In this document: piece after piece, positions 1 to 64,000 of the stretch
Position numbering within the stretch: the stretch's first letter is position 1
How the letters are laid out: the number at the start of each line of letters is the position of its first letter
Origin: Emiliania huxleyi CCMP1516
Lineage: Eukaryota
NCBI RefSeq assembly: GCF_000372725.1
Contig: NW_005201338.1
Span: 290,041 to 354,040 of the forward strand
DNA: 64,000 nt
Reading direction: 5' to 3'
The notes under the pieces: generated by a model
What the model saw: the letters and a program-made list of their open reading frames with translations, nothing else
What the model was told of the DNA's origin: nothing
Database searches by the model: none
Translations under genes and position numbers: made by a program

Positions 1-171
1 GGCACGGACGCTAACTTCGCTGTTGCCATCGGCGAGCCTAAAGTAGCAACCCCCGTGGATTTGGACGCGGTCTGGCGTGGCGATCCGAAGAGTGGCACCA
101 CCTTCCTCAAGCTGCTCCCTCCCGACGAGGCCGTAAACAAGATGAGAGACAACCACCTCAAAATCAGGTGA
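1..171 (+). CDS. 3' end of an unidentified ORF entering from the window edge
   Basis: Frame 1 is open from base 1 (GTDANFAVAIGEPK...NHLKIR) to TGA at 169-171; no family recognised. Confidence 0.3.
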   Translation, partial: GTDANFAVAIGEPKVATPVDLDAVWRGDPKSGTTFLKLLPPDEAVNKMRDNHLKIR

Positions 172-675
172 AGAGCTCTCGGAGCGCTCGAAGGGTCTTT
201 GGCCCGCCATGTCGCGTTTGTTTTCTCTCCGCTCAAGGGGCTGAGCCTGAGGCCTGAGCCACCGCCGTCCCCTGGCGCGACCCCTCCCCCGGCGGGCTAT
301 GAAGTGGGGAGGGGGAGCGTGGACTGCATGTTGGTGTTCTTATTTAGTATCATTGTGTAGTAAAAACCAGCGGAGCTCCCGCAGCTCATATACTGGCCAG
401 AGAGGCACCAGAGCGCCTAGCAGGAGCCGAGCGCCCCACCAGGCTGGCACCACGCTCCGCGGACCCCGCGCGCCGTCCGCCGACTCGGACCACACTCCAC
501 AGCGCACAGGCCACAGGCGGGGAGACTTCTTCAAGTGTCAAGTCGATCCCTCTCTCGTGTGACTCTCTCACGAAGACATACGGCTTACGGGGGAGGCGGA
601 GATGGGAGAACGACAGAGACGTTTTGTTGCATGTGCATGTACATGTGCATGTGTGTGCGAAGTCGTATTTTGTAT

Positions 676-835
676 TTACTCGCCGCCCGCGGCCTCGCTG
701 CGAAATGCATGCAACATCTGCGAGTAGGCGCCGCTTGCCGACGGTCGGGACCGACGCCGTGCGGATCCACCGCGCGCCTCTCTGTCGCTGCGACCACCTC
801 TCGCCGCCCCCCCGCTGTACCCTCCCCCCGAAGCT

Positions 836-868
<33 letters not shown>

Positions 869-1713
869 TCGCCGTGCGAGGGCCGGATCGCTTCGGCAAA
901 GAGGTTGATTGCGGCGCAGCAGTCGTCGAGCTGCTCGCCGTGGGCCTGCGTCGCCTGCTGCACGGGGAGCAGCTGCGCGGCCAGCTCCCGGATGAGCGAG
1001 CGCAGCTCCGTTCGCGACGCCTCGTGCGCCTCGCTCAGTGCCGTCAGCATGAGCTCGTGCCGCTTCGCCGCCCGCTTCAGCTTCTCGTTGCCGCGCAGGA
1101 AGGCGTCGCCGGTGCCAAAGGCGGCGACGCGCGCGGCGAGGCTGTCGAGCTTGAGGGCGAGCTCGTCCACCGCCGACCGCAGGCTGCTTGCCACCTGCTG
1201 CGCCGCCGCCTGCTCCGAGGCGCCGCTGGCGTTGAGCGCGGCATGCCTCTGCGCAAGACCGGCGAGCTCCGCGCGCACGTCGCTGAGCAGCCTCGAGTGC
1301 TCGGCGACGCCCTTCTCCAGCCGCGCCGACGCGTTGGAGAGGCAGCTCTGCTCCGATCGCACGATCGCGAGGTCGCGCCCGGTGCCATCTCGCTGCAGCT
1401 CACCACGCACCGCCTCGAGACCGCTCTCGCACGCCGCCGCGCGCGAACGCAGGGCGACCACCTCGCACGCCACGGCCTGAACCTCGCCAGACAGGGCGCT
1501 CTGCCGGCTCGACGCCGCCGCCGCGTTGTCATCGACGCGCTCGCCGAGCAGCTTGACCTCACCACTCAGCGCGACCACCGCCGTTCGAAGCTCCTCGTTC
1601 TCCGTACGGCTCTCGTAGAGCGCTTGCCAAAGAGCCTCGCTGTCCGCCTCCCACTTCCTGGCCTGCCGCTCGAGGGCGCGCCTGCCGTCGTCCCGCTGGG
1701 CCTTTTGATACAT
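676..1713 (-). CDS. Hypothetical coiled-coil protein
   Basis: 345-aa ATG ORF, heptad-like A/E/L/R-rich sequence, poly-Ala from a (GCG)n tract. Confidence 0.65.
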
Positions 1714-1871
1714 GTGTGTCGGGTGGCTCCGCTGTCTCTCGCCAACGCCAGTTGGGGCGAGGGAGAATTCTACGACGACAAGCCCCTCTCACAGCAGACT
1801 GGCACGAACTAGCACCACAAAAGGCACAGCGAGGGAGAATAGAGAATTTTACAACCGAACTCCGTCGCACA

Positions 1872-1940
1872 ACACTGGGCACGGGACTGGCGAGCACTGG
1901 CACTAACACAGGTACACCGAGAATAGAGAATTTTACAACC
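1872..1940 (+). repeat. Dispersed repeat family A (GGGCACGGGACTGGCG[C/A]GCACTGGCACTAACACAGG)
   Basis: Near-identical copies at 5973-6012(-), 23727-23795(+) and 62835-62950(-); variants at 52552-52602 and 62968-63035. Confidence 0.85.
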
Positions 1941-1950
1941 GTGGCACGAA

Positions 1951-2460
1951 GTGACATGGAGACACGTCAAGGGGCACAGTGGTCATAAGTGGAACGACTA
2001 CGTCGATAAACAAGCCGACCTCGGCAGGAGCGGCGCGAGGGATTGCGGCGCGCCGGAGTGGCAGGACGAGTCTGTCCCAACAGACGCAGACGACGGGGAG
2101 AGCAGCACCGTGGGCGACGACATGCCTATCAACGGAGGAGCAACAACCATCCCACTCGACGACATCGGTGATGGGGCCTCTAGCTACGCCGATGACCCAC
2201 CCGACTCCCCCGAAAACGAACCGCCGCCTAGCGCCCCGCCCTCGCCGCCAAAAGCCCCAATCGTGGAGCAGGGGATGATATGGATTTCATACACGCCGAG
2301 CGCGCAGGCGCGACACATCGGAGACAACAAGGGGATCCGGCGTGAAAGAGCTATCGACGTTGACGTCGACCCAGCCGATTCCACCGATGTCGACGTCATC
2401 ACCTCCGCGGCCACCGCGCTTTCGCTCGACGACACCGTGGAGAATGTATCGCACCGAGGA
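1951..2460 (+). mobile_element. RNase H C-terminal fragment, probably a non-LTR retrotransposon remnant
   Basis: TWRHVKGHSGHKWNDYVDKQADLG matches the RNase H1 W.HVKGHSG...N..AD..A motif; N-terminal catalytic part absent; right boundary approximate. Confidence 0.65.
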
Positions 2461-2937
2461 CCTTGCCGAGGCGATGCATGGGCCGGATCACTTTGGACCC
2501 CGACCCCGCCCCCACCCCTCGGGGTGGGGGCACCCGCCCCTGTCGGGCACCGCTTGCGGCGCCTGGCAGGGGCACCCCCTGGGTGGGGGCCGGCGATTCC
2601 CATGCCGGCTCTCCGCCACAACCCCCGCCGGGAGGGAATCCCTGCTCACAGAAAAGGGCTCCGAGCCCTGTCTCGCGCACGCCCCTGGCGGGCGCCGCGG
2701 ACCAGTTCCGCGAGCGCTCGTCAGCGGGTGGTGTGCGGTTTTTGCCGTAGTTCCTCTTCGGTCGCCTAGCCCCGGCGCCGTCTGTCGGACGCCTGCGTGT
2801 CACGAGTGCGTGTCACGAGTCTCTCTCGAGTGCGAGCCGCTCGCGGCTCGTACGCCCGCTTGCGGGTTCGAGTGGCGGGCCATAAAATTCGTGCCGGCGA
2901 CGCGTGCACTCTTTGCTCTTTTGTGTGCGACACCAAG

Positions 2938-3993
2938 ATGGCGTGCCCAGACTGCGGCTCCTCGGACCTTGTCGAGGAGGAAGGGATGGCGATATGTAGC
3001 TCCTGCGGATCGGTGCTCGATGCGAACGCTCTCCTTTATCCACACGAGTTCAACCCAGCGTCCACGAATTATCGACGTCCACAGCAGCTGAGATCTGGCC
3101 CGAACGTGGCGCGGGAAGAAGCACGCAAGGAGCAGCGTGCACAACGGGAGGCAGCGCGCGAGGAGGAGCGCGCCCACAAGGAGGCGGCGCGGAACAAAGC
3201 GCGAGAGGAGGAGCGCGCCCACAAGGAGGCAGCACGGAACAAAGCGCGAGAGGAGGAGCGCGCCCACAAGGAGGCAGCACGGAACAAAGCGCGAGAGGAG
3301 GAGCGCGCCCACAAGGAGGCAGCACGGAACAAAGCGCGAGAGGAGGAACGTGCACAGAAGGAGGCAGCCAAAGCAGAGGAGGTGGCGCAGAAACGCGCCC
3401 GCGAACGCGACGCGGAGCTTGAGGCAGAGGCAGCGCTCGCCGTCAGGTGGAGGGAACTCGCAGCATGGCAGCAGCAGAAGGCGCGGGCGAAGGCCTCGCA
3501 AGCGCCCTCGCAAGCGAGCGTGCAAGCGGCCGCTGCCAGAGCAGCCGAAGCCGCAGCGCAGGAGCGGGAGGCTGCCAAGAGGGCAGCCCGAGAGGAGGCA
3601 GAGTTGTGGCAGTCCCGCCTGAAGGAGCAGCAGCAGGCGCAGCTCAAGGAGGCCGGCCTCCGACAGCAAGCTCTCTTGCGCGAGGCGCGGCTGCGGCAGG
3701 CTGCGCGGCAAGTGGCGACCGGTGCGCCAAGCGCGTATGGCAGCTTTGACGACGCATACAAATCCGTCGACGACCTCTCCACTGACGAGCTCGTGAGACA
3801 TGTGCTCGCGCAGGCGGAGTGCCCGTGGAAGTGCTTGTTTCTTGCCCCGCACGCGCCGCCTGATGAGGTTCGCAAGAGATACAAGCAGCTCGTGTTGCGC
3901 CTTCATCCTGACAAGACGGATCAGGTGCAGGCGGCGCAGGCTTTCGCAGCCGTTGAGTCTGCTTACCAACGGCAACGCATGATTCGGCAATGA
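2938..3993 (+). CDS. TFIIB-type zinc ribbon + charged 15-aa repeats + C-terminal J-domain protein
   Basis: ATG 2938 MACPDCGS...EEGMAICSSCGSVL (CxxC...CxxC); REEERAHKEAARNKA repeats; KRYKQLVLRLHPDK...AFAAVESAY (HPD). Confidence 0.8.
   Translation: MACPDCGSSDLVEEEGMAICSSCGSVLDANALLYPHEFNPASTNYRRPQQLRSGPNVAREEARKEQRAQREAAREEERAHKEAARNKAREEERAHKEAARNKAREEERAHKEAARNKAREEERAHKEAARNKAREEERAQKEAAKAEEVAQKRARERDAELEAEAALAVRWRELAAWQQQKARAKASQAPSQASVQAAAARAAEAAAQEREAAKRAAREEAELWQSRLKEQQQAQLKEAGLRQQALLREARLRQAARQVATGAPSAYGSFDDAYKSVDDLSTDELVRHVLAQAECPWKCLFLAPHAPPDEVRKRYKQLVLRLHPDKTDQVQAAQAFAAVESAYQRQRMIRQ
3155..3370 (+). repeat. 45-bp coding tandem repeat, ~4.5 copies
   Basis: gcgagaggaggagcgcgcccacaaggaggcagcacggaacaaagc repeated in tandem. 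Confidence 0.9.
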
Positions 3994-4302
3994 TATGTGT
4001 AGACGGGCTGGGTGCTGCGCTCTCGTCACTCTGGCCACCTCGCTCTCAGCCTCTCACCGCACACACGCGGCACCGGCGCTTGGCCTTGCCTGGAGTGTTT
4101 TGTTGTCAATACGTGAACTCCAAAAGTACCGCACCCACGATACGGCACGATTCGAATATGAGGAGGGCAGATCCGCCCGCCTCGCACTCCGGAGGAGGGA
4201 CGTCGGCAGTCGCCCGTTTGCGTGCCGTCTGCGGCACGCGGCCGTGCTCCCGACCGCTGGCTCGCCACCCGGAGCGAGGCGGCCCCGGCGCACACCCCGC
4301 GG

Positions 4303-5586
4303 TCAGCTGACGGGCGGCGGCGCGCGGAGGCTGGTGCCGGAAGGGTGCTCCGGCGGCGCCGTCAGCGGCGAGGCGGTCTCGAGGAAGGGGCGCGGCGGGA
4401 GGGTGGCGGCCTCGACGGTCTTGTAGCTGAGGGGGGTGTTCGGGTCGTGGTCGTCGATCTCGCGCACCTGGTAGTCGACGTGCACAAAGCAGCGGTCCAC
4501 CTGCTCCAGCCGCTCGATCTTGTGCTGGAGCATGATTCCCACGTCGTGCGACACGCGCAGCGGCGTCTCGGGCAGCATCACGATCTCAATCTCGACGAGG
4601 AAGCGCGGCCCAAAGTGGTACGCGCGCACGAGGTCGAGGCTGGCGGCGGGGTCGTGCGTCTCGGCCATCTCGCGCACCTGGTCGAGGAACTCCGGGTCGG
4701 CGGAGCGGCCGACGAGGAACTCGAGTTGCTCCATGCCGGTGCAGAGCCACGAGTGGATAATGTACACAGAGATGGCGACGGCGCCGACGGGGTCGGCGAG
4801 CCAGAGGGAGGGGGAGAGCTGCGTGAGCACCGCGGCGGCGAGGGCGCCCAGGTTGGAGAGGACGTCGTTCAGGTGGTCCTGCGCCACCGCCTCCACCGTC
4901 ACGTTGTTGGTCTCTGCAAACTTTGAGCGGCACCAGAGGTAGAGCACAAACTTGAGCGCGATCGTGCTCGCGAGCAGCCCGAGGTCGTAGTAGGTCATGT
5001 CGACCGGGCGCACGTCGCCGTGCTGCCAGTAGCCGTACAGCGACACCAGCGCGTCGCGGATCACCTGCGCGCTCGCCATCGCCATCAGCAGCGCGCACGC
5101 GATGACGCCGACCGGCTCTGCGCGCGAGCGGCCGGCCGGGTAGAGGACCTTGGTGGCGCCTTGCTGGTCGGTCGCCAGACGGTTGGTGACGAGCAGGATG
5201 GCCTGCGCGAGCAGGTCGACAGTCGAGTCGACCAGCGCCGCGAGGACGACCATCGCGCCCGACGAGAGGTACACCCACAGCTTGGAGCCAAACAGCAGCA
5301 CGTTGACGACGAGCGACACCATGTGCACCCGGCGCGAGAGGGCGTCGCGCAGCTCGCCTCTCCGGAAGGTGGTGAGGCTCGCCTTGGAGTAGCGAGAGAG
5401 CACCGACCGAGACACGCCCGACCGGATCGACGCCGTGTCCTCGGCCGGTCGGTGCACCTCGATGGTGGCGTGCTGCTGGTGCGGGTGCTGCTGGTTGCTG
5501 CTGTGCAGCGGCAGCGACAGGGAAGCGCCGTCGGGCATGAGCGGTGCCGTGAGCGACTCGAGTCTCCGCGGCGGCGAGCGGGACAT
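4303..5586 (-). CDS. Cation diffusion facilitator, Mn-CDF (MTP8/MTP11-like)
   Basis: Multiple TM helices with DSTVD and DHLND (DxxxD) metal motifs, YPAGRSRAEPVG, and a C-terminal VRAYHFG...VEIEIV...HDVG...CFVHVDY domain. Confidence 0.9.
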   Translation of the reverse strand: MSRSPPRRLESLTAPLMPDGASLSLPLHSSNQQHPHQQHATIEVHRPAEDTASIRSGVSRSVLSRYSKASLTTFRRGELRDALSRRVHMVSLVVNVLLFGSKLWVYLSSGAMVVLAALVDSTVDLLAQAILLVTNRLATDQQGATKVLYPAGRSRAEPVGVIACALLMAMASAQVIRDALVSLYGYWQHGDVRPVDMTYYDLGLLASTIALKFVLYLWCRSKFAETNNVTVEAVAQDHLNDVLSNLGALAAAVLTQLSPSLWLADPVGAVAISVYIIHSWLCTGMEQLEFLVGRSADPEFLDQVREMAETHDPAASLDLVRAYHFGPRFLVEIEIVMLPETPLRVSHDVGIMLQHKIERLEQVDRCFVHVDYQVREIDDHDPNTPLSYKTVEAATLPPRPFLETASPLTAPPEHPSGTSLRAPPPVS

Positions 5587-5972
5587 TGCGCGGCTGCAAC
5601 ACCGAGCAAGGCAAGCAGAAGTGCACAAAAGAACTCTCGCGGTGTGCAGATAGGCTCGACACAGAGAATTTGCAAAAAACTGAACCCTGCTCGTTTGGGT
5701 TCGTCGGTCTTCTTTCTTTCTTACTCCCTCGCACAAAAGAACGTCCGACTATGCGACTAGCACACCTCAAGATTCCCAAGAAACCCGAGGACTCACACAG
5801 TCCCTGTGTGATGCACGCACGCCCTGCGAGCGGGGCGGGGTGCGCGCTGTGCCTCTCTCTGTGTTCGTGCGTCGCCCATCTCTCCTGGAGATGCCTGCTC
5901 TAATTATTTATCTATAAAAGACTTTTACGAGTACGCTCTCTGGTCGCAGGAGTCGCTAGGCGCGGCTCCCGT

Positions 5973-6150
5973 GGTGTACCTGTGTTAGTGCCAGTGCGCG
6001 CCAGTCCCGTGCTAGTGTCAGAGGGAGTTTTACACTATAAGCGACTCCTGCGAGGACGGCGAGGCACTTAGCTCCGTGCACTGACCGCCCTCGCCGCAGG
6101 CTACAAGCTCATTCACAACCTGCTGGTGCCAAAAGAAATCTACGAGTCAC
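5973..6150. repeat. Family A copy (-) abutting a short LINE-like remnant
   Basis: Reverse family A copy; the following taagcgactcc...gcacttagctccgtgcac resembles 20610-20755 and 52605-52740. Confidence 0.6.
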
Positions 6151-6628
6151 GACACTAGGAGTCACAAAAGAAACCCGCGCCCCTGGTTTCTTTCTTCCGT
6201 GTGTGTGCTAGACCTAGAGTACCTCCCCAGCAGCGGTCCCCCGGAGGCTGTGCCTCCAGCTGGTTGTACAGGTCCGTGCTTTGGTTTCACAACGCGTTTG
6301 GTCCTCGCTATGGTACGGCTCACCAGATGCGACAGGAGGGCTAAAATCCGGAATATAGACTGCCAAGAGGGTGCTCTAGGCCGCGAAGACACCACACACG
6401 GTCTCCCTACTCATGCGCGGCTAGCAGGAGGGTGCCAAAAATGAGGCGCGTTGTGAAACCGCAGCTGGCCCCGCCGACGGGTAGCACAGGTCATGAGTGA
6501 GGCCACGCCAGCTGCCTCGGGTGCTCTGTGTGGTCGGCCTGGACCGTGCCGCAAGCCTCGAGCAGCGGAGAAGCGCTGTCCTTGAAGTCCAGACATGCTT
6601 CGCCGCCGTGGCGCAGCGCCGCAGTGGC

Positions 6629-6670
6629 CAGTGCGAGCGAGCACTGCAGCTGCAGTGCTCGCTCGCACTG
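6629..6670. repeat. Perfect 42-bp palindrome
   Basis: cagtgcgagcgagcactgcag|ctgcagtgctcgctcgcactg. Confidence 0.95.
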
Positions 6671-6779
6671 CGGCACCCATCGACTCCCTGCGCTCCGGGC
6701 ACATTGGCAAATGTGCCGGCGGCCTTGTGGACGGCTCGGGCACGAATTGCACGACGGCGCGGCGTCTCGAGGCGGCCGT

Positions 6780-9230
6780 GTTGTGAAAACGAAGCTGTTG
6801 CGAAACCGAAGCCCGGACCTGTAGAGCAGATCCATCAGCTGCGTCGCGTTCTCCACGATGAGCACCTCCGGGTACCGCCCTCGCCACTGCCCCCTCGCAA
6901 CGATCCGCGCGATCTGCTGCACTCTGGCTCGAGCAGTCTCCATCTCCAGCCAGATCGCCTGCCACCGCCAGATATCCGTCTCCCTCTGTCTCACCCGCCA
7001 CTTGCTCGCCGCTGCGCGCCGCACCTCCGCCGCACGGTGGTTAACGAGGTCGGCCTCCGCCTGGGCGCTCAGAGCTTCCGCCCCAGGCTCCTCCATCGGC
7101 CGGGCTGGCGTGTCACCGCTGGTCGCCCCTGCAACCGGCCGCCGGTTCCACATCAGCCAAGGCATCGCCGCGAGTCGGGCGCCCGCACTCGTCTGTGTCT
7201 CCGAGAGGAGCTGCAGCGGAGCCCACTCCCCCCCTCTCACTCGCGCCGCATCAACAAACTCCCGCCAGAAGGCCGGGCCGACCCCATCTGGACGGCCGGC
7301 AAAGACTTGCGCCCTATGGAAGAACATGTGCAGGCCACCCGATATCACCTCGAGCGTTGCGTCCGTCCACCTGCCGTGATCCTCTGCTCGGCCGCGCTGC
7401 TCTGCCTCCGCCCGAGCCCGCCCCAGGATATCGCCGTACGCCCGTCCCAAGCGCACCGCTGTCTCCTCGTCGTCGACGGCCGCCGCCGCCAACTTGATCT
7501 GGAGCCACCCGACCGCCACGAGACGCGGCGACAACAGCAGGAACGGCGAGAACGTCGCGGCCCTCCTCCTCCTGCACCATCCCCTCGGGTTGGAACGCCT
7601 CAGCCAACCGCCGTTCCCATGAGCGCGTCTCCGCGGAGTCTGCCGCCTGCCACAGGAGTGGGCACGTCTTGTCGCCAACCTCGGCGTCGACGGTAGCGCC
7701 GCCGTTAAAGTGGGTCAGGTGCGTCGTTGAAAGGCCGTTCCCGCGTAGTATGCCCGCCACGTCTCCGGCGCCAGGCACGCTGAAGTCGACGACGGTGGAG
7801 TCGGCCGAGATAGTGAGGACGAAGACCGCATCCTCGTTCACGTCAAGTGACACCGCCACGTCTCGCCGGAAGGCGGCGGCAAACGCGTCGCGCGAAGTGG
7901 CGGCGACCGACCTCGTGGGCGAGGCTCAATGTCACGGTCGCCTCGCTCGCCGGCGCCGGGATCTTTGGTGCAGCTTCTCGGTCGCAGGCCCTCTCCAGGT
8001 CGGCCATCAAGGCCCGGATCTGAGCGAAGATGGCCGCGTCGGTCCCGTCCGTGTATGTGCGGATCACAGTAGCCCCGGGACGGGGGCGGGGCGGGCCTCA
8101 CCCGGGACTCACCCCGAGACCCCACCCCGGGACGCGCCGGCTGCGGGTGAGGCCCCACCCCCGGGGCAGTGAGGGGCAGGGGCGGGGCGGAGCTCCTCAG
8201 AGTGAGGCGCCCCGGGTGCCCCCCCACCCCCGCCACCCCGCCCCCCGGGCACCCGACCCGCCCTCAGCTCTCAGCTCCCCACCACGCAAGGTGCAGCGGA
8301 CCGACCTGGTGGGCAAGCGGATGATGAAGACCTTTGGCGGCCATGGCACCTTCGTCGGAGATATCGTCTCTTACGACCCGGAGACGGGATGTTACCAGCA
8401 GGTCACCTATGAGGACGGCGACAAGGAGGGCCTCTCGCGAGCCTCTGTCCAGGCTGGCGTGCGGCGATTCCAGGCCCAGGCAAAGTGATGCGATCCGTCT
8501 CGCCGAGGCGCGCTTTTTTGCGTCCGCCTCGGTAGATGTTAGTAGTTAGAGACTTTGTGCGTTTGGAGCAGTGCGGACTGTCTGTGCAGAGTAGAGTGGG
8601 GTCTCACCCGTTTAGTTGATTTGTAGTATTGTTCTGTGTGAGCGGTGGTGCCGCACAGGCCGCTCTCCCTCGCCTCGGCGGTGTGCGGGTGGTGCCGCGG
8701 CGTGGCGCGGGCCGGGGGCGCGCGGTAGGCGTACGGGGCCGCGTGCGCGTGGCCCGCCCGTGGTGCCCCTGGCTGGGTCGGGCAGCGAGCACCCCCCCGG
8801 GACGGCGCATCGCGAGTGAGGCCCCGGGGTGGGGCAGGTGAGGGAGGGGGCGGGGACGGCCGGGCCCCGGTGAGCCCCGGGTGAGGCCCGACCCCCCCCC
8901 GTCCCGGGGCTACTGTGATAAGCACATGAGGCCGCAGTTCGCCTTCCACAGCCGATGCTCCACTAACGGCTCGAGAATGCCGTCATCTGTCGACGCCAGT
9001 TCCGGTAGGGCCCGTCGCCCCCACTCCAGCAGGTCGGCGATGGCGTCGCACATTAGCAGCCCGAGCGACGGCGCCATCCTCTCCGAGCTCACCGGGTTCG
9101 CGACGACTCCCGCCAACCAGGTCGCGTCCGCAACATTGGACCGGAGAACAAAGGTGAGCGCGAGGAGCTTTGCATCGAGCCGAGGGAGACGCTGTGTAGT
9201 CCTTTCCGTGCTCAACGAGCTGGTCGGTTG
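6780..9230 (-). pseudogene. Possible frameshifted, MITE-interrupted gene of unknown family
   Basis: Successive protein-like minus-strand ORF pieces in different frames (8910-9230, 7843-8067, 7314-7859, 6491-7678). Confidence 0.4.
8065..8917. mobile_element. Non-autonomous TIR element carrying a Tudor-like fragment
   Basis: ~48-bp imperfect TIRs CACAGTAGCCCCGGGACGGGGG.../...GTCCCGGGGCTACTGTG, AT on both flanks; internal DLVGKRMMKTFGGHGTFVGDIVSYD...VTYEDGDKE. Confidence 0.8.
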
Positions 9231-9231
9231 A

Positions 9232-12200
9232 ATGGAAGATCCTGAGCAAACGGAGCGCGTGACGACAGCAGCTATTGACGGCGATGTCGATGCACTGCGC
9301 TCGCTCGCTGAACAGTGCGGCAGCAAGGTGCTGATGGCAGCTTCGGCAGACGGCAGCACACCGGCACACGCCGCCGCTGCAAACGGCCGACTCGACGTGC
9401 TCCGCTTACTTGTTGAGCAGTGCGGCCCAGAGGTGTTGACGGCTGCGGCGGCGGACGGCAGCTCGCCAGCACACGCCGCCGCTGCGAACGGCCACGTCGG
9501 CGTGCTCCGCTTCCTCTGTGAGCAGTGCGGGCCAGAGCTGCTGACGATTGCGATGGCGGACGGTGTGACGCCCGCGTACGCCGCCGCCCTCGGCGGTTAC
9601 GTCGACGCGCTCCGCTTCCTCTCCGAGCAGTGCGGCAGCGAGGTGCTGACGGCCGCGAAAGCGGACGGCGGCATGCCAGCGCACGCCGCCCTTGGTGGCC
9701 ATGTCGACGCGCTCCGCTTCCTCGTTGAGCGGTATGGCAGCGAGTTGCTGACGGCTGCTGTTGCGGGCGGCAGCACGCCAGCTCACGCCGCCGCACTCAA
9801 CGGCCATGTCGACACGCTCCGCTTCCTCGCAGAGCAGTGCGGCAGCGAGGCGCTGAGCGCTGCGGACGTGGCTGGCTGGACCCCAGTGCAGACCGCCGCT
9901 CTCGGTGGCCATATTGAGGCGCTCCGCTATCTCGCCGATCAGTGCGGCCTTGAGCTACTAACGGCTGCGAGACCGAATGGCAGCACGCCAGCTCACACCG
10001 CCGCTTTTGCTGGCCACGCCGACGTGCTCCGCTTTCTCTCCGAGCAGTGCGGCAGTGAGGTGCTGACGGCTGCGAGGGCGGACAATTTGACGCCAGCTCA
10101 CGCCGCCGCTCGCAGAGGCAACACTGACGCGCTCCGCTATCTCTTCGAGCAGTGCGGGCCAGAGGTGCTGACGGCTGCGGATGCGGACAGTGTGACGCCA
10201 GCACACATCGCCGCTCTCGACGGCCATGTCGACACGCTCCGCTATCTCTTCGAGCAGTGCGGCAGCGAGGTACTGACGGCTGCGATCAAGGACGGGCGCA
10301 CGCCAGCTCACTTCGCCGCTGCGAACGGCCACGTCGACGCGCTCCGCTTCGTTGTGGAGGAGTGCGGCAGCGAGGTGCTGACGGCTGCGACGGCGGGTGG
10401 CAACATGCTCGCGAATGCCGCCGCTCTTGCCGGCCATGTCGACGTGCTCCGCTTCCTCTCCGAGCAGTGCGGCCCTGAGGTGCTTGTGGCAGCAAGTGCG
10501 AACGGCTTCAGGCCGGCGCACGACGCTGCGCAGGAGGGCCACGTCGACGCACTTCGCTTTATTGTCGAGCAGTGCGGCAGCGAGGTGCTGACGGTTGCCA
10601 GGGCGAATGGCAGCACACCGGCTCACGCCGCCGCTGCGAACGGCCATGTCGACGCGCTCCGCTATCTCGCCGAGCAATGCGGGCCAGAGCTGCTGACGGC
10701 TGCGAGGGCGGACAGTGCGACGCCAGCACACATCGCCGCTCTCGACGGCCATGTCGACGTGCTCCGCTTCCTCTCCGAGCAGTGCGGCAGCGAGGTACTG
10801 ACGGCTGCGATCAAGGACGGGCGCACGCCAGCACACTCCGCCGCTGCGAACGGCCACGTTGACGTGCTCCGCTTCCTTGTGGAGGAGTGCGGCAGCGAGG
10901 TGCTGACGGCTGCTGATGAGGGCGGTTGGACGCCCGCATACGCCGCCGCTCTCGAGGGCCATGTCGACACGCTCCGTTTCGTTGTGGAGCAGTGCGGCAG
11001 CGAGGTACTGACGGCTGCTGATGAGGACGGTTGGATGCCCGCGTACGCCGCCGCTCTCGGCGGCCATGTCGACACGCTCCGTTTCGTTGTGGAGCAGTGC
11101 GGCAGCGAGGTGCTGACGGCTGCGATCAAGGACGGGCTCACGCCAGCTCACTTCGCCGCTGCGAACGGCCACGTTGACGCGCTCCGCTTCGTTGTGGAGG
11201 AGTGCGGCAGCGAGGTGCTGACGGCTGCGACGGCGGGTGGCAACATGCTCGCGAATGCCGCCGCTCTTGCCGGCCATGTCGACGTGCTCCGCTTCCTCTC
11301 CGAGCAGTGCGGCCCTGAGGTGCTTGCGGCAGCAAGTGCGAACGGCTTCAGGCCGGCGCACGACGCTGCGCAGGAGGGCCACGTCGACGCACTTCGCTTT
11401 ATTGTCGAGCAGTGCGGCAGCGAGGTGCTGACGGTTGCCAGGGCGAATGGCAGCACACCGGCTCACGCCGCCGCTGCGAACGGCCATGTCGACGCGCTCC
11501 GCTATCTCGCCGAGCAATGCGGGCCAGAGCTGCTGATGGCTGCTGATGAGGACGGTTGGACGCCCGCATACGCCGCCGCTCTCGGCGGCCATGTCGACAC
11601 GCTCCGCTATCTCTTCGAGCAGTGCGGCGGAGAGGTGCTGACGGCTGCGATCAAGGACGGGCGCACGCCAGCACACTCCGCCGCTGCGAACGGCCACGTT
11701 GACGCGCTCCGCTTCCTTGTGGAGGAGTGCGGCAGCGAGGTGCTGACGGCTGCTGATGAGGACGGTTGGACGCCCGCATACGCCGCCGCTCGCAGAGGCC
11801 ATGTCGACACGCTCCGCTATCTCTTCGAGCAGTGCGGCAGCGAGGTGCTGACGGCTGCTGATGAGGACGGTTGGACGCCCGCATACGCCGCCGCTCGCAG
11901 AGGCCATGTCGACACGCTCCGCTATCTCTTCGAGCAGTGCGGCGGAGAGGTGCTGACGGCTGCGATCAAGGACGGGCGCACGCCAGTACACTCCGCCGCT
12001 GCGAACGGCCACGTTGACGCGCTCCGCTTCCTTGTGGAGGAGTGCGGCAGCGAGGTGCTGACGGCTGCTGATGAGGACGGTTGGACGCCCGCATACGCCG
12101 CCGCTGTCAATGGCCAGGTCGACGTGCTCCGCCTTCTCGCCGAGCAGTGCGGCAGCGAGGCGCTGACGGCTGCGAATGCGAACGGCTACACGCCAGCGCA

Positions 12201-15200
12201 CAGGGCCGCTGCGCATGGCCATGTCGACGTGCTTCGCTTCCTCGCCGAGCAGTGCGGCAGCGAGGTGCTGACGGCTGCGATCAAGGATGGCGACACGCCA
12301 GCGCACGCCGCCGCTGACAGTGGCCATGTCGACGTACTCCGCTTCCTCTCCGAGCAGTGCGGCAGCGAGGTGCTGACAGCTACGAACGCGGGTGGCTGGA
12401 CCCCGGTGCACAGAGCTGCTCTCGGTGGCCACGTCGACGCTCTCCGCTATCTCGCCGAGCAATGCGGGCCAGAGCTGCTGACGGCATCGGACGGCAGTAG
12501 TCCAGCGCGCATCGCCGCAGTAAGGGGCAAGGTTGACGCACTCCGCTTCATCGTCGACCTGTCAGCCCAGTCGATTCCTACCGTTCTTCTCGACGCGCTC
12601 AAGAGGAACTCTGAGCACGCTCCGCTCGCCCTCGCCTGGCAGTCCCTGCTCAGCAGCCAGAAGCCCTCATTCTTCTCCTCCCGACCCGACCCTGCAAAGA
12701 TCGAGGCTGCCCTCGCCGCCGCACGGGATGCAGGCGTTGCATCCAGCGAGCTTGACCGTGCAGCAGCTTTGCTACGTGACACAAAGCTGTTGCGCGCGCT
12801 CAACGGCCGCCCTGCCCCCAAGCTGCTGCTATCGACCATCGCGAGCAATGGCCCTGGCGCGAACAAGGCGGTTGTGACGCTGAGTGGCCTACTCGACCCG
12901 CAGAACATGCTGCTCAGTTGGGCGGCGCTAACGGCAGTCGCTGAGAGCCCTGATTTGCCATCTGACGTTCTCACGCCGCTTCTCTCGTGCTTGACGCGCG
13001 CCCGCGCTTACTGGTCGCCCGATGGATGGTCTGAGGACGCAATTGAGTGGGTTACGGCCGCTCTCGCGGCACTCGAAGCCAGCTTCCTCGTTCGCAGCGG
13101 CCCGTTTGAGAACTACCCGGACCTCATCCACGCCCGTCTCATCGGTCTGATGCAAACGACGACGCCCGAGCATCTGCGAGTTCGTGCCGCCTTCGTGCTG
13201 AGCCACGCATACACGCGAGGCTACCCCGCCGATGCGGCCAGCTTCGACGCCTCCGATGCTGCTGGTCTTCTCGCTCGCTCGGTGCGGATCAGTGCCGCTT
13301 GCTCGCCGCCCGCGGTGCTCGCGTCGGCCGCCGGCTTTGCACTGGTCGCCGCAGCCACGGCGGGCTTTGCTGCCGCGCAGCGTGCGCTGGCCAGCCTCGC
13401 TAGCGACAGCACGCTTGGCATTCTGCTTGGCGCGACGATCAGCGTGCCTGCCAACTGCGCCGTCCTGTGGGCGTCGCTCGACCCTGTGCAGCGGTGCATC
13501 GACTTTTACCCGCGCGCGATTGCGCAGCAGCTCGAGGCGGCGCTCGGCAGCGGCAAGGACCGCTGCATGCTCGGCGCCGACTTTTTCAACGCGACCGTCC
13601 ACCTCCCGCCGGACGGCGGCTTTTACCAGACCACGCTCGGGCAGCACATGGGCCGCTCGGGCTATAAGGCGCCGGGCTTCCGCTCGGCGTGCCGCATCGT
13701 GCACCCGCGCAGCGCGCGCACGGTGACGCTGCACGGGCGTCGCGTCCAGGGAGAGTGGCGCCTCGCAGAGAGCGGCGACGACGCCGAGTACAGCTTTGTC
13801 GAGGTCGCGCCGGCGCACTGCATGCTGTGCCGTGAGGCGGCGGAGGAGCTTACGTCCTTGCGTTGGCCAGCCGCTTTGGTTGCAATCGTACATGCCATCC
13901 TCAACGGCACCCAAGGCGGACTCTCCGCAGAGGTTGTGGGTGCCCTGCTATCATGCGCCGGACCAGCGGAGCTGCCTGAGCCTATACATTCCGGCGACTG
14001 GCTCTGCGATGCTGCAGCGCTCCTGTTTGCTGGCCTAAGTGAGCTCGAACACACTAAGGAGACTGCGGAGCTCGTCAAGGCGGCGCGCTGGGTCTGGGAG
14101 CACGCGGCCCAAAGCCGGCTGCTTCGCGACGGACACCCATGGCAGCCACTACTTTTGCAGAGCATGCAGCGCGCCGCCGACCGCATTGAGGAGCTTGAGG
14201 CTCGTGCGGCTAGGCATGACCAAGAGGATCTGCTGCAAATCGTGAGCGGCGCTGTGGCGGTGGCAGAGGTGGCGACAAAGCATTGCGCAGTCGGCGTCGT
14301 CGACTCGGCTCCCGCCCGCATCCTGAGTGAGCTTCGCAGCCTCGAGCGTACTTTGCAGAACGAAAAGTTCGAGCTGATGGTCTACGGCGTGTACAGCGTT
14401 GGCAAGAGCAGGCTGCTGCAGACAGGCTACCCGGGTCTGAAGAATATGCTGCCTGTCTCCTCTAAGGAGTGCACCGCGCACCTGATCAAAATTGACGTCG
14501 GCAGTGATGGCCAGCGCGGCGAAAGCGATGCCGAGCTACATTTCGACTGGCAGTCCGTTGTTAAAATGGACTCGACGCTGCGCGATTTGCTTCCAGACAA
14601 GGTTCGCCGCTTTCTTGAGGAGCCGCACGTCCGAGAGTTCATCGATGGCTTTCTGATGGAAGACGAGCAGCAATCGCCCCCAACGTTACCGCTTTCAGAG
14701 GAGGAGGTCAGCGCGTGGGCTCGCGTCGATGGCGGCAGCGATAGTACGAGCATCAAGGCCCTTGCTAGCGTGGTTGATCACATCGCGGTCAGCGTCACGG
14801 TAGACGCCGACTGCCCGCGGTACAACATCATCGACGCCCCTGGGCTTGGGGCCGACAAGAGCCGACGCGACATCGCAGAGCGCCACCTGCGCAAGTGTGA
14901 CGTGCCCATCGTCATCGCCTCCTTCATCGACCTCAGCCTCGAGCCGCTTCAAGAGGCGCTGCGGCAAATCAAGGCCAGCGGCCATCAGCCAATTATCGTC
15001 ATCACGAAGCTCGACGAGCAGTACACGCGGCTCGGTGAAGACCATCCCAGCCAAGACCTGTCCGCCCTTATGGAGGCAAGTATGGCGGACGCACGGCGGA
15101 TCTTCGTTCAGGCCGGTTTCCGAGAGTCAGATGTCCACTTCGTTTCCGCGTACTGGTTCGAGTTCTCGAAGGATCGGCAACGTGCTGCGCGAGTGCGCGC

Positions 15201-18117
15201 CGCGCTTGAGACTGCGGGTCTGCCGTCCGACGAGGACGAGTCGACTGCTCGCGAAACCCTGCGCCGCCTATCCGGGATCGACGCCTTTTGGGATGCCGTC
15301 GACGAGCTAGTCATGCGCGATGCGGCCAGACGACGTGCTGGGAGGGTTTGCGAAGAGCTGGCGCAGCACCTCTCCCAGCTGCTTGGCATGCTCCTCGACC
15401 AGGACGGCTTGCTGAGCGGAGTCAGGCCAAACGCGGATGATCCAGAGTGGCGTGCCGACGTGCAACGCACTTCCGTGGCAGCTAAGGGGACTCTCGATGC
15501 AGCGCTAGACGCGATGCAGTCCGAGTGCTCCGACGCAATCGCAGAGACTGCCACGCGGATGCGGAAGGGGCTGACGGAGCTGGTCCTCGAGCTTCAGAAG
15601 ATGTGTGCCGGGGGATCCACCATCGACCAGCTCTCAGCTCGCCTGCAGCAGCGCTTTGCCGAGCTGCAGCAGACGCTTGCCCCTTACCAAGGGTGGGAGA
15701 TGGCGGGAAATAAGATGCGAGACCATCTCGAGCGTGCAGGTGAGCAGCTGGCCGAGCTGCTTCGAAAGCACTTTCCCGGCTCCGTCCACTCGCTGCTGCT
15801 TTCGTCGTCGCAGCTGCAAACGCCTGCAATCACCGATGCGCCCTCGAGTATCACGACGCCCAACGTCACGCGGAATGTGGCGGGTGCAGTTGCAGGGGCT
15901 GTGCTCGAGATCGTCGCCCTCTGCGCGCTCCCAGTCATTGCAACAGCGATTACCGGCGGCGCCGTTGCGCCGCTCCTAGCCCCGGTGGTAAGGAGTGCAT
16001 TACCGAGTGCAGTGGCTGCTGGCATTCAAGTCTACCAGGCCGAGGCCGGACGCGACCTGCCTGCGGAGTGGGTGCGCGAGTGCGAGGAGGCAAAGAGCGG
16101 GTGGATCCGAGACTTTGAGCGCGGTCTTCGTCGCCAGCTGGAGGTCTGGAGGCGGCAGGTGAGCGCAGCTGTTGTCAGTCAACTCGATAGCTGGATCGAT
16201 GGCATTCAGGCAGCAGCCAGCCTGCCCCCTGATCAGCTCCAGCCTTCCCAGGCTGACATCCGTGCCGCCGGCGAGCAAGGACAGGTACTGCTGTCGGATG
16301 CTGTCGCGTTGCTGGATCGCCTCAGCGGTAATGTTGTCTCGGATGGTGCAGAGATCAACATTGTGCGCCTCGGTGCTCGCGTGCGACGGCTGAAAGCGAG
16401 TGCCAAACGATGGCTCGACATCGATCTGCAGCTTGCCGATCCCTCAGAGGAAGCGGCGCGTGAGCGACGGGAGGATACCCAAAGGCAAACCACAGACAGC
16501 TACGCCTTTCTTGCATCGGTCCTGACGACTGAGCTCCGGCGCCATGGCTCGGAGCTCGAGGCGACTCAGACGCTACGAGCGCCATCAAGCCGCCCGCAGC
16601 CCCCGCAGCCCCCGCAGCCCCCGCGTGGCGCTCCTCGTCCCACGGCTGCAGCGCAGGAGATCGCGCGGCACGCGCTCCTGGCTCGGCTGAGCGATGAGGT
16701 ATACTCTCGACACGACGCGGGTGAGGTGCTCTTCTTGAAGAGCGCCGATGACCCGAGTGTCGACGAGCAGGTGGAGGTGCTGCACTTCAGCTCTGCTGGC
16801 GGCGGCACCTGGAAGGTGCCGCAGTGGGCAGTCTTCCGTACCGCAGGCCGCGCTGACGGCGACTTTGTGGCTCTCGTCTTCAAAGGCACGGAGGCCCCGA
16901 CCGAATGGGTGGTGGACTTTGCGTGTGTGTCTCGCGAGGCCGGCGGCGGGCTGAAGCTCCACGCCGGCATCTCTGGCAACTTGCGATCGCACATCGCGGC
17001 TGTGGAGTCCGCGATCGCCCGCTCGACGACAGACGCCGGCGCTCTGCCGCTCTACTTCTCCGGCCACTCGCTCGGAGGCGCGTACGCCATGTGCGCCTTC
17101 TACATGGTTGCGCCGACTCTCTCGCAGCGGGTCGCCGGCGTTGTCGGATTTGGTGCCCCGCTCGTGACCGTCGCCGGAGGCCCGCCCGAGATCGTGCTGA
17201 CGGCTAAGCTGCGGTTCTTGACCTACGTGTCGGGCAACGACATCGTGCCACGCTCCCTGTTCAAGCCGAATGCTGAGAAGTTGCTCGCCTTTGCTCGCCG
17301 TTTGGGCAAGAGCCAGGCATTGTCTACCGTCTCCAACGCCATGCCGACATTTGACATGATTGGCCAGTTCCGCGCGCTGCCGGGAGCGGTCGAGCGACCC
17401 CCTTCCGAGCTGCTGCGGATTCGGCCAGATGCGCCGCTGACGTCGCACATCGACGACCACGCGTGCCGCGGCTATGCACGACTGCTTGATGAGTGCGCAC
17501 TCGAGCTGCTGCCGAGTGCTACGTCCACACCGATGGCACCGGCACCGTCACCGACGGAGGCGGCGGTGGTGGTGATGTCGGCGGCGGCAGCGGCGGCAGC
17601 GGCGGCAGCGGCAACAGCAGCGTTGGCGGAGACAGAGGCGCGGACGGCGGGGACGGCGACGGCGTCTACGTCTATCGAGGCTCCTTTCCCGACGGCGCAG
17701 CAGGAGCTGGCGCAGGCGCTCGAGGCGTCGGAAGGACGGTCGCAGGTGGCTGAAGATCGTGACCTGGCGCACGGCATCGAAGAGTCGCTTCGAACCGACG
17801 GCCCGTCCCCCTTCGCTTCGGCCGCCGCCGCCGTACAAGGCGAGGCGGGCTCAATGGGCTCCTCCATGTCAGTTTCAGCGGCCGAGTCAGCGTCGACGGT
17901 GCAAGCATCCCCGATGAACTCTCCTCGAGGGCGGGCAATGGTGGCGCTTCTCGAGGACGCTAAGCTCACCGCTTATGCGAGTGTGCTGCACGATGCCGGA
18001 TATTATGAGCTGACTGATCTCAGAGAGGCCGACGACGCAGACCTCGGCGAGCTCGGAGTGGGACTCAAGAAACCCGAGATCAAAAGATTGCGACGCTATC
18101 TCGAGAAACAAGTCTGA
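9232..18117 (+). CDS. Giant multidomain protein: ankyrin array - WWE-like - dynamin-like GTPase - hydrophobic hairpin - class-3 lipase - SAM
   Basis: Uninterrupted 2961-aa ORF; TPAH.AA..GH repeats; G1 GVYSVGKS (14386), G3 DAPG (14833), G4 TKLD (15004), FVSA; lipase FKGT, GHSLGG (17062), FGAP, NDIVP; C-terminal SAM-like YASVLHDAGYYELTDL...LGELGVGLKKPEIKRL. Confidence 0.9.
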   Translation: MEDPEQTERVTTAAIDGDVDALRSLAEQCGSKVLMAASADGSTPAHAAAANGRLDVLRLLVEQCGPEVLTAAAADGSSPAHAAAANGHVGVLRFLCEQCGPELLTIAMADGVTPAYAAALGGYVDALRFLSEQCGSEVLTAAKADGGMPAHAALGGHVDALRFLVERYGSELLTAAVAGGSTPAHAAALNGHVDTLRFLAEQCGSEALSAADVAGWTPVQTAALGGHIEALRYLADQCGLELLTAARPNGSTPAHTAAFAGHADVLRFLSEQCGSEVLTAARADNLTPAHAAARRGNTDALRYLFEQCGPEVLTAADADSVTPAHIAALDGHVDTLRYLFEQCGSEVLTAAIKDGRTPAHFAAANGHVDALRFVVEECGSEVLTAATAGGNMLANAAALAGHVDVLRFLSEQCGPEVLVAASANGFRPAHDAAQEGHVDALRFIVEQCGSEVLTVARANGSTPAHAAAANGHVDALRYLAEQCGPELLTAARADSATPAHIAALDGHVDVLRFLSEQCGSEVLTAAIKDGRTPAHSAAANGHVDVLRFLVEECGSEVLTAADEGGWTPAYAAALEGHVDTLRFVVEQCGSEVLTAADEDGWMPAYAAALGGHVDTLRFVVEQCGSEVLTAAIKDGLTPAHFAAANGHVDALRFVVEECGSEVLTAATAGGNMLANAAALAGHVDVLRFLSEQCGPEVLAAASANGFRPAHDAAQEGHVDALRFIVEQCGSEVLTVARANGSTPAHAAAANGHVDALRYLAEQCGPELLMAADEDGWTPAYAAALGGHVDTLRYLFEQCGGEVLTAAIKDGRTPAHSAAANGHVDALRFLVEECGSEVLTAADEDGWTPAYAAARRGHVDTLRYLFEQCGSEVLTAADEDGWTPAYAAARRGHVDTLRYLFEQCGGEVLTAAIKDGRTPVHSAAANGHVDALRFLVEECGSEVLTAADEDGWTPAYAAAVNGQVDVLRLLAEQCGSEALTAANANGYTPAHRAAAHGHVDVLRFLAEQCGSEVLTAAIKDGDTPAHAAADSGHVDVLRFLSEQCGSEVLTATNAGGWTPVHRAALGGHVDALRYLAEQCGPELLTASDGSSPARIAAVRGKVDALRFIVDLSAQSIPTVLLDALKRNSEHAPLALAWQSLLSSQKPSFFSSRPDPAKIEAALAAARDAGVASSELDRAAALLRDTKLLRALNGRPAPKLLLSTIASNGPGANKAVVTLSGLLDPQNMLLSWAALTAVAESPDLPSDVLTPLLSCLTRARAYWSPDGWSEDAIEWVTAALAALEASFLVRSGPFENYPDLIHARLIGLMQTTTPEHLRVRAAFVLSHAYTRGYPADAASFDASDAAGLLARSVRISAACSPPAVLASAAGFALVAAATAGFAAAQRALASLASDSTLGILLGATISVPANCAVLWASLDPVQRCIDFYPRAIAQQLEAALGSGKDRCMLGADFFNATVHLPPDGGFYQTTLGQHMGRSGYKAPGFRSACRIVHPRSARTVTLHGRRVQGEWRLAESGDDAEYSFVEVAPAHCMLCREAAEELTSLRWPAALVAIVHAILNGTQGGLSAEVVGALLSCAGPAELPEPIHSGDWLCDAAALLFAGLSELEHTKETAELVKAARWVWEHAAQSRLLRDGHPWQPLLLQSMQRAADRIEELEARAARHDQEDLLQIVSGAVAVAEVATKHCAVGVVDSAPARILSELRSLERTLQNEKFELMVYGVYSVGKSRLLQTGYPGLKNMLPVSSKECTAHLIKIDVGSDGQRGESDAELHFDWQSVVKMDSTLRDLLPDKVRRFLEEPHVREFIDGFLMEDEQQSPPTLPLSEEEVSAWARVDGGSDSTSIKALASVVDHIAVSVTVDADCPRYNIIDAPGLGADKSRRDIAERHLRKCDVPIVIASFIDLSLEPLQEALRQIKASGHQPIIVITKLDEQYTRLGEDHPSQDLSALMEASMADARRIFVQAGFRESDVHFVSAYWFEFSKDRQRAARVRAALETAGLPSDEDESTARETLRRLSGIDAFWDAVDELVMRDAARRRAGRVCEELAQHLSQLLGMLLDQDGLLSGVRPNADDPEWRADVQRTSVAAKGTLDAALDAMQSECSDAIAETATRMRKGLTELVLELQKMCAGGSTIDQLSARLQQRFAELQQTLAPYQGWEMAGNKMRDHLERAGEQLAELLRKHFPGSVHSLLLSSSQLQTPAITDAPSSITTPNVTRNVAGAVAGAVLEIVALCALPVIATAITGGAVAPLLAPVVRSALPSAVAAGIQVYQAEAGRDLPAEWVRECEEAKSGWIRDFERGLRRQLEVWRRQVSAAVVSQLDSWIDGIQAAASLPPDQLQPSQADIRAAGEQGQVLLSDAVALLDRLSGNVVSDGAEINIVRLGARVRRLKASAKRWLDIDLQLADPSEEAARERREDTQRQTTDSYAFLASVLTTELRRHGSELEATQTLRAPSSRPQPPQPPQPPRGAPRPTAAAQEIARHALLARLSDEVYSRHDAGEVLFLKSADDPSVDEQVEVLHFSSAGGGTWKVPQWAVFRTAGRADGDFVALVFKGTEAPTEWVVDFACVSREAGGGLKLHAGISGNLRSHIAAVESAIARSTTDAGALPLYFSGHSLGGAYAMCAFYMVAPTLSQRVAGVVGFGAPLVTVAGGPPEIVLTAKLRFLTYVSGNDIVPRSLFKPNAEKLLAFARRLGKSQALSTVSNAMPTFDMIGQFRALPGAVERPPSELLRIRPDAPLTSHIDDHACRGYARLLDECALELLPSATSTPMAPAPSPTEAAVVVMSAAAAAAAAAAATAALAETEARTAGTATASTSIEAPFPTAQQELAQALEASEGRSQVAEDRDLAHGIEESLRTDGPSPFASAAAAVQGEAGSMGSSMSVSAAESASTVQASPMNSPRGRAMVALLEDAKLTAYASVLHDAGYYELTDLREADDADLGELGVGLKKPEIKRLRRYLEKQV
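9256..12560 (+). repeat. 105-bp (35-aa) ankyrin tandem array, ~32 units including caps
   Basis: Units counted in the translation; units 11-14 recur as 19-22 at an 840-bp offset. Confidence 0.95.
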
Positions 18118-18884
18118 AATTGTGGTGGTCCGAGCACCTCTCCTGCGACCTGGGCCGTAGCCCGTTCCCGACTGTACCGTATATTTACCGTGTAAATGCA
18201 TGAGCATGTGTGTACTGTACGGCTCTACGTGTGTAGGCTGCAAGCAGTTACGAGTAGATTTTTTTACTGATTACGCATCATCCCCCCCCACCCCGCCCTC
18301 GACTCAAGGGGCTGCCTTCCACCGTCGCTGCTCAGGCCGGGGGAGGGGGGGAGACCTCCTGTTCCTCGCGGAACGGGAGTAGGCCCCTCCTTGCCCGGTC
18401 TGCGATGCAGGGCGGTGGCCGTGCCATCTTCGCTTCACAAAGACCACGCCGCAATCGTCGCCGGCGCGCGACGCGTTCCCGTAGGCCGGACTGTCCTGGT
18501 CGAGAGTGTGTGCCGCCAAGGCGGGGCTACTCGGGGACAGTGCCGACGGGACGCGGCTCGAGAGACGACTCCCGCGAAAGCACGGCTGGCATCCGTGGCG
18601 TGGGGCTCGCCTTCGAAAAGTCGGGCATGGCTCTCCCCGCAACTCTATCGCTAACACGCGCGCACCACCGAGACTGTGGTGGGCGCGCTGCGGTCGCACG
18701 TCTACCTCCGTCATAGTGCCACGACGTGCGGCCTAGAATTAGCACACGCGCCTCTGCTTGCATACACTCATACATTGGATTGTCATCGCCTGTGAGTGCG
18801 AGATAGGGCTAGCAGTAGGCAGCTAGCCTCTGAGGAGGGCGTCCATAGACACCTCACTAGACCCCACACACGGTCTCGCCCGTG

Positions 18885-19215
18885 CCTCGCCGGCCGGAGA
18901 GATTGCTGGAGGTAGAGCAAGGTAGCCTGCTCTAGCCTCGCATGTCACTTCCTGTTGTCTGTTGTTTGTTGTGCCCTTGTTTGTTCTCTTGGCACCTTGG
19001 AGTGCTGGGGGGGGCGACAGGGAGGATATGGCCTTGAGTTATGTGTACGCCTACTCAGGGTGTGTGGCAGCCCGCTGGCTGTGTGTCTTGTGAGCCTGTT
19101 TGTGTCTGTGTGTCGCTCGTGCGTGTCGTCATCATCTGTCCAGCGTCCACGCATACCGCGTTGGTGTCCAGTCCGAGCCTGGCTGTTCTTCACCTTTCTA
19201 CCTACCTACCTACCT
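18885..19215 (+). mobile_element. Repeat family C: retroelement-like 3' end with (CTAC)n tail
   Basis: Inverted near-identical copy at 63046-63366; related ends at 19468-19640(-) with (ATCT)n and at 36808-36905. Confidence 0.75.
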
Positions 19216-19217
19216 GG

Positions 19218-19412
19218 AGCGCAGAGCTAACCCTCGGGGACCCGTGTATACTTTACGGCCCTTTCCCTGCGAACGCGCACCCCCGGGGCTAGGGCTCTCT
19301 TGCCCGTAACCCGATGCCAATCATCCGGCCCGCTGGGTGCGCTTCTGAGCTCCCTGCCGCCTGGCCCTGGATGTGCGGTTAATGACTGCACTCCAAGTGC
19401 TCCAAGTGCTCC
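19218..19412 (+). mobile_element. Repeat family B: SINE/LINE-tail-like, ending ACTCCAAGTGCTCCAAGTGC
   Basis: Copies at 35513-35705, 36150-36237, 43871-43945(-) and 62658-62800(-). Confidence 0.8.
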
Positions 19413-20609
19413 ACTCACAGCAGACAGGCTCGACACAGGTGCGAACTGGCGCGTGCTAGCACAATCACAGATAGATAGATAGATAGGACGGCGAAACACA
19501 GTCCGACCAACGACTGGGACACCAACGCGGTATGGGTGGACGCAAGACGGGCGATGACGGTCACATACAGGAGCGACACACAGAACCACAAGACAAGACA
19601 CTCAGCCAACGGGGCGGCTGCCACACATCCTGAGCGAACTTCCCTAGTCACCCGCGGCCGGACTCCATCCGGCACGCGTCGCTGGGCGCTCAGAGCCGCG
19701 TCCCCTGCTCGCCACCCCGACGCCCAAGGCGCCCGAGCGAACGACAGGCGGCACGCGAAGACTGATTGCAATCCCGCCGACCGCCAGGCCGCGGGATGAT
19801 GCGTGCGTGGTCTTGTAGTGGGTCTCGGAAGCTCCCCTCTCGGGCTAGGAGCCAGCCCCTCTCCCTTGCCCCCTGAACACCGTGTCCGAGTCGAGGCGTG
19901 TGCTTGCCGGTCGACGGCCGCGCGCGGTTGGCATTGTGACGAAGGTTGCGCGCGGCCGCGGCGCGCCCGCCATGGTTTGGCGCGGCGCGCCTACCAGCGG
20001 CAGTTGTCGAGGCACGGGAACACTTACCCGGGGTCATCCTCTGAGCCTGGTCGTCGGCGCCGCGATGCCACGGCGGCGCATTCGACGTCGTCGGCGCGCT
20101 GCCCCGCGGTGAGCCCCGCCGCTCGTAGCGACGGCCGCAGGTCGGCCCGGTGCAGCGCGCCCTGGCCGCAGACTGAAGAACGGCCACGAGGGGTGTGTGA
20201 TGTGCGGTGCGGGGTGTGAGGGGGCAGCGTCTTTGTGTGTGCGCGCGCGCGCCGCTGCCGCTTGTGGTTTGAACTGCCCGTTGTCCCTGCCCTCTCCTCT
20301 CGGGGATTGAACTGGCCCTGTGCGAGAGAGGAAGATGGGAGGTCGGCCTTGAGAGCTTACGGGTGGTCTCACCGCGCCAGAGGCTCTGCCTCTCCTCTCG
20401 GGGATTCAACTGGGGGATAGGGGCGGGGATCCTCCCTCTTCCCGCCGTCGATGCCGGGGCTCAACCAATCCGGAGAGGTCGTTACCATTCCTCCATACAT
20501 CCTCCCAGCTTCATCGGCGGGCGCCTGGGAGTGTGTCGTCAACTGGCCGGTGGTCTTTCAGTGTGGTGGGGTGGGTTTCGTGACCGTTCAGCGTCGATGA
20601 TCACAGGCA

Positions 20610-20755
20610 CACCACCGGAACCGCCTAAGCGACTCCGCTAAGAACGGCAAACAATGCACTTAGCTCCGTGCACAATGCCGCTCTCCCCGCACGCTAGCTA
20701 GCTCGTTCACCGTCTGCCACACGCCACGGCGACATGGAGAACGACAGACAAGCGG
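20610..20755 (+). repeat. Dispersed LINE-like remnant
   Basis: Aligns by eye with 52605-52740 and partly with 6038-6125. Confidence 0.65.
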
Positions 20756-22582
20756 TAAGAATTGTGCGACAAAAAAGCTCAATACGCACAGCACTGATAT
20801 TGGCACTGATGCATAAGCAGGGATTTTTAAGAATACCTCTTAGCCCAATGCGCAATCCCTCTCTCACACGAATGGGGGTTTTATAAGCTAGGTTTTTCGC
20901 TGTCTGTGAGCTAGGTTACTGTGGGTCTCACTGATAAATCGGGTCGTTTGGCCGCACTCAGAGACGCCGGCAACGTATGTGACACCCGCGTGTGAGGACC
21001 TCCTCGCTCGTTGGCGCCTCGCCGCCGCCCCCCCTCTCGCCGCCGCTCCGCTCGTGGCCGCCCCATCCCCTGTCAATTCCGCCGCCTCCCCTGTCAATCC
21101 CCCGCACCACCGCCGCCACCGCCTCGCGCGTTTAGCGGGGGGTCAAAACTTAAAAGGAGGACAGCCTATACAAAGAAAAGAAACGCAAGGTCGAAGGTGC
21201 CACCTTATCAACCACAACGCAAAAGGCCCGCGCGTGCTGCGCGGGCCCGGCGAGCGACTAGCGAGCCAGCCTGCTAGTACTATGTATAGTTAGTACGGAC
21301 GGATCCGAAGGGGTCGCACGCGGGAGGGAGCGGGCGTGCGTCCGTCCGAGCGAGCGAGCGAGGGAGGGAGGGGCTTGCTTGTCAAAACACCGTCCAATTC
21401 TCGAACACACTATAGTTAGTACGGATTCGAGGGAGGGGCCGCAAGATGCGCCTGCCTCCGACAGCCGACCGACTGATGACTGTCGACGGACCAGATCTAT
21501 CTAGCTAGGGCTTCGCCAAGGGCATCGAGCGGATCGCCCGGCGGTGCAATCTGACGGTGTAGGGCCTAGCGCGGTCCTCTCGGTGCCGACGAGGAGCAGG
21601 GCGCAAGTGTACGTATGTGGCCTCTGCGTGCTAGCCATCTCTTCGCCCACACCTCACCATCTCGCAAAACCAGGTCCAACGGATGGGCGACGCACAAGGC
21701 ACAACCTCGATCCTCGTGATAGATGTCCCTCTTCGTTCGACGTCGGCGGCGGTGGCGGGATGAATGGAGTGAAGAAGAAGAATAAAAGATGAGGGCCGAG
21801 CTTGTATGGTCGGGAGGGAGTCGCATGCAGGGGCCAGTAGTGGCCCTGGCCGGGGCACAGTTGTGGTAGGACGTGTGGAAGGACCCTTGTCGTTGTGGCT
21901 TGGAGTCGCCAAAGGAACTTTCAAACGTGTGGGTGCCTTGGGAGGAGGCTTGGCCTCGGGTCGCTTCCATTGCCTGGCGCGTTACGAAATATGCAGTCCA
22001 GTGCAGACGCCATGGCACATGGGAAGGCGAGAGACACGTGTGGGGGAAGAAACCCCGATTGTCGGAATCCAGAGAGCAGAGTGAGAGATCCTCTGACTCG
22101 TGCGTCGTGGTGCTGGCGGTACGTCAGTGATACGTAGTGAGCCCTTCATACCGTATAATAACACGTAGAAGATCGTTCGAGACTTAATCAATTTCAGGTC
22201 GCTTTTACGGCTTCGTAAATCGTACTGTGCAAGAAAACCGCGCGCCCCCCGCGCGCATCACACTGCACGCACCGCCCGCGGCCGCGAGCAGAAAGACAGA
22301 TTTTCTGTTCGATCTCTGTCCTGGTGTTGTGGTGACGCCAAGACCCGTGTGCCGTCAAACTCCAAAAGGCCAAAACACAGGCGAGGGCAGTTCAACGGCT
22401 CGGCTCGGCGTTGCTTGCGCGCCTCTCAGTCACCGGCACAGTGCCGGTCCCGTGACCCGTCGCTCGGCTCGCGCGACGCGCCCCACGACGTTCCGCCGTA
22501 CGCGCTCGCGAGTCGATACATGTGTCCAATTTTGGACCGGTGGGCGCCCTCGGCCCCAGCGCTGATCTCTGGTAGGGTGTCT

Positions 22583-23261
22583 TCACTCCATCTGACGCAG
22601 CGTCGTCCACTCTTGCGCAATCTCATCGAGCGCCGTCCACTTGCAGTACGGCGCATCCGGCGCGCTCAGGTTCTGCGTCTCGCCGCGGTTGACGAGTCGG
22701 AGGACCTCGCCGGTCAGGCGATTGACATTCTCGAGCTTCTTCACCAATTCGAGCTGCAGGCCTGTGTGCTCCGAGTCCGTCTCATCAAACAGGGCGCGCC
22801 TTTTCTTGTCAAACGAGAGAGCATTGCCGTAGAGCTGTTTCACGTACGCCAGCCGGTCCTGCTCCACGCGTTCCTCGAATCCCTTGCACTCAGCCTCGAG
22901 CTCCGCGGTTTTCGCAGCCGCCTCCTGGGTCTGCTCTTTCAGGGCCTCGAGCACCAGCTGCTGCTCCTTCTCCGACCGTTTGTCAGCGGCGTGGAAGTGC
23001 GAGATCTGGGCCTCGATCTCCCTCCTTTCTGCGGCGGAGGGGCCTCTGGCGGTCAGTGCAGTGGCGTCAGATGCGCGGCGCCGGCCCACGCGTGCACGCG
23101 CCGTTCTCGAGCTGCCGGATGCGCCCGCCTGCGTCGTCGACGCGGCGGTGGGCGTGCTGCATGCGCTGCTGCTGCTCTTGGATCGCATGCTCGACTTGGC
23201 GGCTCATGTTTCCGAAGGACTCCAGCCGAAACGGCGACGGGGGGTCCATCTCCTGGATCAT
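22583..23261 (-). CDS. Hypothetical coiled-coil protein, 2 exons
   Basis: Exon 23261-23102, GC-AG intron 23101-23029 with CTGAC branch-like motif, exon 23028-22583; joins in frame as ...QLEN|ERREIEAQ. Confidence 0.65.
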
Positions 23262-23854
23262 TTCTGGCTGTTGCTTGCGAGGGAGGGAGGGCTCGAGGCG
23301 AGTGGTGAGCCGGGCGAGGCCAGCGAAAGAGAAATTTACAAAAACTCCGTCGACAACACTGCTCGTGCAGCGCGGCCGCTCGCCAAGCCCCGTCGATGAG
23401 TGGTCAGATGGTTAGTGCCCGAGAGCGAGGGGTCCGGGGGGGAGCACAAATAGGACGCCCAGCCCTGCCCTCGTGCCGCCGAGTGCATATCCTATGCGAG
23501 AGAGATCCCCTGTGCCCTGTGCCCAGCCCTCTCCGCGCGGCGATGCGCCCTCCCCCCTCGCTTTTGCAAAATCCTGGTAAGGTGGGGACGTGTCTGTCCT
23601 CGACCCAGCCCTAGCTTGGGATGTCCGTTGTATTTATTTATTTATTTATTTATGCTCGTGCAGGTGGGGACCCTGTCCTCGTCCCATCCCTCGTTTGGCG
23701 TGTGTGTTTTCTTTCTTTCTTTCTTTACACTGGGCACGGGACTGGCGCGCACTGGCACTAACACAGGTACACCGCGAAAGAGAATTTTACAACGGAACTC
23801 TCTCGGCACACGCATTATTCACACAACAGGCAAAGCGCGGAAGAGAAAGCGGAG

Positions 23855-24063
23855 ACGCAACAACCTCCTCCTTCGTCGTCCACCACACGCAGCAGATCTC
23901 CATGGCGGCGGTGGCGGGCGACGCCGACAACATCAACAAGCAGGCGCGCAATGAGCGTAAAGACTGGCTCAACTCCCCAGCGCGCGCCAATTGGGTCAAG
24001 AACAAGCAAGTGGCAAACGGCTTCTTACGCTCGGCCCCAGTGGGGGGCGCCCGCGCCGCCTAG
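23855..24063 (+). mobile_element. 3' fragment of a CRE-like non-LTR retrotransposon
   Basis: SSFVVHHTQQISMAAVAGDADNINKQAR; homologous to 27933-28290(-). Confidence 0.6.
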
Positions 24064-24455
24064 CTCTGCGGACGCCCCCCCCGCACCCTTCATTCATGTA
24101 ATCATGTAGTCCCCACAATCGCTGACGTGGGATCGCTTGTCATGTGAGAGACTGCGTTGTGTTCTTGTTTGCTATCCGCTTTCTCTTTCTTTCTGAGATT
24201 TTGGGGAAGGGCACAAGGGCCGCGGCCAAGGATATCCACTTCGACCACCGAAGCCGAGGAGGACACCCACCAAATTGTGAGACATACTGAGAGAGGCTCG
24301 TCCCGCCACGCCTCTTGAGTTTGCGCGGCCCAGGCCCGTGCCACGCGCCTCACGCAGCGGACACAGCACGCCGGCCGCCCACGGCGCTACAGCACCTAGG
24401 TGTCGCCACGCCACCATAGCACCACTCCTCACGCCGCTCGCTTCGTTCCGCAGAC

Positions 24456-26799
24456 ATGTCGTACGCCAAGCTTTCCATCGCCCTTTTGCTGGCATCCGCC
24501 GGCACTGTCCAAGCCCACGGCTTCCTCACTTCTCCGAATCGGCGCAACGGCGAGTACGGGGTCACGAACCCCGGCAGAGGTGATTGCGGCAAATCCCTGA
24601 GCAACCACATGAACAACAACGGCTGCCAAGGCGGCTCTGCGTTCGTGTGCTTCACGGAGTGTGCGAGTTGGGGGGAGCTCGACAGCGAGGATTGCAAGGA
24701 GTGCGTGAGAGAGATCACTGAGGCGACACAGCCAATCAAGCTGGGAATTATGACGGAACCAATCAACCCGCTTCCCCGCGTCGGCGTTTGCGGCGAGGCG
24801 TGGCTTAGTGACAAGTTCCAAAACTGGTGGTCCACCAGCGTGAACGAAGACAACGGCGAGCATTGGGAGATTACCAACATGCCCAAGGTCGGTGGTGGAA
24901 ACATGATCGACTTGAAGATGCAAATCACGGCCTACCACCATGGGTGGTCCGAATTCCGCCTCTGTGAGTCTGATGGAGGGGCGGTGACGCAAGAGTGCTT
25001 CAACGAACATGTTCTCGAGATTGACCCCGTCCACGCCACGGAAACCTACGCCGGCAAGATGTCTAAACCCCCAGGGGATGGCGCGCGGCTGCCGACGGAC
25101 CCGACCGACTACACGGCACTCTCGCCGCACACGCGTTGCGACGGGCCAACACAGGGCAAGAATGGCAATCTGATCTGGACGAAGTACCCGGAGGTGTTGG
25201 CCCCGGCGGGTGCTTGCTGCAATGATGGCGGGACCTGCTCGGACCCTGCGAGCAACACTGACCGCTGGGTTCTCCCCGCGATTAACGCCTCCATTCCCGT
25301 TGAGGGGCCCGGCACCGTCGTCCATAGCATGAACGGTCCGATTGAGATGAATGGCGTGTACACTGTGCGCCTCAAGATCCCCTCCACCGTGGATTGTGAG
25401 ACCAAGACGTGCACGGTGCAGTGGCTGTACATGACCGGCAACACCGTCGACGGTTACCCCGAGACCTTCAAGAACTGCGCGGACTTCCGAGTGATCGAGG
25501 CAAGCGACACGCCGTCGCCATCACCGTCGCCTTCGCCGCAGCCTTCGCCGTCTGCACCGTCGCCCTCGCCCTCACCAGACGTGTCGCCCTCCCCGTCGCC
25601 ATCACCGTCGCCTGACGTCTCGCCCTTGCCCTCGCCGCCACCTTCGGCGTCCCCCACGCCACCTCCGCCACGCTCCCCGGGCGGCGGCGGCCAGTCTTGC
25701 GGCGAGTGCGATTGCTCGCAGTGCGTGCCGACTCCTGCCTACTCGGCCCCGGAGTGGGGCTACGACATCTTCTGCGCAAATGCCAACTACGAGGCTTGCG
25801 CGGCTGGCGGGGCGTACTCTGACCGCTGCACGTGCGCGTCGGTCGACATGTTCCAGAACATGTTCCCAGACGCCTCGAGCCTGGACACCCTCACCAGCAC
25901 GCCGTCGGCTCTGGTCTCGTGTCCCGAGTGCGTCACCAACGCGCAGGGGTCAAAGTCTTGCGCGCCGTGCTACGTCGCCAAAAAGTGGAAGGAGTTTGCC
26001 GGCGGACGCTTCGCGGCCGACTGCGTCAACGCCATGTCCGTCGCCCTTGGTGAGGGCATCATGCCGGCCAGTCCGACCATGTACATCACTGACTTCTGTT
26101 GTGGACCCGACGGGATGAACTGCCAGAGCTGCTGGGCAGGGCCCGGGGGCGGGCCGCCGCTCTCGCTCGAGGAGTTCCTCGTGCGCACCGACGTCTTCGA
26201 CCTTGACCAGTCGCCGTACGACGGGCAGGACACGCTGGGTCCGTGGCAAACGCTGACGGCGGTGGTGAAGGCTGAAGATCTCGACGTCCGCATCTCCGAG
26301 GCGGTCGGGTATGTCGAGTCGTGCTGCATGTCGGGTGTCGTCACCGTTCAGCCCCCGCCCAACTCCGAGGCGCGCTGGTGCGGAGTCGCCCCGTACCCCG
26401 CGGGCAACTGCCCCAACGAGGAGGGCGGCGTGTGCCCGAGCAACCCCAACCAGCCGCCGGGAGCATTCCCCATCTCGACCATCCAGGTGCGACGCTAGTC
26501 CATCCCGCCCGACGCCGCACCCGCATCTCCACAACGATCAAGCGGCCCATCACATCAGCATCACACCCCGTGCCGCGCCCGTGCGTCCACAGGCATCGGC
26601 GGTCGACCCCCCCCTCACTTGGTGCGGTTGCGTCACGGCGGGCGGTGCGACCACGGGCTACAGTGGCCGCTGCTCCCAAGGCCGCGACGACTTTTACACC
26701 CAGTACGAGGCCCTTGCGACGGCAATCTGCGACGCCGTGGACGCCGAGGCGCCTGCGAAGGCAAAGGTGGCGCGGGGCGCTCTCCTCTTTGGCGCCTGA
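24456..26799 (+). CDS. Secreted lytic polysaccharide monooxygenase (AA15/AA10-like) with SP linker and Cys-rich/SLT-like C-terminus
   Basis: Signal peptide ...TVQA then His1 (HGFLTSP); ITAYHHGWSEFRLC; CTVQWLYMTGN...ETFKNCAD; predicted phase-0 GT-AG intron 26487-26592 extends the CDS to 26799. Confidence 0.85.
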
Positions 26800-26909
26800 G
26801 GATTAGAGGCAGCGCCTGTCGCACATGTAGCAGCCCTGCTTGTGCTCAGCTGCTCACCACTGTAGATTACCATGTCGAATAGATTACTGTCGAATGACCG
26901 CGCGAAGAG

Positions 26910-26990
26910 AGCTGTTTGTTGTTTAGAAGAAGCGTGTCTTTTTGTTGTTTAGAAGTGTTTGTTGTTAGAAGTGTTTGTTGTTTAGAAGTG
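26910..26990. repeat. AT-rich tandem repeat (tgtttgttgtttagaag)-like, ~4 copies
   Basis: Directly visible. Confidence 0.7.
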
Positions 26991-27932
26991 TGCCGCGGGT
27001 TTTTGGGGAGTGGGTCTGGTGGGGGCTGGGGGTCAGAGCTCAGACTCGCACTCGGTGTAGCTTTTTTTTTGAAATTTGGGCATGTAAGGATCAAGCCTCA
27101 CAGTTTGCTTTGCGCATTAGGCATTGCGGGCCCGGGGACACCCGCCGGACTGGGGTCTTTCCCCTAAGCTATAGTCTCCCCTCTCGCAACACCACTTGGT
27201 GGATCTCTCTAGCGTTTTGGCTCACCTTTGATCCCGCCCCGGACCTGTTCGGCCCACTCCCTCCACGAACGGCTGGCGTGTACATCTTGAAACCACCTCG
27301 GGGCCCCGCCCCGCCGGCCAGCGGGCGAGACGCGTCTGCATCCTCTGGCACCGGAGAGACCGATCGAGAGCGGCCTCCCACTAGATGTTCCGACTCGCTC
27401 TCCTCCACCTCGCTCGCGCTCAGCTTGGGGAGGCCGGCGCGCCTAATGGGGTGGGGGGGTGGGGGGGTGGGTGGGGGTGGGGGGGGTGTCCTTCGCAGGA
27501 AGTGCCGCGGCGCCTCGCTCCATCGCATGGATGCCATGCATGCACCTCGGCTGTTCTCGGCTGCTCTGTCTAGAGTAGCCTCTGCTGTCTCTGCTCTCCT
27601 CTCGGCTAGTCTCGACGCCTCGCGGCGGTCCACTGGCTGTGCTTTGGGATTGCCCGCCCGCCCACGAACGGCCTCCGGGATTCAAACAAAAAATAGCCAA
27701 GGCCCTCTCGCAACCCCTCCGACCCCCTGGGACCCGTGGGCGTCGAAGAGGCGCTCTCGGGGGGCCGTTCTGAGTTCATACTACCTCGAAGTACAATATA
27801 CTGCGTCAAAGCACCGGCCCTGAGTCCGCGCTTGCTTGTTGAGCACTTGAGCACTGGATAGGGTCGACTCCGCATGGTACGGGACCCCTCGATCGTCTCG
27901 CCCTCCCTCACTGGTGTGTTCATTGGGGGGGG

Positions 27933-28290
27933 TCATACTTGCTTGTTCTTTTGCTTGTTGATCCAGTCGGTACGCTCCTTGCGCGCCTGCTTGTTGATGT
28001 TGTCGGCGTCGCCCGCCACCGCCGCCTTGGAGATCTGCTGCGTGTGGTGGACGACGAGGAGGAGGCGCTCGCCGACGCCGCCCCGTACACCGTCCGGTCC
28101 GTGTTGGTGCCCGCCGCCTCCTTGGCGAACACGTGGAGGAACTGCTTGGTGGGCGGCGCAATGCCTCCCAAAGTTTCCACTAGCACCAGCCGCGTTATGG
28201 CTTTCTTGACCCAATTTGGTATCGTAGTAATTCGTCACGAGCCCGTATCCGTCTTGACCAACCCCTTTCCCTACGCGTGCGAAAGAAATA
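27933..28290 (-). mobile_element. CRE-like non-LTR retrotransposon restriction-like endonuclease C-terminus, frameshifted
   Basis: LVETLGG...FLHVFAKEA...DRTVYG...HHTQQISKAAVAGDA resembles the RLE tail pattern VET.GG...LA...QR.S.A...G.A. Confidence 0.6.
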
Positions 28291-28394
28291 GCTGCGAACC
28301 CGTCCGGCACGAAAATCTTCTTTTTCGCACGACACCGGGGTGTCGCTGGTAAAATTCTTTTTCGGTCCTGCTCGACCGCGGCTCGGCGGTTCGG

Positions 28395-29060
28395 ATGCGC
28401 GCTCGCACTCGGCAATCCTGGAGACGGCGCTCGTCGCAGCGCCGCTGCAGCGCCGCGCCCGCTGCCGCCGTCCAACTCGAGCCTCGCCGCCGCTGGATGG
28501 TCGTCCGCGACTTCATCTCCGAGGCGGAGCGGCTTGCGCTCCTCAAGAAGGCCAACACGCACCTGCAGCGAGGCGAGCTGCATCCAAACGCGTGCGGTCC
28601 CTGCCGCTACTACGCCAAGGCCGACGACGCGCCCGCACTCTACGTCGACGCGCTCCTCAAGGCGCTCACGCGCCGGGCTGAGCGTTGCCTCTGGCTTGAA
28701 GGCGTGCCTCCCGACCAGATCCTTGGCCGCGTCATCTCTCTCATCCAGCCGGGAGGCTTCATCCACCGGCACACCGACGCGTACGACCATGGCGTGCCGG
28801 GCAGCCGGCCGGAGCGACACCACCTCCGCTGCAATATTGTCGTGTCGCTGCAGCACCCCTCCGGCCGGCCCGTCATTGAGGGGGAGGCGCTCGAGGTGGG
28901 CGAGCGCGACATGTGGGTCTTCACCGCGTCGAGGCACATGCACCAAACGGCGCCGCTGCAGGGCGGAGACGCGCGCGTGGTCTACGGCTTCGGCTGGAGC
29001 GTGCCGAGCGACCACGCGCTGCGGCAGCCGCCCGAGCGCGCCGTGTGGGCCGAAGACTAG
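28395..29060 (+). CDS. 2OG-Fe(II) oxygenase superfamily protein
   Basis: VVRDFISEAE; IQPGGFIHRHTD (HxD); RHMHQT (distal His); ARVVYGFGW (Arg). Confidence 0.8.
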   Translation: MRARTRQSWRRRSSQRRCSAAPAAAVQLEPRRRWMVVRDFISEAERLALLKKANTHLQRGELHPNACGPCRYYAKADDAPALYVDALLKALTRRAERCLWLEGVPPDQILGRVISLIQPGGFIHRHTDAYDHGVPGSRPERHHLRCNIVVSLQHPSGRPVIEGEALEVGERDMWVFTASRHMHQTAPLQGGDARVVYGFGWSVPSDHALRQPPERAVWAED

Positions 29061-29238
29061 CACTACGAGGTGAGCAGGACCTCGACAGTTATAAGGTAAG
29101 GTAAGGTAAGGTAAACTTCTCCACACACACGAGGTGGTGGGGCAAGGGGGGGCAACCCTCGCATCTCCACGTATGACGACAGGAGCCCCACGGCATTCAA
29201 ATAAGTGCAAGGGGCGCCCACAGTGCGCGTGGGTGAGC

Positions 29239-29349
<111 letters not shown>

Positions 29350-29535
29350 ACAGTTATCAGTTTTCAGTAGTGGGACAAAAACATACACGCACATGACGAA
29401 ACGGCATCGATCACCTTGGTCCTTGACCGTTCACACCTCAAACAGGAAGCCGACCGGCGCACGCGGAGCTACGTAGCGACCCACCGCGAGACTTCTTGGT
29501 GCGCGAAACACTGGCGACGAACGCCTCCTCGCTCT

Positions 29536-29561
29536 CTAGCCACCGCCACCGCCATCGCCGC

Positions 29562-29593
<32 letters not shown>

Positions 29594-30393
29594 CCGCCCG
29601 GCATGGCGACCGCGGCCTTCAGCTTCTTGAGCGGCATCGGCTGGATCCACAGCCGTCCCGGGCCCGTCATCTCATTCAGGAAGAGGCCCTCGCCGCCGCA
29701 GCAGCACATGAGCAGGCCACCCGCGCGGCGGACTGACAGGTTGACCGAGGGCTCCCAGGCTAGGAGCGAGGAGGTGTCGATCACGTAGACCTCTCCTGGC
29801 GCGAGGCTCTTCTCAACGATCGCGCCGCCGCCGCAGAGGAAGGCCACGCCGTCGCCCGTCATGACATTGTAGAAAAGACCCTGCCCGCCGCAGCAAGCGG
29901 CGCCGACGGTGTCCGCGCGCTTGATGGAGAACTCGGTGGTGGTCGCGACAGAGGCGAACCACGCGCTCGCACTGAGGTGCAGCCCGTTGTAGTTGGACAT
30001 GTCAAACGGGACAACCTTGGCTGGCCACGAGGGCGACGCTGCCATCGGGACGTCCTGGAACGTCTTGTTCTCAAACATCAGGCGAAACAACGAGCCGCCC
30101 GCGCAGCAGGCCCGCATGCACGCCTGGCCAAAGCCGCCGTCCGTGCCAATCTCGGGCATCAGTGACGCGTGCATGTGCACCATCTTGCCAGGTTCCATGC
30201 GCATCACCTGCCCCGGCCGCAGCATCACCTCCACCGACTGCGCCTCGTCGCCGAGGATCTGGTAGGTGACTCCGTTCTCGCTCACGGCAGTCTTTGGCTT
30301 GGTCGTGTAGACTAGACCCGAGAGGAGCGGGGTCCCGACCACGGGCTCGGCCGCATCGTCGGAGGGCAAGAGGGGCATCGCGGACAGGGCCAT
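29536..30393 (-). CDS. AIM24/DUF124 family protein
   Basis: YQILGDEAQSVEVMLRPGQ.MRMEPG.M, GGQGLF, GGEGLFLNEMTGPGRLWIQ; poly-Gly tail. Confidence 0.85.
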
Positions 30394-30893
30394 GTCGCCG
30401 AGGAACTGTGAGGCGGGGTGTCTTTTCTGGCCGCGTCAGAAAACCGCGCGGATTTCTCTCTATTTCTTTCTACTTTCTAAGCGACCAGCGTAACGGGAGC
30501 CGCCAGCGACCAGCACAAAGAAACGATATTAGCGGCGCCGCGGCTGCTCACTCTGTTTGTCCCTGGGGGGGTCGACGAGCCCCCCCCCCGGGGGGATCAG
30601 AAGTGATAAATTGATGCACTTGATGCAAGCAAGGAAGGAGCAAGGGTGCCATTGTGCGCTACTACCTACAAAAAAAGTTGTTTGTGTGTCTAAGTTGCCC
30701 AACAGCCCAAGTCAGACACTGAAGCCTCTGTTAGCGGAGCTAGATCTGACGGTGGTCGGTGGTGAACACGGCTCTCATTCGCTCCTCCGCGCCCGTCACC
30801 GCTCACGTAGCGCTCCACGTGCCGTCCCGGCCGCCCGCGCTTACTCGTAAAGAGACATCGTTTCATCCGACGTTTCGGGCACCACGCGGCTGC

Positions 30894-33053
30894 ATGCAGG
30901 CGGTCCGTGAGCGCTTGACGGTGGCGGTCCGCGCCCGTTCGGTGAGCAACCCGGACCACATTCAGATCCGCCCCGCGAGCAGCACCGTCCGGGTGGTGCT
31001 GCCGCCAGAGCTCGCGAGCGCAAGGTCCGACAACCAGAGGTCGTCGTGGGAGTGGACATACGATCACGTCTTTGGTGGCGAGTCGAGCCAGGAGAAGATC
31101 TTTGACGAGACCGTCGCACCGGTGGTGGACGCCGTGCTCCGCGGCTACAATGGCACGGTGCTCTGCTTTGGACAGACGGGAAGCGGCAAGACGTACACGC
31201 ACACTGGCTCAATGAGTCAGTTTGCACAGCGCGGCGTCGCGCCTCGCGCCATCGCCCGCGTGTTCAGCCACGCAGCTAGCCAGCCCCAGTACGAAACCTT
31301 GGTGACCGCCTCGTACCTTGAGATCTACAACGACACCCTCGTCGACTTGCTGACGGAGCTTCCGGGGCCGGGGCCCGAATCGCTCTCGCTGGTCGATTGC
31401 GAGTCCAGCACAACTGTGCGCGGCCTCCGCGCCGTGGCGGTCGCGGACGAGGCGGCGGCGCTCGAAGTGCTCTTTACCGGTGAAAGACGGCGCTCTGTCT
31501 CCTGCCACCAGCTCAACGACCGCTCCTCGAGAGGGCACGCAGTCTTCACGTTGTCGATGGAGTTCCGCTCGCGCGTCGAGTCGAGCGGGCGCGTCACGCG
31601 CGCAAAGTTGGTCTTCGTCGACCTGGCCGGCTCCGAACGGCTGAAGAAGACACAGACGTCCGGCTGCCTGCGCGGGGAGTCGGTCTACATCAACCAGTCC
31701 CTCACCCACCTCGACCAAGTGGTCGTGGCGGCGGCCGTCTCGCGGGGCCACGTGCCTTACCGGAGGTCAAAGCTCACCCACCTTCTCAGGGACGCCATCG
31801 GCGGCAACTCAAAGACGCTGCTGATTGCAAACATGAGCGGCCAGGCGGCGCATCTCGAGGAGACCATCGCGACGCTCGAATTCGCCGCCCGCGCGCGCGC
31901 AGTCGTCAACAGCGCCTCGGTCGTGGAGGAGCTCGGGCCGGCGGCGCTGTTGCAAAAGTACCAGCGGGAGGTGTCGGACCTCAAGCGGGAGCTCGCGATG
32001 CGCGACTCCCTCGCGGACCGGCCCCGCGCATCGCACACGCCGCTGACCGCCACGCAGCGCACCGAGATGGAAGAGCGCGTCCGCGCCTACCTGGAGGGCC
32101 GCGGAGAGCTGCAAGCAAAGTCCATCCGCGACTTTGACGAGATGCTCCTCGCCGCACGCTCGCTCTACGGCGCGAGCTCGAGCCGGCTGGAGGAGTTGCA
32201 GCAGAAGCTGGCCGCCGACGGGTCGGCAGACCACGCGCCAGCCTCGGCCGAGCCGCAGGTCGAAGATCGCGCGGGGGTCGGCACGGACGACGGCAAGTTG
32301 GAGGCAGGAGGCGGCATCTCGGTCGGGCTCGCCCAGGACGACGCTGTGCCAGCCGGCGGCATCGTCGGCGTCCCACGGGAAGCCTTTGTGGCCGCCGGGG
32401 AGGCGCGAGCGTCGCTAGCGACGGACTCGCGCGAGCTGCAGGCTGGGTGGCAAGAGGAGCCGCCCGCCTTTGATTCTTACAAGGAGGGGCCGGGCCTGCT
32501 GATCCAAGAGGCGCTTAGCGCGGCGAGGGAGGAGGTGCGCATCTTGAAGCGGCAGCACAGGTCCCTGGCGGCCGCAGTGAATGAGGCCAAGGCAGAGATC
32601 GATCGGTGCCGCGAGGGCAGCAAGGCGAAGGCGGAGGCGCGGACACGAGCAGGCGCGGCCTCGATCAGTGCAGATGGCACGCTCATAATCGACGAGGAGG
32701 AGTACGCCCTCCTCCAGCGCCTGCGCGAGGCGAAGGCGCGATACCGCGAACAGTACGAGAGGCTCACGGCGATGGCCACCCGCCTAAAGGCAAAGGCTGA
32801 CGAGGAGACGGCTCTACGGCAGGAAGCGCTGGCGCGGTACGAGGGCTGGCGGGGCACGAGCTTGACCCAACCTCCAGAGACGGCGCCGGTGCCGGTCTCG
32901 AACGGTCTTGCAGCGGGCGACGAGGAGGCACTGTTCGAAAAACTGCAGCTGGAGCGGATCCTGGCGGAGGCTCCAGATTCGCTCGCTTTTGTGAGGGCGT
33001 CCAGAGCGGCGTCGTTGTCGCGGCCGGCGACGCGTGGCGGGGCCAGGCGATAG
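30894..33053 (+). CDS. Kinesin-9 family motor (KIF9/KIF6-like)
   Basis: GQTGSGKT, SSRGH, DLAGSER, HVPYRRSKLTHLL; tail LKRELAMRDSL and IIDEEEY typical of kinesin-9. Confidence 0.88.
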   Translation: MQAVRERLTVAVRARSVSNPDHIQIRPASSTVRVVLPPELASARSDNQRSSWEWTYDHVFGGESSQEKIFDETVAPVVDAVLRGYNGTVLCFGQTGSGKTYTHTGSMSQFAQRGVAPRAIARVFSHAASQPQYETLVTASYLEIYNDTLVDLLTELPGPGPESLSLVDCESSTTVRGLRAVAVADEAAALEVLFTGERRRSVSCHQLNDRSSRGHAVFTLSMEFRSRVESSGRVTRAKLVFVDLAGSERLKKTQTSGCLRGESVYINQSLTHLDQVVVAAAVSRGHVPYRRSKLTHLLRDAIGGNSKTLLIANMSGQAAHLEETIATLEFAARARAVVNSASVVEELGPAALLQKYQREVSDLKRELAMRDSLADRPRASHTPLTATQRTEMEERVRAYLEGRGELQAKSIRDFDEMLLAARSLYGASSSRLEELQQKLAADGSADHAPASAEPQVEDRAGVGTDDGKLEAGGGISVGLAQDDAVPAGGIVGVPREAFVAAGEARASLATDSRELQAGWQEEPPAFDSYKEGPGLLIQEALSAAREEVRILKRQHRSLAAAVNEAKAEIDRCREGSKAKAEARTRAGAASISADGTLIIDEEEYALLQRLREAKARYREQYERLTAMATRLKAKADEETALRQEALARYEGWRGTSLTQPPETAPVPVSNGLAAGDEEALFEKLQLERILAEAPDSLAFVRASRAASLSRPATRGGARR

Positions 33054-33794
33054 GGGGGTTGGATTAGCGTGGGGACCTGCGCGTCTGAGGTGTAAACACA
33101 CTGTGCACATGACGACGCGGCTGCTTTTTTTCTTCTCGGCGGATTTACTCCGGTGCGCGCTCCGCGCGGTGGCCGGGGGGGGCGCGGGACCGCCAAGTTC
33201 GCGCCCGTGTTCCCATGTCGCATAAATATATGTGAGCCCGGCATGGGGGGAACATCTCCCACTACCCACTTTTCCTACTTTCTACGCTACTACAAGTATT
33301 AAAATGTGCATGACTTTTAACATCTGCGGGTGAGGGCGCCCGAGCCCCGCTGCTATTCACTCAGCACATGTGCTTGACCGCTGCGGCGGCCCGGCGGTGC
33401 CGGTTCGCGGCGCGCAGGCGGCGGCGCGGCGGCCATGCCGGCCCGCGCCGCCCTCGCGGGCACGGGGGCGCGCTCCGCACGCTGCCCGAAGGCCCCGATA
33501 CCCTTAAGCCCAGTGTCACTGTGATGTGTGTGCAGTAGTGTGGGCGGGGTGCGTGTGTGTGTGAGTGTGTGTGAAGATGTGAAGTGACAAGAGTGTATCG
33601 TGTTATGTCACCTTTTACCTTTTTTCCACTATAGAGGGTAGAGCAGCCCAGGCGGGCCAGACGACAGAGAGGCGGCGCCGCTCGGAGCTAAGCAGACCGG
33701 TGTACATGGACGCGGCGGTGGCTCAATCGCTCTGAGCGCACACAGCGGCGCCAGTGCCGCGCCCCCGTGAACTGCACGGTGCGCAGCCGCGGAG

Positions 33795-34245
33795 CTACGG
33801 CCCCTTGCGGTAGAAGAAGACCTCCTGCTGCTTAAAGTACCTGCGGTCCTCCTCGTCCACCAGAACCAGATTGAGGAAGTAGCGCACCGAGAATTTGTTG
33901 TTGACGTTGCGGAACGTGGGCGTCAGCTGGTCGAAGCCGGAAAGAAAGAGGCGGATCGGGATCGCCTCGCCGCGCACAGGTGCGCCGTCCATGATCTCAT
34001 ACCTGCAACGGGGCGCCAGACGCCAGTTGGGCACCAGAGGACGGAGGACCGAGGACGGAGGAGGAGGAGCGAGGCGCGAGGCGCGAGGCGGGCGCGGCAC
34101 TTTGCGACGGTGTCCGACTCGGTGTAGGCGTTCGCGCCGACGCCCGACGACTCGCGCTTGATGATGGCGAGCTCCATGTGCCTGCAGCATCAAGGCATCC
34201 GTCAGCATGAAGGCGTCCGTCCGCCCCCTGGCGACTTTGGGCGCT

Positions 34246-34284
<39 letters not shown>

Positions 34285-35361
34285 GCACGCGCGCGCGCGT
34301 GGCTGCCAGGCCAATCCGTGCGAGAGGAAGTGCGTCGGAAGTGTCTCGGAGGTGTCCGTCGGGAGGGTGCGTGGCAGCACTTGATCCGTATCCGCACGAG
34401 GAGGAAGAAGATTTTGCCGAGGACGACCTCGCGCAAGTGGTAGCGGGACTTGTTGTACTCAAACTCAATGTGCAGGCAGTCCTCAATCCCAACCTGCTCC
34501 AGGTCCAATTGTAACTGAGGAGAGATGAAAGCCCGCGCCCGGCCCGCGAGCCACGGGGATCGGCGGCGGCACGTGCTGCCGAGGCTGGGTGCGAGGCGCG
34601 CGAGCGACTCGCGGGCGCGCCTCCATCTTGATGGCGTTGTTGCTCTCCGACTCGTCCACGGGCGTGGTCGTGTACACGCGGAACGTCTCCTCGTGCACCG
34701 CCTTTGCGCCATACGCCTTAGCGACGGTCAGCCGCAAAAAGTAGCGCAGCCGCATGTGGATGCCGTCGTACGACTCGTACCTGCGCGGCGGGTGGTGGTG
34801 CGGAGCGGGTGGAGTGGGTGCGGCAGCCTCCGGGGCGGCGGGGCACGGGGCGGGAGAGGGTTTGCGGGCGACGCGTCGCGGCGGCGGCGGATCCTCACGG
34901 CTTCTCGACGTCGGCAAACTCAAACGGGAACTCGGCCCGCCCCAGTAACTCGCCCGGCTCCGCCTGTGGACCCGGCGGAGTACGCGCCCATCGGCGCACG
35001 GACGCGGCGCGGGGCGGCGACTGGGCGGCGGTGGCAGCAGCAGCACGGGCAGAGGCACACGCGAGGCGCGCACCAGCTCCCTCACGAGCGAGGTGAACTC
35101 GGTGACCGTGCGGTCGAGCACCGACTCGATCTGGCCGATGAGCTCGAGGCGGATGCCCTGGTGCTCGATGCGCCGACCGCTCGGCGAGTCGACGTGCACG
35201 GTGCCGGAGATGGTGTCCTCCGGTCCAAACAGCAGCTGCTCTGCGTCGCGCTCGCCCACCCGCACCGTGACGGAGCGGCGAGAGTCGGCGTCGCCAAACC
35301 GCACCCCCATCTTGATACTCTCGCCGAAAAGCTCGGCAGCGCCCTTTCTGAGCGCCTTCAT
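33795..35361 (-). CDS. VPS26: Retromer subunit VPS26, 6 exons
   Basis: Exons 35361-35074, 34963-34899, 34780-34621, 34493-34381, 34181-34101, 34002-33795; IEHQGIRLELIGQIE, IKME|VGIEDCLHIEFEYNK, YEIMDGAPVRGE, DEEDRRYFKQQE. Confidence 0.95.
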
Positions 35362-35512
35362 GCTGCACAGTGCCACCGACGCCGAGTCGGGCAAGCAAAG
35401 GAGAAACGTGTCGGGCCCTGAGTGACGATGTCGTGAGAGTGTACGTCGTGCTTGTGTCTGGTGTTTACTAGCTCCGAGTAGAGGGGGCGTTCCGCCGCTA
35501 GGGGACACCCAA

Positions 35513-35705
35513 AGCGCAGAACTAACCCTCGGAGACCCGTGTTGACTTTACGGCCCTCTCCCTGCGAACGCGCACCCCCCTTAGCTAGGGGTCAGGGCTC
35601 TCTAGCCCGTAGCCCGATACCGATCATCCGGCTCGCTGGGTGCGCTTCTCAGCTCCCCGGCCCTGGATGTGAGGTTAATGACTGCACTCCAAGTGCTCCA
35701 AGTGC
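35513..35705 (+). mobile_element. Repeat family B copy
   Basis: Matches 19218-19412. Confidence 0.8.
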
Positions 35706-36266
35706 CTCGCGGCGCTCTAGCCCGCTCCCCGCCGGCAGCGCGAGCTGCCGGCCACATTGAGCGGTTCGTCCGCGTCGCGCACTCGTCCCAACCGGGGGCC
35801 GCTGACTCGTTCTGCGCGCCAACGGCTGGTGACGCTGTGTTGCCCTTGAGCTAGTCCTTCCCCGGTCGCCTAGCCTCTGCGCTGTCTGGCGGACGCCTGT
35901 ATGCCATGCGCGCGGACCACGCTTGCGTGGATTTGTGGCTGGCAGGCTGACCCGTGTGCGGGGTAACCCGCGCGCGGGGAAGCTTCACGGGTTCGAGTCG
36001 TCAAACATTGAGCAGCGGAGGTGTGCCGAGGGGGACCGGGAGGCGGTAAGTCGTCGTCGCCCGGCGCTGCTTGCAGCACCATGACGAGGGCGCTAAGAGG
36101 TTCCTCTTTTCCGCGCCCCCCCCGCAAGGCGCGCGATACACCCGTCCCCGACCATCCCGCCCGCCCGATGCTGCTTCTTAGCTCCCTGGCCCTGGGTGTG
36201 AGGCCACGAGTAATGACTGCACTCCAAGTGCTCCAAGATCATGGGGATGTGTGTCCTGTGTGCTTA

Positions 36267-36744
36267 GGGGACCCCTAGGGTTCTGAGGGCCGGATTTTTT
36301 TAAGACCTTTTAAGAAACGAGGAGGTTTGGGGGCTTAACTTGCCATTTAAGAGATTGCAGGCACGGGGGGTCCCTCTTTTAAGACCGTTTAAGAAAATCG
36401 GCCTCGCCGGCATGCGTCGCTGGGTTCCGCGCCGTTTTCTCCAATACTGCCGTTATTAGGCACAAACCCGCCTCTGAAGACACATCTGTAAGTCTGGTGC
36501 ACTGGCAGGAGCCATACTCGCATAGGGGACGCGTGCTAGCTGACTGTAGCCAGCTCCCTGGCCTCCGGCGTCTACCGGGAGCCTCCCGGACCATCGACCT
36601 CGGGAGCTCTCCCGCACCGTTTAAGCGTTTAAGACCGTTTAAGGAATTGGCGGCCCAGCAGCTCTTAAAACTTGCCATGGCAAGTTTTAAGCCGTTTAAG
36701 CCGCAGGCGCTCCAGGGCCCACCCTTTTAAGCCTTGGGGTCCCC
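36267..36744. mobile_element. MITE with GGGGACCCC TIRs, TA flanks and internal TTAAG-rich subrepeats
   Basis: ta|ggggacccctagg ... ccttggggtcccc|ta. Confidence 0.65.
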
Positions 36745-36943
36745 TAAGCCTGTGTGTGCTATGCTGCGTGCTTGCTGGCTAGCTGGGTGTGTGTGTGTGT
36801 GTGTGTGTGTCGCTCCATCCAGCGAGCGAGCGAGCGTGCCGTCATCTCCTCTGTCCCGCGTCCTCACCCATACCGCGCTGGTGTCCAGTCCGAGCCCGGT
36901 TCTTGAGCACTTGAGCACTGGATAGGGTCGATTCCTGAGCCCT

Positions 36944-37153
36944 GGCTGTTAGGCTGTCAGGTGCTGTCAGGTGATCTGTCGGGCTGTCGGGCACTGTCAG
37001 GCACTGTCAGGTGCCTCTGTCAGACCAGCTGTCAGGTACTGTCAGTGCTGTCGGGTGCTGTCGGGTGCGTGTCTGACATCAGAGGTGCTCTGTAGCTGTC
37101 GGGTGCTGTCGGAGCTGTCGGGTGTTGCTGTCAGACGCTGTCGGAGCTGTCAG
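36944..37153. repeat. Degenerate ~10-bp tandem (gtgctgtcag/gg)
   Basis: Directly visible. Confidence 0.8.
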
Positions 37154-37666
37154 TTCCCGCTGGGCGGCCGGACAAAGATGGTGTGCGCCGAGGAGGCGGT
37201 CTTCTCCGGCAACGCCAAGGTGTGAAACGACCAGGCCGGGACGGTTCTTGATGACGAGCTGCATGTGCTCCATCTGCAGCGACAGCCGGCAGAGCGACCG
37301 TTCGAGGCGCTCGAGGTCGGCGACGAGGCCGGCGTCGCGGAGATCGCGAATGTGCATGTCGCGCTTTTCCCTGTGCTGGAAGTCGATCTTTTGCTCCAGG
37401 TTCCGAATCTGAAGCTGCAAAGCCTGCAGGTCGGCGGAGGCTGCGCCATGCTGGACCAACTGCCGGAGTTGGACGCAAGAAGAAAACGCGGCACTTCCTC
37501 CCTTGGCGCTTGGGTTATCGGCTCCTACAATGGGGCCTTTTCATCGCAGCGCAAATCGATCGCAGCGAACTCGCCGTCTGAGCCTAGCGCAGCGCGAACT
37601 CGCTCTGAGCCTAGCGCAGCGCCTCGGAAAACACCATTTCCGCCAACAAGCCATCCGCGCCCCCAC

Positions 37667-38170
37667 CTGAGGGAGGGTGTAGAGGATGTAGAGTGTAGAG
37701 CGCTGTAGAGCTGTAGAGATGTAGAGCGCTCTGGAGCGCTGTAGAGCTGTAGATCTCTACATCCGGCGCGGGACGGACTGCCTGCGTTGTTGAGCGCATG
37801 TAGAGCGCATGTAGAGCGCGATTTACTTAGTGATTTCACTGTCAGAGGCTTTGCGTCACAAGAGTGCACACGAACTTGTCGANNNNNNNNNNNNNNNNNN
37901 NNNNNNNNNNNNNNNNNNNNNNNNNNNNNNNNNNNNNNNNNNNNNNNNNNNNNNNNNNNNNNNNNNNNNNNNNNNNNNNNNNGCATGTAGAGCGCATGTA
38001 GAGCGCGATTTAGTTAGTGATTTCACTGTGAATTCGCGGTCTACATCGCTCTACAACGCAGGCAGTCCGTCCCGCGCCGGACGTAGAGCTCTACAGCTCT
38101 ACAGCGCTCTACAGCTCTACAGCTCTACAGCGCTCTACATTCTACATCCTCTGCACCCTCCCTCAGTCAG
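37667..38170. mobile_element. Foldback MITE with 8-bp flanking direct repeat (hAT-like), spanning an N gap
   Basis: Long imperfect TIRs ctgagggagggtgtagaggatgtagag.../...ctacatcctctgcaccctccctcag; GCCCCCAC at 37659-37666 and 38171-38178. Confidence 0.75.
37883..37982. other. Assembly gap (100 N)
   Basis: N run; other gaps at 48825-48924 and 61970-62075. Confidence 1.
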
Positions 38171-38427
38171 GCCCCCACACCCCAGGATAATACTTTTTCT
38201 CCCAATACTGCAACAACACTCTCTCCCAATAATACTGCCGTTATTAGGCTCAAACCGCCTCTGAGAACATATATGTAAGTCTGGTGCACTGACTGGCCAT
38301 ACTCGCATACCGGCCTCCGGCGTCTACCGAACAAGTCGTGAGTACCGGGGTGTGAAGGGCAGGCGAGTCATGGCGCGCGCGCTGTGCAGCAACGCAGCAG
38401 CCGCAGAGCAGTGATCAGATACGGCAC

Positions 38428-41400
38428 ATGGCGGAGGCCGAGTCGGACGACTCTCGCCACCGTGCCAAGGTGTACTGCCTCAACAGCAACGGCCAGTGGG
38501 ACGATCGGGGGACCGGCCACGCGGCAGTGCAATACTCGCCGGTACGCACACTCTCACCTAGGGGGGATCCAGGGCGCGGGGTCGCTGCCGCGAGTCGGCT
38601 CCTGGCTGTGCTCGTCGGTCGCGCGCGAGTCGGCTCCTGGCTGTGCTCGTCGGCCGCGGCGGCCGGCGCAGCGATCCTGGCTCACGCTCGCCGCTCTCGC
38701 GCGCAGGAGGACGAGGCGGCCTTTGTCGTCGTCGTCAGCGAGGATGACGGCAGCCAGGTGCTGCTGCAGGCGCGGGTGCACATGGAGGACATCTACCAGC
38801 GGCAGCAAGGCGCGGCCCTCTCGTGCCGGCGCCGGCGCACCCTCCCCCTATGCACCGACCGCGTGCCCTCTGCCTGCGCCGCAGAGACGATTGTCTCCTG
38901 GAACGAGCCAGAGACGGGCGTGGACTACGCGCTGAGCTTTCAAGACGTGCGCGCGTCACCGGATGCCTCCTCGCGCACAGCCACGCTCAGCGCCTGGCCC
39001 ATAGACTCGCTCGCTCTCGGCGCCGGCCCGTTGATCACGTGCGGTGCCCGTAAATCAGGCGGAGGGTTGCACGGACCTCTGGGAGCAAATCTGCTCGCTG
39101 CAGGGCCGTGAGCCGGACGGCGCGGGCGGCACGAGCGACGCCGAAGGGGCGAGCAGCACGGCGGGCAGCGCCGGCGCCGACACAGCGCTGCAGCTGCCGG
39201 CTGCCGAGCTGCGCAATGTCGCAGCAATCGCCGACCTTCTAAGCGAGGTGGCGCGCGCCCCGCCGCTGCCTCGCTCTGCGCGCGCGGGTGGCCGAGAGCT
39301 CAGCACTCACCGACGAGGACTCACCGACGGGGGGAGGGTGGGCGGCAGAAGCGGCGTGGGGGGGGGGGCGAGGGGCCCCCGTCGCCCCGCGCTGTGCCCA
39401 GCTCGCGTGCGTTCGCGAGCTCGCGCTCGCGCAGGCCCTCTCCGGATCGCCTTTGCCCACCGCCACCGCCACTTGGCTCCCTCCGCCAGGTGCCGCCGTT
39501 CCGGCGAGCGCGCCTCGTTGAGTTGCTGCTGCAGTCGGACTACGTGCCGCAGCTGGTGCGCGTCTTCGGTGCCGCCGCCGCCGCCGCCCGCTCTCGGAGA
39601 CAGCGGCGCGCGGCGCCTCATCCCGACCGCCGCGTCGCAGGCGTGGCCGAGGACCTCGAGTGCACCGACGATCTGCATCACCTCTGTGCGCGCCGCCGCG
39701 CCCGCCGCCGCGCCCGCCCCGCTCCACGCCCCGCTCCACGCCGCTTGCGCACCGCCCGGGGGGTGAGGAGACATTGTTTCCCTGTTGGCATGACCCACTG
39801 GCTCTGCCACCCGTGATTCATCCAAACTAACCCAGCTCTCTGACCCTGCGCCGCTGGGCGCGGCTCGCGTGTTGCCGCCGCCGCGGCGACCCTGCCCTCT
39901 TGCTCCGCGTGTGCACCGCCCCTCCCGCCGCCCACCTCCCGCCCACTCGCTCCGCCCTCCGCAGCCGCCGTCACCCCCCCCCCCCCCCCTCTCGCTTCCG
40001 CAGACGGCGTCTTCAAGGGCCTCGTCCTGCTCAACGACGCTAGCCTCTACGAGCAGCTCCTGCGAGAGGACCTCGTGATGAGCGTCTTCGGCGCACTCGA
40101 GTACGACCCCGACCTGCACGTCGCCCGCGCCGAGCACCGCGCCTTCTTCCGCAGCCAGCAGCGCTTCAAGCAGGTCGTGCCAATCACGGACGAGGACGTG
40201 CTCAAGCGCATCCACCAGAACTACCACCTCAGCTTCCTCAAGGATGTCGTCCTGCCGCGCTCGCTCGACGACAACGCCTTTGCCGCCCTCAATCAGATCG
40301 CCTTCAGCAACAACATGCAGATCGTCTCGTCGCTCGCAAACGACGAGACCTTCCTGCAGTCGCTCCGCGACAAGCTCGCCGACCCCAGCCTCTCCTCCGA
40401 GGCGCTGCACGACGCGCTGCGGCTCCTGCAGGAGCTGACGACCATCGCCAAGCAGCTGCAGCTGTACAACCGCTCGACCTTCTACCGGAAGTTTGTCGAG
40501 CACGCGTGCTTCGCGCCGCTCGCCGCGGCGCTGCGGCGGCCCGAGCCCGAGATACGGCTCTGTGCGCTCGAGGCGCGTGCCCTCCCTCCCTGCCGGCCTC
40601 CGACCCTGCAGCGCCGCCCTCGCCACCCACCCCTTCGCCCACCCCACCCCGAACGACCACCCCGAACGACCACCCCGCGCCCGCCCGCCGCAAGGTGCTG
40701 CTCGCCTCGACGCAGCACGAGCCGGCGCTGCTGCGCACTTGCATCCTCTCGCAGCGGCCCGGCTACGAGCTCTGCCACGCGCTGATTGGCGTGCTCGTCT
40801 CGCCGGGCGGCACTGGCGAGAAGCCGCAGGCCTCGGAGGTGCTGCGCGCGCTGCTCGACCCAGACGCGATGGAGGGGCGCGAACGCGACGAGTTCCTCAA
40901 CCTGTTCTACGACGAGTTCGTGGACAAGATTGCGCAGCCCGTCGCCGGCAAGGTGTCCGCCGGCACGGGGCCGCTCAACGGGCCGACGAATGGGACGTCG
41001 GGTGCGCGCGGCGGCGAGGGAGGGGCGGGGAGCGCGGAGGGGGACGACCCGGCGGAGGAGGCGGCGGGCGACGTGCTCTCGGCGCGGCAGCACGTGTGCG
41101 AGCTGCTGTGCTTCTTTGTGACGCGGCACACGTACCGAATCAAGTACTTCATCCTGCGCAACAACGTGCTCTGCCGCGTGCTGCGGCTGGCAAAGGTACG
41201 CGACAAGGGGCTCGTGCTGGCGGCGATCCGGTTCTTCCGCACGTGCATCGGGCTGAAGGACGAGTTCTACAACCGGTACATCGTCAAGAACCGCTGCTTC
41301 GAGCCGGTGGTCGCGCAGCTGCTCGCCAACCTCGGCCGTGACAACCTGGTCCACTCGGCCATCCTCGAGCTGCTTGAGTTTGTGCGGCGCGAGAATGTGC

Positions 41401-42121
41401 GCTCGCTCGTAGCCCACCTGGCCGACGCGTACGGCGAGCGGTTCCGGACGCTCAAGCACGTTGAGGTCTTTGAGGGGCTGCTGCGGCGCGACGCGCAAAA
41501 CAACGACCCCGGCGCGATCGGCCCCGCCAAAGGGCCGGCGGCGGGCGGGCCGGGCGCGTCGAGCTGCGCGGTGGGCGCGCCGCCGGGCGGGCGGCGCGTC
41601 TTCGGGGGAGACGAGGAGGACGCGTACTTCAACGAGAGCGACGACGAGGAGGAGGCCGAGCCGTCCGCCGACGCGGTCGACGACCGCCAGTTCGTCCCGC
41701 GGCCGGTCCACGCCGCCGCCGATGACCGAATGGAGCGCGGCGCGTTTTCGCACGAGGCGCCGCCGCCGCGGCTCGTCCCGGGCGGCAGCCTGGCGCCGCG
41801 GCTGCCGGCGGTGCTCGAGATTGCGAGGAGAGGCGGCGCTTCGTCGCCGCCGCTCGTGCCGCCCGTCGGCTCGCCGCCGAACCGCTCGCCGCCGCAGCTG
41901 TCATCTGCGCCCCCGCTGGGGTCGCCGCCCGCGGCCAGCCCGGCCGTCGGCCCGCCGCTGCCGCCAGCCGTGCCGCCGCACGAGCGGCCGTGCGCCGCGG
42001 CCGGCACGGCGTCGCTCGTCCCCGCCTACGCCGACGAGGACGGCGCCGACGCGGAGCGGCCGGCCGACGCCGAGGTTCTGGCGAGGAAACGGCAGCGGCT
42101 CGACCCCTCGCCGGCGGAGGG

Positions 42122-42176
<55 letters not shown>
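38428..42176 (+). CDS. PPP4R3: Protein phosphatase 4 regulatory subunit 3 (SMEK/Psy2), multi-exon
   Basis: EVH1-like RAKVYCLNSNGQWDDRGTGH, YQRQQ|ETIVSW, ALSFQD|AEGC; GALEYDP, IHQNYHLSFLKDVVL, FFRTCIGLKDEFYNRYI, NLVHSAILELLEF; GC-AG intron 38810-38884. Confidence 0.93.
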
Positions 42177-44010
42177 CGGCAGCAGTAGCAGCAGGGCGGG
42201 GCCGTCTGCCGAGGACGTTTTGTGCGAGGTCATGCCCGCACCAGTCACCGGCGGGGTTTGCCGAGCGGTGTTGCGGCGTGCCGCGCCGGTCGCTCCAGCG
42301 CGGCCTCCACTGCACGGGGGACGGGGGCCTGTCTACGAGTCACCCCCGGTCATCAAGCCTTGAGTGAACCTCTCGCGTTTCCCTCGGAGTGGGCGGTGGG
42401 TATTTTCTGCACACTCTGCAAACATCGGGCCCCTGGGGTAGGGGCCCCACAGCGCCCCAAAACCCACCAGTGTGTGCTGTGTGGAGTGTGGGATTTCGCG
42501 CAATCGCTTGACGACTTGACTCTGAAAAGCTCGCATATTCTTCGAGGTTCACCTCGGAAGCCCTGATAAATGAAAAACGCGTGCCGTGCCGCGCCGAGAC
42601 CGCAACTCGAGCGAGCCCAAACAGGGCCGTGCCGCTCCTCTCCACCGTGATGCTCCTCGCCATCATCGTCACCACGACGTGTCAGCTGCGGACGCAGCGG
42701 GCGTCGCCCGCGACATGCGCACGTAGCCCGACAACACTCAAACGCTCTGCAAGCCGCGGGCGGCTCCAACTGTCAATGTCGTCTCGCATTACCGGTACGC
42801 GGGCCTGGCTGCTCTCTCTCTCCCCCCACTCCCCATCGAGACTGAGCCCCCGGTGAGCACGGGCTGCGGCGCGACCCTTGCCGTCCCCGCACGCAGGTCA
42901 CCATGGCTGCATCAGAGCTGCTTTGTCGTGCGCACTCGAGCAGCGCTGCGACGCTTTCTTAATGCCCGCAACCCACTGTAAAGGGCACCTATACCACCCA
43001 AGACAGCTTGGAGAGCTCCCGGTAACGCAACATTTCGTAACGATGGTCGCTAAACGACAGCTATTGGCCATCTGCCTCCTGCAGCCTCTGTTGGGGCGGA
43101 ATGCGCGGGGTTTTCGGCGCGATGCCTCCGGCTAGTACACGGTACTGCTCTGCCGCAAACTCTCCTGCGCTCGCGTGACGTGTGGGGCGCGTGCACTGCG
43201 CTCGAAAGTCGCGATTTGGCAATAGGCGCTCGAGCCGGCGCGCAGTGGAGGGGGCGCCGCGCAGGGGGATCGGGGGGGGCGAGAGGGGGCGTGGGTCGGG
43301 CGCGCACCGGCCGGCTCCGAGAGCGGCCGTCACGTCGAAGAGGGGGGCTGGTGCTGCTCGAATGACGAGGCGTGCCGCTCTGCTGCGCCGCCGATAGCCC
43401 CTCTTCCGAGCCGGCGCGTGGCGGCGAGCCGCGGCCAGTATCGCTGGTGCGGTGGAGGCGGCAGCTTGCATCGGCCGGCAGCGGGTGCGGCCATCACGTC
43501 GATGAGGGGGGGTTGTCGGCGATTCGTGTGGCTCGAGGCCTACGCTGCGCCGCCCAAGCCCTACTGCCGATCCAGCGCCTGTCGTTTGGGGCGAGCCGCG
43601 GACGTCGTCGCTGATGGTATATGGCGGCGGCGGCGGCGGCTCGCCCTTCCCTCCGGCCGCAATTCCGATCCCGCCGCGCTCGCGGGAGGTGGCGCGCCCA
43701 CCGCGGCACGGCCGTGGCTGCGCATACACCTTACGCCCTTTCTCCTCAACGGCTATCCGTGCTTGCTGTGCCCCTGCGTGGTGTGTTTCAAGTTCTTACA
43801 ACCCAAGGTGATAGAGGGCAAAAAGATCGATTGCGCTCTTGCCGATCCGCACCTACCTAGGCTCTTGGGTGGCACTTGGAGCACTTGGAGTGCAGTCGGT
43901 AACCTCACATCCAGGGCCGGTGAGCTGAGAAGCGCATCCAGCGAGTGGCGCGCCCCAGCTCTTCACAACGGACCTGGTTTCTGGGATCTCGGCTTCAACA
44001 ACCGAGCTCG

Positions 44011-45534
44011 ATGCTGGACCCACCGCAGTCCCGCCAACTCCCGTCGACGGTCCAACTGTTCGTGCTCGGCGTGATCGCCTTCCTCGCGCTCGGCGCAACA
44101 TCGCCCTCCTCGCTCCTCGTCGACGAGAGGAGCAGCGTTCGCCACCCAGTGGTGGTCGTGGGCCCACTCATAGGACAGACGCTGCAAGTCAACGATGCGC
44201 GATGGCTCAACCCGTGCAGTCCGTGGACGCCAACGTGGACGACGGCGTGGGTGAACTTGGACAAGCTGGCCGCAGTTTGTGCGTTTCACAGTTCCCACGC
44301 GCAGCTGGGACTCACCTTTGACCCGACGACGAACCGCACCAAGTCTCCGGAGCATGTCCAGGTGAGGGTTGCCGAGGGTTGGGATGGCTTGACGGTTTAC
44401 GGGTTTGAGTTGTACGGCAACCTAACCCAACGGCTGGAATCCGAAGGGTTTGTCAGAGACGTCGATATCCTCCCGATGGGCTACGACTGGCGGCTATCCG
44501 TAGCCGACTGGGAGCAAGAAGCCTTCCCTCGCTTCTTCAGGACAATCTCAGACGCGGTGTCGAAGAATGGTCAGCCGGTTGTGCTGACTGGCGTTTCGAT
44601 GGCGGCTCCGTTCACGCACGCGTTCCTGAGATGGGCAAACGCAAAGCGCGGGGGCAAGAGTTGGGTGCAAAAGAACGTGCACGCCTTCGTGCCGGTCGCA
44701 GGCCCCTTCAATGGCGCAGTTAATGCCCTTTCCGCACTGATGGGCGGCGTCGCCTTTGCCTACACGCCGCCGGGCCAGGCAGGCGCTACCAAGTTCACGT
44801 GCCCCTTGTGCGACCCACCTATGGCCGAGCAGGTGAGCGAGGAACACTTTGTGATAAAAGTCGTGGACGGGTTTGGGGCTGTACTGAAGGAGCTGCTCAT
44901 GGATTGGCTCCTCACGGACATCACGCGGCTCCTCCGCGAGTTTCCATCCTTGTACTGGATGTCGCCGGGCGTGGACGACTCCATACCCAACAGAAGCTAC
45001 GTCACGCTCCAACATGGGCCATGGGCGCAGCCAGAAGAGATCAAGGCTTCCGGCCTGCCATCTCTGTTCAGGAGGCTGCTCATGGACGACGAGGCGGAGC
45101 GGATGAAATATGCCTTGTCCGTCGGGTCGACCGAAGATCCTGGTGTCCCGACGCACTGCATTTACAGCCATAACGTGCGCACGTTTTCCCACCTCACTTT
45201 CCCCGCAGGGGGGGTCTTCGCAGACATCGGAGCTTCGGTCGAAATCGGAGATGGCGACGGGACGGTCCATTCTGACAGTCTGTCCGTCTGCGAGCGTTGG
45301 AAGAGCACTGTCAAGGTCTACAAACTGCCAGGTGTGCATCACGGATCTGAGGTGATCATCGGGCAAGTCCATGATGTCATTGTGGGTGTAGCCAAGGGTG
45401 ATGACGCAGCGCTCGACGCGTGGACGTCACCAGCTTTTGTGGACTTGGATGTGCCGCGAGACGGAATGACCAATGCGACTATCCTGGATGAGTGGCAGGC
45501 CAATCTGGTCGTGGCGCTCAAAGAGGACGCCTAG
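44011..45534 (+). CDS. LCAT/PLA2G15-family acyltransferase/phospholipase
   Basis: N-terminal hydrophobic anchor, PMGYDWRL, VVLTGVSMA elbow, PTHCIYS, GDGDGTV, GVHH. Confidence 0.85.
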   Translation: MLDPPQSRQLPSTVQLFVLGVIAFLALGATSPSSLLVDERSSVRHPVVVVGPLIGQTLQVNDARWLNPCSPWTPTWTTAWVNLDKLAAVCAFHSSHAQLGLTFDPTTNRTKSPEHVQVRVAEGWDGLTVYGFELYGNLTQRLESEGFVRDVDILPMGYDWRLSVADWEQEAFPRFFRTISDAVSKNGQPVVLTGVSMAAPFTHAFLRWANAKRGGKSWVQKNVHAFVPVAGPFNGAVNALSALMGGVAFAYTPPGQAGATKFTCPLCDPPMAEQVSEEHFVIKVVDGFGAVLKELLMDWLLTDITRLLREFPSLYWMSPGVDDSIPNRSYVTLQHGPWAQPEEIKASGLPSLFRRLLMDDEAERMKYALSVGSTEDPGVPTHCIYSHNVRTFSHLTFPAGGVFADIGASVEIGDGDGTVHSDSLSVCERWKSTVKVYKLPGVHHGSEVIIGQVHDVIVGVAKGDDAALDAWTSPAFVDLDVPRDGMTNATILDEWQANLVVALKEDA

Positions 45535-46062
45535 CAGTCCCACCCCAGATAACCCAAGACCAATCCGCCGCCCCGCCGGATCCGCCGCCGTCGGTGTCGG
45601 CGCTCCTCCGAGATCTCGCCTTCGTCGCCGTGACATCCGCATGCTGCTGACACCGCCGCCCGTACTCTCTTCTCTCTCCTACCCTTTGGCCAGGCGGGGG
45701 CGTGCATTCGCTCTCCACTAGTTGGCCGTGGCGGTGGCCGCGCGTACTCTCGCGTTCTCGGCTCCCACGCTCTGCCATGTGCGCGTCGTGGACTCTCGGC
45801 CTGTCTGGTCTGGTCTCTCTCCTGGGCACTGGGCTCTGCTTCTGGTCTGCAGATCTGCCGCGGTCTGCGCGCGCACATGCATGTCACAGAGCGCGCGTGC
45901 CTGTGCCTTTTTTGGTGTTATCTAGCACAGCGCGTTACGAGAAATATGCTACCATGTGTTGGTGGTGATGCCTGAATGGTGTGTGTACTTTTTATTTGAA
46001 AACGACAGAGGAGCCCCGCACCGGCCGCATTATCAGTGCAAGGCCCAGTGCGCGTGGGTGAC

Positions 46063-46520
46063 ATCGAAGGCCATGCCGACGGCGGATTTGCTGTCGCAGT
46101 TGATGATGCTGGCGCCGTCGATGGAAAATCCAAGGTCGATCAGTAGCTCACGGATGAAAATCACCTCCTTGGCGGCTAGCATGGCGCCGAAGAATTCTGC
46201 CTCGGCGCTAGATAGTGTGACGGAACGCTGCATTTTGGAGAACCAGTGGAATAGGCATCCGTAGAAGAAGAACATGCCACCGGAGCAAGAGAATCTCGTC
46301 GCCCAGTTCGAATCGACGTAGCTTTCAAGGTTGCGGTCGGGGTTCGGCTGCATGACGAGGGCGCGGTCAGCTGTGTCGCGCACGTAGATTAGCACCCGAA
46401 TGGCGGCTTTAAAATGCGACGGGCCTGGGTTGGTCATAAAGCGAGCGAGCTGAGATGCGGAATAAGCGATGTCGACGCGCGTCATGTTGGCAAGCCACAG
46501 TAGTCCGCCGACGATGGCAC
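46063..46520 (-). mobile_element. Ty1/copia RT C-terminus and RNase H fragment
   Basis: VGGLLWLANMTRVDIAYS...YVDSNWA...WFSKMQRSVTLSSAEAEF...CDSKSA. Confidence 0.92.
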
Positions 46521-47145
46521 CCTCCACATGTTGAGTGCGTTGATGACCGTTGAGCGTTGTGGCTTGCCCGTTGTTGCTTGGTCGGTTGGTGGGGCGCCGC
46601 ACACGGACCCGGCCTGCGCCTGGCGCCTGCGGCCTGGCGCCGGCCTCCCCGGGAACCCCGCCGAAAGTGCGCGTTTGCCCGGACAAGAGACGAGCGGCTT
46701 CTTCGGGCCAGACTATGTTCACAACGGTGGGAGGCCAACCTCCTGTCTGCTCATAGCCGCAGCCACTCCCAGCTGCTCGGTGTGAACAGAGTTCGTACAC
46801 CGAGCAGCAGGGAGCAAGACCGAGGCCCTCGCGCCTCGGTGTTCACAGCGGAGTGGCTGGGGCTTACCAGACAGGCCAACCTCTAGCCATGCGAACCAAA
46901 AAGACAAAAAATATACATCCAAAGGCGGGTGCTGTCGACTAAGGGACAATCTTGTCTTTCCACTTTCGGCCCGCAGCCGAACTTGTCATGGGACACCACG
47001 CTCGGAATCCAACAGCGTACTCCTTGGGTAATAATTAATTTTTTTTGAGCTAGCCTTCGATGTTATGAAAACCACGGCCGCCGACTTTTTTCTTTTTGGA
47101 CTGGCCGGCCACTCATGGTGGTGAACTAGAACGCCACCCTTGAGG

Positions 47146-48330
47146 ATGCCATCCAACCTGCTCGACGGCGCCTCCTCCTCTTCCGACTCGGAGGAGGATG
47201 TCTCGCCCCCGCCTCGCCACTCTTTGCAGCACACTTTGCCCACCAATCACTCCAATCAGCCTGGCGGGCCTCCGCCGCCGCCGCTGCGCCCGGCGGGCGC
47301 AGCGGCGTCACTACCGCTGCGAGTGCCGCCTCTCGCGAACATCGTCATCATGCCGGTTCGGCGTTATACGGCGACCGCCGACGGCGCCCGCTTCCTCGAG
47401 GGCGAGGGCGTTCTGCACCTCACGGGTGGTGTGCTGCGGCACGTCTGCTGCCCGTCCTCGTCGTACGACTCCACGCCGCGCCTCGGCCGCCTGCGCCAGG
47501 CGAGCGGCAAGGCAGAGAGCCCTCGCGAAGACGCCCCAGCGCCCCCCCCCCGCACCCTGCCGCGCGCGCGCGCAGTGCCCCTGCCGCGCCACCACAAGCG
47601 CCGGCGCCCGCGCACCTCCTTGCCGCAGCGGGTGATCATACACGTACATGCATGTGCCCTCCCCCCAGACTCCGGACGCCACGCACCTCGACCTGCCGCC
47701 TCCTCGTCCGTCGCAGGTGAAGCGTGAGCTCGAGGAGCTGCTCGCGGGACGCGCCGCGGGCGCGGGGGACGGCGTCAGCTGCAACAACAACGGGAGCGAC
47801 TGCTGCGACCCCGGAGACGGCGTCGGTGAGTGCAGCGCTTGCGGCGTCGGCTGCGCGGTCGCGGGTGGGGGCGCGGGCGGAGGCGCCGGCGGAGGCGCCG
47901 GCGGGGGCGCGGGCGGCGCGAGCAGCGGCGCGCTCGGCGGCGGCGGAGCCGACGCGGACGAGATGCCCGAGGTGTGGACGGTCGACGTGGGCGCGGGCGG
48001 CGTCTCGATTTGGCTTGTCCGCGCGCCCGACGAGCTTGCGTTTCGGCGCGCGCCGCCGTCGACCGAGCCGACGACGCTGCTCGTGCTCCCGGCGTCGACC
48101 GATTGCGAGCGCGACGCGGCGGCGCGCCTCGCCGCCACGCTCGGCGTCTGGTCGGACTCGGCTTCGCTCGAAGAAGACGCGCCGCGGCTGGCGCTTCTCG
48201 CGGCGACCGCGATCCTGCACTCGGGCGCGCTGACCGCGCGAGGCTTGCGAGGGCGCGCGACCCCCCCCATCGGCTCCTTTTGCGACCATCGGCCAGATTA
48301 CGGACGATTGGCGGGCCGTTCCTCTCGCGT
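47146..48330 (+). CDS. Hypothetical intron-containing gene
   Basis: Protein-like ORF pieces 47146-~47530 and after the cag|gtg acceptor near 47717; 3' end uncertain. Confidence 0.4.
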
Positions 48331-48367
48331 GCCGCGCCACGGCCCGCTCCCGCTCCCGGTATCAGCC

Positions 48368-48824
48368 ATGAAGACGGATACCTCCGACCCGGCAAAGCTG
48401 CAGGCCAGAATTAAGGAGTTGGAAGCCCAAGTGAAGGAGCTCGAGAAGGGCCGCATGAGCTTCGAGCCAGGCATGCTCGCTCTCTCGCGCATGTCAACCT
48501 ACGATGCACGCATGTGCGCGCTGCATGCGCACACACACACATACAATGCAGATCGCAGCGCGCGCTCAATGGACCCGCTTGCCCATCACCTGTTCCCTCG
48601 TTCGCCTCCAGTCGGCTCCTCCCGCAGCACCAGCACCGAGACTGCATCACCGCCAAATTGCCTGGTCCGCAGGTCACAGCGGAAGAGCGCTGTCGATGGC
48701 GTCCCACATGTGGCCCTACGTCCACCAACGCCGCCTGTATGTCCCTGATCACCACGATGGTCGGCTCGGGCGTGCTCGGCTTCCCGGCCCTCTTTGCCAA
48801 GGGGGGCTGGTGTATCACGGGCCC
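48368..48824 (+). CDS. 5' part of an amino-acid transporter (AAAP/Aa_trans), cut by the gap
   Basis: ACMSLITTMVGSGVLGFPALFAKGGW matches the TM1 motif; upstream short exons from ATG 48368. Confidence 0.7.
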
Positions 48825-48924
48825 NNNNNNNNNNNNNNNNNNNNNNNNNNNNNNNNNNNNNNNNNNNNNNNNNNNNNNNNNNNNNNNNNNNNNNNNNNNN
48901 NNNNNNNNNNNNNNNNNNNNNNNN

Positions 48925-49900
48925 GCTCCCTCGAGGCGGCCATCAAGGGGGTCTCGACGGTCCCCCGGGCGGTGAAGACCCGAGGGCCCCTCCAGATTGC
49001 GCGCGCCCTTTTCTCACCGTGGGCACCCCCCCCCCCCCTCCCCCGATCCCAACCCTCCACCGCCAACCCCTCACCCTCCCACCCCTTCCCACCCCTTCCC
49101 ACCCCTTCCCACCCCCGCGCTCCCCACCCCTCCCTCTTCCAACCCCAACGAGCGGCGCCCTCCCCCCCCCCCACCCCCCCCCTCTCCTCAGGGAATCACC
49201 GCCAACGTCTCGCTCGGCGTCGGCGTCGCAGCCTCGCGCGCAGGGGCCGCCGCCGCCGAACGGCTCGGCCACAACTTTGAGGGCACGCAGACGCGACTGG
49301 GCGCGGCGATCCGCGCCATCGGCGCGCGCTTCCCCTTCCTTTCCCCCCTCACCGCCGTCCCCACCCCCTTCCGGCCCGCCCCCTGCCCCATCGCCCTCCT
49401 GCCCACGCTGCCTGAGCCGTCGCATGCCGCCCCTGCAGGGGGCGCCTCTGTCGCAGCCACGCGCGAGGTGTTTGACGCGCTCGGCCAGTCGGGCTCGCAG
49501 GTCCGCCTCACCCCCCCCGATGGTAGGACGAGATAGCAGCCGCGCTTGAGGCGCCGCGAGCCCGACTGTGCAGGTCTGCTCGTCGACGGCGGCTGTCGCC
49601 TCTGGCGCTGTCAGCCACCGGTTCGGAGAGGACGCCGGACGGGTCACCTCCTCGGCCTTGTGCGCCGTCGGCTCCACCGTCGGCGCGGTGCACAACGTGG
49701 CTTCGCTCGGCCGGCGCGGCCTCGTGACCAACGTCACAAAGTGCGCCGCCACCGGCGTCGCAAAGACGGTGGCGGCGGACGACGCGTGGGAGGAGTGGCC
49801 GGCACGGCGGCCGGTGCCGATGCTGCTCTCGAACCACAGCGAAGGCGACTTCCTGCTCGTCTCCTCCGCCGCGCGCCCTCCCTCGCGGCATACGGCGTGA
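48925..49900 (+). CDS. 3' part of a senescence/spartin-domain protein
   Basis: STAAVASGAVSHRFGEDAGRVTSSAL.AVG...HNVASLG resembles the Senescence domain C-terminus; intron-split. Confidence 0.6.
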
Positions 49901-49982
49901 CGATGCTTTGCGCTGGTCGCCGGCCGCAGCAGAGTGCGTGGATAGCCACGACGGCGGCTGGCAACTCGAGCGAGCGCCGAGG

Positions 49983-50220
49983 CGCGGTGTACCAGTTGCG
50001 GACTTGTGTCGCCGAGGTGGTCCCCTGGGAGGGGAGATACGACGAGAGAGGGGTAGCCAAGTTAGTGGACGAAGTGGAAGCTTGCGTGTCGGTCCTCGTT
50101 GAAGTCTTGAGAGTTGTATGAGTCGGTCTGTCTTTCTGTGCGCCCGTTCTGATCCCAGGAGCTCTGTGTCTCTGTCGATCTCTGTGAGCCTTTCTTTTTC
50201 CAGCCGCCTCTATCGCAGCG
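49983..50220 (+). repeat. ~235-bp dispersed direct repeat
   Basis: Second copy at 59897-60135. Confidence 0.9.
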
Positions 50221-50511
50221 CACTCGCCATCCATCTATGAGCCTATATTATAGACAGCTCTAGCCCTGAAGCCGTACATGTACTACCCGACCATTCGATG
50301 TTGTGCGTGGGAAGACAAAGAAATCAGTTCCCGTCAGCGGGACACAGTGAGGGGTCGCAGTGTTTGTTGGCCACCATCCCGGATCCCGCCCATTATGCTC
50401 ACAACGTGTGTGCATGCACATACATGCACATGCACATGCACATGCTACATGCTTTGTCCTAGCATACTCTGATTTCAGCCCCGCCGGATGACATGAGTGC
50501 AAGCTATAGCG

Positions 50512-52266
50512 TCAGAGCGCGGGGAGTCGTGTCTGATAAAGCTGCCGAGAGGCTACGTGGGCAATGAGGACGGCCGCAAAGAAGGGAAGGGCGCCGTTAA
50601 GAATCGCAAAGGCAGGCATCCGCTCGTCGCCCATTCGGACGCGGAAGATCGAGTCGCCGCACGTAGCTGCGCAGACAGAGTAGGCCGCTGCGCGTAGCTT
50701 ACATTTGCAAGAGAGAGTGGAGGGCGAGAAGGCTCCGAAGGTGGCGCCGCCCGCTACAAAGAGCGCGACCATGCCAAGCCTTGCGTCCTCCAGCTTGTCG
50801 AGCTCATCAATCAGCGCTGCCGGCGAGCGGACGAGGACGTCGACGACACGCAGCGTCGGGGCACTCACGACCAGCAGCATCACCGCGCGCGCGACAATGC
50901 GAGGCGAGGCTTGTGCCATGTAGGCGACGTCAATCACGGCCAGCCCCGCGGCCGCGAACAGGATGAGCGGGACGGTGTAGAGCTCGGCCAGGAAGGCGAC
51001 GCACACCACCACGACGGCGAGCGTGACCTGGATCGGTGCTATCACGCCCTGGTGCGCCGCGAAGAGCAGCGGCGCCGGCGTGGCCGGTGGCGAGGGCGGC
51101 ACGGAGGCGGAGGGGTCGCTCATCAGCGCCATCAATTCGTCGCCAGAGAAGACGTCCACGGCGACTTGCGCTAGATGTACGTGAGGCGCCGCGCCCTCGA
51201 AATCACCTCCGCCGCCGGCCTGCTCTTGACGGTGCTCGAGGAGCGGCAAGGGCAGCGGGGAGCCAGCCTGCAGCTCGCCCGGCGTGTTCATCGGCGCCGT
51301 CTCCGTGCTCGAGGCGAGCCGTGCCACGCCCTCACTCCGCATGAGGGGCACGAGGGTGCGGTTGGAGACCTTAAACTTGACGAAGAGTGCGCCGCCCTCG
51401 CCCTCGTGCAGATACTCGTCTGGGACCGGCGAGGTCGAGACGGAGGGCGCGATCTCGACCTGCTTTTGCTCGCAGAGGAGGGACGGCTTGCGGGCAGGAA
51501 GGCTGTTCAGCCAGGCCGGGTGCTCCTTCCTGCGTGGGTTGGGGGAGGGTGTGTGTGGGGGGGGGGGGGGTGAAATGCGGGCGCCACACCGCTGTACCTG
51601 CAATGGGAACGCACGCTATCGGTCGACGCGTAGTCCTTGCCGCACCCGACGAAGCGGCAGACGAACCGAGAGACATAGCGCGGCGCCTACTTGCAGAGGA
51701 GCGCGACTGTCCAGTGCAGCCACTCTCGGCGCGAGAACTGGCCCCATGCTATCCGCGAACGCCGAGCCCACCCCCGAACCCGTTGGCCCAATCAACGCCG
51801 CCGGATCCGCCGCCGCCGCCGCCGGATCCGCCTCCGCAGCTGCGGAATGCGGCAGAGGCGGGCCGACGCCCGCAAAAACGGCGGAGCTCTGCTCGCCCTC
51901 CTCGACGAGTTGGCTCAAGAGCTGTAGGTCCACGAGTACCTCCTCTTGCCCCTCCCGCTCTCGCTTGCGAGCAGTTGGTTCGGCGGCGGCGGCATCGGCG
52001 GCATCGGCGGCATCGGCGGCATCGGCGGCGGGCGGCGGCGGCGGCGGCGCCAGTGCCAGGATCGCCATTGGCGCTCCGACGTGTTTTTTCATGTTGGACC
52101 GCTTGGTGTTGTTGGCGAGGCGAAAGGCCTTGCCATGAAACGCGCCCTCGCACACGCTCCACACGCCGCTCGTCTTGACCATGCGCAGGCTGTCCGCCGT
52201 GTCTTGGTTCAGCATTCGGACGCGGTCGCACGGGATAGCGAGCTCAGCTCGGCAGCGGCTGCACAT
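50512..52266 (-). CDS. Hypothetical membrane protein, intron-containing
   Basis: ORFs 51616-52266 and 50512-51603; several hydrophobic helices at the C-terminus; 5' end uncertain. Confidence 0.5.
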
Positions 52267-52604
52267 CTAAAGAGAAAAAGAGACGGCTGAGGCGAGGCGT
52301 GGAGTGGGTATGCAGCGACCGCATGGGAGCGCTGTTGCCTTGCTCGCAAGATGCCCCGCTACTTGAGACGCAGCGTGGGGCGTCGAGGCGTCCACCGCCG
52401 AGGTGACCGGCGCTGCGCAGCGCGACCGCGTCCCCGAGAGCTCAGCGCCCCAGCAAACACGAGTGTCTTCCATTGGCGTGCGTCTTTGACGAAGAGCGCA
52501 TCAGCGTCTCTGGTGGAAAAGAATTCTTGAAAATCCAAGCCTCTCTCACAGCACACTGGCACGACAAGGGCGCGGACTGGCGCGGACTGGCACACACACC
52601 GGCT

Positions 52605-53600
52605 CACCACCGGAGCCGCCTAAGCGACTCCGTTAAGAACGGCAATGCACTCCGCACCATGCACAATGCCGCTCTCCCCGCACGCTAGCTCGTTCACCGT
52701 CTGCCACGCCACGGCGGTGTGGAGGACGACAGACAAGCTTACGTACGAGGTAGGCTTGGCTGCAAAGGGGATATTACCAATAACCAAGGCCTCGCGTGTG
52801 ACTTTGCACGTAACCTAGCCAAGCACGGGATAGCGACATGGTCGGACGTGTCAGAATGGGGGTATGGGGCACCGGGGAAGTGTTGACGTGGCCGCAAGTG
52901 AAGCGAGTCTATGGCCTCAAAGACAGCACGACGGAACATAGCGAATACAAGAGGCTGGCGGAGCAGCTGGAGCGACCAGAGTGGGCACAGCTGCGACAAT
53001 ACTGGAAGTGGGCGGTTATAGAAGAGCGCGCACACGGACAGAAGATGGGACGGAGGGCGCCCGATAGGGTGCTGAAGGTGAAGGCGGCAAGGAAGGCGCC
53101 GACCTGCTATGGGGGAGGCATGGGGGAGGACGAACACGGATGGGAGTACCTCTGCGAATGGGAAGGCGAGCGGAGCGACAGTTGGGTGTGGCACGATAAG
53201 ATGGAGAGCGTAGGATTTGTCGGTAATCTCGCTAACACATGGGAGCGGGAGCTAATGCACGCGCAAGGCGTGAGACGGCAAGCGGCGTCCTTCCGAGAGC
53301 GGCTAGAACACCGCAGAAGACTAGGTAGTTCGGGGCCGGAGGCAGAGCGCAAGCGGACAGAGCACTAGAGACGTGCAATGGAAAGAGTAATGCTCCGTCG
53401 TGGAGCGACGTGCTCGATCGATTCATTGAATACAGCAGGGAGGCAAACGGGGTGTGCACGAGCGGACCCAACATGACAGAACACACGTTCGAAGAAGGGC
53501 GAACCAGGAGACGGACATCCGAGTGGAGAGGAAGGCCAGGACGCTCTACCTCGGAGGGAAGAAACCGGCGCTCCTCGCGCGTCATCATTCTCTGTTCCTA
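52605..53600 (+). mobile_element. Degenerate LINE fragment with chromodomain-like segment
   Basis: LAKHGIATWSDV..GEVLTWPQVKRVYGL..EYKRL (L1/Tx1-like post-RT) then VLKVKAARK...WEYLCEWEG...DSWV. Confidence 0.55.
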
Positions 53601-53702
53601 ATAGACTCTCACAAACAAGCGGCGACGCAGCAATGCAGCAGACCGAGAGGGCACAGACTCGACGGGAGATAGCTCCTGCCTCGCTCTCTCTCTCTCTCTC
53701 TC

Positions 53703-54120
53703 TCACCATGTACGCGTCGACGAGTCCCACGGGTCGGCGTGGAGCTTGCGGTTGCGCTCGTTCTTGTACGCGTTGAACGCGCCCTTCTTGAAGCGCGCCT
53801 CTCCGCCGTTGTCGAGCTGCACCGCGGTCTCGTTCTCGAGCACGTCCGTGTCCTCAAAGTCGCCCGCGCGGTTGGCCTGGTCCTTGACAGACGTGTCGAA
53901 GGTCGCGTTGTAGACCTGCTGGTCGATATGGTCCACGGCTCGCGCGTGATCGGCTTGATCGCCTTCAGGTACGCGGGCGGGTTCTTGTGCGGCGACGGGT
54001 CCCAGTTCGCCTCCAGGTACCGCTCCTCCTCGAACGAGCCCTTGCCCCAGCCGACGCCCATCCGCAGCAGCTCCTGCTCGACCTCCTCCTCGTCCGTCGA
54101 GAACTTGGTCGGGTCCTGAA
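53703..54120 (-). pseudogene. Frameshifted coding fragment, unknown family
   Basis: Protein-like DPTKF...AIKP switches frame to DHIDQQVYN...LHADPWDSSTRTW. Confidence 0.35.
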
Positions 54121-54219
54121 AACAACTTTCGATGAAACTTATACACTTATGAAACGGGGCATGATGTGCCTGTAAAAGCGGCGCACTCACACTAGCAAAA
54201 CACCTCTCTCCACAGTACC

Positions 54220-55434
54220 TCAATTCAGTTCAAGGCGTTCAAGGCGCGTCAATTCGGAGTCCTCGGTCGCATCATTTGCTGGTGCTGGTGCTGGTGGTGC
54301 TGCTGCTGCCGCCGACGCTTCCTCCTTGAAGTCTCCCTTGGCGGGAGGCGGCTTGCCGGTGAACTTGTCGTGCGTGATGATGCGCGCATTCGGCTGCGTG
54401 CCGAGCGGATTGGGCGTCGAGTGCGCGGCGAACCATGCGCCGACGCGCCCGGTGACAAGCCGGAAGTAGCATCGGTGCTGTCCCTTCTCGAGCGGCCGCG
54501 ACTCGTGCGGCGTGTGGTCGGTCATCCAGAAGAGCTGCTCGGCCTGCAGGCTGATCGGCCAAAGAACGCGTTGCACGCCGCCTTCAATCAGGTGCGCCGA
54601 GCCGATGGTGTCGCCTGCGCCATCCTCATAGCGCGCTTTGGCGGACAACGGCATAATCTCGTTCAGAATGGGCCGCAGGTGCTCAACATCGCCACCCGCG
54701 CCCACGAGGATCTCGGGGACGCGGCAATTGTAGACGTGCGTAGAGTCGTCCACATCCGACGCCATGAATATGCCTCCGGTGAACTCGCCATGCAGCGCGT
54801 CTCCGTAGCCCCAAGGCTCCCAGACCCGTTCGCGCACGCATTCTTGCTTGCCAGCCTCGAACGGCAGGTACGCGAATCCCTCAGTGTGAAGGCCCGAGCG
54901 GCGCTGCGACTCGCCCTCGTTGACGACGCTCTCCTGCACCGTCAGGTAGGCGATGCGCATGTCCTCTGGCATTGGCGTGGCCTGAGCTTTCGCCTGCCCA
55001 ACGCTGTACTTTGGCTTCCGTTGCTCATCCCTGCAGCCTCTCAGGTTGTTGCGGCAGACTTTGATCATGTAGCCATAGTCCTTTTGCAAGTCGGCGGGCA
55101 GAGTCGAGAGGTCGTCGAGACGAAAGGGCATCATGTTCACGTTGCGGCCTTTGGGCGTCGGGAAGCTGACGTCGTCCACGTGCGCGAATGCAACGCATTC
55201 CTTGTCCGCGCGAAGCGCGTCGAGCGCCCGCTCGCGCTCCACGAGCACCCAGATGGCCTCGAGCACGTCCACGTGGCCCGCGAGCTTGCAGAGCGGGCTG
55301 CCCTCGTCGCGCGTGCCAAGCAGCACGGTGCAAAGCGTCGCGTCGAGGGGACGACGAGTCGCGGCGGCGGGTGGTGTGGGCGACGACGGCGATGCTGTCG
55401 GCGGCGACGACGACGATGACGCGGAGGAAGCCAT
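54220..55434 (-). CDS. Hypothetical protein, possible 2OG-Fe(II)/cupin fold
   Basis: 404-aa ATG ORF; QRRSGLHTE (HxE), TPHES, RCYFRL in double-stranded beta-helix order. Confidence 0.7.
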   Translation of the reverse strand: MASSASSSSSPPTASPSSPTPPAAATRRPLDATLCTVLLGTRDEGSPLCKLAGHVDVLEAIWVLVERERALDALRADKECVAFAHVDDVSFPTPKGRNVNMMPFRLDDLSTLPADLQKDYGYMIKVCRNNLRGCRDEQRKPKYSVGQAKAQATPMPEDMRIAYLTVQESVVNEGESQRRSGLHTEGFAYLPFEAGKQECVRERVWEPWGYGDALHGEFTGGIFMASDVDDSTHVYNCRVPEILVGAGGDVEHLRPILNEIMPLSAKARYEDGAGDTIGSAHLIEGGVQRVLWPISLQAEQLFWMTDHTPHESRPLEKGQHRCYFRLVTGRVGAWFAAHSTPNPLGTQPNARIITHDKFTGKPPPAKGDFKEEASAAAAAPPAPAPANDATEDSELTRLERLELN

Positions 55435-55545
55435 CCCGGCGGGGATGGTGTTGCGCGGCGTCGCCTCCGTCCGTCCTCGCGGACGCTGACCGACTCCTCA
55501 CATAACACGAACCCCCGACCACGCACCTGGGGCGCGGTCGGCTCT

Positions 55546-55924
55546 ATGCTGTTCGTGGCGCTCCTGCACCTGGCGACGCCGCTCGAGCCACCACAAGTGC
55601 CGCGTCTCAACCTCTACCCGCCCCGCCGAGTTGCGCTGCTCGTGGAGCCCACACCATTCACGCACATCAGCGGCTACTCCAATCGCTTCAAGGAGATGCT
55701 CCGCTTCCTGGTCGCTGCTGGCGACGAGGTGCACAGGCTGGTGGTGCGCTGTCGCCCGACCACACCGAACCGCCTCCACCTCGCCTGGAATAGGTGACTG
55801 TGATCACGCCGGACGACACACCGGAGCGGCCGCGCTCTTTCCTCGGCGTACCGATCACCTACCTGCCCGGCTTCCGCCTTCTTTTCTACAAGCAGGCGAC
55901 ACTGCACTCGCGCCACCGCCGCTG

Positions 55925-55990
<66 letters not shown>

Positions 55991-58900
55991 TCCCTCTCCC
56001 TCACACCCTCACCCTCACCCTCGCCCTCGCCCCAGCCTTCAACCCTCCCCCTCCCCTCGTGTCCAGCGCACCGAACTGCTCCTGGAGGCGTGAGCAGACG
56101 CTCCTCACACCTCGTCAGGTCCAGCTCTCGCTCGACTGCCGCCGCGTCGCCCTCCGCGCCCTCCGCTCCTTCCGGCCAAGCCTCCTCCACGTCTCTGCCC
56201 TGTGAATAGTATAGCTGTGAACAGTACAGCTGTGAATAGGCCAAGCCTCCTCCACGTCTCTGCCTGTGAATAGTATAGCTGTGAACAGTACAGCTGTGAA
56301 TAGGCCAAGCCTCCTCCACGTCTCTGCCCCCGGCGTCCTCGCCCTGCCCGCCATCTTGTGCGCGCGCCTCCCGTCGCGCGCCTCTCTCTGTGTGAACGGC
56401 GACTCTTCACACACGCACCCGCACCCGCGAGTGCAGGTACTCTCGCCTCCTCTCCGTCCCTCTCGTCGTCTCGTACCACACACACCTCTCCGTCTACGCC
56501 GCGCGCTACGTCACCACCCCCGGCGCCGCCTCGCCTCGCCTCTGCTCTGCTCTGCTCTCCTCTCCTCTCCCCTGCTCTCCTCTGCTCTCCTCTGCTCTCC
56601 TCTCCTCTCCTCTCCTCTCCTCGCCTCTCCTCGCCTCGCCTCGCCTCTCCTCTCCTCTCCTCGCCTCGCCTCGCCTCGCCTCGCCTCGCCTCGCCTCGCC
56701 TCGCCTGTGTATGTTACCAAGGCCCGGACCCACAGGCTTGCGCTGGCTCGCGGTGAAGCTGGCAGACGCGCTGCTGCCCCGGCTGCTCAACTGCGCCGAC
56801 CTCACGCTCGCCACGAGCCCGCAGCTGCAGCAGCAGCTGCGCGCGCTCGGCTGCAGGCGCGTCGAGGGTGGGTTCGGGTACCGTGGGGTAGGGGAGGGTG
56901 GGTTCGGGTACCTTGGGGGGTAGGGGAGGCGCTCGGCTGCAGGCGCGTCGAGGTGTGGCGCAAGGGCGTCGACACGCTCACTTTCTCGCCCGCCTTCAAC
57001 GTCTCCAACGCCCACGCCCGGCACGCGCTGACGGGCGGGCAGCCGCACCGGCCGCCGCTGCTGTCGCTGGACTCGTGCCGCGTCTCCCGCCGCCGCCCTC
57101 CGAGAAATGGCCGAGATCGCGTAGGCCGCTGCTGCTGTACGTCGGGCGGCTCGTAAAAAAGAAATCCCGCACCTGGGCGATTTCTTTTTTAGGCCGCTGC
57201 TGCTGTACGTCGGGCGGCTCGGCGCGGAGAAGCGCGTCGAGCTGCTGCGGCCAGGCTGTCTCGGCTCTTTGGCCAGCGAAGGTGGTGACTCGGTCACAGG
57301 CGCGTCGAGCTGCTGCGGGCGGTGCTGGACGCGAGGCCGGACGCGACTTTGGCGATAGCAGAACTGTGAATAGTGCAGCTGTGAAGAGTGCAGCTGTGAA
57401 TAGGCCGGACGCGACTTTGGCGATCGTTGGCGGGGGGCCAGCGGAGGCGAGTTCACACCGTCCTATTCACAGCTGCACTCTTCACCGCTGTACTGTTCAC
57501 AGCTCTGCTCTCACACCGTCCTATTCACAGCTGCACTCTTCACAGCTGTACTGTTCACAGCTCTGCTCTCACACCGTCCTATTCACAGCTGCACTCTTCA
57601 CCGCTGTACTGTTCACAGCTCTGCTCTCACACCGTCCTATTCACAGCTGCACTCTTCACCGCTGTACTGTTCACAGCTCTGCTCTCACACCGTCCCTCAC
57701 CAACGGTCAACACCTCCCTCTGACTGGTCTGCCCGGAGGCGAGTTTGCGCCGCGAGTTTGCCGGTGCGGCGGCGGTGTTTGCCGGCGTTCTGCGGGGGCG
57801 AGGACCTCTCGTAAAAAAGAAATCCCCGCGCATCGGCGATTTCACTTTTACTAGGCGTTCTGCAGGGCGAGGACCTCTCGCGCGCGTACGCGGCGGCGGA
57901 CGTCTTTGTGAGTGCCCGCCGAGTCGCCGGGCGACAGCCGCGTGACACGATTGCGGTGAGGCGTCCTGGTGGTTGGGCGCAGGTGATGCCCTCCGACTCG
58001 GAGACGCTGGGTTTCGTCGTGCTCGAGGCGATGGCTTCGGGCGTGCCCGCCGTCGCCGCCGACGCGGGCGGGCTGAGATTAGCCGAGATTGAGCCGAGAT
58101 TAGCCGAGATTAGCCGAGGTGCGCCGAGATGCGCCGAGATTAGCCGCCGACGCATGGCGGGCTGTCTGTTCTGGTGGCGGCCGTGACAAAAAAGGAGACG
58201 CGGGCCGCGCACACACGCAAGCTGTGGGCAGGCGGGCTGTCGAGCCTGGTGGCGGACGGCGAGACGGGGCTGCTGTTCACGCTCAGCTGTGAAGAGTACA
58301 GCTGTGAACAGTACAGCTGTGAATAGGCGAGACGGGGCTGCTCTTCACGCCGAACTGTGAAGAGTACAGCTGTGAACAGTACAGCGGTGAATAGGCGAGA
58401 CGGGGCTGCTTTTCACGCCGAGCTGTGAAGAGTACAGCTGTGAACAGTACAGCTGTGAATAGGCGAGACGGGTCTGCTCTTCACGCCGGGCGACGGGGCC
58501 GACCTGGCGGCGAAGGTTGGGCGGCTGGCCGGGGAGCCTAGAAGCTGAACCCCGTCTTCCCTGTACTCCCACCAGCGCTCGAGAGGAGCACGTCTTCCGC
58601 CGCATTCGGCCGCATTCGGCTGTGTGTGAGAGGCCTCTGATCGGCTACTACGATCTCGACTTCACAAGTCCACTTCACAAATCTGCCCCCGTGTCCCGCA
58701 GATCGACGATCCGCGGCTGCGGTGGGAGATGGGCCGAGCGGCGTGCGCCGAGGCGCGGCAGCGCGGCGTGAGACCCTCCGTCGCGAGGAGACGGGCTCCG
58801 CGTGGCTTGACCGCCACCCGGCACTTGCCACCAGGCGAGGCGGTGGAGCTGGGAGGCGGCCACGTCGGTGCTGCGCAACGAGCAGTACGCGCTGGCGGAG

Positions 58901-59023
58901 AGCCGCTTCCGGGAGCGGCAGCGGTGGGTCGAGGCGAAGCTGGAGGCGTGGCGGAGTCCGCTGACGCGACTGCGGAAGCGCCGCCCCCACCGGACGCGAC
59001 CGAGCGTGGCCGCGTTTGCGTGA
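55546..59023 (+). CDS. SQD2: Sulfoquinovosyltransferase-like GT4 glycosyltransferase, many introns
   Basis: RRVALLVEPTPFTHISGYSNRF, SYHTHL, VWRKGVD, LLYVGRLGAEK, VMPSDSETLGFVVLEAMASGVP, WEAATSVLRNEQY. Confidence 0.85.
55924..56032. repeat. (ACCCTC)n telomere-variant hexamer inside an intron
   Basis: Directly visible. Confidence 0.9.
56527..56706. repeat. (CTCGC/CTCTC/CTCTG)n pentamer tract inside an intron
   Basis: Directly visible. Confidence 0.9.
57454..57695 (-). repeat. 4 x 58-bp tandem of the CTGTGAA element in reverse orientation
   Basis: Units start at 57454, 57512, 57570 and 57628. Confidence 0.9.
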
Positions 59024-59359
59024 CAGCATCGTTTTGACTTTTGTCGGGAGATGTGTTTCCGTGGTACTCGAGTACAGAAAACCCCTTGGAGGTTGGAGCA
59101 CTTGGTCTTGGAGTAGTGCAGTCGACTTTTCTCGGCGGTGTAACCGCGCCCTGGGGTTGCGGGGGTCGCACGGCCATAACGGGATTCGACGAATTCTTTT
59201 GACCGCGATATGCATGCACATGTCATGCACAACATGTGCATGTGCATGTGCATGTGCATGTGACATGTGTGCATATGTCCACCTCGGTCCTCTCGCCGCC
59301 GCCGCTCGCGCCGCCTCGCCCCCGCCGCCACCGCCGCGCCCTCGCCAGACACGCCGCCG

Positions 59360-59445
59360 CCCACTCGCCTCCTCGACCTCCCCACGGAGCTCCTCCTGCG
59401 CGCCCTCTCTCACTGCCACAGCCCCCTCGACATCGCTCGCCCGTC
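59360..59445 (+). pseudogene. F-box-like fragment
   Basis: TRLLDLPTELLLRALSHC; runs into (GT)n. Confidence 0.35.
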
Positions 59446-59557
59446 GCGGCCGTCTCAAAAGTCGGTCGAGAGTACCGGTGGGGGACGCGCCCATCCGCTC
59501 GATGGGTGTCAGGAGTCGATCGCCTGCGCCAGGAGCGAGCACGGGAGTCGTCGCGAT

Positions 59558-59669
<112 letters not shown>

Positions 59670-59896
59670 GAGTCGTAGCGGCGTGGCGCTGGGCTTGAGA
59701 GAGGGACGAGGGCGCGGCGGCGCGGGCGGCCGGTGGGGCGCGTGAGGTCCGTACCTTCGCGACGGGCGGGCAGGCTCGATACGGCCGCTGGCCGGGGCGG
59801 CCGCTCGACCGGCCGCCGCGGTCGTTCCGGCGGCGGCGGCGGCGGCGGCGTCGCGAGCGAACTGGCTCGCATTGGACGAGCGACCCTCTTCACAGT

Positions 59897-60135
59897 CGCG
59901 GTGTACCAGTTGCGGACTTGTGTCGCCGAGGTGGCCCCCTTGGGAGGGGAGATACGACGAGAGAAGGGTAGCCAAGTTAGTGGACGAAGTGGAAGCTTGC
60001 GTGTCGGTCCCCGTTGAAGTCTTGAGAGTATGAGTCGGTCTGTCTTTCTGTGCCCATTCTGATCAGGAGCTGAATCTGTGTCTCGGTCGATCTTGAGAGC
60101 CTTTCTTTTTCCAGCCGCCTGTCTTCTGTCGCAGC
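59897..60135 (+). repeat. Second copy of the ~235-bp repeat
   Basis: Matches 49983-50220. Confidence 0.9.
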
Positions 60136-60334
60136 CAGGCGCCTAGCGCAGCGCCTCCTAAATTCCAATTTGGCTCGCCAACAAGCCCTCCGCGCCCCCA
60201 CACGCCGAGAAAATACTTTTTCGTTCGCGAGGTATCCCAGGGGTACCCGAGGGGGACACGAGGAGAGCTGCGGGCTTGCTTTGGTTCGGTCTACAACCCC
60301 GACGGCCATCAGCCGAGGCAGGTCGTCACTCAAC

Positions 60335-62210
60335 ATGCCCACGCTCTCGATCAAGTCGCCGTCGATGCCGTCGATGCCGTCGATGCCGTCTTTCAAAGGG
60401 ATGAAGTCGCCCTCCATGCCATCCTTGCCCTCCAATGTCCTGGCAAAGGGCGGGATCGGAGGCCTCGCCAAAAAGCTGTCGTCGAGCAGCATCTCGCACG
60501 ATGGCGACGCCCTGGTGGGTGGCTCCGTCGACTTTGAGGTGGTGGTGCGCGAGCAGCAGGGAGGCGAGGAGAGGGCCTACGCCACCACGCTCACCAAGAC
60601 GATGCTCGCCAAGCCCCTCTCAAAGGCGCTGATCGGCCCTCTCCTCTCGGAGCTTGGTGAGCCTGCACCCCGCGGCTGCCACGGCGCATTGGGCGCGGGA
60701 CGCGACGCCGTGCACTCGCCGCCTCGCCGTAGGCAAGCAGGATCGCAACGCGTGCCGGTTCAAGATCTGCCACGTGGTTGGCGTCGGCGTGGATGACGAG
60801 CAGCTGCACGCGTGGGCCATCTATCGGCTGTCGGTGCGCAAGTTGCTCAAGGCAAAGGCGGAGAGCGAGGGCGGCACGCTCGTCGAAGGGGACAAGTTCC
60901 GGGTCACCGTGACTCTCCGCTCCGAAGAGGAGCTCCAAGTGATGCGCTCTGCGCGTGAGGCTGCGGCAAAGAGCCTGATCTTGTCGCGCAAGGGCGCCGT
61001 CTTCCTCATCCACGGACCCGAGGGGGAGCCCCTCGCCGCAAAGGTTGGCCCCGGATGGCTCAAGAAGACGGCGCGCCCCGCCGCGCCCCCTCTCCCCAGC
61101 GGCCCCCCGCCCCCGGCGCCTCCGTGCGGCCCCATTGCACGGCACCTGCGCACGGCATCTGCAGCAATGTCCACCGCCCCGCACGTGCCCCCGCAGGTGC
61201 GCGCCTCCCTCATCCAGCCCTTTTTGCAAGCCTACAACGAGCAGGGCCACGTGCGGCAGTGGGTGCGCGAGGACGACCTGCTCGGCGTCACCGTGCGAGC
61301 GTACGACGCGCCGGCCGGCCGGGGCACCTACTTCGACACCTGGGAGCACCGCCCCTTCGAGCAGCGCTGCGTCGACCTTCTCGCAGGGAGACGCGAACCC
61401 CTGCCCCACCCTTCCCCAGCCCTCCCGCCCCGCCCTCGATGGGCCAGCTCTCACCCTCCCCCGCCACGGCGCTCACAGGAGCTGCACTGTCCTCGTCCTC
61501 CGCATCCGCGGCGGCAGCTGGGAGGAGCCCTCCTCGCCGCAGTCCAGCTCGCACGAGGCATCGATGCACGGCGCCGGCGGCCCCACGCACGGCTTCTCGC
61601 CGCGCCCAAAGGCGGCCGCCCAGGGGTCCTACCGCCTCTCGGCCGGGGACGTGCAGGCCGAGATGGCGTCGCCGGAGCCGTCCGGCGCGAATCCGTTCCT
61701 CGCCGCCTCCCCCTTCAGCGCCGAGGAGGCGGCCGTGCCACCCGCCGCCCGCCGAGTAGCCCCATCGCGCAGCGGCCGACCCCTTGCGCCCACCCCGCCC
61801 GCCCGACTGCCACGCGGCCTCGCCACGCCTCTTTGGCGCCTATGCCTCGAGCCTATGCCCGCTGTGCCCCCGGAGACCTTACGATGAAATTCTTCGAGCA
61901 GCCCTGGACAAACACGCCCCCCCCCCCCCCCCCCCCCTCAGGAGAACCTCCTGGACATGGAGCTCTCTTNNNNNNNNNNNNNNNNNNNNNNNNNNNNNNN
62001 NNNNNNNNNNNNNNNNNNNNNNNNNNNNNNNNNNNNNNNNNNNNNNNNNNNNNNNNNNNNNNNNNNNNNNNNNNNCCCACCCACCATACGCCGGCCACCG
62101 GCCGGACCCCAACTCGGTGCGCGTACCTGCAGGCGGAAACCTTCTCTCCGCCTGGCTTTGCGGTGAGCAGCAACCCCTTCCTCTCTCCCGGCTCCGTCTC
62201 CTACCTCTGA
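60335..62210 (+). CDS. Hypothetical multi-exon protein spanning a gap
   Basis: ATG 60335 with PSM repeats; exon-like segments with gt..ag boundaries (e.g. near 60657-60732); stop at 62210. Confidence 0.5.
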
Positions 62211-62657
62211 GAGAGCGGCGGGCCGCGCATTCGGTGGCTCCGGCTACCATCCTACTAGCATGTGGCGCAGCCTCCTGGCATAGGGAGTCGGGGCGAGCAG
62301 CCCCTTCCCGACTGGCCGCACGGCCTACCTTGGTCGAGGCGCTCGCCCCGGGAGAGCCTTGAGAGGAGCCCGGTACGGCTCACTCGCTGGCGCAGCAGCG
62401 GCACACGGCTTCTGATCGAGCAACGTGCGACGTGGGCTGCGGCCGGCCTCGCGAGGCAGCGATGTGTACACCATCGTCGCGCCGGGCAGTTCATGCGCAC
62501 AGACACACAAATATCACAATCGTCGCGTCCTCCTCTTGTTTGTACGTTGTGAGACCGGTTGTGTACGTTCTACGGGATATCTGCCGTTGCCTGGCTGGTC
62601 CATCCACTGGACTTCGCGGGGTACCCAGGCGCGAGCGGTACCCTTTCTTTGCGCCTT

Positions 62658-63366
62658 TGGAGCACTTGGAGCGTGTGCAGTGTTATATAGCAGCCGCACA
62701 TCCACACACCTTCATCCAGGGCCGGGGAGCTAAGACTTAGGCTAAGAAGCGCACCAGCGGGCCAGATGATTGGGATCGGGTTACGGGCTAGATAGCCCTA
62801 GCCTTGGAGCAGCAATCAGCGCCTTTTTTCTTTCCAGTACGCGCCAGTCCCGTGCCCAGTCGTGCGAGGGAGTTTTCTTGTAAACTCCTGTGTTAGTGCC
62901 AGTGCGCGCCAGTCCCGTGCCCAGTCGTGCGAGGGAGCTTTCTTGTAAACTTCTTTTTAGGATGTGCCGGCGCGGTGTGTGTGCCAGTCCGCGCCGGCAG
63001 TCCGCGCCCTTGTGTCGTGCCACAGCGTGCTGTGTGAGAGGTTTGAGGTAGGTAGGTAGAAAGGTGAAGAACAGTCAGGCTCGGACTGGGCACCAACGCG
63101 GTATGCGTGGACGCTGGACAGATGATGACGACACGCACGAGCGACACACAGACACAAACAGGCTCACAAGACACACAGCCAGCTGGCTGCCACACACCCT
63201 GAGTTGGCGTACACATAACTCAAGGCCACATCCTCCCTGTCGCCCCCCCCAGCACTCCAAGGTGCCAAAGGACACAAACAAGGGCACAACAACACAACAG
63301 ACGACAGGAAGTAACATGCGAGGCTAGAGCAGGCTTGCTCCACCTCTAGCAATCTCGCCGGCCGGC
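62658..63366 (-). mobile_element. Cluster of repeat families B, A and C, all reverse
   Basis: Matches to 19218-19412, 23727-23795 and 18885-19215. Confidence 0.8.
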
Positions 63367-64000
63367 GAACTGGTTGGGTAGTAGTCTAAGTTCTGAGCCT
63401 CGACGCCTAGCGGGTCTAAGTGTGCCTAGGCACGCTGGGGTGCTTGCGCGGTCTAAGGTCAGCGGGAGCCTCTTACATCGGCTAAGTCGGCCGTGGCACG
63501 GCCTGGGGCCAAGAGGCTCCCACCGTTATCGATACGGCGCTCCGCCCAAATTTTCTTCGCCTGCGGCGGGCGCCTACTAAAATCCGGATCGATCCTCCTC
63601 ATGCCTCAGCAATCGCCGCCTCAGCATCCATATCCATGCCAAGCACCGCCACGATCTTGAAGCAGAACACATCGCAACCGCATCGTCCGCACTGCCATCG
63701 GCATGCCGCGCCCGCCGCTTCGCCGCAGCCGCCTTAAGGCACGCATAGCGGCAGCACATGGTGGGGGGGGTACTTGAGCAGGCGTTGCGCGCCGCAAGTA
63801 GCGCACTGGCCCTGGGAGAAGGCGATATGGCGTCGTGCGCGGGCGGCATACGTTGGTCGGACGCGTCCAGGTATATTTCGGGTAAACCTGTTGACGTATC
63901 GGCGGCTAAGGCCGAGGCACGCCACTCATCGCCCCAGCGGTCCTGTATATCGCTGGACGGATGCGGAGTAAGCTCTCGAGGGCGCGAAGGGGGGGAAAGG

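Follow-up and report, generated by a model that had tools for sequence, protein, structure and literature searches.

An intact ankyrin-dynamin-lipase gene with a virus-shared inserted domain, a candidate defence receptor of Emiliania huxleyi

The receptor logic proposed for the gene analyzed here is closest to that of ROCO receptors and of NLRs with integrated domains. Passages of PMC3341825 describe the LRR-ROCO proteins of Ectocarpus as having N-terminal variable repeats, a central GTPase, and appended modules in an algal host, together with high birth and death and variation at the repeats' concave face. Plant NLR-IDs (RRS1-WRKY, RGA5/Pik-1-HMA) possess, in some family members only, an additional domain copied from another gene of the host (PMC12787737, in part). 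Fungal NLRs with a sesB-like lipase or patatin combine conserved ankyrin repeats that have a variable face with a P-loop NTPase and a lipase in one chain (PMC4986451, in part). [quoted passage not shown]

Judged from its domains, the protein encoded at 9232..18117 of the window (the whole 64,000-nucleotide stretch of DNA that was analyzed) is no member of the NLR, ROCO, Mx/GBP, or Eleos families. Neither NACHT nor NB-ARC reached E ≤ 1 in Pfam scans of the complete protein and of its segments, no Roc or COR match was found in the protein, and the P-loop carries the GTPase motifs DxPG and TKxD. The preliminary description had proposed an NLR-analogous layout, of which the repeats, NTPase, and effector and the variability of the repeats stand, but there is no STAND domain and the order is reversed, as in ROCO: repeats, GTPase, and lipase from the N-terminus instead of effector, NTPase, and repeats. 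In contrast to ROCO receptors, the core is a BDLP-type dynamin with stalk and membrane tip rather than Roc-COR, the lipase is C-terminal, an insert is shared with viruses, and the repeats lie in one exon (the comparison of exons draws on part of PMC3341825). In contrast to fungal lipase-NLRs, NACHT/NB-ARC is absent, the repeats come first and the effector last, the lipase is of class 3, and the stalk is predicted to bind membranes. Unlike the plant NLR-IDs, this protein is not an NLR, and its extra domain recurs in a viral protein and is not one known as an effector target; any decoy role would be hypothetical. Unlike the bacterial DLPs, the GTPase is fused to repeats, a lipase, and SAM in a eukaryote, and a scan of 55 other ORFs of the window found no second Dynamin_N for a partner DLP, as in the two-gene Eleos. 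The claim that no such architecture has been described agrees with the open full-text literature as searched by titles and abstract starts (subscription papers and supplements being outside this scope); the available parts of a eukaryotic dynamin survey that excludes mitofusin-type proteins do not contain the word "ankyrin" (PMC11789081). The features are as follows, with identities given to the metagenomic relative L003.

9232..18117, + strand: whole gene, 2,961 aa; 32 ankyrin units, helical region, inserted domain, BDLP-type GTPase/stalk, lipase, linker, SAM
9244..12594, + strand: ankyrin array, 32 units of 105 bp (motif scan, TRF, Pfam)
12619..13437, + strand: Ala/Leu-rich region, likely helical, family unassigned (39% identity at residues 1297-1390)
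13438..13852, + strand: inserted 137-codon domain, residues 1403-1540 (in-frame joint, GC3, viral homology)
13853..14367, + strand: conserved pre-GTPase region (51% identity over 1582-1722; the BDLP alignment starts here)
14368..15291, + strand: dynamin-like GTPase domain (G1 14386-14409, G3 14833, G4 15004, G5 15142)
15292..16551, + strand: helical stalk (neck/trunk) with hydrophobic tip at 15874-16032 (hydropathy, LeoA model, Atlas, contig joints)
16669..17496, + strand: class-3 lipase domain, Ser2613-Asp2670-His2743 (61% identity)
17704..17787, + strand: two short UIM-like motifs, a lead only (pattern fitted after seeing the sequence)
17944..18108, + strand: SAM domain (SAM_TNK, residues 2905-2959, E 5e-7 on the segment)

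The frame opens with ATG and runs through 2,961 codons with zero internal stops and no N letters, the N runs of the window lying solely at 37883, 48825, and 61970. Pfam and motif scans recovered the domains and motifs of the preliminary description in this single ORF and at their positions, but that description had overlooked the insert. Its term "intronless" fits only in so far as the frame is open throughout, with no spliced form among the contig joints listed. The surrounding window is a GC-rich eukaryotic region with genes for a KIF9-like kinesin, Vps26, PP4R3, AIM24, an LCAT-type enzyme, and a TFIIB-zinc/DnaJ protein, and the upstream neighbor is a broken frame carrying an inserted element.

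The ankyrin array spans residues 5 to 1121 in 32 units of 35 aa, two of them of 33-34 (TRF, 30.6 copies of 105 bp; Pfam Ank_2, E 6e-169). Recent internal duplications relate units 11-14 to 19-22, unit 16 to 24 and 27, and unit 23 to 26; units 11-14 and 19-22 differ by 2, 1, 0, and 6 nt, with the repeat number taken as assembled. The duplicated blocks are 99% identical over 105 aa at a 280-aa offset and thus pass the internal-conservation mark of 85% over 100 aa, above which, according to the accessible part of PMC4986451, repeats are enriched in fungal NLRs and otherwise rare (0.4-1.2% of repeats elsewhere). Across the 29 regular units, 9 of the 35 positions are invariant. The most variable are positions 34, 35, 1, and 3, which we take to lie in the hairpin, positions 8, 11, and 12, presumably in the inner helix, and position 22. 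Fungal NLR ankyrins vary in the same regions, hairpin and inner helix (PMC4986451, in part).

Polymorphism among units was compared after near-identical ones had been collapsed, which kept 23 of the 29. At five positions picked beforehand by the DARPin scheme, which we assume to mark the binding face, pN is 0.51 against 0.16 elsewhere (84 of 100,000 random sets reach 0.51; p 0.0008, permutation). High internal conservation with a variable binding face is NLR-like, and the ankyrin sensor proposed earlier is supported on this point. Codon models gave an omega of 1.30 for the five sites against 0.39 for the remainder, and of 1.68 for seven sites, two of them picked after seeing the data, against 0.30. 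The scaffold omega differs strongly from 1 and the surface omega is not significantly above 1 (2 delta lnL 0.6 and 3.0), in tree-based tests that exchange between repeats weakens on ankyrin units. The array is a conserved scaffold with a free or diversifying surface, positive selection not being proven.

The GTPase domain matches Dynamin_N at residues 1716-1927 (E 3.7e-7; 30.8 bits on the segment, and 26.9 bits on the whole protein, just below the cut-off of 27). We take GVYSVGKS at 1719 as G1, Thr 1748 as G2, DAPG at 1868 as G3, TKLD at 1925 as G4, and VSA at 1971 as G5, the labels G1-G3 having been checked against alignments with Cj-DLP1 and BDLP; the set of G1, G3, and G4 noted earlier is thereby completed with G2 and G5. 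The last ~60 residues of the pre-GTPase region likely form the neck helix of the dynamin-like fold. Residues 2215-2255 of the stalk form a hydrophobic stretch (hydropathy up to 2.37), and the tip at 15874-16032 is predicted to be a membrane paddle, comparable to the lipid paddle at the trunk tip of BDLP (PMC6104087, in part). The Dynamin_N G domain with G1-G4 and the helical neck/trunk with hydrophobic tip are the marks of the BDLP/mitofusin type, and the protein has both, the second as judged by sequence. A single-sequence structure model, used for the question of the stalk, was too poor for use (pLDDT 41).

A profile of this GTPase and eight relatives matched Cj-DLP1 (5owv, E 2.7e-6) and Nostoc BDLP (2j68, 1.4e-4) in the PDB, followed by mitofusins (0.05-0.9); Mx, classical dynamin, and GBP were not among the 14 PDB hits at E ≤ 10, and Pfam found no Dynamin_M, GED, or GBP domains in the protein. 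The Atlas neighbors of one relative (P0002) are clusters of bacterial DLPs, mitofusins, and LeoA (0.90-0.94), and the two full-length hits of a deep search are bacterial-type DLPs with a Dynamin-like_hel_bact domain. From G3 to the end of the stalk, the protein matches the LeoA model of PADLOC (residues 1862-2325, E 1e-14), but this match is a mark of the clade rather than of defence, because two ordinary bacterial DLPs score higher on it (E 1e-25 and 1e-30). By these comparisons, GTPase, stalk, and tip are of the bacterial dynamin-like (BDLP/LeoA)/mitofusin type. Membership in the dynamin superfamily, as first proposed, is thus retained, but the affinity to Mx and GBP is replaced by one to BDLP, LeoA, and mitofusins (PDB profile, Atlas, LeoA model).

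The Ala/Leu-rich region behind the ankyrins has no significant Pfam match and is skipped in some copies, as seen in contig joints. The domain that follows is an insertion: it is absent from L003 and from other copies in which a joint 13437>13853 (net -411 nt, in frame; the shorter side just 36 nt) occurs in two of four sequencing runs, and its GC3 is 0.91 against 0.67-0.72 in both flanks. A second version (~19 differences in 372 nt, ~95% identical) has a different 5' flank and occurs, with a higher summed depth, in three of the four runs. Six small predicted proteins that cluster together (P0026) track the window up to residue 1539 and then depart. The 5' flank of the second copy and the departure of P0026 agree with the in-frame joint on the ends of the insert. 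An integrated domain is defined as an extra one that only part of a family carries and that has a homologue standing alone in the host, and the insert fits this definition. Many copies do without the insert.

The insert has no Pfam or PDB match, its family profile likewise has no match in the PDB, and none of 33 candidates from prokaryote genomes was confirmed; phage records yielded neither the insert nor the GTPase-lipase part. A divergent WWE domain is a lead only, suggested by the place of its viral relatives before a WWE, by a W...Y...IE...Q...R pattern, and by the top three Atlas clusters, all WWE (0.81-0.83). None of eight insert-family members matched PF02825/WWE in Pfam, a comparison of the insert profile with the adjacent true WWE gave a probability of 0.3% (E 0.18), and a single-sequence structure model (pLDDT 36) was too poor for a fold search.

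Between the insert and the N-terminal domain of a gene of 340-370 aa on viral contigs, identity is 39-48% (seven sequences), and 14 viral loci out of 74 candidates carry a relative of the insert. Five of these contigs are named GVMAG and are AT-rich and gene-dense; the giant-virus major capsid family is present in four of six testable records, the two without it being 13% and 32% complete. The viral gene has the layout domain-WWE-U-box (WWE, E 4e-7; U-box, E 6e-17; Pfam, one member), with WWE motif patterns in 13 and U-box patterns in 12 of the 14 loci; among the misses, one locus has WWE and U-box by eye and one frame stops early. This layout recalls the tandem WWE and RING of the Deltex/RNF146 E3 ligases, but the viral gene has a U-box rather than RING-DTC and its first domain is WWE-like as a lead only. 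In Deltex, the tandem WWE domains bind chains of ADP-ribose (both points from part of PMC11345397), and one may guess by analogy that the insert does so too. No description of a viral WWE-U-box ligase was found in the open full-text literature by titles and abstract starts (subscription papers and supplements lie outside this scope), and "WWE" is absent from the available portion of a survey of giant-virus ubiquitin genes (PMC11915834). A PARP gene lay beside the viral ligase in none of five records, in a search without a positive-control match, and none of 38 viral-contig candidates aligned with the GTPase.

Recent acquisition of the viral ligase genes from hosts, with GC above their flanks, was considered and rejected, given a GC3 of 0.10-0.29. 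Because of this composition, the ligase gene is judged to be long resident in viruses and the insert to derive from a gene of the host rather than directly from a virus. The insert (GC3 0.91) is a host copy rather than a copy of the viral gene, and the viral link is therefore indirect. A host donor copy that continues like the viral ligase was also considered and rejected: P0026 aligns over 15 columns more than the window does, and this tail by itself lacks significance (its score is reached by 70 of 500 shuffles).

A defence or conflict role in some form is quite probable. Our preferred reading, for which we regard the balance as even, is a self-contained defence receptor-effector that would couple ligand recognition to membrane assembly and lipid hydrolysis. 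By analogy with NLR and ROCO receptors, the ankyrin array would keep the GTPase off until a foreign or infection-made ligand binds to the ankyrin face or to the insert and releases the G domain. GTP binding would then lead to G-domain dimers and drive the hydrophobic tip into a bilayer, as BDLP biology suggests, and the lipase, placed behind the returning helices of the stalk, would be set against that membrane and hydrolyze its lipids. The attacked membrane may be the cell's own, with death of the infected cell, or that of the invader. SAM would add cooperativity but is dispensable in the relative. The insert would act as an integrated sensor next to the ankyrins, copied from a host gene that has its giant-virus counterpart in a ubiquitin ligase. 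The fullest form of this reading is a tentative one that we hold to be rather unlikely as a whole: a new receptor class in which a bacterial-type dynamin switch delivers a lipase, and the insert is an integrated giant-virus sensor that copies the reader domain of a host ligase and detects the ligand (possibly ADP-ribose chains) or the partner of the viral ligase.

The family of this gene is a mosaic one. Copies that lack the entire middle (joint from the ankyrins to 14193) occur in three of four runs, the membrane tip is replaced in two of four (joint 15867>16032) and also differs in P0009, part of the G domain is replaced in two runs, and the lipase loop in three; contig joints do not distinguish paralogues from alleles among these copies. 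The preliminary description had suggested looking for paralogues with swapped effectors; what varies between copies is the middle, the tip, and the SAM tail, and no swap of the effector was seen. Among 18 hits in public assemblies, 16 eukaryote-type fragments (31-90% identity) are, by their similarity, further family members. Three of 78 candidates (L001-L003) are metagenome contigs of a single locus, 99.9% alike and of 57% GC, so that a single pseudogene locus is the sole relative that was read from end to end. In L003, ankyrin units separated by intron-like DNA are followed by the helical region (39%), the pre-GTPase region (51%), and GTPase-stalk-lipase (47% over 1,028 aa), and the frame, which has no SAM, ends after the lipase; the G1 region is deleted, and there are frame shifts and two in-frame stops.

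GBP and IRG GTPases coat foreign membranes and work with separate effectors. The protein might likewise be a constitutive weapon, for which ankyrins and insert serve only as the address to a foreign membrane (virus factory, phagosome, or endobiont); it would coat this membrane by means of the dynamin and break it with the lipase, with neither autoinhibition nor cell death. The mosaic copies, the decayed relative, and the variation of the repeats fit this equally, the exchange of the tip between copies would be expected if target membranes differ, and phage defence by DynA requires membrane binding (PMC12998192, in part). An always-active lipase on a membrane remodeler would, however, be risky without a switch. 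The present data do not separate such a weapon from a switch-type receptor; we consider it unlikely.

Distinctly unlikely is a housekeeping enzyme, a membrane-remodeling lipase on an ankyrin scaffold that serves organelle, lipid-droplet, or autophagic turnover, with the variation being neutral turnover of repeats. The membranes that BDLP/mitofusin-type proteins remodel are mostly those of the cell itself (PMC6104087, in part), the surface omega is compatible with 1, and the lipase is conserved across species. However, a housekeeping gene accords poorly with several mosaic copies, with a relative that has lost G1 and gained in-frame stops, and with variation confined to the binding face of a scaffold whose omega is 0.3-0.4. 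Moreover, no full-length relative was found in 5.8 billion clusters by word-index searches, which are limited by length and words and are no proof of absence. A conserved single-copy gene with invariant repeats, one of the outcomes that the preliminary description had set against itself, is likewise not what we found, as the gene is not single-copy and its repeats vary.

The lipase matches Lipase_3 at residues 2548-2676 (E 5e-12) and has the mark of class 3, a GxSxG nucleophile followed by Asp and His. The order GHSLGG...NDIVP...DDH given in the preliminary description was confirmed; Ser2613, Asp2670, and His2743 follow one another in that order and are all retained in the divergent L003, as are the GHSLGG, FKGT, DIVP, and DDH stretches, the assignment of Asp and His being based on motif and conservation rather than structure. 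The motifs in the linker that resemble ubiquitin-interacting motifs (UIM) have no Pfam support.

Lipase folds may also serve as non-catalytic signaling platforms, as in EDS1/PAD4. A platform of this kind, or a maker of a lipid messenger, would signal rather than destroy membranes, and we hold this to be improbable. The SAM tail and UIM-like motifs do suggest partners, and the nearest solved relatives are weakly similar fungal lipases (E 0.005-0.02), but the triad and its flanking stretches are kept at 61% identity, Pfam finds no EDS1-type EP domain, and SAM is missing from L003.

Eight sequencing runs with one organism label contain 0.70-0.91 of the sampled words of 12600-18114; the best of them may be the assembly's own source. 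Contigs of four runs were aligned to 12080-18700, and 32 of 748 pieces are listed. Zero-difference contigs bridge the ankyrin/helical junction in two runs (X1, 12456-13388; X2, 12452-12738) and the insert/neck junction in four of four (13782-14092 or longer), and one identical X1 contig of 2,645 nt bridges GTPase, stalk, and lipase (14884-17528; one run). Among the pieces listed, no identical contig bridges the helical/insert, neck/G1, or lipase/SAM junctions. With three domain junctions bridged by independent contigs, the assembly does not appear chimeric, as the preliminary description had allowed it might be. Because the ~47%-identical L003 has the same domain order, the core fusion is judged to be old and no artefact.

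Contigs of runs X1 and X6 start ~70 nt ahead of the ATG, at 9159 and 9161, and the preceding 2.3 kb is thinly covered; that these runs are RNA is a guess, and the 5' contig starts were not counted as evidence of transcription. Run X15, from the same study as X1, has contigs on neighboring genes and none on 9208-10230, with 0.00 of the words of 12600-18114, a hole that is no proof of absence or of silence. Six metatranscriptome rows with shares of 0.06-0.17 were left out of account, also as regards habitat.

Very improbable is a chain without function as a whole, whether it arose as a by-product when domains were shuffled in a genome rich in repeats or is a mosaic of paralogues made by the assembly: near-identical paralogous pieces, a broken upstream frame with an inserted element, and three unbridged junctions among the 32 of 748 pieces listed would suit it, but 8.9 kb without a stop, the zero-difference bridges, and the shared order in the relative argue against it.

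How single-celled eukaryotes recognize giant viruses is largely open, and the gene offers a concrete, testable candidate. Its chain joins a binding array that varies, a putative nucleotide switch, a predicted membrane-cutting enzyme, and a virus-shared domain whose only longer-known relatives found here sit in giant-virus genomes. If the receptor-effector reading is true, STAND and Roc would be joined by a third NTPase core on which the repeat-NTPase-effector design arose, and the integrated-domain strategy would exist outside plants. The widespread, undescribed viral WWE-U-box ligase would then likely be a factor of counter-defence or host control.

Giant viruses carry a conserved gene family whose product, 340-370 aa long, has the architecture unknown domain-WWE-U-box, the first domain being 44-91% identical between members. 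Its occurrences in the contig records are:

L004:2998-4110, gene of the unknown domain-WWE-U-box family
L005-L013 and L017-L029, further genes of this family

The product is likely an E3 ligase that reads ADP-ribose or protein. No description of the family was found in the titles and abstract openings returned by full-text literature searches.

In L003, a decayed metagenomic relative of the window gene, the ankyrin units (L003:2150-3200) are distributed at about one per exon-like piece, whereas all 32 units of the window gene lie in one frame; either the array was exchanged or the window gene went through an RNA intermediate. In L003, the end of G1, the first GTPase motif, and the following ~45 codons have given way to a short self-complementary stretch that resembles telomere sequence (L003:4561-4580), and comparable telomere-like repeats occur upstream within its intron-like DNA.

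Just upstream of the window gene, an ~860-bp element with inverted terminal repeats (8063-8919), containing a Tudor-like fragment (Pfam E 1e-11), is inserted in a broken minus-strand frame that extends directly to the start of the window gene. Another frame (2797-3993) combines a TFIIB-type zinc ribbon, a 45-bp charged repeat, and a DnaJ domain. The window also contains repeats:

18290-18700, high-copy dispersed repeats, starting ~170 nt 3' of the stop codon of the window gene
18887-19211 and 63046-63368, a 325-bp element and its inverted copy (94% identity)

The second copy of the 325-bp element lies close to the end of the window. Tandem repeats of 58-68 bp, based on a common 15-bp unit, are clustered in both orientations at 56174-58488.

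The protein fragments P0014 and P0024 represent a more distant family member (31%) with the same GTPase type. Their N-terminal region ahead of the GTPase differs and is of no known kind, hinting that the family includes additional architectures.

Follow-up and report, generated by a model that had tools for sequence, protein, structure and literature searches.

The locus raises the question of whether a long ankyrin-repeat array can serve as a natural counterpart of a DARPin library, diversified by shuffling of its units, and of what kind of protein such an array belongs to. The window analyzed here is a stretch of 64,000 nucleotides of Emiliania huxleyi CCMP1516 (contig NW_005201338.1). The array and its repeated blocks were delimited as follows.

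9232..18117, forward strand: uninterrupted ORF P0001 of 2,961 aa, carrying the ankyrin array in its N-terminal third
9256..12561, forward strand: ankyrin array, composed of a partial N-cap followed by 31 units of 105 nt, each of 35 aa apart from unit 4 (34 aa), with unit 31 as the C-cap
10252..10696, forward strand: four-unit block, first copy (units 10-13), with 4 mismatches in 445 nt to a copy 840 nt downstream
11092..11536, forward strand: four-unit block, second copy (units 18-21)
11585..12141, forward strand: mosaic I/D units 23-27, recently amplified, with tracts at offsets of 105 and 315 nt

Anchored on EQCG, the 31 units span 9310-12561, with 29 internal ones of 35 aa besides the 34-aa unit 4 and the C-cap; TRF reported a period of 105 with 30.6 copies at 9277-12485. 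The ankyrin identity was clear (Ank_2, E=6e-169), and the array aligns to ankyrin-1 and ankyrin-2. A 26-nt scaffold motif matched 21 times, always within the array, and not once in 100 shuffles. The five turn motifs listed in the initial annotation (IKDGR, DEDGW, RANGS, SANGF, TAGGN) were all recovered, as were its six helix-1 pairs (AN, LG, RR, LD, QE, DS), and entropy by column across the units bore out its picture of a near-constant scaffold with a variable turn and helix 1. The recombination of half-units was likewise seen, DEDGW being paired with LG in units 17 and 22, with RR in units 24 and 25, and with VN in unit 27. The 29 full units carry 22 distinct surface signatures, at a mean pairwise identity of 75% for nucleotides and 66% for amino acids.

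The most variable columns of the unit are 16, 12, 25, 24, 35 and 21; column 35 is a scaffold position although highly variable, and columns 30 and 33 vary too. The proposed identity of these columns with the positions randomized in DARPins, which we take to be 2, 3, 5, 13, 14 and 33, held in part: the sets overlap, but there is hardly any variation at the column that corresponds to 33, and DARPin positions 1 and 10, fixed in DARPins, are strongly variable here. Surface entropy also exceeded scaffold entropy in all three other ankyrin proteins having enough units, and a surface more variable than the scaffold is a generic ankyrin trait. The array is a single long solenoid in one polypeptide and not a set of separate binders.

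The array units are duplicated and mosaic. The announced duplication of a four-unit block was confirmed, and central units 10-26 include many at 0-4 nt from a sibling, whereas edge units 1-8 and 28-30 stand 17-25 nt from any other. Unit 22 has 10 differences to the closest single unit but only 4 when read as a mosaic of two parents. A PHI-type recombination test between units was significant on all sites in 9 of 9 settings (p=0.0002-0.004), as was a version permuting whole codons in 7 of 8 (p<=0.021), but the PHI test restricted to synonymous third positions (12-13 sites) was not (p=0.41-0.95). Exchange by unequal crossover or short conversion, as initially suggested, is likely, with support from the tests that is not conclusive. 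Among 30 window ORFs scanned, we found neither a template repeat with reverse transcriptase nor a dedicated recombinase, and saw no programmed or somatic diversifier.

The scaffold is under purifying selection, with a pN/pS of 0.39 (0.23-0.66) vs 1.44 (0.996-2.14) at seven surface columns, a set picked after the entropy table had been seen. In codon models of our own implementation, in which high GC3 may depress dS, M2a was favored over M1a (2dL=10.4, p=0.005, omega2=2.1), marking columns 12, 16 and 25, and none of 42 neutral simulations, 28 of them with recombination, reached this result. The strict DARPin set gave an omega of 1.00 on the all-site tree and a pN/pS of 0.84 against its own synonymous sites, and the closest unit pairs (at most 8 nt apart) a surface pN/pS of 0.91. 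The proposed per-site dN/dS comparison was thus positive for the three M2a columns and not for the strict DARPin set; the tests support, though not conclusively, 3-5 surface columns with an omega exceeding 1, and positive selection on the predicted binding face is modest. The initial annotation had named the lack of any nonsynonymous excess at surface sites as evidence against its proposal; an excess was found at some surface columns. The new binding specificities remain putative.

The same numbers bear on neutral concerted evolution, in which unequal crossover would enlarge and homogenize the array, folding would keep the scaffold and the surface would drift, producing a DARPin-like pattern with no selection for new specificities. 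The strict-set omega, the generic surface entropy and the recent unit pairs lacking a nonsynonymous excess agree with it, and so does the low GC3 of the ORF (0.67-0.77 outside the insert described below, vs 0.84-0.94 in four of five neighboring genes), which fits relaxed constraint. The M2a result and its simulations argue against it, as do an 8.9-kb ORF kept intact with its catalytic motifs and the mostly silent divergence of the insert, and we consider it rather unlikely. The neighboring genes in the window are eukaryotic (KIF9 kinesin, Vps26, PP4R3).

Contigs from other runs give a hint that unit order differs between samples, which we consider likely. In run X7, a single contig of 458 nt connects 10444-10656 with 12442-12671 at one difference, placing unit 13/21 directly onto the C-cap and skipping 1,785 nt, or 17 x 105. 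This in-register alternative occurred in one of the seven runs compared (X1, X2, X5, X7, X8, X9 and X11; short-read contigs); it rests on one short-read contig with 44 letters common at the joint, so that a graph artefact is possible, and was not seen in X8, from the same study. Contigs of X5 and X8 carry the window's own unit 30-to-cap junction. Paralogue-like contigs of X5 and X9 hold units with new residues, read by eye, at the array's variable columns. Metatranscriptome pieces from X9 and an MMETSP cluster member establish a marine setting. A 35-aa version of unit 4 in X1, X2 and X8 has a different flank and could come from a paralogue, so it was kept out of the allele count. Copy number and expression were not read from contig depths, nor gene absence from the low or missing cover in X7, X8, X12 and X13; X11 pieces, mostly short matches to unrelated ankyrins, were left out.

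The remainder of P0001, missed by the initial annotation, is more unusual than the array. Its order is ankyrin array, helical region, WWE-like insert, helical region, BDLP-class GTPase with stalk, Lipase_3 and SAM, an arrangement absent from the literature searched.

12562..13440, forward strand: helical region without a Pfam family, parts of it common to P0003 and L001
13441..13848, forward strand: first module (WWE-like) of a separate WWE and U-box gene, in frame, 129 of 136 aa identical to P0179
14377..15012, forward strand: dynamin-like GTPase of the BDLP/mitofusin class, G1-G4 motifs intact (Dynamin_N)
15013..16260, forward strand: helical stalk with a hydrophobic stretch at ~15874-15990
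16873..17460, forward strand: class 3 lipase with GHSLG Ser2613, Asp2670 and His2743 (Lipase_3, E=7e-12)
17944..18108, forward strand: SAM domain (SAM_TNK, E=7e-6)

P0001 shows the features of the BDLP/mitofusin class, namely G1-G4, a helical stalk and a hydrophobic stretch, the last probably a membrane paddle. With a model of pLDDT 70, from an alignment that included one bacterial DLP, the best Foldseek matches (E 6e-11 onward) came from bacterial DLPs and mitofusins; in fold, BDLP, SynDLP, IniA and mitofusins stand nearest, every listed row holding a dynamin-superfamily entry. The GTPase-stalk matched PADLOC LeoA at E=5e-14, a generic match since the ordinary bacterial DLP P0145 scores higher. 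A PDB sequence search with the GTPase region alone and an NCBIfam search gave nothing meaningful or useful, and the single-sequence structure model of the middle region (pLDDT 42) was too low to use. The GxSxG nucleophile, Asp and His that define a class 3 lipase are all present and kept in three of three aligned relatives; lipase activity is predicted.

The 136-aa insert is 95% identical to the module of the WWE/U-box gene P0179, and donor contigs part from the window at 13440 and 13849 in X1, X2 and X7. Its GC3 is 0.91 vs 0.67-0.77 for the rest of the ORF, and 11 of 17 listed differences to the donor are silent. The direction of transfer was not readable from the donor-family tree. We infer that the captured module is WWE-like: Pfam returned no WWE match on it, the donor's own Pfam match falls on its second module, P0181 has two WWE stretches, and Atlas similarity to WWE clusters (0.78-0.80) is a lead only. 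Other homologues of the WWE/U-box gene are largely in giant viruses; the insert's family has 13 in viral contigs, with an NCLDV capsid in three of four such records searched. A viral origin of the P0001 gene itself was rejected, as the GTPase has no relative, and the ankyrin scaffold no exact match, in viral contigs.

The giant protein is likely a variable defence receptor. The fuller reading, of an ankyrin-GTPase-lipase-SAM protein whose N-terminal array, with duplicated and likely recombined units, acts as a variable non-self sensor that switches on a membrane-attacking effector, seems to us about as probable as its being wrong. The concave ankyrin face would bind foreign proteins, and the WWE-like insert could be an integrated bait or an ADP-ribose reader; SAM and stalk would drive oligomerization, the GTPase would dock on a membrane and the lipase would damage it, killing the cell or striking a compartment of a virus or parasite. 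The likeliest target would be giant viruses. More tentatively, and with a probability well below even, P0001 may represent an undescribed antiviral receptor family of a marine microalga, in which the recombining ankyrin solenoid and a WWE-like bait, taken from E3 ligases whose family also occurs in giant viruses, direct an Eleos/BDLP-type dynamin and the lipase to destroy membranes of infected cells or virus factories; if true, NLR-like logic would here be built around a dynamin in place of a STAND ATPase.

A housekeeping role in membrane remodelling, with a GTPase-lipase for fission or fusion of lipid droplets, plastids or vesicles and the ankyrin arm as scaffold or ruler, would account for the similarity of the fold to BDLP, SynDLP, IniA and mitofusins and for the gene being covered by contigs of several runs presumed to be RNA. 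We judge it improbable against the narrowness of the family: no full-length relative was found at E<=0.001 among 7,984 candidates scored, and close fragments number ~12 among 1.84 billion representatives. The architecture also turns over fast, as seen in L001 and at the ankyrin-to-GTPase joint, where in three of four runs a contig connects an ankyrin unit with sequence shortly before the GTPase. Close ankyrin relatives at E<=1e-30 were only three (33-47% identity). L001, the only long relative recovered (47% identity, decayed), has ankyrin-like exons, a helical region, GTPase and lipase, with neither insert nor SAM. Two runs labelled as the same organism hold 0.00-0.01 of sampled words, which argues in the same direction and is not proof of absence. 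The window holds no second copy of the P0001 gene. A transposon-built chimera or assembly artefact of no coherent function, its 840-nt duplication and insert due to mis-joining or fragment capture, is very improbable: a TIR-like element lies ~300 nt upstream, a high-copy repeat just downstream, and no displayed contig spans the insert's left edge or the entire duplication, but contigs of X1, X2 and X5 cross the junction on the right of the insert, long X1 contigs match with 0 differences, the block copies differ at 4 nt, and L001 keeps the ankyrin-helical-GTPase-lipase order.

Returning to the sensor reading, we infer a defence function for P0001. How unicellular marine eukaryotes recognize giant viruses is largely open, and the array would offer, if a sensor, a concrete strain-variable locus testable against virus susceptibility. 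As in engineered DARPin libraries, the scaffold is constant with variable beta-turn and helix 1, whereas the P0001 positions coincide in part, the unit has 35 and not 33 aa, and the diversity lies among units of one solenoid, alleles and paralogues; this natural 35-residue scaffold with tolerated surface diversity may be of use in binder design. Plant NLRs with integrated domains are, like P0001, repeat-NTPase proteins that have taken up a host-gene module in frame; P0001 is not an NLR, its decoy role is putative and its donor family is common to giant viruses. It shares GTPase motifs, stalk, paddle, fold and a LeoA match with bacterial DLPs (BDLP, DynA, SynDLP, IniA), Eleos LeoA/LeoBC and mitofusins, but is a single eukaryotic gene fused to ankyrin repeats, lipase and SAM, with one GTPase domain and no LeoA-LeoBC pair; a scan of 30 further ORFs in the window turned up no second dynamin.

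The initially drawn analogy to fungal HNWD-type repeats is right, and ankyrin cases are already published: PMC4986451 describes fungal NLRs with lipase effectors and positively selected, length-polymorphic ankyrin arrays, and highly conserved repeats (HNWD family; Podospora Pa_3_8560; sesB-like lipase and patatin NLRs) by a criterion of 85% over at least 100 aa. By our own approximation, not T-REKS, conservation to consensus is 0.76 for the whole array (below 0.85), 0.86 for units 15-18 and 0.98-0.99 for the duplicated blocks. Set against that text, P0001 shares a homogenized one-exon array, probable repeat-number change, positively selected positions in the inner helix and beta-hairpin, and an NTPase accompanied by a candidate effector of lipase type; it differs in having no NACHT or NB-ARC Pfam match, its NTPase being a BDLP-class GTPase, in the reversed order with the ankyrin sensor N-terminal and the lipase C-terminal, in its 35-aa unit, and in the extra SAM and captured module. 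Candidate receptors of the ROCO-LRR and NB-ARC-TPR types in brown algae (PMC3341825) have one repeat per exon and shuffle them exon by exon. They share with P0001 an algal array of repeats joined to a GTPase, a proposed role in defence, the birth and death of genes, repeat shuffling and diversifying selection, but the P0001 array lacks introns and shows mosaics below the level of the unit, and its GTPase is dynamin-like, not ROC-COR; no Roc or COR domain matched on P0001. By analogy, P0001 would work like the shuffled-repeat fungal NLRs and brown-algal ROCOs, yet it is neither: repeat-shuffled sensors are known on STAND or ROCO cores in fungi and brown algae, and P0001, if a sensor, would carry the same strategy on a bacterial-type dynamin with a lipase.

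The ankyrin array of the window is a real feature, with a period of 105 nt and 30.6 copies at 9277-12485 (TRF). Cutting at EQCG yielded 31 units; besides 29 internal ones of 35 aa, there are a single 34-aa unit and a C-cap. A 26-nt scaffold motif matched 21 times, always inside the array, and 0 times in 100 shuffles. Every turn and helix-1 motif quoted in the initial annotation was found in the array, and the four-unit duplication proposed there was confirmed: units 10-13 recur 840 nt away as units 18-21, with 4 mismatches in 445 nt. More near-identical tracts were detected at offsets of 105, 315, 840 and 1155 nt. Mean identity between units was 75% (nt) and 66% (aa), and the surface signatures of 29 units included 22 distinct ones. 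Unequal crossover is expected to leave central units alike and edge units diverged; this is the pattern observed, since nearest-sibling distances were 17-25 nt for edge units and 0-4 nt for many central ones.

The array takes up the initial third of an open reading frame (9232-18117, +) encoding a 2,961-aa protein, P0001, with the following Pfam domains:

P0001, + strand: ankyrin repeats (ANK)
P0001 aa 1716-1927, + strand: dynamin-type GTPase (Dynamin_N)
P0001 aa 2548-2676, + strand: lipase (Lipase_3)
P0001 aa 2905-2959, + strand: SAM domain

We give about an even chance to P0001 being a variable sensor of non-self linked to a membrane effector, with array units that would diversify through unequal crossover and short exchanges.

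The half-unit recombination suggested initially is visible in mosaics: unit 22 joins the 5' end of unit 14 to a DEDG turn and closes with 30 nt from the 3' end of unit 9, and two RR codons of unit 8 recur identically in units 24 and 25. A PHI-type test on all sites was significant in 9/9 settings (p=0.0002-0.004), and whole-codon permutation gave p<=0.021 in seven of eight settings (0.096 in the remaining one), but the 12-13 synonymous third positions taken alone were not significant (p=0.41-0.95).

The array had also been likened to DARPins, engineered ankyrin binder libraries. We take the randomised DARPin positions to be 2, 3, 5, 13, 14 and 33, corresponding to unit columns 13, 14, 16, 24, 25 and 11 when counted from the turn glycine. 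As a set, these columns were more variable than random six-column sets (4,670 of 1,623,160 sets reached the value, p=0.003; 20 non-redundant units). Individually the match was looser: column 11 is Ala in 28 of 29 units, and some of the greatest variability falls outside the set, at columns 12 and 21 (DARPin 1 and 10) and at scaffold column 35. Randomised DARPin positions sit on the concave face, according to PMC8229355. Surface variability exceeded scaffold variability in all three other ankyrin proteins tested as well, so nothing in this is unusual by itself. More distinctive is that the scaffold has been homogenised and surface diversity retained: scaffold entropy was 0.69 in the array vs 1.40 in the ankyrin protein P0002, and surface entropy 2.28 vs 2.40, although unit numbers differ (29 vs 11).

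Positive selection is modest and falls on a few surface columns. Pairwise pN/pS, against whole-unit pS, was 0.39 (0.23-0.66) for the scaffold, 1.18 (0.71-1.91) for the strict DARPin six and 1.44 (0.996-2.14) for seven surface columns picked after entropy had been seen. Codon models (our own implementation, 27 unique units) on the all-site tree gave omega 1.63 for the seven columns (p=0.004) and favored M2a over M1a (2dL=10.4, p=0.005, omega2=2.1; columns 12, 16 and 25). Values from the scaffold-only tree were higher (2dL=39.6; columns 12, 16, 21, 24 and 25) and probably inflated. None of 42 neutral simulations exceeded 4.3 (14 clonal, 28 with four recombining blocks). The predicted nonsynonymous excess holds for individual columns, but not for the strict DARPin set (omega 1.00 on the all-site tree) or the closest unit pairs (pN/pS 0.91). 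Neutral concerted evolution of the array is a possible, though rather unlikely, account of these data.

Comparison with other samples covered seven runs, short-read contigs throughout; 8 of 13 runs contained at least half of the sampled words. Contigs of X1 showed 0 differences from the window across long pieces. Unique sequence carried substitutions in X5, X7 and X8, and deletions of 3 nt and 18 nt were common to X5 and X7. The expected variation in unit order rests on an in-register joint in a single X7 contig (depth 9), leading from 10444-10656 to 12442-12671; the skip amounts to exactly 17 units, or to 9 should the joint involve the second block copy, and the 44 letters common to both sides occur only at those two places. 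The window-type junction of unit 30 and cap is present in X5 and X8. In-register units whose residues or combinations are absent from the window, e.g., Trp at column 21 (by eye), occur in X5 and in X9, a seawater run; X5 also has a cap-plus-linker copy that has diverged (22 differences in 187 nt). All of these probably represent paralogues. An ankyrin unit-stalk joint on opposite strands (10110/15399), a rearranged paralogue or pseudogene, was seen in X2 and X5.

On the effector side, the four GTPase motifs and the lipase Ser/Asp/His motifs are intact, and a hydrophobic stretch spans aa 2215-2253. The GTPase-region model (pLDDT 70; 16-row alignment including one bacterial DLP) best matched bacterial DLPs, SynDLP, IniA and mitofusins, in agreement with the sequence profile. 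The window's own GTPase-stalk sequence matched PADLOC LeoA (E=5e-14), but an ordinary bacterial DLP matches LeoA better. Eleos acts against phages, and eukaryotic GTPases related to it can act against viruses (10.1101/2022.05.11.491447 and 10.1101/2022.12.12.520048). Housekeeping membrane remodelling by P0001 seems improbable to us.

Residues encoded by 13441-13848 are identical at 129 of 136 positions to aa 47-182 of a separate WWE and U-box protein, P0179. We infer that this first, captured module is WWE-like. GC3 is 0.91 inside the insert vs 0.67-0.77 in the rest of the frame, and 11 of 17 listed differences from the donor are silent. Donor-type contigs part from the window at 13440 and 13849 (X1, X2, X7). 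The right junction is spanned by window-type contigs in X1, X2 and X5, and the left by none among the rows listed. That P0001 is a chimera or artefact we consider very improbable. Among 124 candidate stretches in viral contigs, 13 proved to be homologues of the donor family (32-41% identity), at loci of 20-30% GC, and three of four searched viral records with a homologue encode an NCLDV capsid. The WWE and U-box E3 ligase family (L004-L016; P0179-P0183) occurs in many giant-virus contigs and this host, possibly as a viral ADP-ribose-directed ubiquitin ligase; the literature searched contained no paper combining 'giant virus', 'WWE' and 'U-box'.

The combination of ANK, dynamin and lipase represents an older, modular family with fast turnover. 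The GTPase-lipase part has about a dozen close fragments among 1.84 billion representatives. Locus L001 (57% GC) is 47% identical to P0001 over aa 1769-2753. It has four ordinary ANK-like segments, apparently separated by introns (by eye; profile hits weak), and a portion of the helical region, but neither insert nor SAM. This decayed homologue (L001 1300-6740) has several in-frame stops and a break at the P-loop, which fits a family undergoing gene birth and death. In three of four runs, a contig joins position 9859, in an ankyrin unit, to 14193, shortly before the GTPase; by our arithmetic, an in-frame join is compatible with X1 record lengths. In P0003, ankyrin repeats spaced 34-36 aa precede a linker helix shared with P0001. 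The ANK-lipase-SAM combination recurs in the unrelated P0052 (2,166 aa), where Lipase_3 and ANK modules are repeated and SAM is C-terminal.

An element at 8055-8927 lies about 300 nt upstream of the gene. Its 59-nt inverted ends (92%) flank the greater part of an ORF (8030-8488) encoding a PTM/DIR17-like Tudor domain, and it resembles a non-autonomous transposon that has captured a domain. A possible DNA transposon at 23873-28057 comprises some 4 kb, including a 692-aa open frame without Pfam hit, between a pair of 101-nt inverted repeats (95%). A high-copy repeat lies just 3' of the gene (18293-18400; summed depth very high in X5), and a 223-nt dispersed inverted copy (98%) at 18989-19211 and 63046-63268. 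In the ORF at 2770-3993, a 45-nt tandem repeat (4.8 copies) accompanies a TFIIB-type zinc ribbon and a DnaJ domain.

Within the mostly non-subscription literature searched, no description matched the architecture or its parts, though an annotated instance may exist in the supplement of a genome paper. Fungal NLRs with conserved ankyrin arrays show repeat-number polymorphism, concave-face positive selection and lipase effectors, according to PMC4986451; P0001 would work alike but, without NACHT or NB-ARC, is no member. The same applies to brown-algal ROCOs (PMC3341825): P0001 would work alike, yet it lacks ROC-COR and does not belong to them. The idea of shuffled ankyrin repeats is already known; the novelty lies in its dynamin-lipase core and in a captured module that is shared with viruses.

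What the first reader, a model, noticed from the sequence alone, without database searches (positions are those of the whole stretch)
56174..58490. Introns made by exon duplication plus a filler ending in AG: candidate GC-AG intron-generating mechanism
Seen: at least eight interruptions of SQD2 begin with a 12-32 nt copy of the downstream exon start. Predicted introns: 56175-56303, 56857-56942, 57051-57192, 57232-57299, 57336-57403, 57447-57738, 57785-57854 and 58259-58462. Each starts GC (from the duplicated exon) and ends AG, and removal restores conserved GT4 sequence exactly (FR|PSLLH, H|RPLLLYVGRLG, EK|RVELL, AR|PDATL, AE|ASLRR, FA|GVLQGE, AD|GETGLLF). Unit lengths cluster at 64-70 nt (68 nt at three sites). 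Established: known introners co-opt short TSDs for splice sites. Inference: insertion or repair with long duplications at G|GC sites yields instantly spliceable introns, which could explain this genome's GC donors.
Basis: partly seen in the sequence, partly recalled or inferred. Interest (0 to 1): 0.85.

Follow-up and report, generated by a model that had tools for sequence, protein, structure and literature searches.

The report
Tiny mobile inserts that build introns
In a sulfolipid gene of the alga Emiliania huxleyi, 11 of 16 introns begin with a copy of the exon sequence that follows them, most are cut out in RNA data, and the short fillers recur in other genes, which likely marks a still-active copy-and-paste process that makes introns by duplicating about 20-30 bases of the site it enters.

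Summary
The gene is E. huxleyi SQD2 (16 introns, 447 aa, ungapped against haptophyte relatives). 11 of 16 introns start with a copy of the next exon (9 GC, 2 decayed GT). The fillers are short repeat families. Family A occurs at 8 independent sites (4 here, 4 in metagenome contigs); all end at the same base (...GAATAG), are followed by G, and sit in a 10-28 nt duplication, often with microhomology at the other end. RNA contigs show removal of 5 of the 8 named introns directly and 1 by length. Two nested units are present in some DNA runs and absent in others. Against 'instantly spliceable at G|GC': targets also start GA or GT, two insertions are antisense, and two introns are largely retained in some RNA runs. 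E. huxleyi introners are already listed in Gozashti 2022/2025 supplements, with duplications mostly unresolved. The long variable duplication with one fixed end is what I did not find in print. Best reading: tiny non-autonomous elements copied into staggered nicks, probably by a retrotransposon enzyme. No enzyme was found; no genome-wide test was possible.

The parts
55546..59023 (+). SQD2-like sulfoquinovosyltransferase gene (GT4), 17 exons, 447 aa; allele of EMIHUDRAFT_225608
   Evidence: Pfam GT4 on P0125 and P0014
56175..56303 (+). GC-AG intron: two tandem units (65, 64 nt) of 25-26 nt exon copy plus family A filler
   Evidence: lay outside both read-laying stretches, splicing not tested directly
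56358..56436 (+). GT-AG intron whose first 29 nt are a decayed copy of the next exon
   Evidence: score 11.5, above all 230 controls
56857..56942 (+). GC-AG intron: 25-nt duplication (56843-56867 and 56929-56953) around a family D 30-mer filler; two GC-AG registers remove the same 86 nt
   Evidence: RNA joint in X2, X14, X7
57051..57124 (+). older unit: 14-nt exon copy plus filler ending in a CCGAGAT-type repeat and TAG; retained in the main contig of X2 and X7
57125..57192 (+). younger nested unit: 29-nt exon copy plus family B hairpin; absent from DNA runs X5 and X1, present in the window and X9
57232..57299 (+). GC-AG intron with AA|GC donor: 19-nt copy plus 49-nt filler; copy number varies; splicing only indirectly supported, retained in X14
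   Evidence: (P0002 reads through three units)
57336..57403 (+). GC-AG intron: 21-nt copy plus 47-nt family A filler
   Evidence: RNA joint in X11, X2, X7, and jointly with the next intron in X14, X16
57447..57738 (+). GC-AG intron with a 12-nt straddling repeat; a 60-nt older intron holding the antisense array below
   Evidence: joint in X2, X7
57454..57695 (-). antisense family A insertion with 10-nt duplication, four tandem 58-nt units; X9 lacks 167 nt of it
57785..57854 (+). GC-AG intron: 27-nt copy (one indel) plus family B hairpin
   Evidence: RNA joint in X11, X2, X14, X7; fold z -3.4
57908..57982 (+). GT-AG intron whose first 19 nt are a decayed exon copy now reading GTGAGT
   Evidence: RNA joint in all 5 RNA-type runs
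57963..58004 (+). empty site in the window: in L004 these 42 nt are duplicated around a 33-nt 10-mer filler
   Evidence: contig breaks in X5, X9, X11 and a loose end in X16 fit its presence
58068..58231 (+). GC-AG intron: old unit (58157-58231, about 24-27 nt decayed copy plus filler) with a CCGAGAT 10-mer insertion nested at its 5' end
   Evidence: RNA joint in X11, X2, X7
58259..58462 (+). GC-AG intron: three tandem 68-nt units of 24-26 nt copy plus family A filler; one unit in L004
   Evidence: X14 record 13 spans 242 letters, the spliced length

Best explanation
These introns are likely the footprints of very short (about 35-60 nt) non-coding mobile sequences that are copied into the gene and duplicate about 10-40 bases of the target, so that the duplicated exon start supplies the GC or GT donor and the insert's fixed end supplies the AG acceptor. 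Shown: the duplications, the multi-copy fillers, the fixed end followed by G, splicing of most, and presence/absence between strains. Inferred: two staggered nicks about 20-30 nt apart; the template's fixed end joined at the nick before a G; the other end joined by a few bases of microhomology to the end of the duplicated stretch. This geometry is that of target-primed reverse transcription, so a non-LTR or Penelope-type enzyme acting in trans on small RNAs is my preferred motor (about 0.45 given a mobile origin; enzyme not found). Antisense inserts would give an intron only where the duplication itself holds AG|GY. Afterwards the duplication likely seeds tandem expansion and contraction, new units land at the same G, and the copy decays toward a normal donor.
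For: Family A: a 40-nt core at 8 independent sites in 5 loci, all ending ...GAATAG then G, duplications 10-28 nt. Two of the 8 are antisense (57454-57695; L001/L002), where the AG has no splicing role on the coding strand, so the fixed end is not only a splicing filter. Across 16 tabulated units of at least six filler types, 16 have G at the start of the duplication and 15 end in AG (L002 read one base on); units 58-91 nt, median 68. Microhomology at the variable end at L003, L005, L006, both family B units and the L004 unit. RNA joints for 56857, 57051, 57336, 57447, 57785, 57908, 58068; DNA-type runs X5, X1, X9 show none of these joints. Unit 57125-57192 is absent in X5 (depth 353) and X1; X5 contigs do break at the true loops at 57232 and 57963, an internal control against collapse. 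L002 shows a HECT-like gene (motif recognised from memory) with two such insertions about 400 nt apart. Variable-length duplications flank non-LTR insertions (PMC9977147, passages).
Against: No autonomous element or enzyme: none among 20 long window ORFs and no genome was available. The four metagenome sites were found with a pattern ending in GAATAG, so their end is ascertained; only the following G and the duplication are independent. Fillers are heterogeneous and include abundant 10-mer and 30-mer repeats that could be repair templates. The intron-free ancestral allele was not seen for any intron position: both polymorphisms lie inside or at existing introns. Retention dominates 57051-57124 in X2 and X7 and 57232-57299 in X14, and retaining them truncates the frame (334 and 332 aa). 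All read data were assembled contigs, not raw reads. Outside SQD2 the other 60 kb of the window gave no clear case. The SQD2 model has a long branch (0.8 against 0.27, quick tree), so the gene may be unusually tolerant.
Confidence: 0.7

Rival explanations
1. Repair of staggered breaks with templated insertion: the cell patches a break by copying a bit of an abundant repeat, the overhang is filled in as a duplication, and selection keeps only patches that end in AG and start with GY.
For: Fillers are unrelated to each other; families C and D are very abundant (summed contig depth about 300-700 times the flanks in X5; not a copy number). The 10-mer inserts show microhomology on both sides. Staggered-break intron gain with nested events is described in Daphnia (PMC4202315, passages).
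Against: Family A ends at the same base at 8 of 8 sites, two of them antisense; repair patches are expected to vary at both ends (inference). Daphnia exon-intron repeats are 4-12 bp, here 10-42.
Confidence: 0.2
2. A HUH (Replitron-like) transposase mobilises the units as single-stranded DNA, giving one fixed end at a target motif, a fuzzy other end and a variable duplication. This is a variant of the best explanation with another motor.
For: Replitron-1 makes variable-length duplications with one fixed and one fuzzy end, and Replitron proteins were recovered from two haptophytes (PMC10288648, section 9 and passages). Family B is a hairpin (z -3.4 and -3.7).
Against: Replitron-1 inserts downstream of RG; here the fixed end abuts G on one strand, that is C on the other. 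Several unrelated templates would need one enzyme. No Rep gene seen.
Confidence: 0.15
3. Excised introns are themselves the templates: a reverse transcriptase starts at the intron RNA's 3' AG end and stops after 35-60 nt, so introns beget introns and every filler ends in AG whatever its sequence.
For: 15 of 16 fillers of unrelated sequence end in AG, also in antisense copies. Two family A copies share extra bases upstream of the core that resemble the duplicated flank at L005.
Against: Families that carry AG would also be the ones that survive in exons. The L004 unit ends in AT. No parent-daughter pair was proven.
Confidence: 0.2
4. Old introns with local tandem duplication across the splice site and later repeat invasion; no intron was gained.
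For: No intron-free allele was seen. The L004 unit and 57125-57192 add sequence without adding an intron position. Five introns lack the signature.
Against: In 57232, 57336, 57785, 56175 and 58259 the intron consists only of exon copy plus filler, with nothing left over for an older intron. Relatives called as single frames on 4-18 kb contigs span all 16 positions (weak, since such calls may be spliced models).
Confidence: 0.07

Closest known systems
E. huxleyi introner families catalogued by Gozashti et al. 2022 (PMC9860276, Suppl. Tables 5, 6) and 2025 (PMC12130899, dataset sd07)
   Same: Same species. 653 elements in 5 families of mean length 37 or 70 nt (2022); 3 families in 2025, one noted '10bp terminal direct repeats; co-opt 5' carry 3'' (supplement rows seen).
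   Different: Duplications are scored '?' for 4 families and 'N' for 1; mechanism 'Unknown' or LTR; donors mostly GT because they rest on the JGI annotation (my inference). No family sequences in the files I could search (0 hits for two filler motifs in a file cut when stored; 2 of 14 files of the 2025 paper not searched), so overlap with families A, B or D is possible and untested.
Introner-like elements of Symbiodinium and Polarella classes 1, 4, 5, 6, 8, 10 (bioRxiv 10.1101/2020.10.14.339549, parts 1-2 of 4 read)
   Same: Donor recruited from the start of a G-beginning duplication, acceptor carried by the element; both orientations in some classes; GC, GT and GA donors.
   Different: Duplications are fixed at 3-8 nt per class; here 10-42 nt and variable within one family, often longer than half the filler, with microhomology and tandem amplification.
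Non-LTR and Penelope-like retrotransposon insertions (target-primed reverse transcription)
   Same: Variable-length duplication, short 5'-truncated copies, head-to-tail tandems (PMC9977147, PMC8557442, passages); non-LTR introners are about 5% of classified families.
   Different: No poly(A) tail, no link to a coding element, and 5' variation of only about 0-10 nt in most family A copies.
Replitron-1 / Replitron-N1 of Chlamydomonas (PMC10288648)
   Same: One fixed end at a target motif, fuzzy other end, variable duplication, copy-and-paste.
   Different: 0.9-3.6 kb, RG target, under-represented in coding sequence and introns; not described as making introns in the passages read.
Intron gain by tandem genomic duplication and by double-strand-break repair (PMC3443670, PMC4202315; passages)
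   Same: Direct repeats at intron ends; both splice sites from a duplicated AG|GY, as at 56857 (one register) and L001; nested events.
   Different: Pure duplication has no filler; Daphnia repeats are 4-12 bp and their inserts mostly of unknown source.

Membership tests
Introner (intron-generating transposable element) | Similar sequence at several unrelated loci | tested here: met
   Family A at 8 sites in 5 loci; family B at 2 sites of one gene
Introner (intron-generating transposable element) | Insertion is removed from mRNA and restores the coding frame | tested here: met
   Joints for family A unit 57336 and family B unit 57785; 58259 by length; partial retention at two other introns
Introner (intron-generating transposable element) | Intron absent at the same position in relatives (gain shown) | tested here: inconclusive
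   Only nested units were polymorphic; relatives' frames span the positions but may be spliced models
MITE / TIR DNA-transposon introner | Terminal inverted repeats | tested here: inconclusive
   Family B folds end to end (z -3.4, -3.7); five other fillers do not
MITE / TIR DNA-transposon introner | Short duplication of fixed length (3-9 nt) | tested here: not met
   10-28 nt in family A, 27 and 29 nt in family B
Non-LTR / Penelope-type retroposed element | Variable-length duplication with one fixed end | tested here: met
Non-LTR / Penelope-type retroposed element | 5' truncation with microhomology | tested here: inconclusive
   Microhomology at several sites, none obvious at 57336; length variation small except L001
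Non-LTR / Penelope-type retroposed element | Poly(A) or simple-repeat tail, and an autonomous reverse-transcriptase partner with the same 3' end | not testable with these tools
   No poly(A); 15-mer repeats could be such a tail; no genome held
Replitron-1 type | Insertion downstream of RG | tested here: not met
   Fixed end abuts G (C on the other strand) at 8 of 8 family A sites
Replitron-1 type | Rep HUH transposase with matching termini | not testable with these tools
   No genome; none in 20 window ORFs
Tandem genomic duplication intron | Both splice sites from the duplicated AG|GY and no foreign sequence | tested here: not met
   Every unit holds a filler; both sites from the duplicate only at 56857 (one register), 57447 and L001
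Double-strand-break repair intron (Daphnia type) | Short (4-12 bp) repeats around an insert without a recurrent end | tested here: not met
   Repeats 10-42 nt and a recurrent end

The most novel reading that the evidence does not exclude
E. huxleyi makes new introns by reverse-transcribing the 3' tails of its own excised introns into staggered nicks before a G. Every copy then carries an acceptor, the donor is whatever G-N the exon offers, and this one process explains both the majority of GC donors and the widespread intron retention in this species.
Probability: 0.15. Interest if true: 0.92.

Novelty: new variant of a known kind. Interest (0 to 1): 0.66.

Why it matters
Where new spliceosomal introns come from is an open question, and most known introners leave short fixed duplications. 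Here one gene holds a time series: strain-variable units, young perfect copies, tandem arrays and decayed copies that look like ordinary GT introns. It gives a simple genome-wide test (intron start against next exon start, by donor type) for why E. huxleyi uses about 60% GC donors, which PMC4028052 attributes only to base composition. It also explains why gene models of this locus are wrong (P0002, P0125 read into the copies).

Tried and rejected
No whole genome is held, so no genome-wide count or enzyme search. Rfam: 0 matches at E up to 1 in 55500-59100. Viral contigs: 0 hits for two family A patterns and the family D pattern; prokaryotic genomes: 0 for family D. The 68 viral hits to a loose family B pattern are chance: none has GC over 0.55, 1 has a flanking repeat, 1 a partial tail. 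No full-length transcript-derived E. huxleyi SQD2 protein in three protein searches; no second named E. huxleyi SQD2 among the 120 hits listed of 386, so a redundant paralog is not shown. Pseudogene rejected: intact 447-aa frame and spliced contigs. Assembly artefact rejected (see observation). MITE rejected for all but the shape of family B. Helitron rejected from recalled knowledge and (no duplication). The duplication-filler anticorrelation (rho -0.60, p 0.013) is not used as evidence because the boundary is ambiguous. Copy-number differences in short-read contigs (L004 one unit against three) may be collapse. Lack of cover at 57338 and 57415 in X5 and X1 is unexplained and not used. Loose ends of family D cluster 1-2 nt after the same GGGGAG motif (10, 9 and 7 contigs): a hint only. 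Nine paper searches were answered; none listed a paper describing this architecture in E. huxleyi; subscription papers and bioRxiv supplements were not searchable.

Full report
Identity. Exon 1 is 100% identical to E. huxleyi CCMP1516 model EMIHUDRAFT_223825, and model EMIHUDRAFT_225608 carries the window's allele. Both public models read into the introns. A 16-intron model from 55546 to 59023 gives 447 aa, ungapped against P0014 over residues 13-422 and against P0038 over 18-419. Relatives are GT4 proteins, several named sulfoquinovosyltransferase. No genome was available.

Observation. The eight intervals are as stated, GC to AG. Five introns (4 GC, 1 GT) show nothing. In the rest of the window the 66 exact repeats are SQD2 units, coding repeats (ankyrin, 45-mer) or isolated pairs without the AG|G junction; with an AG|G anchor there were 16 hits in SQD2 and 3 weak ones outside. 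Neighbouring genes have long uninterrupted frames, so the insertions are clustered in this gene.

Anatomy. Each unit is: copy of target, filler, then the target again. Fillers fall into families: A, a 40-nt core of 15-mer repeats ending ...GAATAG (four sites, one antisense inside intron 57447); B, a 39-43 nt hairpin (two sites; z -3.4 and -3.7); a 30-mer (D); CCGAGAT-type 10-mers (C); and single-site fillers. One scan of JGI metagenomes with a family A pattern gave 6 stretches: one is SQD2 itself (L004), two are the same site (L001, L002), so 4 new sites. All have the same end, then G, and duplications of 19-28 nt. Their duplications start GA (3) or GC (1); loose ends in runs X2 and X7 add a site starting GT. 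L001 is antisense to a HECT-like frame and its duplication contains AAG|GT on the coding strand; the same contig has a second, sense, 68-nt unit of a related filler. Over 16 units, length is 58-91 nt (median 68, five exactly 68), duplication 10-42 nt (median about 24), G starts all 16 duplications, and 15 fillers end in AG (script values for D and L002 are a few bases off the exact reading).

Splicing. All runs were assembled contigs. I laid 8 of 17 listed runs. RNA-type runs X11, X2, X14, X16 and X7 show joints that remove 56857-56942, 57051-57192 (X11, X14), 57336-57403, 57447-57738, 57785-57854, 57908-57982, 58068-58231, 58528-58701 and 58753-58834. X14 record 13 spans 242 letters, the length expected only if 58259-58462 is removed. 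56175-56303 lay outside both stretches. For 57232-57299 no joint is listed (3 joints were hidden in the two outputs). X2 and X7 contigs end at 57250, the end of the copy, where DNA contigs run on to 57261, which suggests a spliced branch; X14 runs on like DNA, which suggests retention. In X2 and X7 the otherwise spliced main contig keeps 57051-57124. Reading contig breaks this way rests on my recalled knowledge of de Bruijn assembly. Retention is common in this species (89% of 535 introns had read-through, PMC4028052, passages).

Activity. DNA-type runs X5 and X1 lack 57125-57192, X9 has it. L004 has a 75-nt unit that the window lacks, with 42 nt duplicated across an acceptor; contig breaks in X5, X9, X11 and a loose end in X16 fit its presence. 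Tandem copy numbers differ: P0002 reads through three units at 57232, X5 and X1 show loops there, X9 lacks 167 nt of the 58-mer array. No intron-free allele was seen.

Mechanism. One fixed end next to a target G, a variable end with microhomology, and a variable 20-30 nt duplication fit two staggered nicks and a copied template. Non-LTR insertions leave variable duplications and Replitron-1 leaves the same geometry with another target. I prefer a reverse transcriptase acting in trans on small RNAs because several unrelated templates share the footprint; this is inference, and repair with templated insertion remains possible, mainly for the 10-mer fillers. Because the donor is whatever follows G, the expected GC share among GC and GT is 0.57-0.79 in six coding stretches, close to the published 61-65%. 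That is consistency, not proof, and GA-starting sites must mostly be purged or poorly spliced.

Known or new. Main texts of PMC9860276 and PMC12130899 do not mention the species, but their supplements list E. huxleyi introners: 653 elements in five families with duplications '?' or 'N', and later three families, one with 10-bp terminal direct repeats that co-opts the donor and carries the acceptor. Donor-from-duplication is standard in dinoflagellate introners, with 3-8 nt. So the kind is known and so is its presence in this species. The long variable duplication, fixed end, microhomology, nesting and decay series were not found in nine searches; unread supplements and subscription papers may hold them. 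An earlier AI note of this scan reports a similar 15-nt footprint in another haptophyte; I did not check it.

Verdict. A real and active intron-forming process, a new variant of introners; motor unknown; link to the genome's GC donors plausible and directly testable. Interest 0.66.

Noticed in passing
window 57232-57318 in run X11: The 68-nt unit assembles as a closed loop at depth 448 against 139-215 for exons in a random-primed RNA library: tandem copies with retention, or a circular intron RNA.
   Followed up: no
window 56358-56372: The intronic copy reads Ala where the exon now has Ser and relatives have Ala (LYAR/ILYAR), so the intron may preserve the ancestral codon.
   Followed up: partly
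L002 1-122 and 463-560: A HECT-like gene with a sense 68-nt unit of an A-related filler (in tandem) and an antisense 91-nt family A unit; clustering as in SQD2.
   Followed up: partly
L003 and L005: Sense family A insertions in open frames whose duplication starts GA; they would need GA donors. L005 has three tandem units.
   Followed up: no
window 9232-18117: 2961-aa uninterrupted frame with about 30 ankyrin repeats, a dynamin-like region, lipase 3 and SAM domains.
   Followed up: no
window 1757-1940 and 62837-62995: Direct repeats of 23 nt at 84-nt spacing and a 65-nt tandem with AT-rich spacers, without the AG|G junction.
   Followed up: no
P0003, P0004: Begin with the E. huxleyi exon 1 peptide and continue as another species' SQD2; probably chimeric assemblies.
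   Followed up: no
window 55925-56058, 56529-56706: ACCCTC and CCTCT microsatellite arrays inside two GC-AG introns that lack the duplication signature.
   Followed up: no

Follow-up and report, generated by a model that had tools for sequence, protein, structure and literature searches.

Given that one short filler sequence recurs within a single gene of Emiliania huxleyi CCMP1516, in both orientations, the locus raises the question as to what kind of insert this is and how it came to be there. The preliminary description of the window (the entire 64-kb stretch of DNA that was analysed, to which all coordinates refer) proposed a tiny introner-like or RNA-templated insert that hops locally. 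Our analysis revealed that the sense units are small spliceosomal introns, each composed of a 21–28-nt copy of the downstream exon and a dispersed 37–48-nt filler ending AG. This layout likely marks a recently active way of making new introns, possibly RNA-templated.

Filler A and its host gene

The fillers lie in a SQD2-like gene (sulfoquinovosyltransferase, GT4; 55546–59023, + strand), whose spliced model has 16 introns and encodes a 447-aa product with no internal stops, 287 aligned positions being identical to P0012 over residues 1–422. Pfam assigned the product to GT1/GT4, several homologues carry the name sulfoquinovosyltransferase, and P0002 (E. huxleyi CCMP1516 EMIHUDRAFT_223825) is 100% identical to exon 1. 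Most of the 16 introns were set by RNA joints and pieces; introns 56523–56735, 57232–57299 and 58259–58462 were set by sequence, frame and homology. Thirteen introns have GC donors and three have GT donors, which matches the GC majority of 56–65% reported for E. huxleyi donors (PMC4028052). Units read as coding lead to faulty public gene models, e.g., P0002, which is faulty because it translates through the units and ends at 234 aa, as against 447 aa in the spliced model. P0002 also translates the unit at 57232–57299 in successive frames, which implies at least two tandem copies where the window has one. In contrast to the 16-intron SQD2-like gene, much of the remaining window consists of long uninterrupted ORFs.

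Other repeats were observed elsewhere in the window. An intronless ORF of 2961 aa (9232–18117) has 30.6 copies of a 105-nt repeat that may be ankyrin-like. At 37677–38146, inverted arrays of TGTAGAGC-like units flank an N gap inside longer inverted arms, an arrangement suggestive of a foldback or MITE-type element. The stretch near 36440–36570 turns up again near 38190–38330, and a degenerate array of 10-nt GCTGTCAGGT/GCTGTCGGGT units lies at 36953–37151.

All ten copies of the filler, hereafter filler A, were found where the preliminary description had placed them, at four sites and in both orientations. On the + strand the end GTGAATAG occurs at 56232, 56296, 57396, 58319, 58387 and 58455, besides internal units, and on the − strand at four places within 57463–57644; as had been claimed, G follows at every + and − copy. 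The pattern GCKGTGAANAG has 26 matches in the 64-kb window, all inside 56214–58462, as compared with 0.33 expected and a maximum of 2 in 100 shuffles. Tandem Repeats Finder reported a period of 64 at 56174–56328, of 68 at 58258–58488 and of 58 at 57453–57695 (4.2 copies). It also found the inner 15-nt period that had been noticed, and the palindromes proposed for the filler are CAGCTG.

Site 1 (56175–56303, + strand) is a GC-AG intron of two tandem units (65 and 64 nt), each comprising a 25–26-nt copy of the downstream exon and filler A (56200–56239 and 56264–56303). Site 2 (57336–57403, + strand) is a 68-nt GC-AG intron with a 21-nt exon copy and 47 nt of filler A. Site 3 (57463–57694, − strand) consists of four 58-nt antisense units, each a 10-nt duplication starting with G plus 48 nt of filler A, the array being nested inside intron 57447–57738. 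Site 4 (58259–58462, + strand) is a GC-AG intron of three 68-nt units, each with a 24–26-nt exon copy and filler A; metagenome contig L007 has one unit at this site, possibly through assembly collapse. Tandem amplification together with a local flank had been suggested; what was taken for that flank proved to be a second copy of the exon lying downstream. Junctions between filler and flank are crossed by contigs from four independent DNA runs, and L007 carries site 4 with 198/200 downstream bases identical to the window. The repeats are therefore not an artefact of assembly, and the filler observation is confirmed as real.

Each filler-A unit begins with a copy of the first 10–28 nt of its target, from a G onward, and continues with 37–48 nt of filler ending AATAG; the copied part duplicates the sequence directly downstream. 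The units of sites 1, 2 and 4 coincide exactly with an intron, from GC donor to AG acceptor. Measurements were made on nine sites with a clear duplication (n = 9), i.e., the four window sites and five found elsewhere; L001, with no clear duplication, and L010, with an inverted filler, were kept out of this sample. The 3' junction is AATAG/G at 9/9 sites, and the combination of a fixed 3' end with target site duplications (TSDs) of variable length (10–28 nt), a feature of non-LTR retroposition, was likewise found at all nine, for a search pattern that itself demanded GTGAATAG and favoured that end. These duplications look longer than typical L1 ones. The periodic part of filler A measures 39–42 nt at 8/9 sites, and duplication plus filler amount to 58–68 nt at eight of the nine, the exception being L002 with 91 nt. 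Duplication length and filler length are anticorrelated (rho −0.79, p = 0.012, n = 9), which, with a near-constant total, is as a minimum intron size would predict. Overlap at the 5' junction has a mean of 2.3 nt, as compared with 1.1 nt under a null of blunt joining (p = 0.026, n = 9, mismatches allowed); it is zero at 3/9 sites, and the longest unexpanded fillers (47 and 48 nt) have none. Two of the nine sites with the AATAG end are antisense, the intronic site 3 and L002, and there the AG is not a splice acceptor. No donor-exon sequence beyond the AG was found at any of the nine sites, and sites 2 and 3 alone share a private non-periodic 5' extension of the filler.

The filler had been described as having neither terminal inverted repeats (TIRs) nor coding capacity, and our results agree: the longest TIR measured 1–3 nt in 10/10 copies examined, and Rfam gave no match over the SQD2-like gene at E ≤ 1. 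A conserved fold was not supported for the filler-A introns (z −0.77, −2.63, −1.37 and −1.12). Poly(A) tails are absent from filler-A units, the filler itself being a 15-nt repeat. Similarity across filler-A introns is limited to the 3' 37–48 nt, the 5' part being a site-specific exon copy, and the end-to-end similarity of introners is thus lacking, unless the 5' exon copy is counted as a TSD.

RNA contigs of X10, X11 and X12 lack 129 nt at site 1, where 27 letters fit either side. At site 2, X10 RNA lacks 68 nt, and X11 and X12 RNA, in which the next intron is also missing, join 57356 to 57734 with exon letters only between. The intron hosting site 3 is skipped by RNA of X11 and X12. Precise removal from mRNA, a feature of introners, was thus observed for sites 1 and 2 and for the host intron of site 3, with the 447-aa frame restored. 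Removal of the site 4 intron restores frame and homology, and its joint is absent among the 15 of 26 RNA joints listed. The RNA and DNA runs are different samples, so some of the RNA skips could be empty alleles.

Other fillers, variation among runs and further loci

A unit with a 19–29-nt exon copy forms the end of eight of the 16 SQD2-like introns; three of these have filler A, two have a hairpin filler B and three have other fillers. The filler C unit (GGGTAGGG-rich; 56843–56928, + strand) consists of a 25-nt exon copy and 61 nt ending AG, and one RNA contig passes from 56735–56842 straight to 56929–57049. The hairpin of filler B is A/T-rich, has arms of 13 nt and ends 1 base before the acceptor G, and the two copies of this filler both meet the exon copy at CTCG. 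Unit B1 (57125–57192, + strand; 29-nt exon copy plus 39 nt, fold z −2.88) lies at the acceptor of intron 57051–57124, and unit B2 (57785–57854, + strand; about 26-nt exon copy plus 43 nt) is skipped in 4/4 RNA runs. The filler D unit (57232–57299, + strand) has a 19–21-nt exon copy and about 48 nt of filler. An older-looking unit with a degenerate ~27-nt exon copy plus filler (58157–58231, + strand) forms the 3' end of intron 58068–58231, which is skipped by RNA of X10, X11 and X13. The same G has been struck twice, by different fillers, at 57051/57125 and at 58068/58157. A strict scan for this layout in the rest of the window yielded one candidate, probably a coding repeat, and 0–1 in five shuffles. 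The SQD2-like gene is a hot target of several unrelated fillers and not a local donor.

Depth at filler C (56843–56928) and at a GCCGAGAT repeat (58075–58146) was several hundred times that of the flanks in 4/4 DNA runs, so these two families are probably far larger genome-wide than filler A.

Units vary among runs in tandem copy number. The 68-nt B1 unit (57125–57192) is absent from the DNA of X1 and X6, with the neighbouring intron kept, and present in X3 and X4. Its absence could be a precise loss instead of a recent gain in the other runs; long direct repeats ease both expansion and precise loss. The unit at 57232–57299 is found head-to-tail, with contigs that go back 68 nt in X4 and loose ends in X1 and X3. 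For the filler-A sites, no empty allele was found in four DNA runs, among the eight joints listed.

The summed contig depth of X1 reached about 80,000 at 57232–57299 and 6,100 at 57463–57694, with unique flanks at 50–140. In the other three runs the same two units showed a few-fold to 11-fold excess, depth not being equal to copy number. The X1 readings may reflect a very large expansion, amplified circular forms or an artefact of the library.

A scan of metagenome contigs returned 12 loci, 10 of them distinct, with L009, L011, the duplicates L003 and L005, and L007 (window site 4) left out of the locus count. Five new sites have a duplication, filler A and the AATAG/G junction (L002/L003, L004, L006, L008 and L012), and L008 holds three tandem units. 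The insert is thus introner-like, as had been proposed, with the same layout at five further loci, one of them antisense; it is not confined to this locus as a minisatellite, each of the five unrelated loci having its own site-specific duplication. We infer that these five contigs belong to E. huxleyi, based on GC content, shared repeats and the occurrence of the L008 flank in runs that hold the SQD2-like gene; this flank was observed in X10 and X11. The L002 insert lies antisense in a HECT-domain exon (three HECT protein matches), where the duplicated AG/GT could splice out 91 nt; P0121 is unbroken across the insert, which is compatible with splicing or an empty allele alike.

Local hopping, by contrast, did not hold up. 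Counted over the final 37 nt, mutual differences among the four window sites are 2–5 bases, while site 4 is identical to unrelated L012, and L002 and L006 differ by 1; spread is therefore not mainly local.

Several loci depart from the regular layout. L010 has an intact 24–28-nt duplication around a partly inverted filler, and L001/L005 lack a clear duplication; at L001 the frame is preserved by an intron of 48 or 69 nt. The repeat runs on past AATAG with T at L001/L005, at L010 and at one X10 loose end. At L009 (1201–1290), a closely similar 15-mer is simply repeated in tandem, with no duplication layout, on a contig of GC 0.55 that is probably from another organism; L011, with a single motif match on a contig of GC 0.43, also looks like another organism. 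Pattern matches in viral contigs (0, 1 and 4) and in prokaryote genomes (3) were taken as chance, being isolated and without a full filler or AATAG/G end.

Loose ends in runs X4 and X10, at 57363/57404 and 56261/56303, point to two more loci with the flank duplicated around filler A; at the X10 loose end, the repeat continues TA after AATAG. Related fillers ending GCTGTGAACAG, then always G, were observed at L002 1–110 and 1020–1098, L004 786–857 and L010 947–1357. A TTCACAC hairpin is common among them, and two have clear 11–21-nt duplications. This suggests a larger superfamily with several insertions per gene.

Possible origins of the units

A fixed 3' end, TSDs of variable length and 5' variation are the signature of target-primed reverse transcription. 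The units combine a fixed 3' end, long variable duplications, slightly variable 5' ends, some microhomology, one inversion and both orientations, as this signature would lead one to expect (compare PMC2912911 and PMC2831318). We hypothesize, tentatively and short of calling it probable, that a reverse transcriptase copied an RNA ending ...AATAG into a pair of nicks staggered by about 25 nt; an excised intron or the tail of a retroelement would be the likely template. A nick next to G would prime copying from the RNA 3' end, and copying would end at about 40–48 nt and join the second nick, often via a few matching bases. Fill-in would then duplicate the target, the starting G becoming part of a GC, GT or GA donor and the filler supplying the acceptor. 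In exons, only inserts with clean splicing and a length of at least about 60 nt would survive, and copy number could afterwards rise, or fall to zero, as the long direct repeats slip or exchange unequally.

At least five unrelated fillers share this one layout in the SQD2-like gene, which is consistent with a machinery that serves many templates in trans, and since all of them stop at AG, the simplest template would be an RNA ending at a 3' splice site, i.e., an excised intron. An RNA template is further supported by the two antisense copies (site 3 and L002), which also end AATAG/G, by the partly inverted filler inside the intact L010 duplication, and by the different fillers that hit one G at 57051/57125 and at 58068/58157. 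The AG/G of sense exonic copies can be explained by splicing selection alone, so just the two antisense cases inform on the template end. Against an RNA template stand the lack of poly(A) and the three sites that run past AATAG. If whole introns were copied, pieces of the donor duplication would be expected more often than the 6–7 nt seen at sites 2 and 3. A stall of reverse transcriptase at the branch point was considered as the source of the ~40-nt length; it would leave about 25 nt from donor to branch, which was thought unlikely on reasoning.

The main rival, possible although on the whole unlikely, is DNA-templated repair, in which a stalled fork, or a break whose complementary overhangs are long, switches to an intron elsewhere, copies about 40 nt and returns, leaving a duplication plus filler, the AG/G end and ~65-nt size being set by splicing selection. 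Such repair would account for the microhomology at the 5' junction, both orientations, the many fillers, the inverted filler in L010 and the gene-specific hot spot; breaks have been tied to tandem duplications (PMC8355091, PMC5730883), and direct repeats were reported at 43% of gained Daphnia introns (PMC3443670). It leaves unexplained the exact AATAG/G stop of the two antisense copies and the missing donor flanks at 9/9 sites. The microhomology signal is modest and does not separate an RNA from a DNA template. Tails of LINEs can be composed of short repeats, and a narrower form of the RNA hypothesis, with one dedicated LINE or SINE parent whose tandem-repeat tail was 5'-truncated, would suit the 15-nt periodic filler with its fixed end and variable duplication, as well as the non-periodic 5' extension shared by sites 2 and 3. 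We consider it improbable: no copy among the nine sites exceeds 48 nt with unique sequence, the periodic part stays at 39–42 nt in 8/9, and a parent of its own would be required for hairpin filler B, for filler C and for filler D.

A non-autonomous cut-and-paste DNA transposon, i.e., a MITE-type introner, comes to mind since TIR elements form the majority of classified introners (PMC12130899), filler B carries a terminal hairpin of 13 nt, and Novosib-1_EmiHux of Repbase stands beside one listed E. huxleyi introner family (PMC12130899). For filler A this reading is largely refuted by TIRs of at most 3 nt and by varying 5' ends, and the duplications (10–29 nt, or 10–28 nt for filler A) are variable, not short and fixed at 3–9 bp (PMC9860276); we regard a transposon of this kind as very unlikely. 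Hardly credible as the origin is an ordinary local minisatellite born by slippage in the SQD2-like gene. The tandem copies and copy-number variation are real and L009 has a similar 15-mer array without the layout, but filler A stands with its own site-specific duplication at five unrelated loci, one of them identical over 37 nt. Slippage is refuted as the origin, yet likely caused the tandem amplification.

Returning to an RNA template, we also entertain a broader and doubtful version, introns from introns, in which the RNA 3' end of any excised intron could be copied by reverse transcription into nicks staggered by ~25 nt. The donor would come from the duplicated exon and the new intron would be the next template, a chain reaction requiring no transposon ends.

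Relation to known introners and implications

The units are introner-like in effect and are neither MITE-type introners nor an ordinary minisatellite. For E. huxleyi CCMP1516, Table S6 of PMC9860276 (2022) lists five introner families with 653 elements, mean lengths of 70, 70, 37, 37 and 37 nt and TSDs given as "?" or N. Dataset file 8 of PMC12130899 (2025) lists three E. huxleyi families with TSDs of 2–4 bp and a mechanism of "Unknown" or LTR. One 5-member E. huxleyi family of about 69 nt in PMC12130899, annotated "10bp terminal direct repeats, co-opt 5' carry 3'", comes from the same species and follows the same logic as the filler-A units, with donor co-opted and acceptor carried. The listed 37-nt families have 54–57% GC as compared with about 43% for the 37 nt of filler A (hand count). 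The filler-A sequence was not found in the supplements of PMC9860276 and PMC12130899, where families can be compared by description only, nor was "Emiliania" found in the main texts of these two papers.

Like the MITE-type introners of Micromonas, Aureococcus and Symbiodinium, filler-A units carry one splice site and obtain the other from the TSD, and L002 co-opts both, as in Florenciella (PMC9860276). Unlike these introners, filler A lacks TIRs and has a variable 10–29-nt duplication that accounts for about 40% of the intron. Introns gained by tandem duplication or break repair (PMC3443670) likewise come with flanking direct repeats of the exon and an unchanged coding sequence; here, however, a multi-copy filler, not a duplicated AGGT, is the usual source of the acceptor, and the fillers form a dispersed family, not a one-off patch. 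Tandem duplication would duplicate both splice sites with no foreign insert, whereas a filler was found at all sites and both splice sites are duplicated only at L002. Retrocopies made by LINEs in trans (PMC2912911, PMC2831318) are also short, with target duplications, 5' truncation, inversion and microhomology; the units differ in lacking poly(A) and in that the product is a functional intron. Ascomycete families of fungal introner-like elements have no TSD (PMC9860276), in contrast to the long duplications here.

Direct repeats of 4–30 bp near splice sites have been reported generally (PMC11782384). We found no prior account of the duplication-plus-filler anatomy in the literature searched, save for a single table entry that mentions 10-bp direct repeats. 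No mechanism has been assigned to about 72% of introner families, and most E. huxleyi families are entered as "Unknown" (PMC12130899).

Each insertion preserves the target, the junction and the template end, which makes RNA- versus DNA-templated intron birth testable in a cultured, resequenced species. Given that the donor starts with the G of the exon copy, the process is a candidate cause of the 56–65% GC donors of E. huxleyi (PMC4028052). The formation of introns from introns, if true, would help to explain this GC-donor majority, and introns would flicker between zero and many copies.
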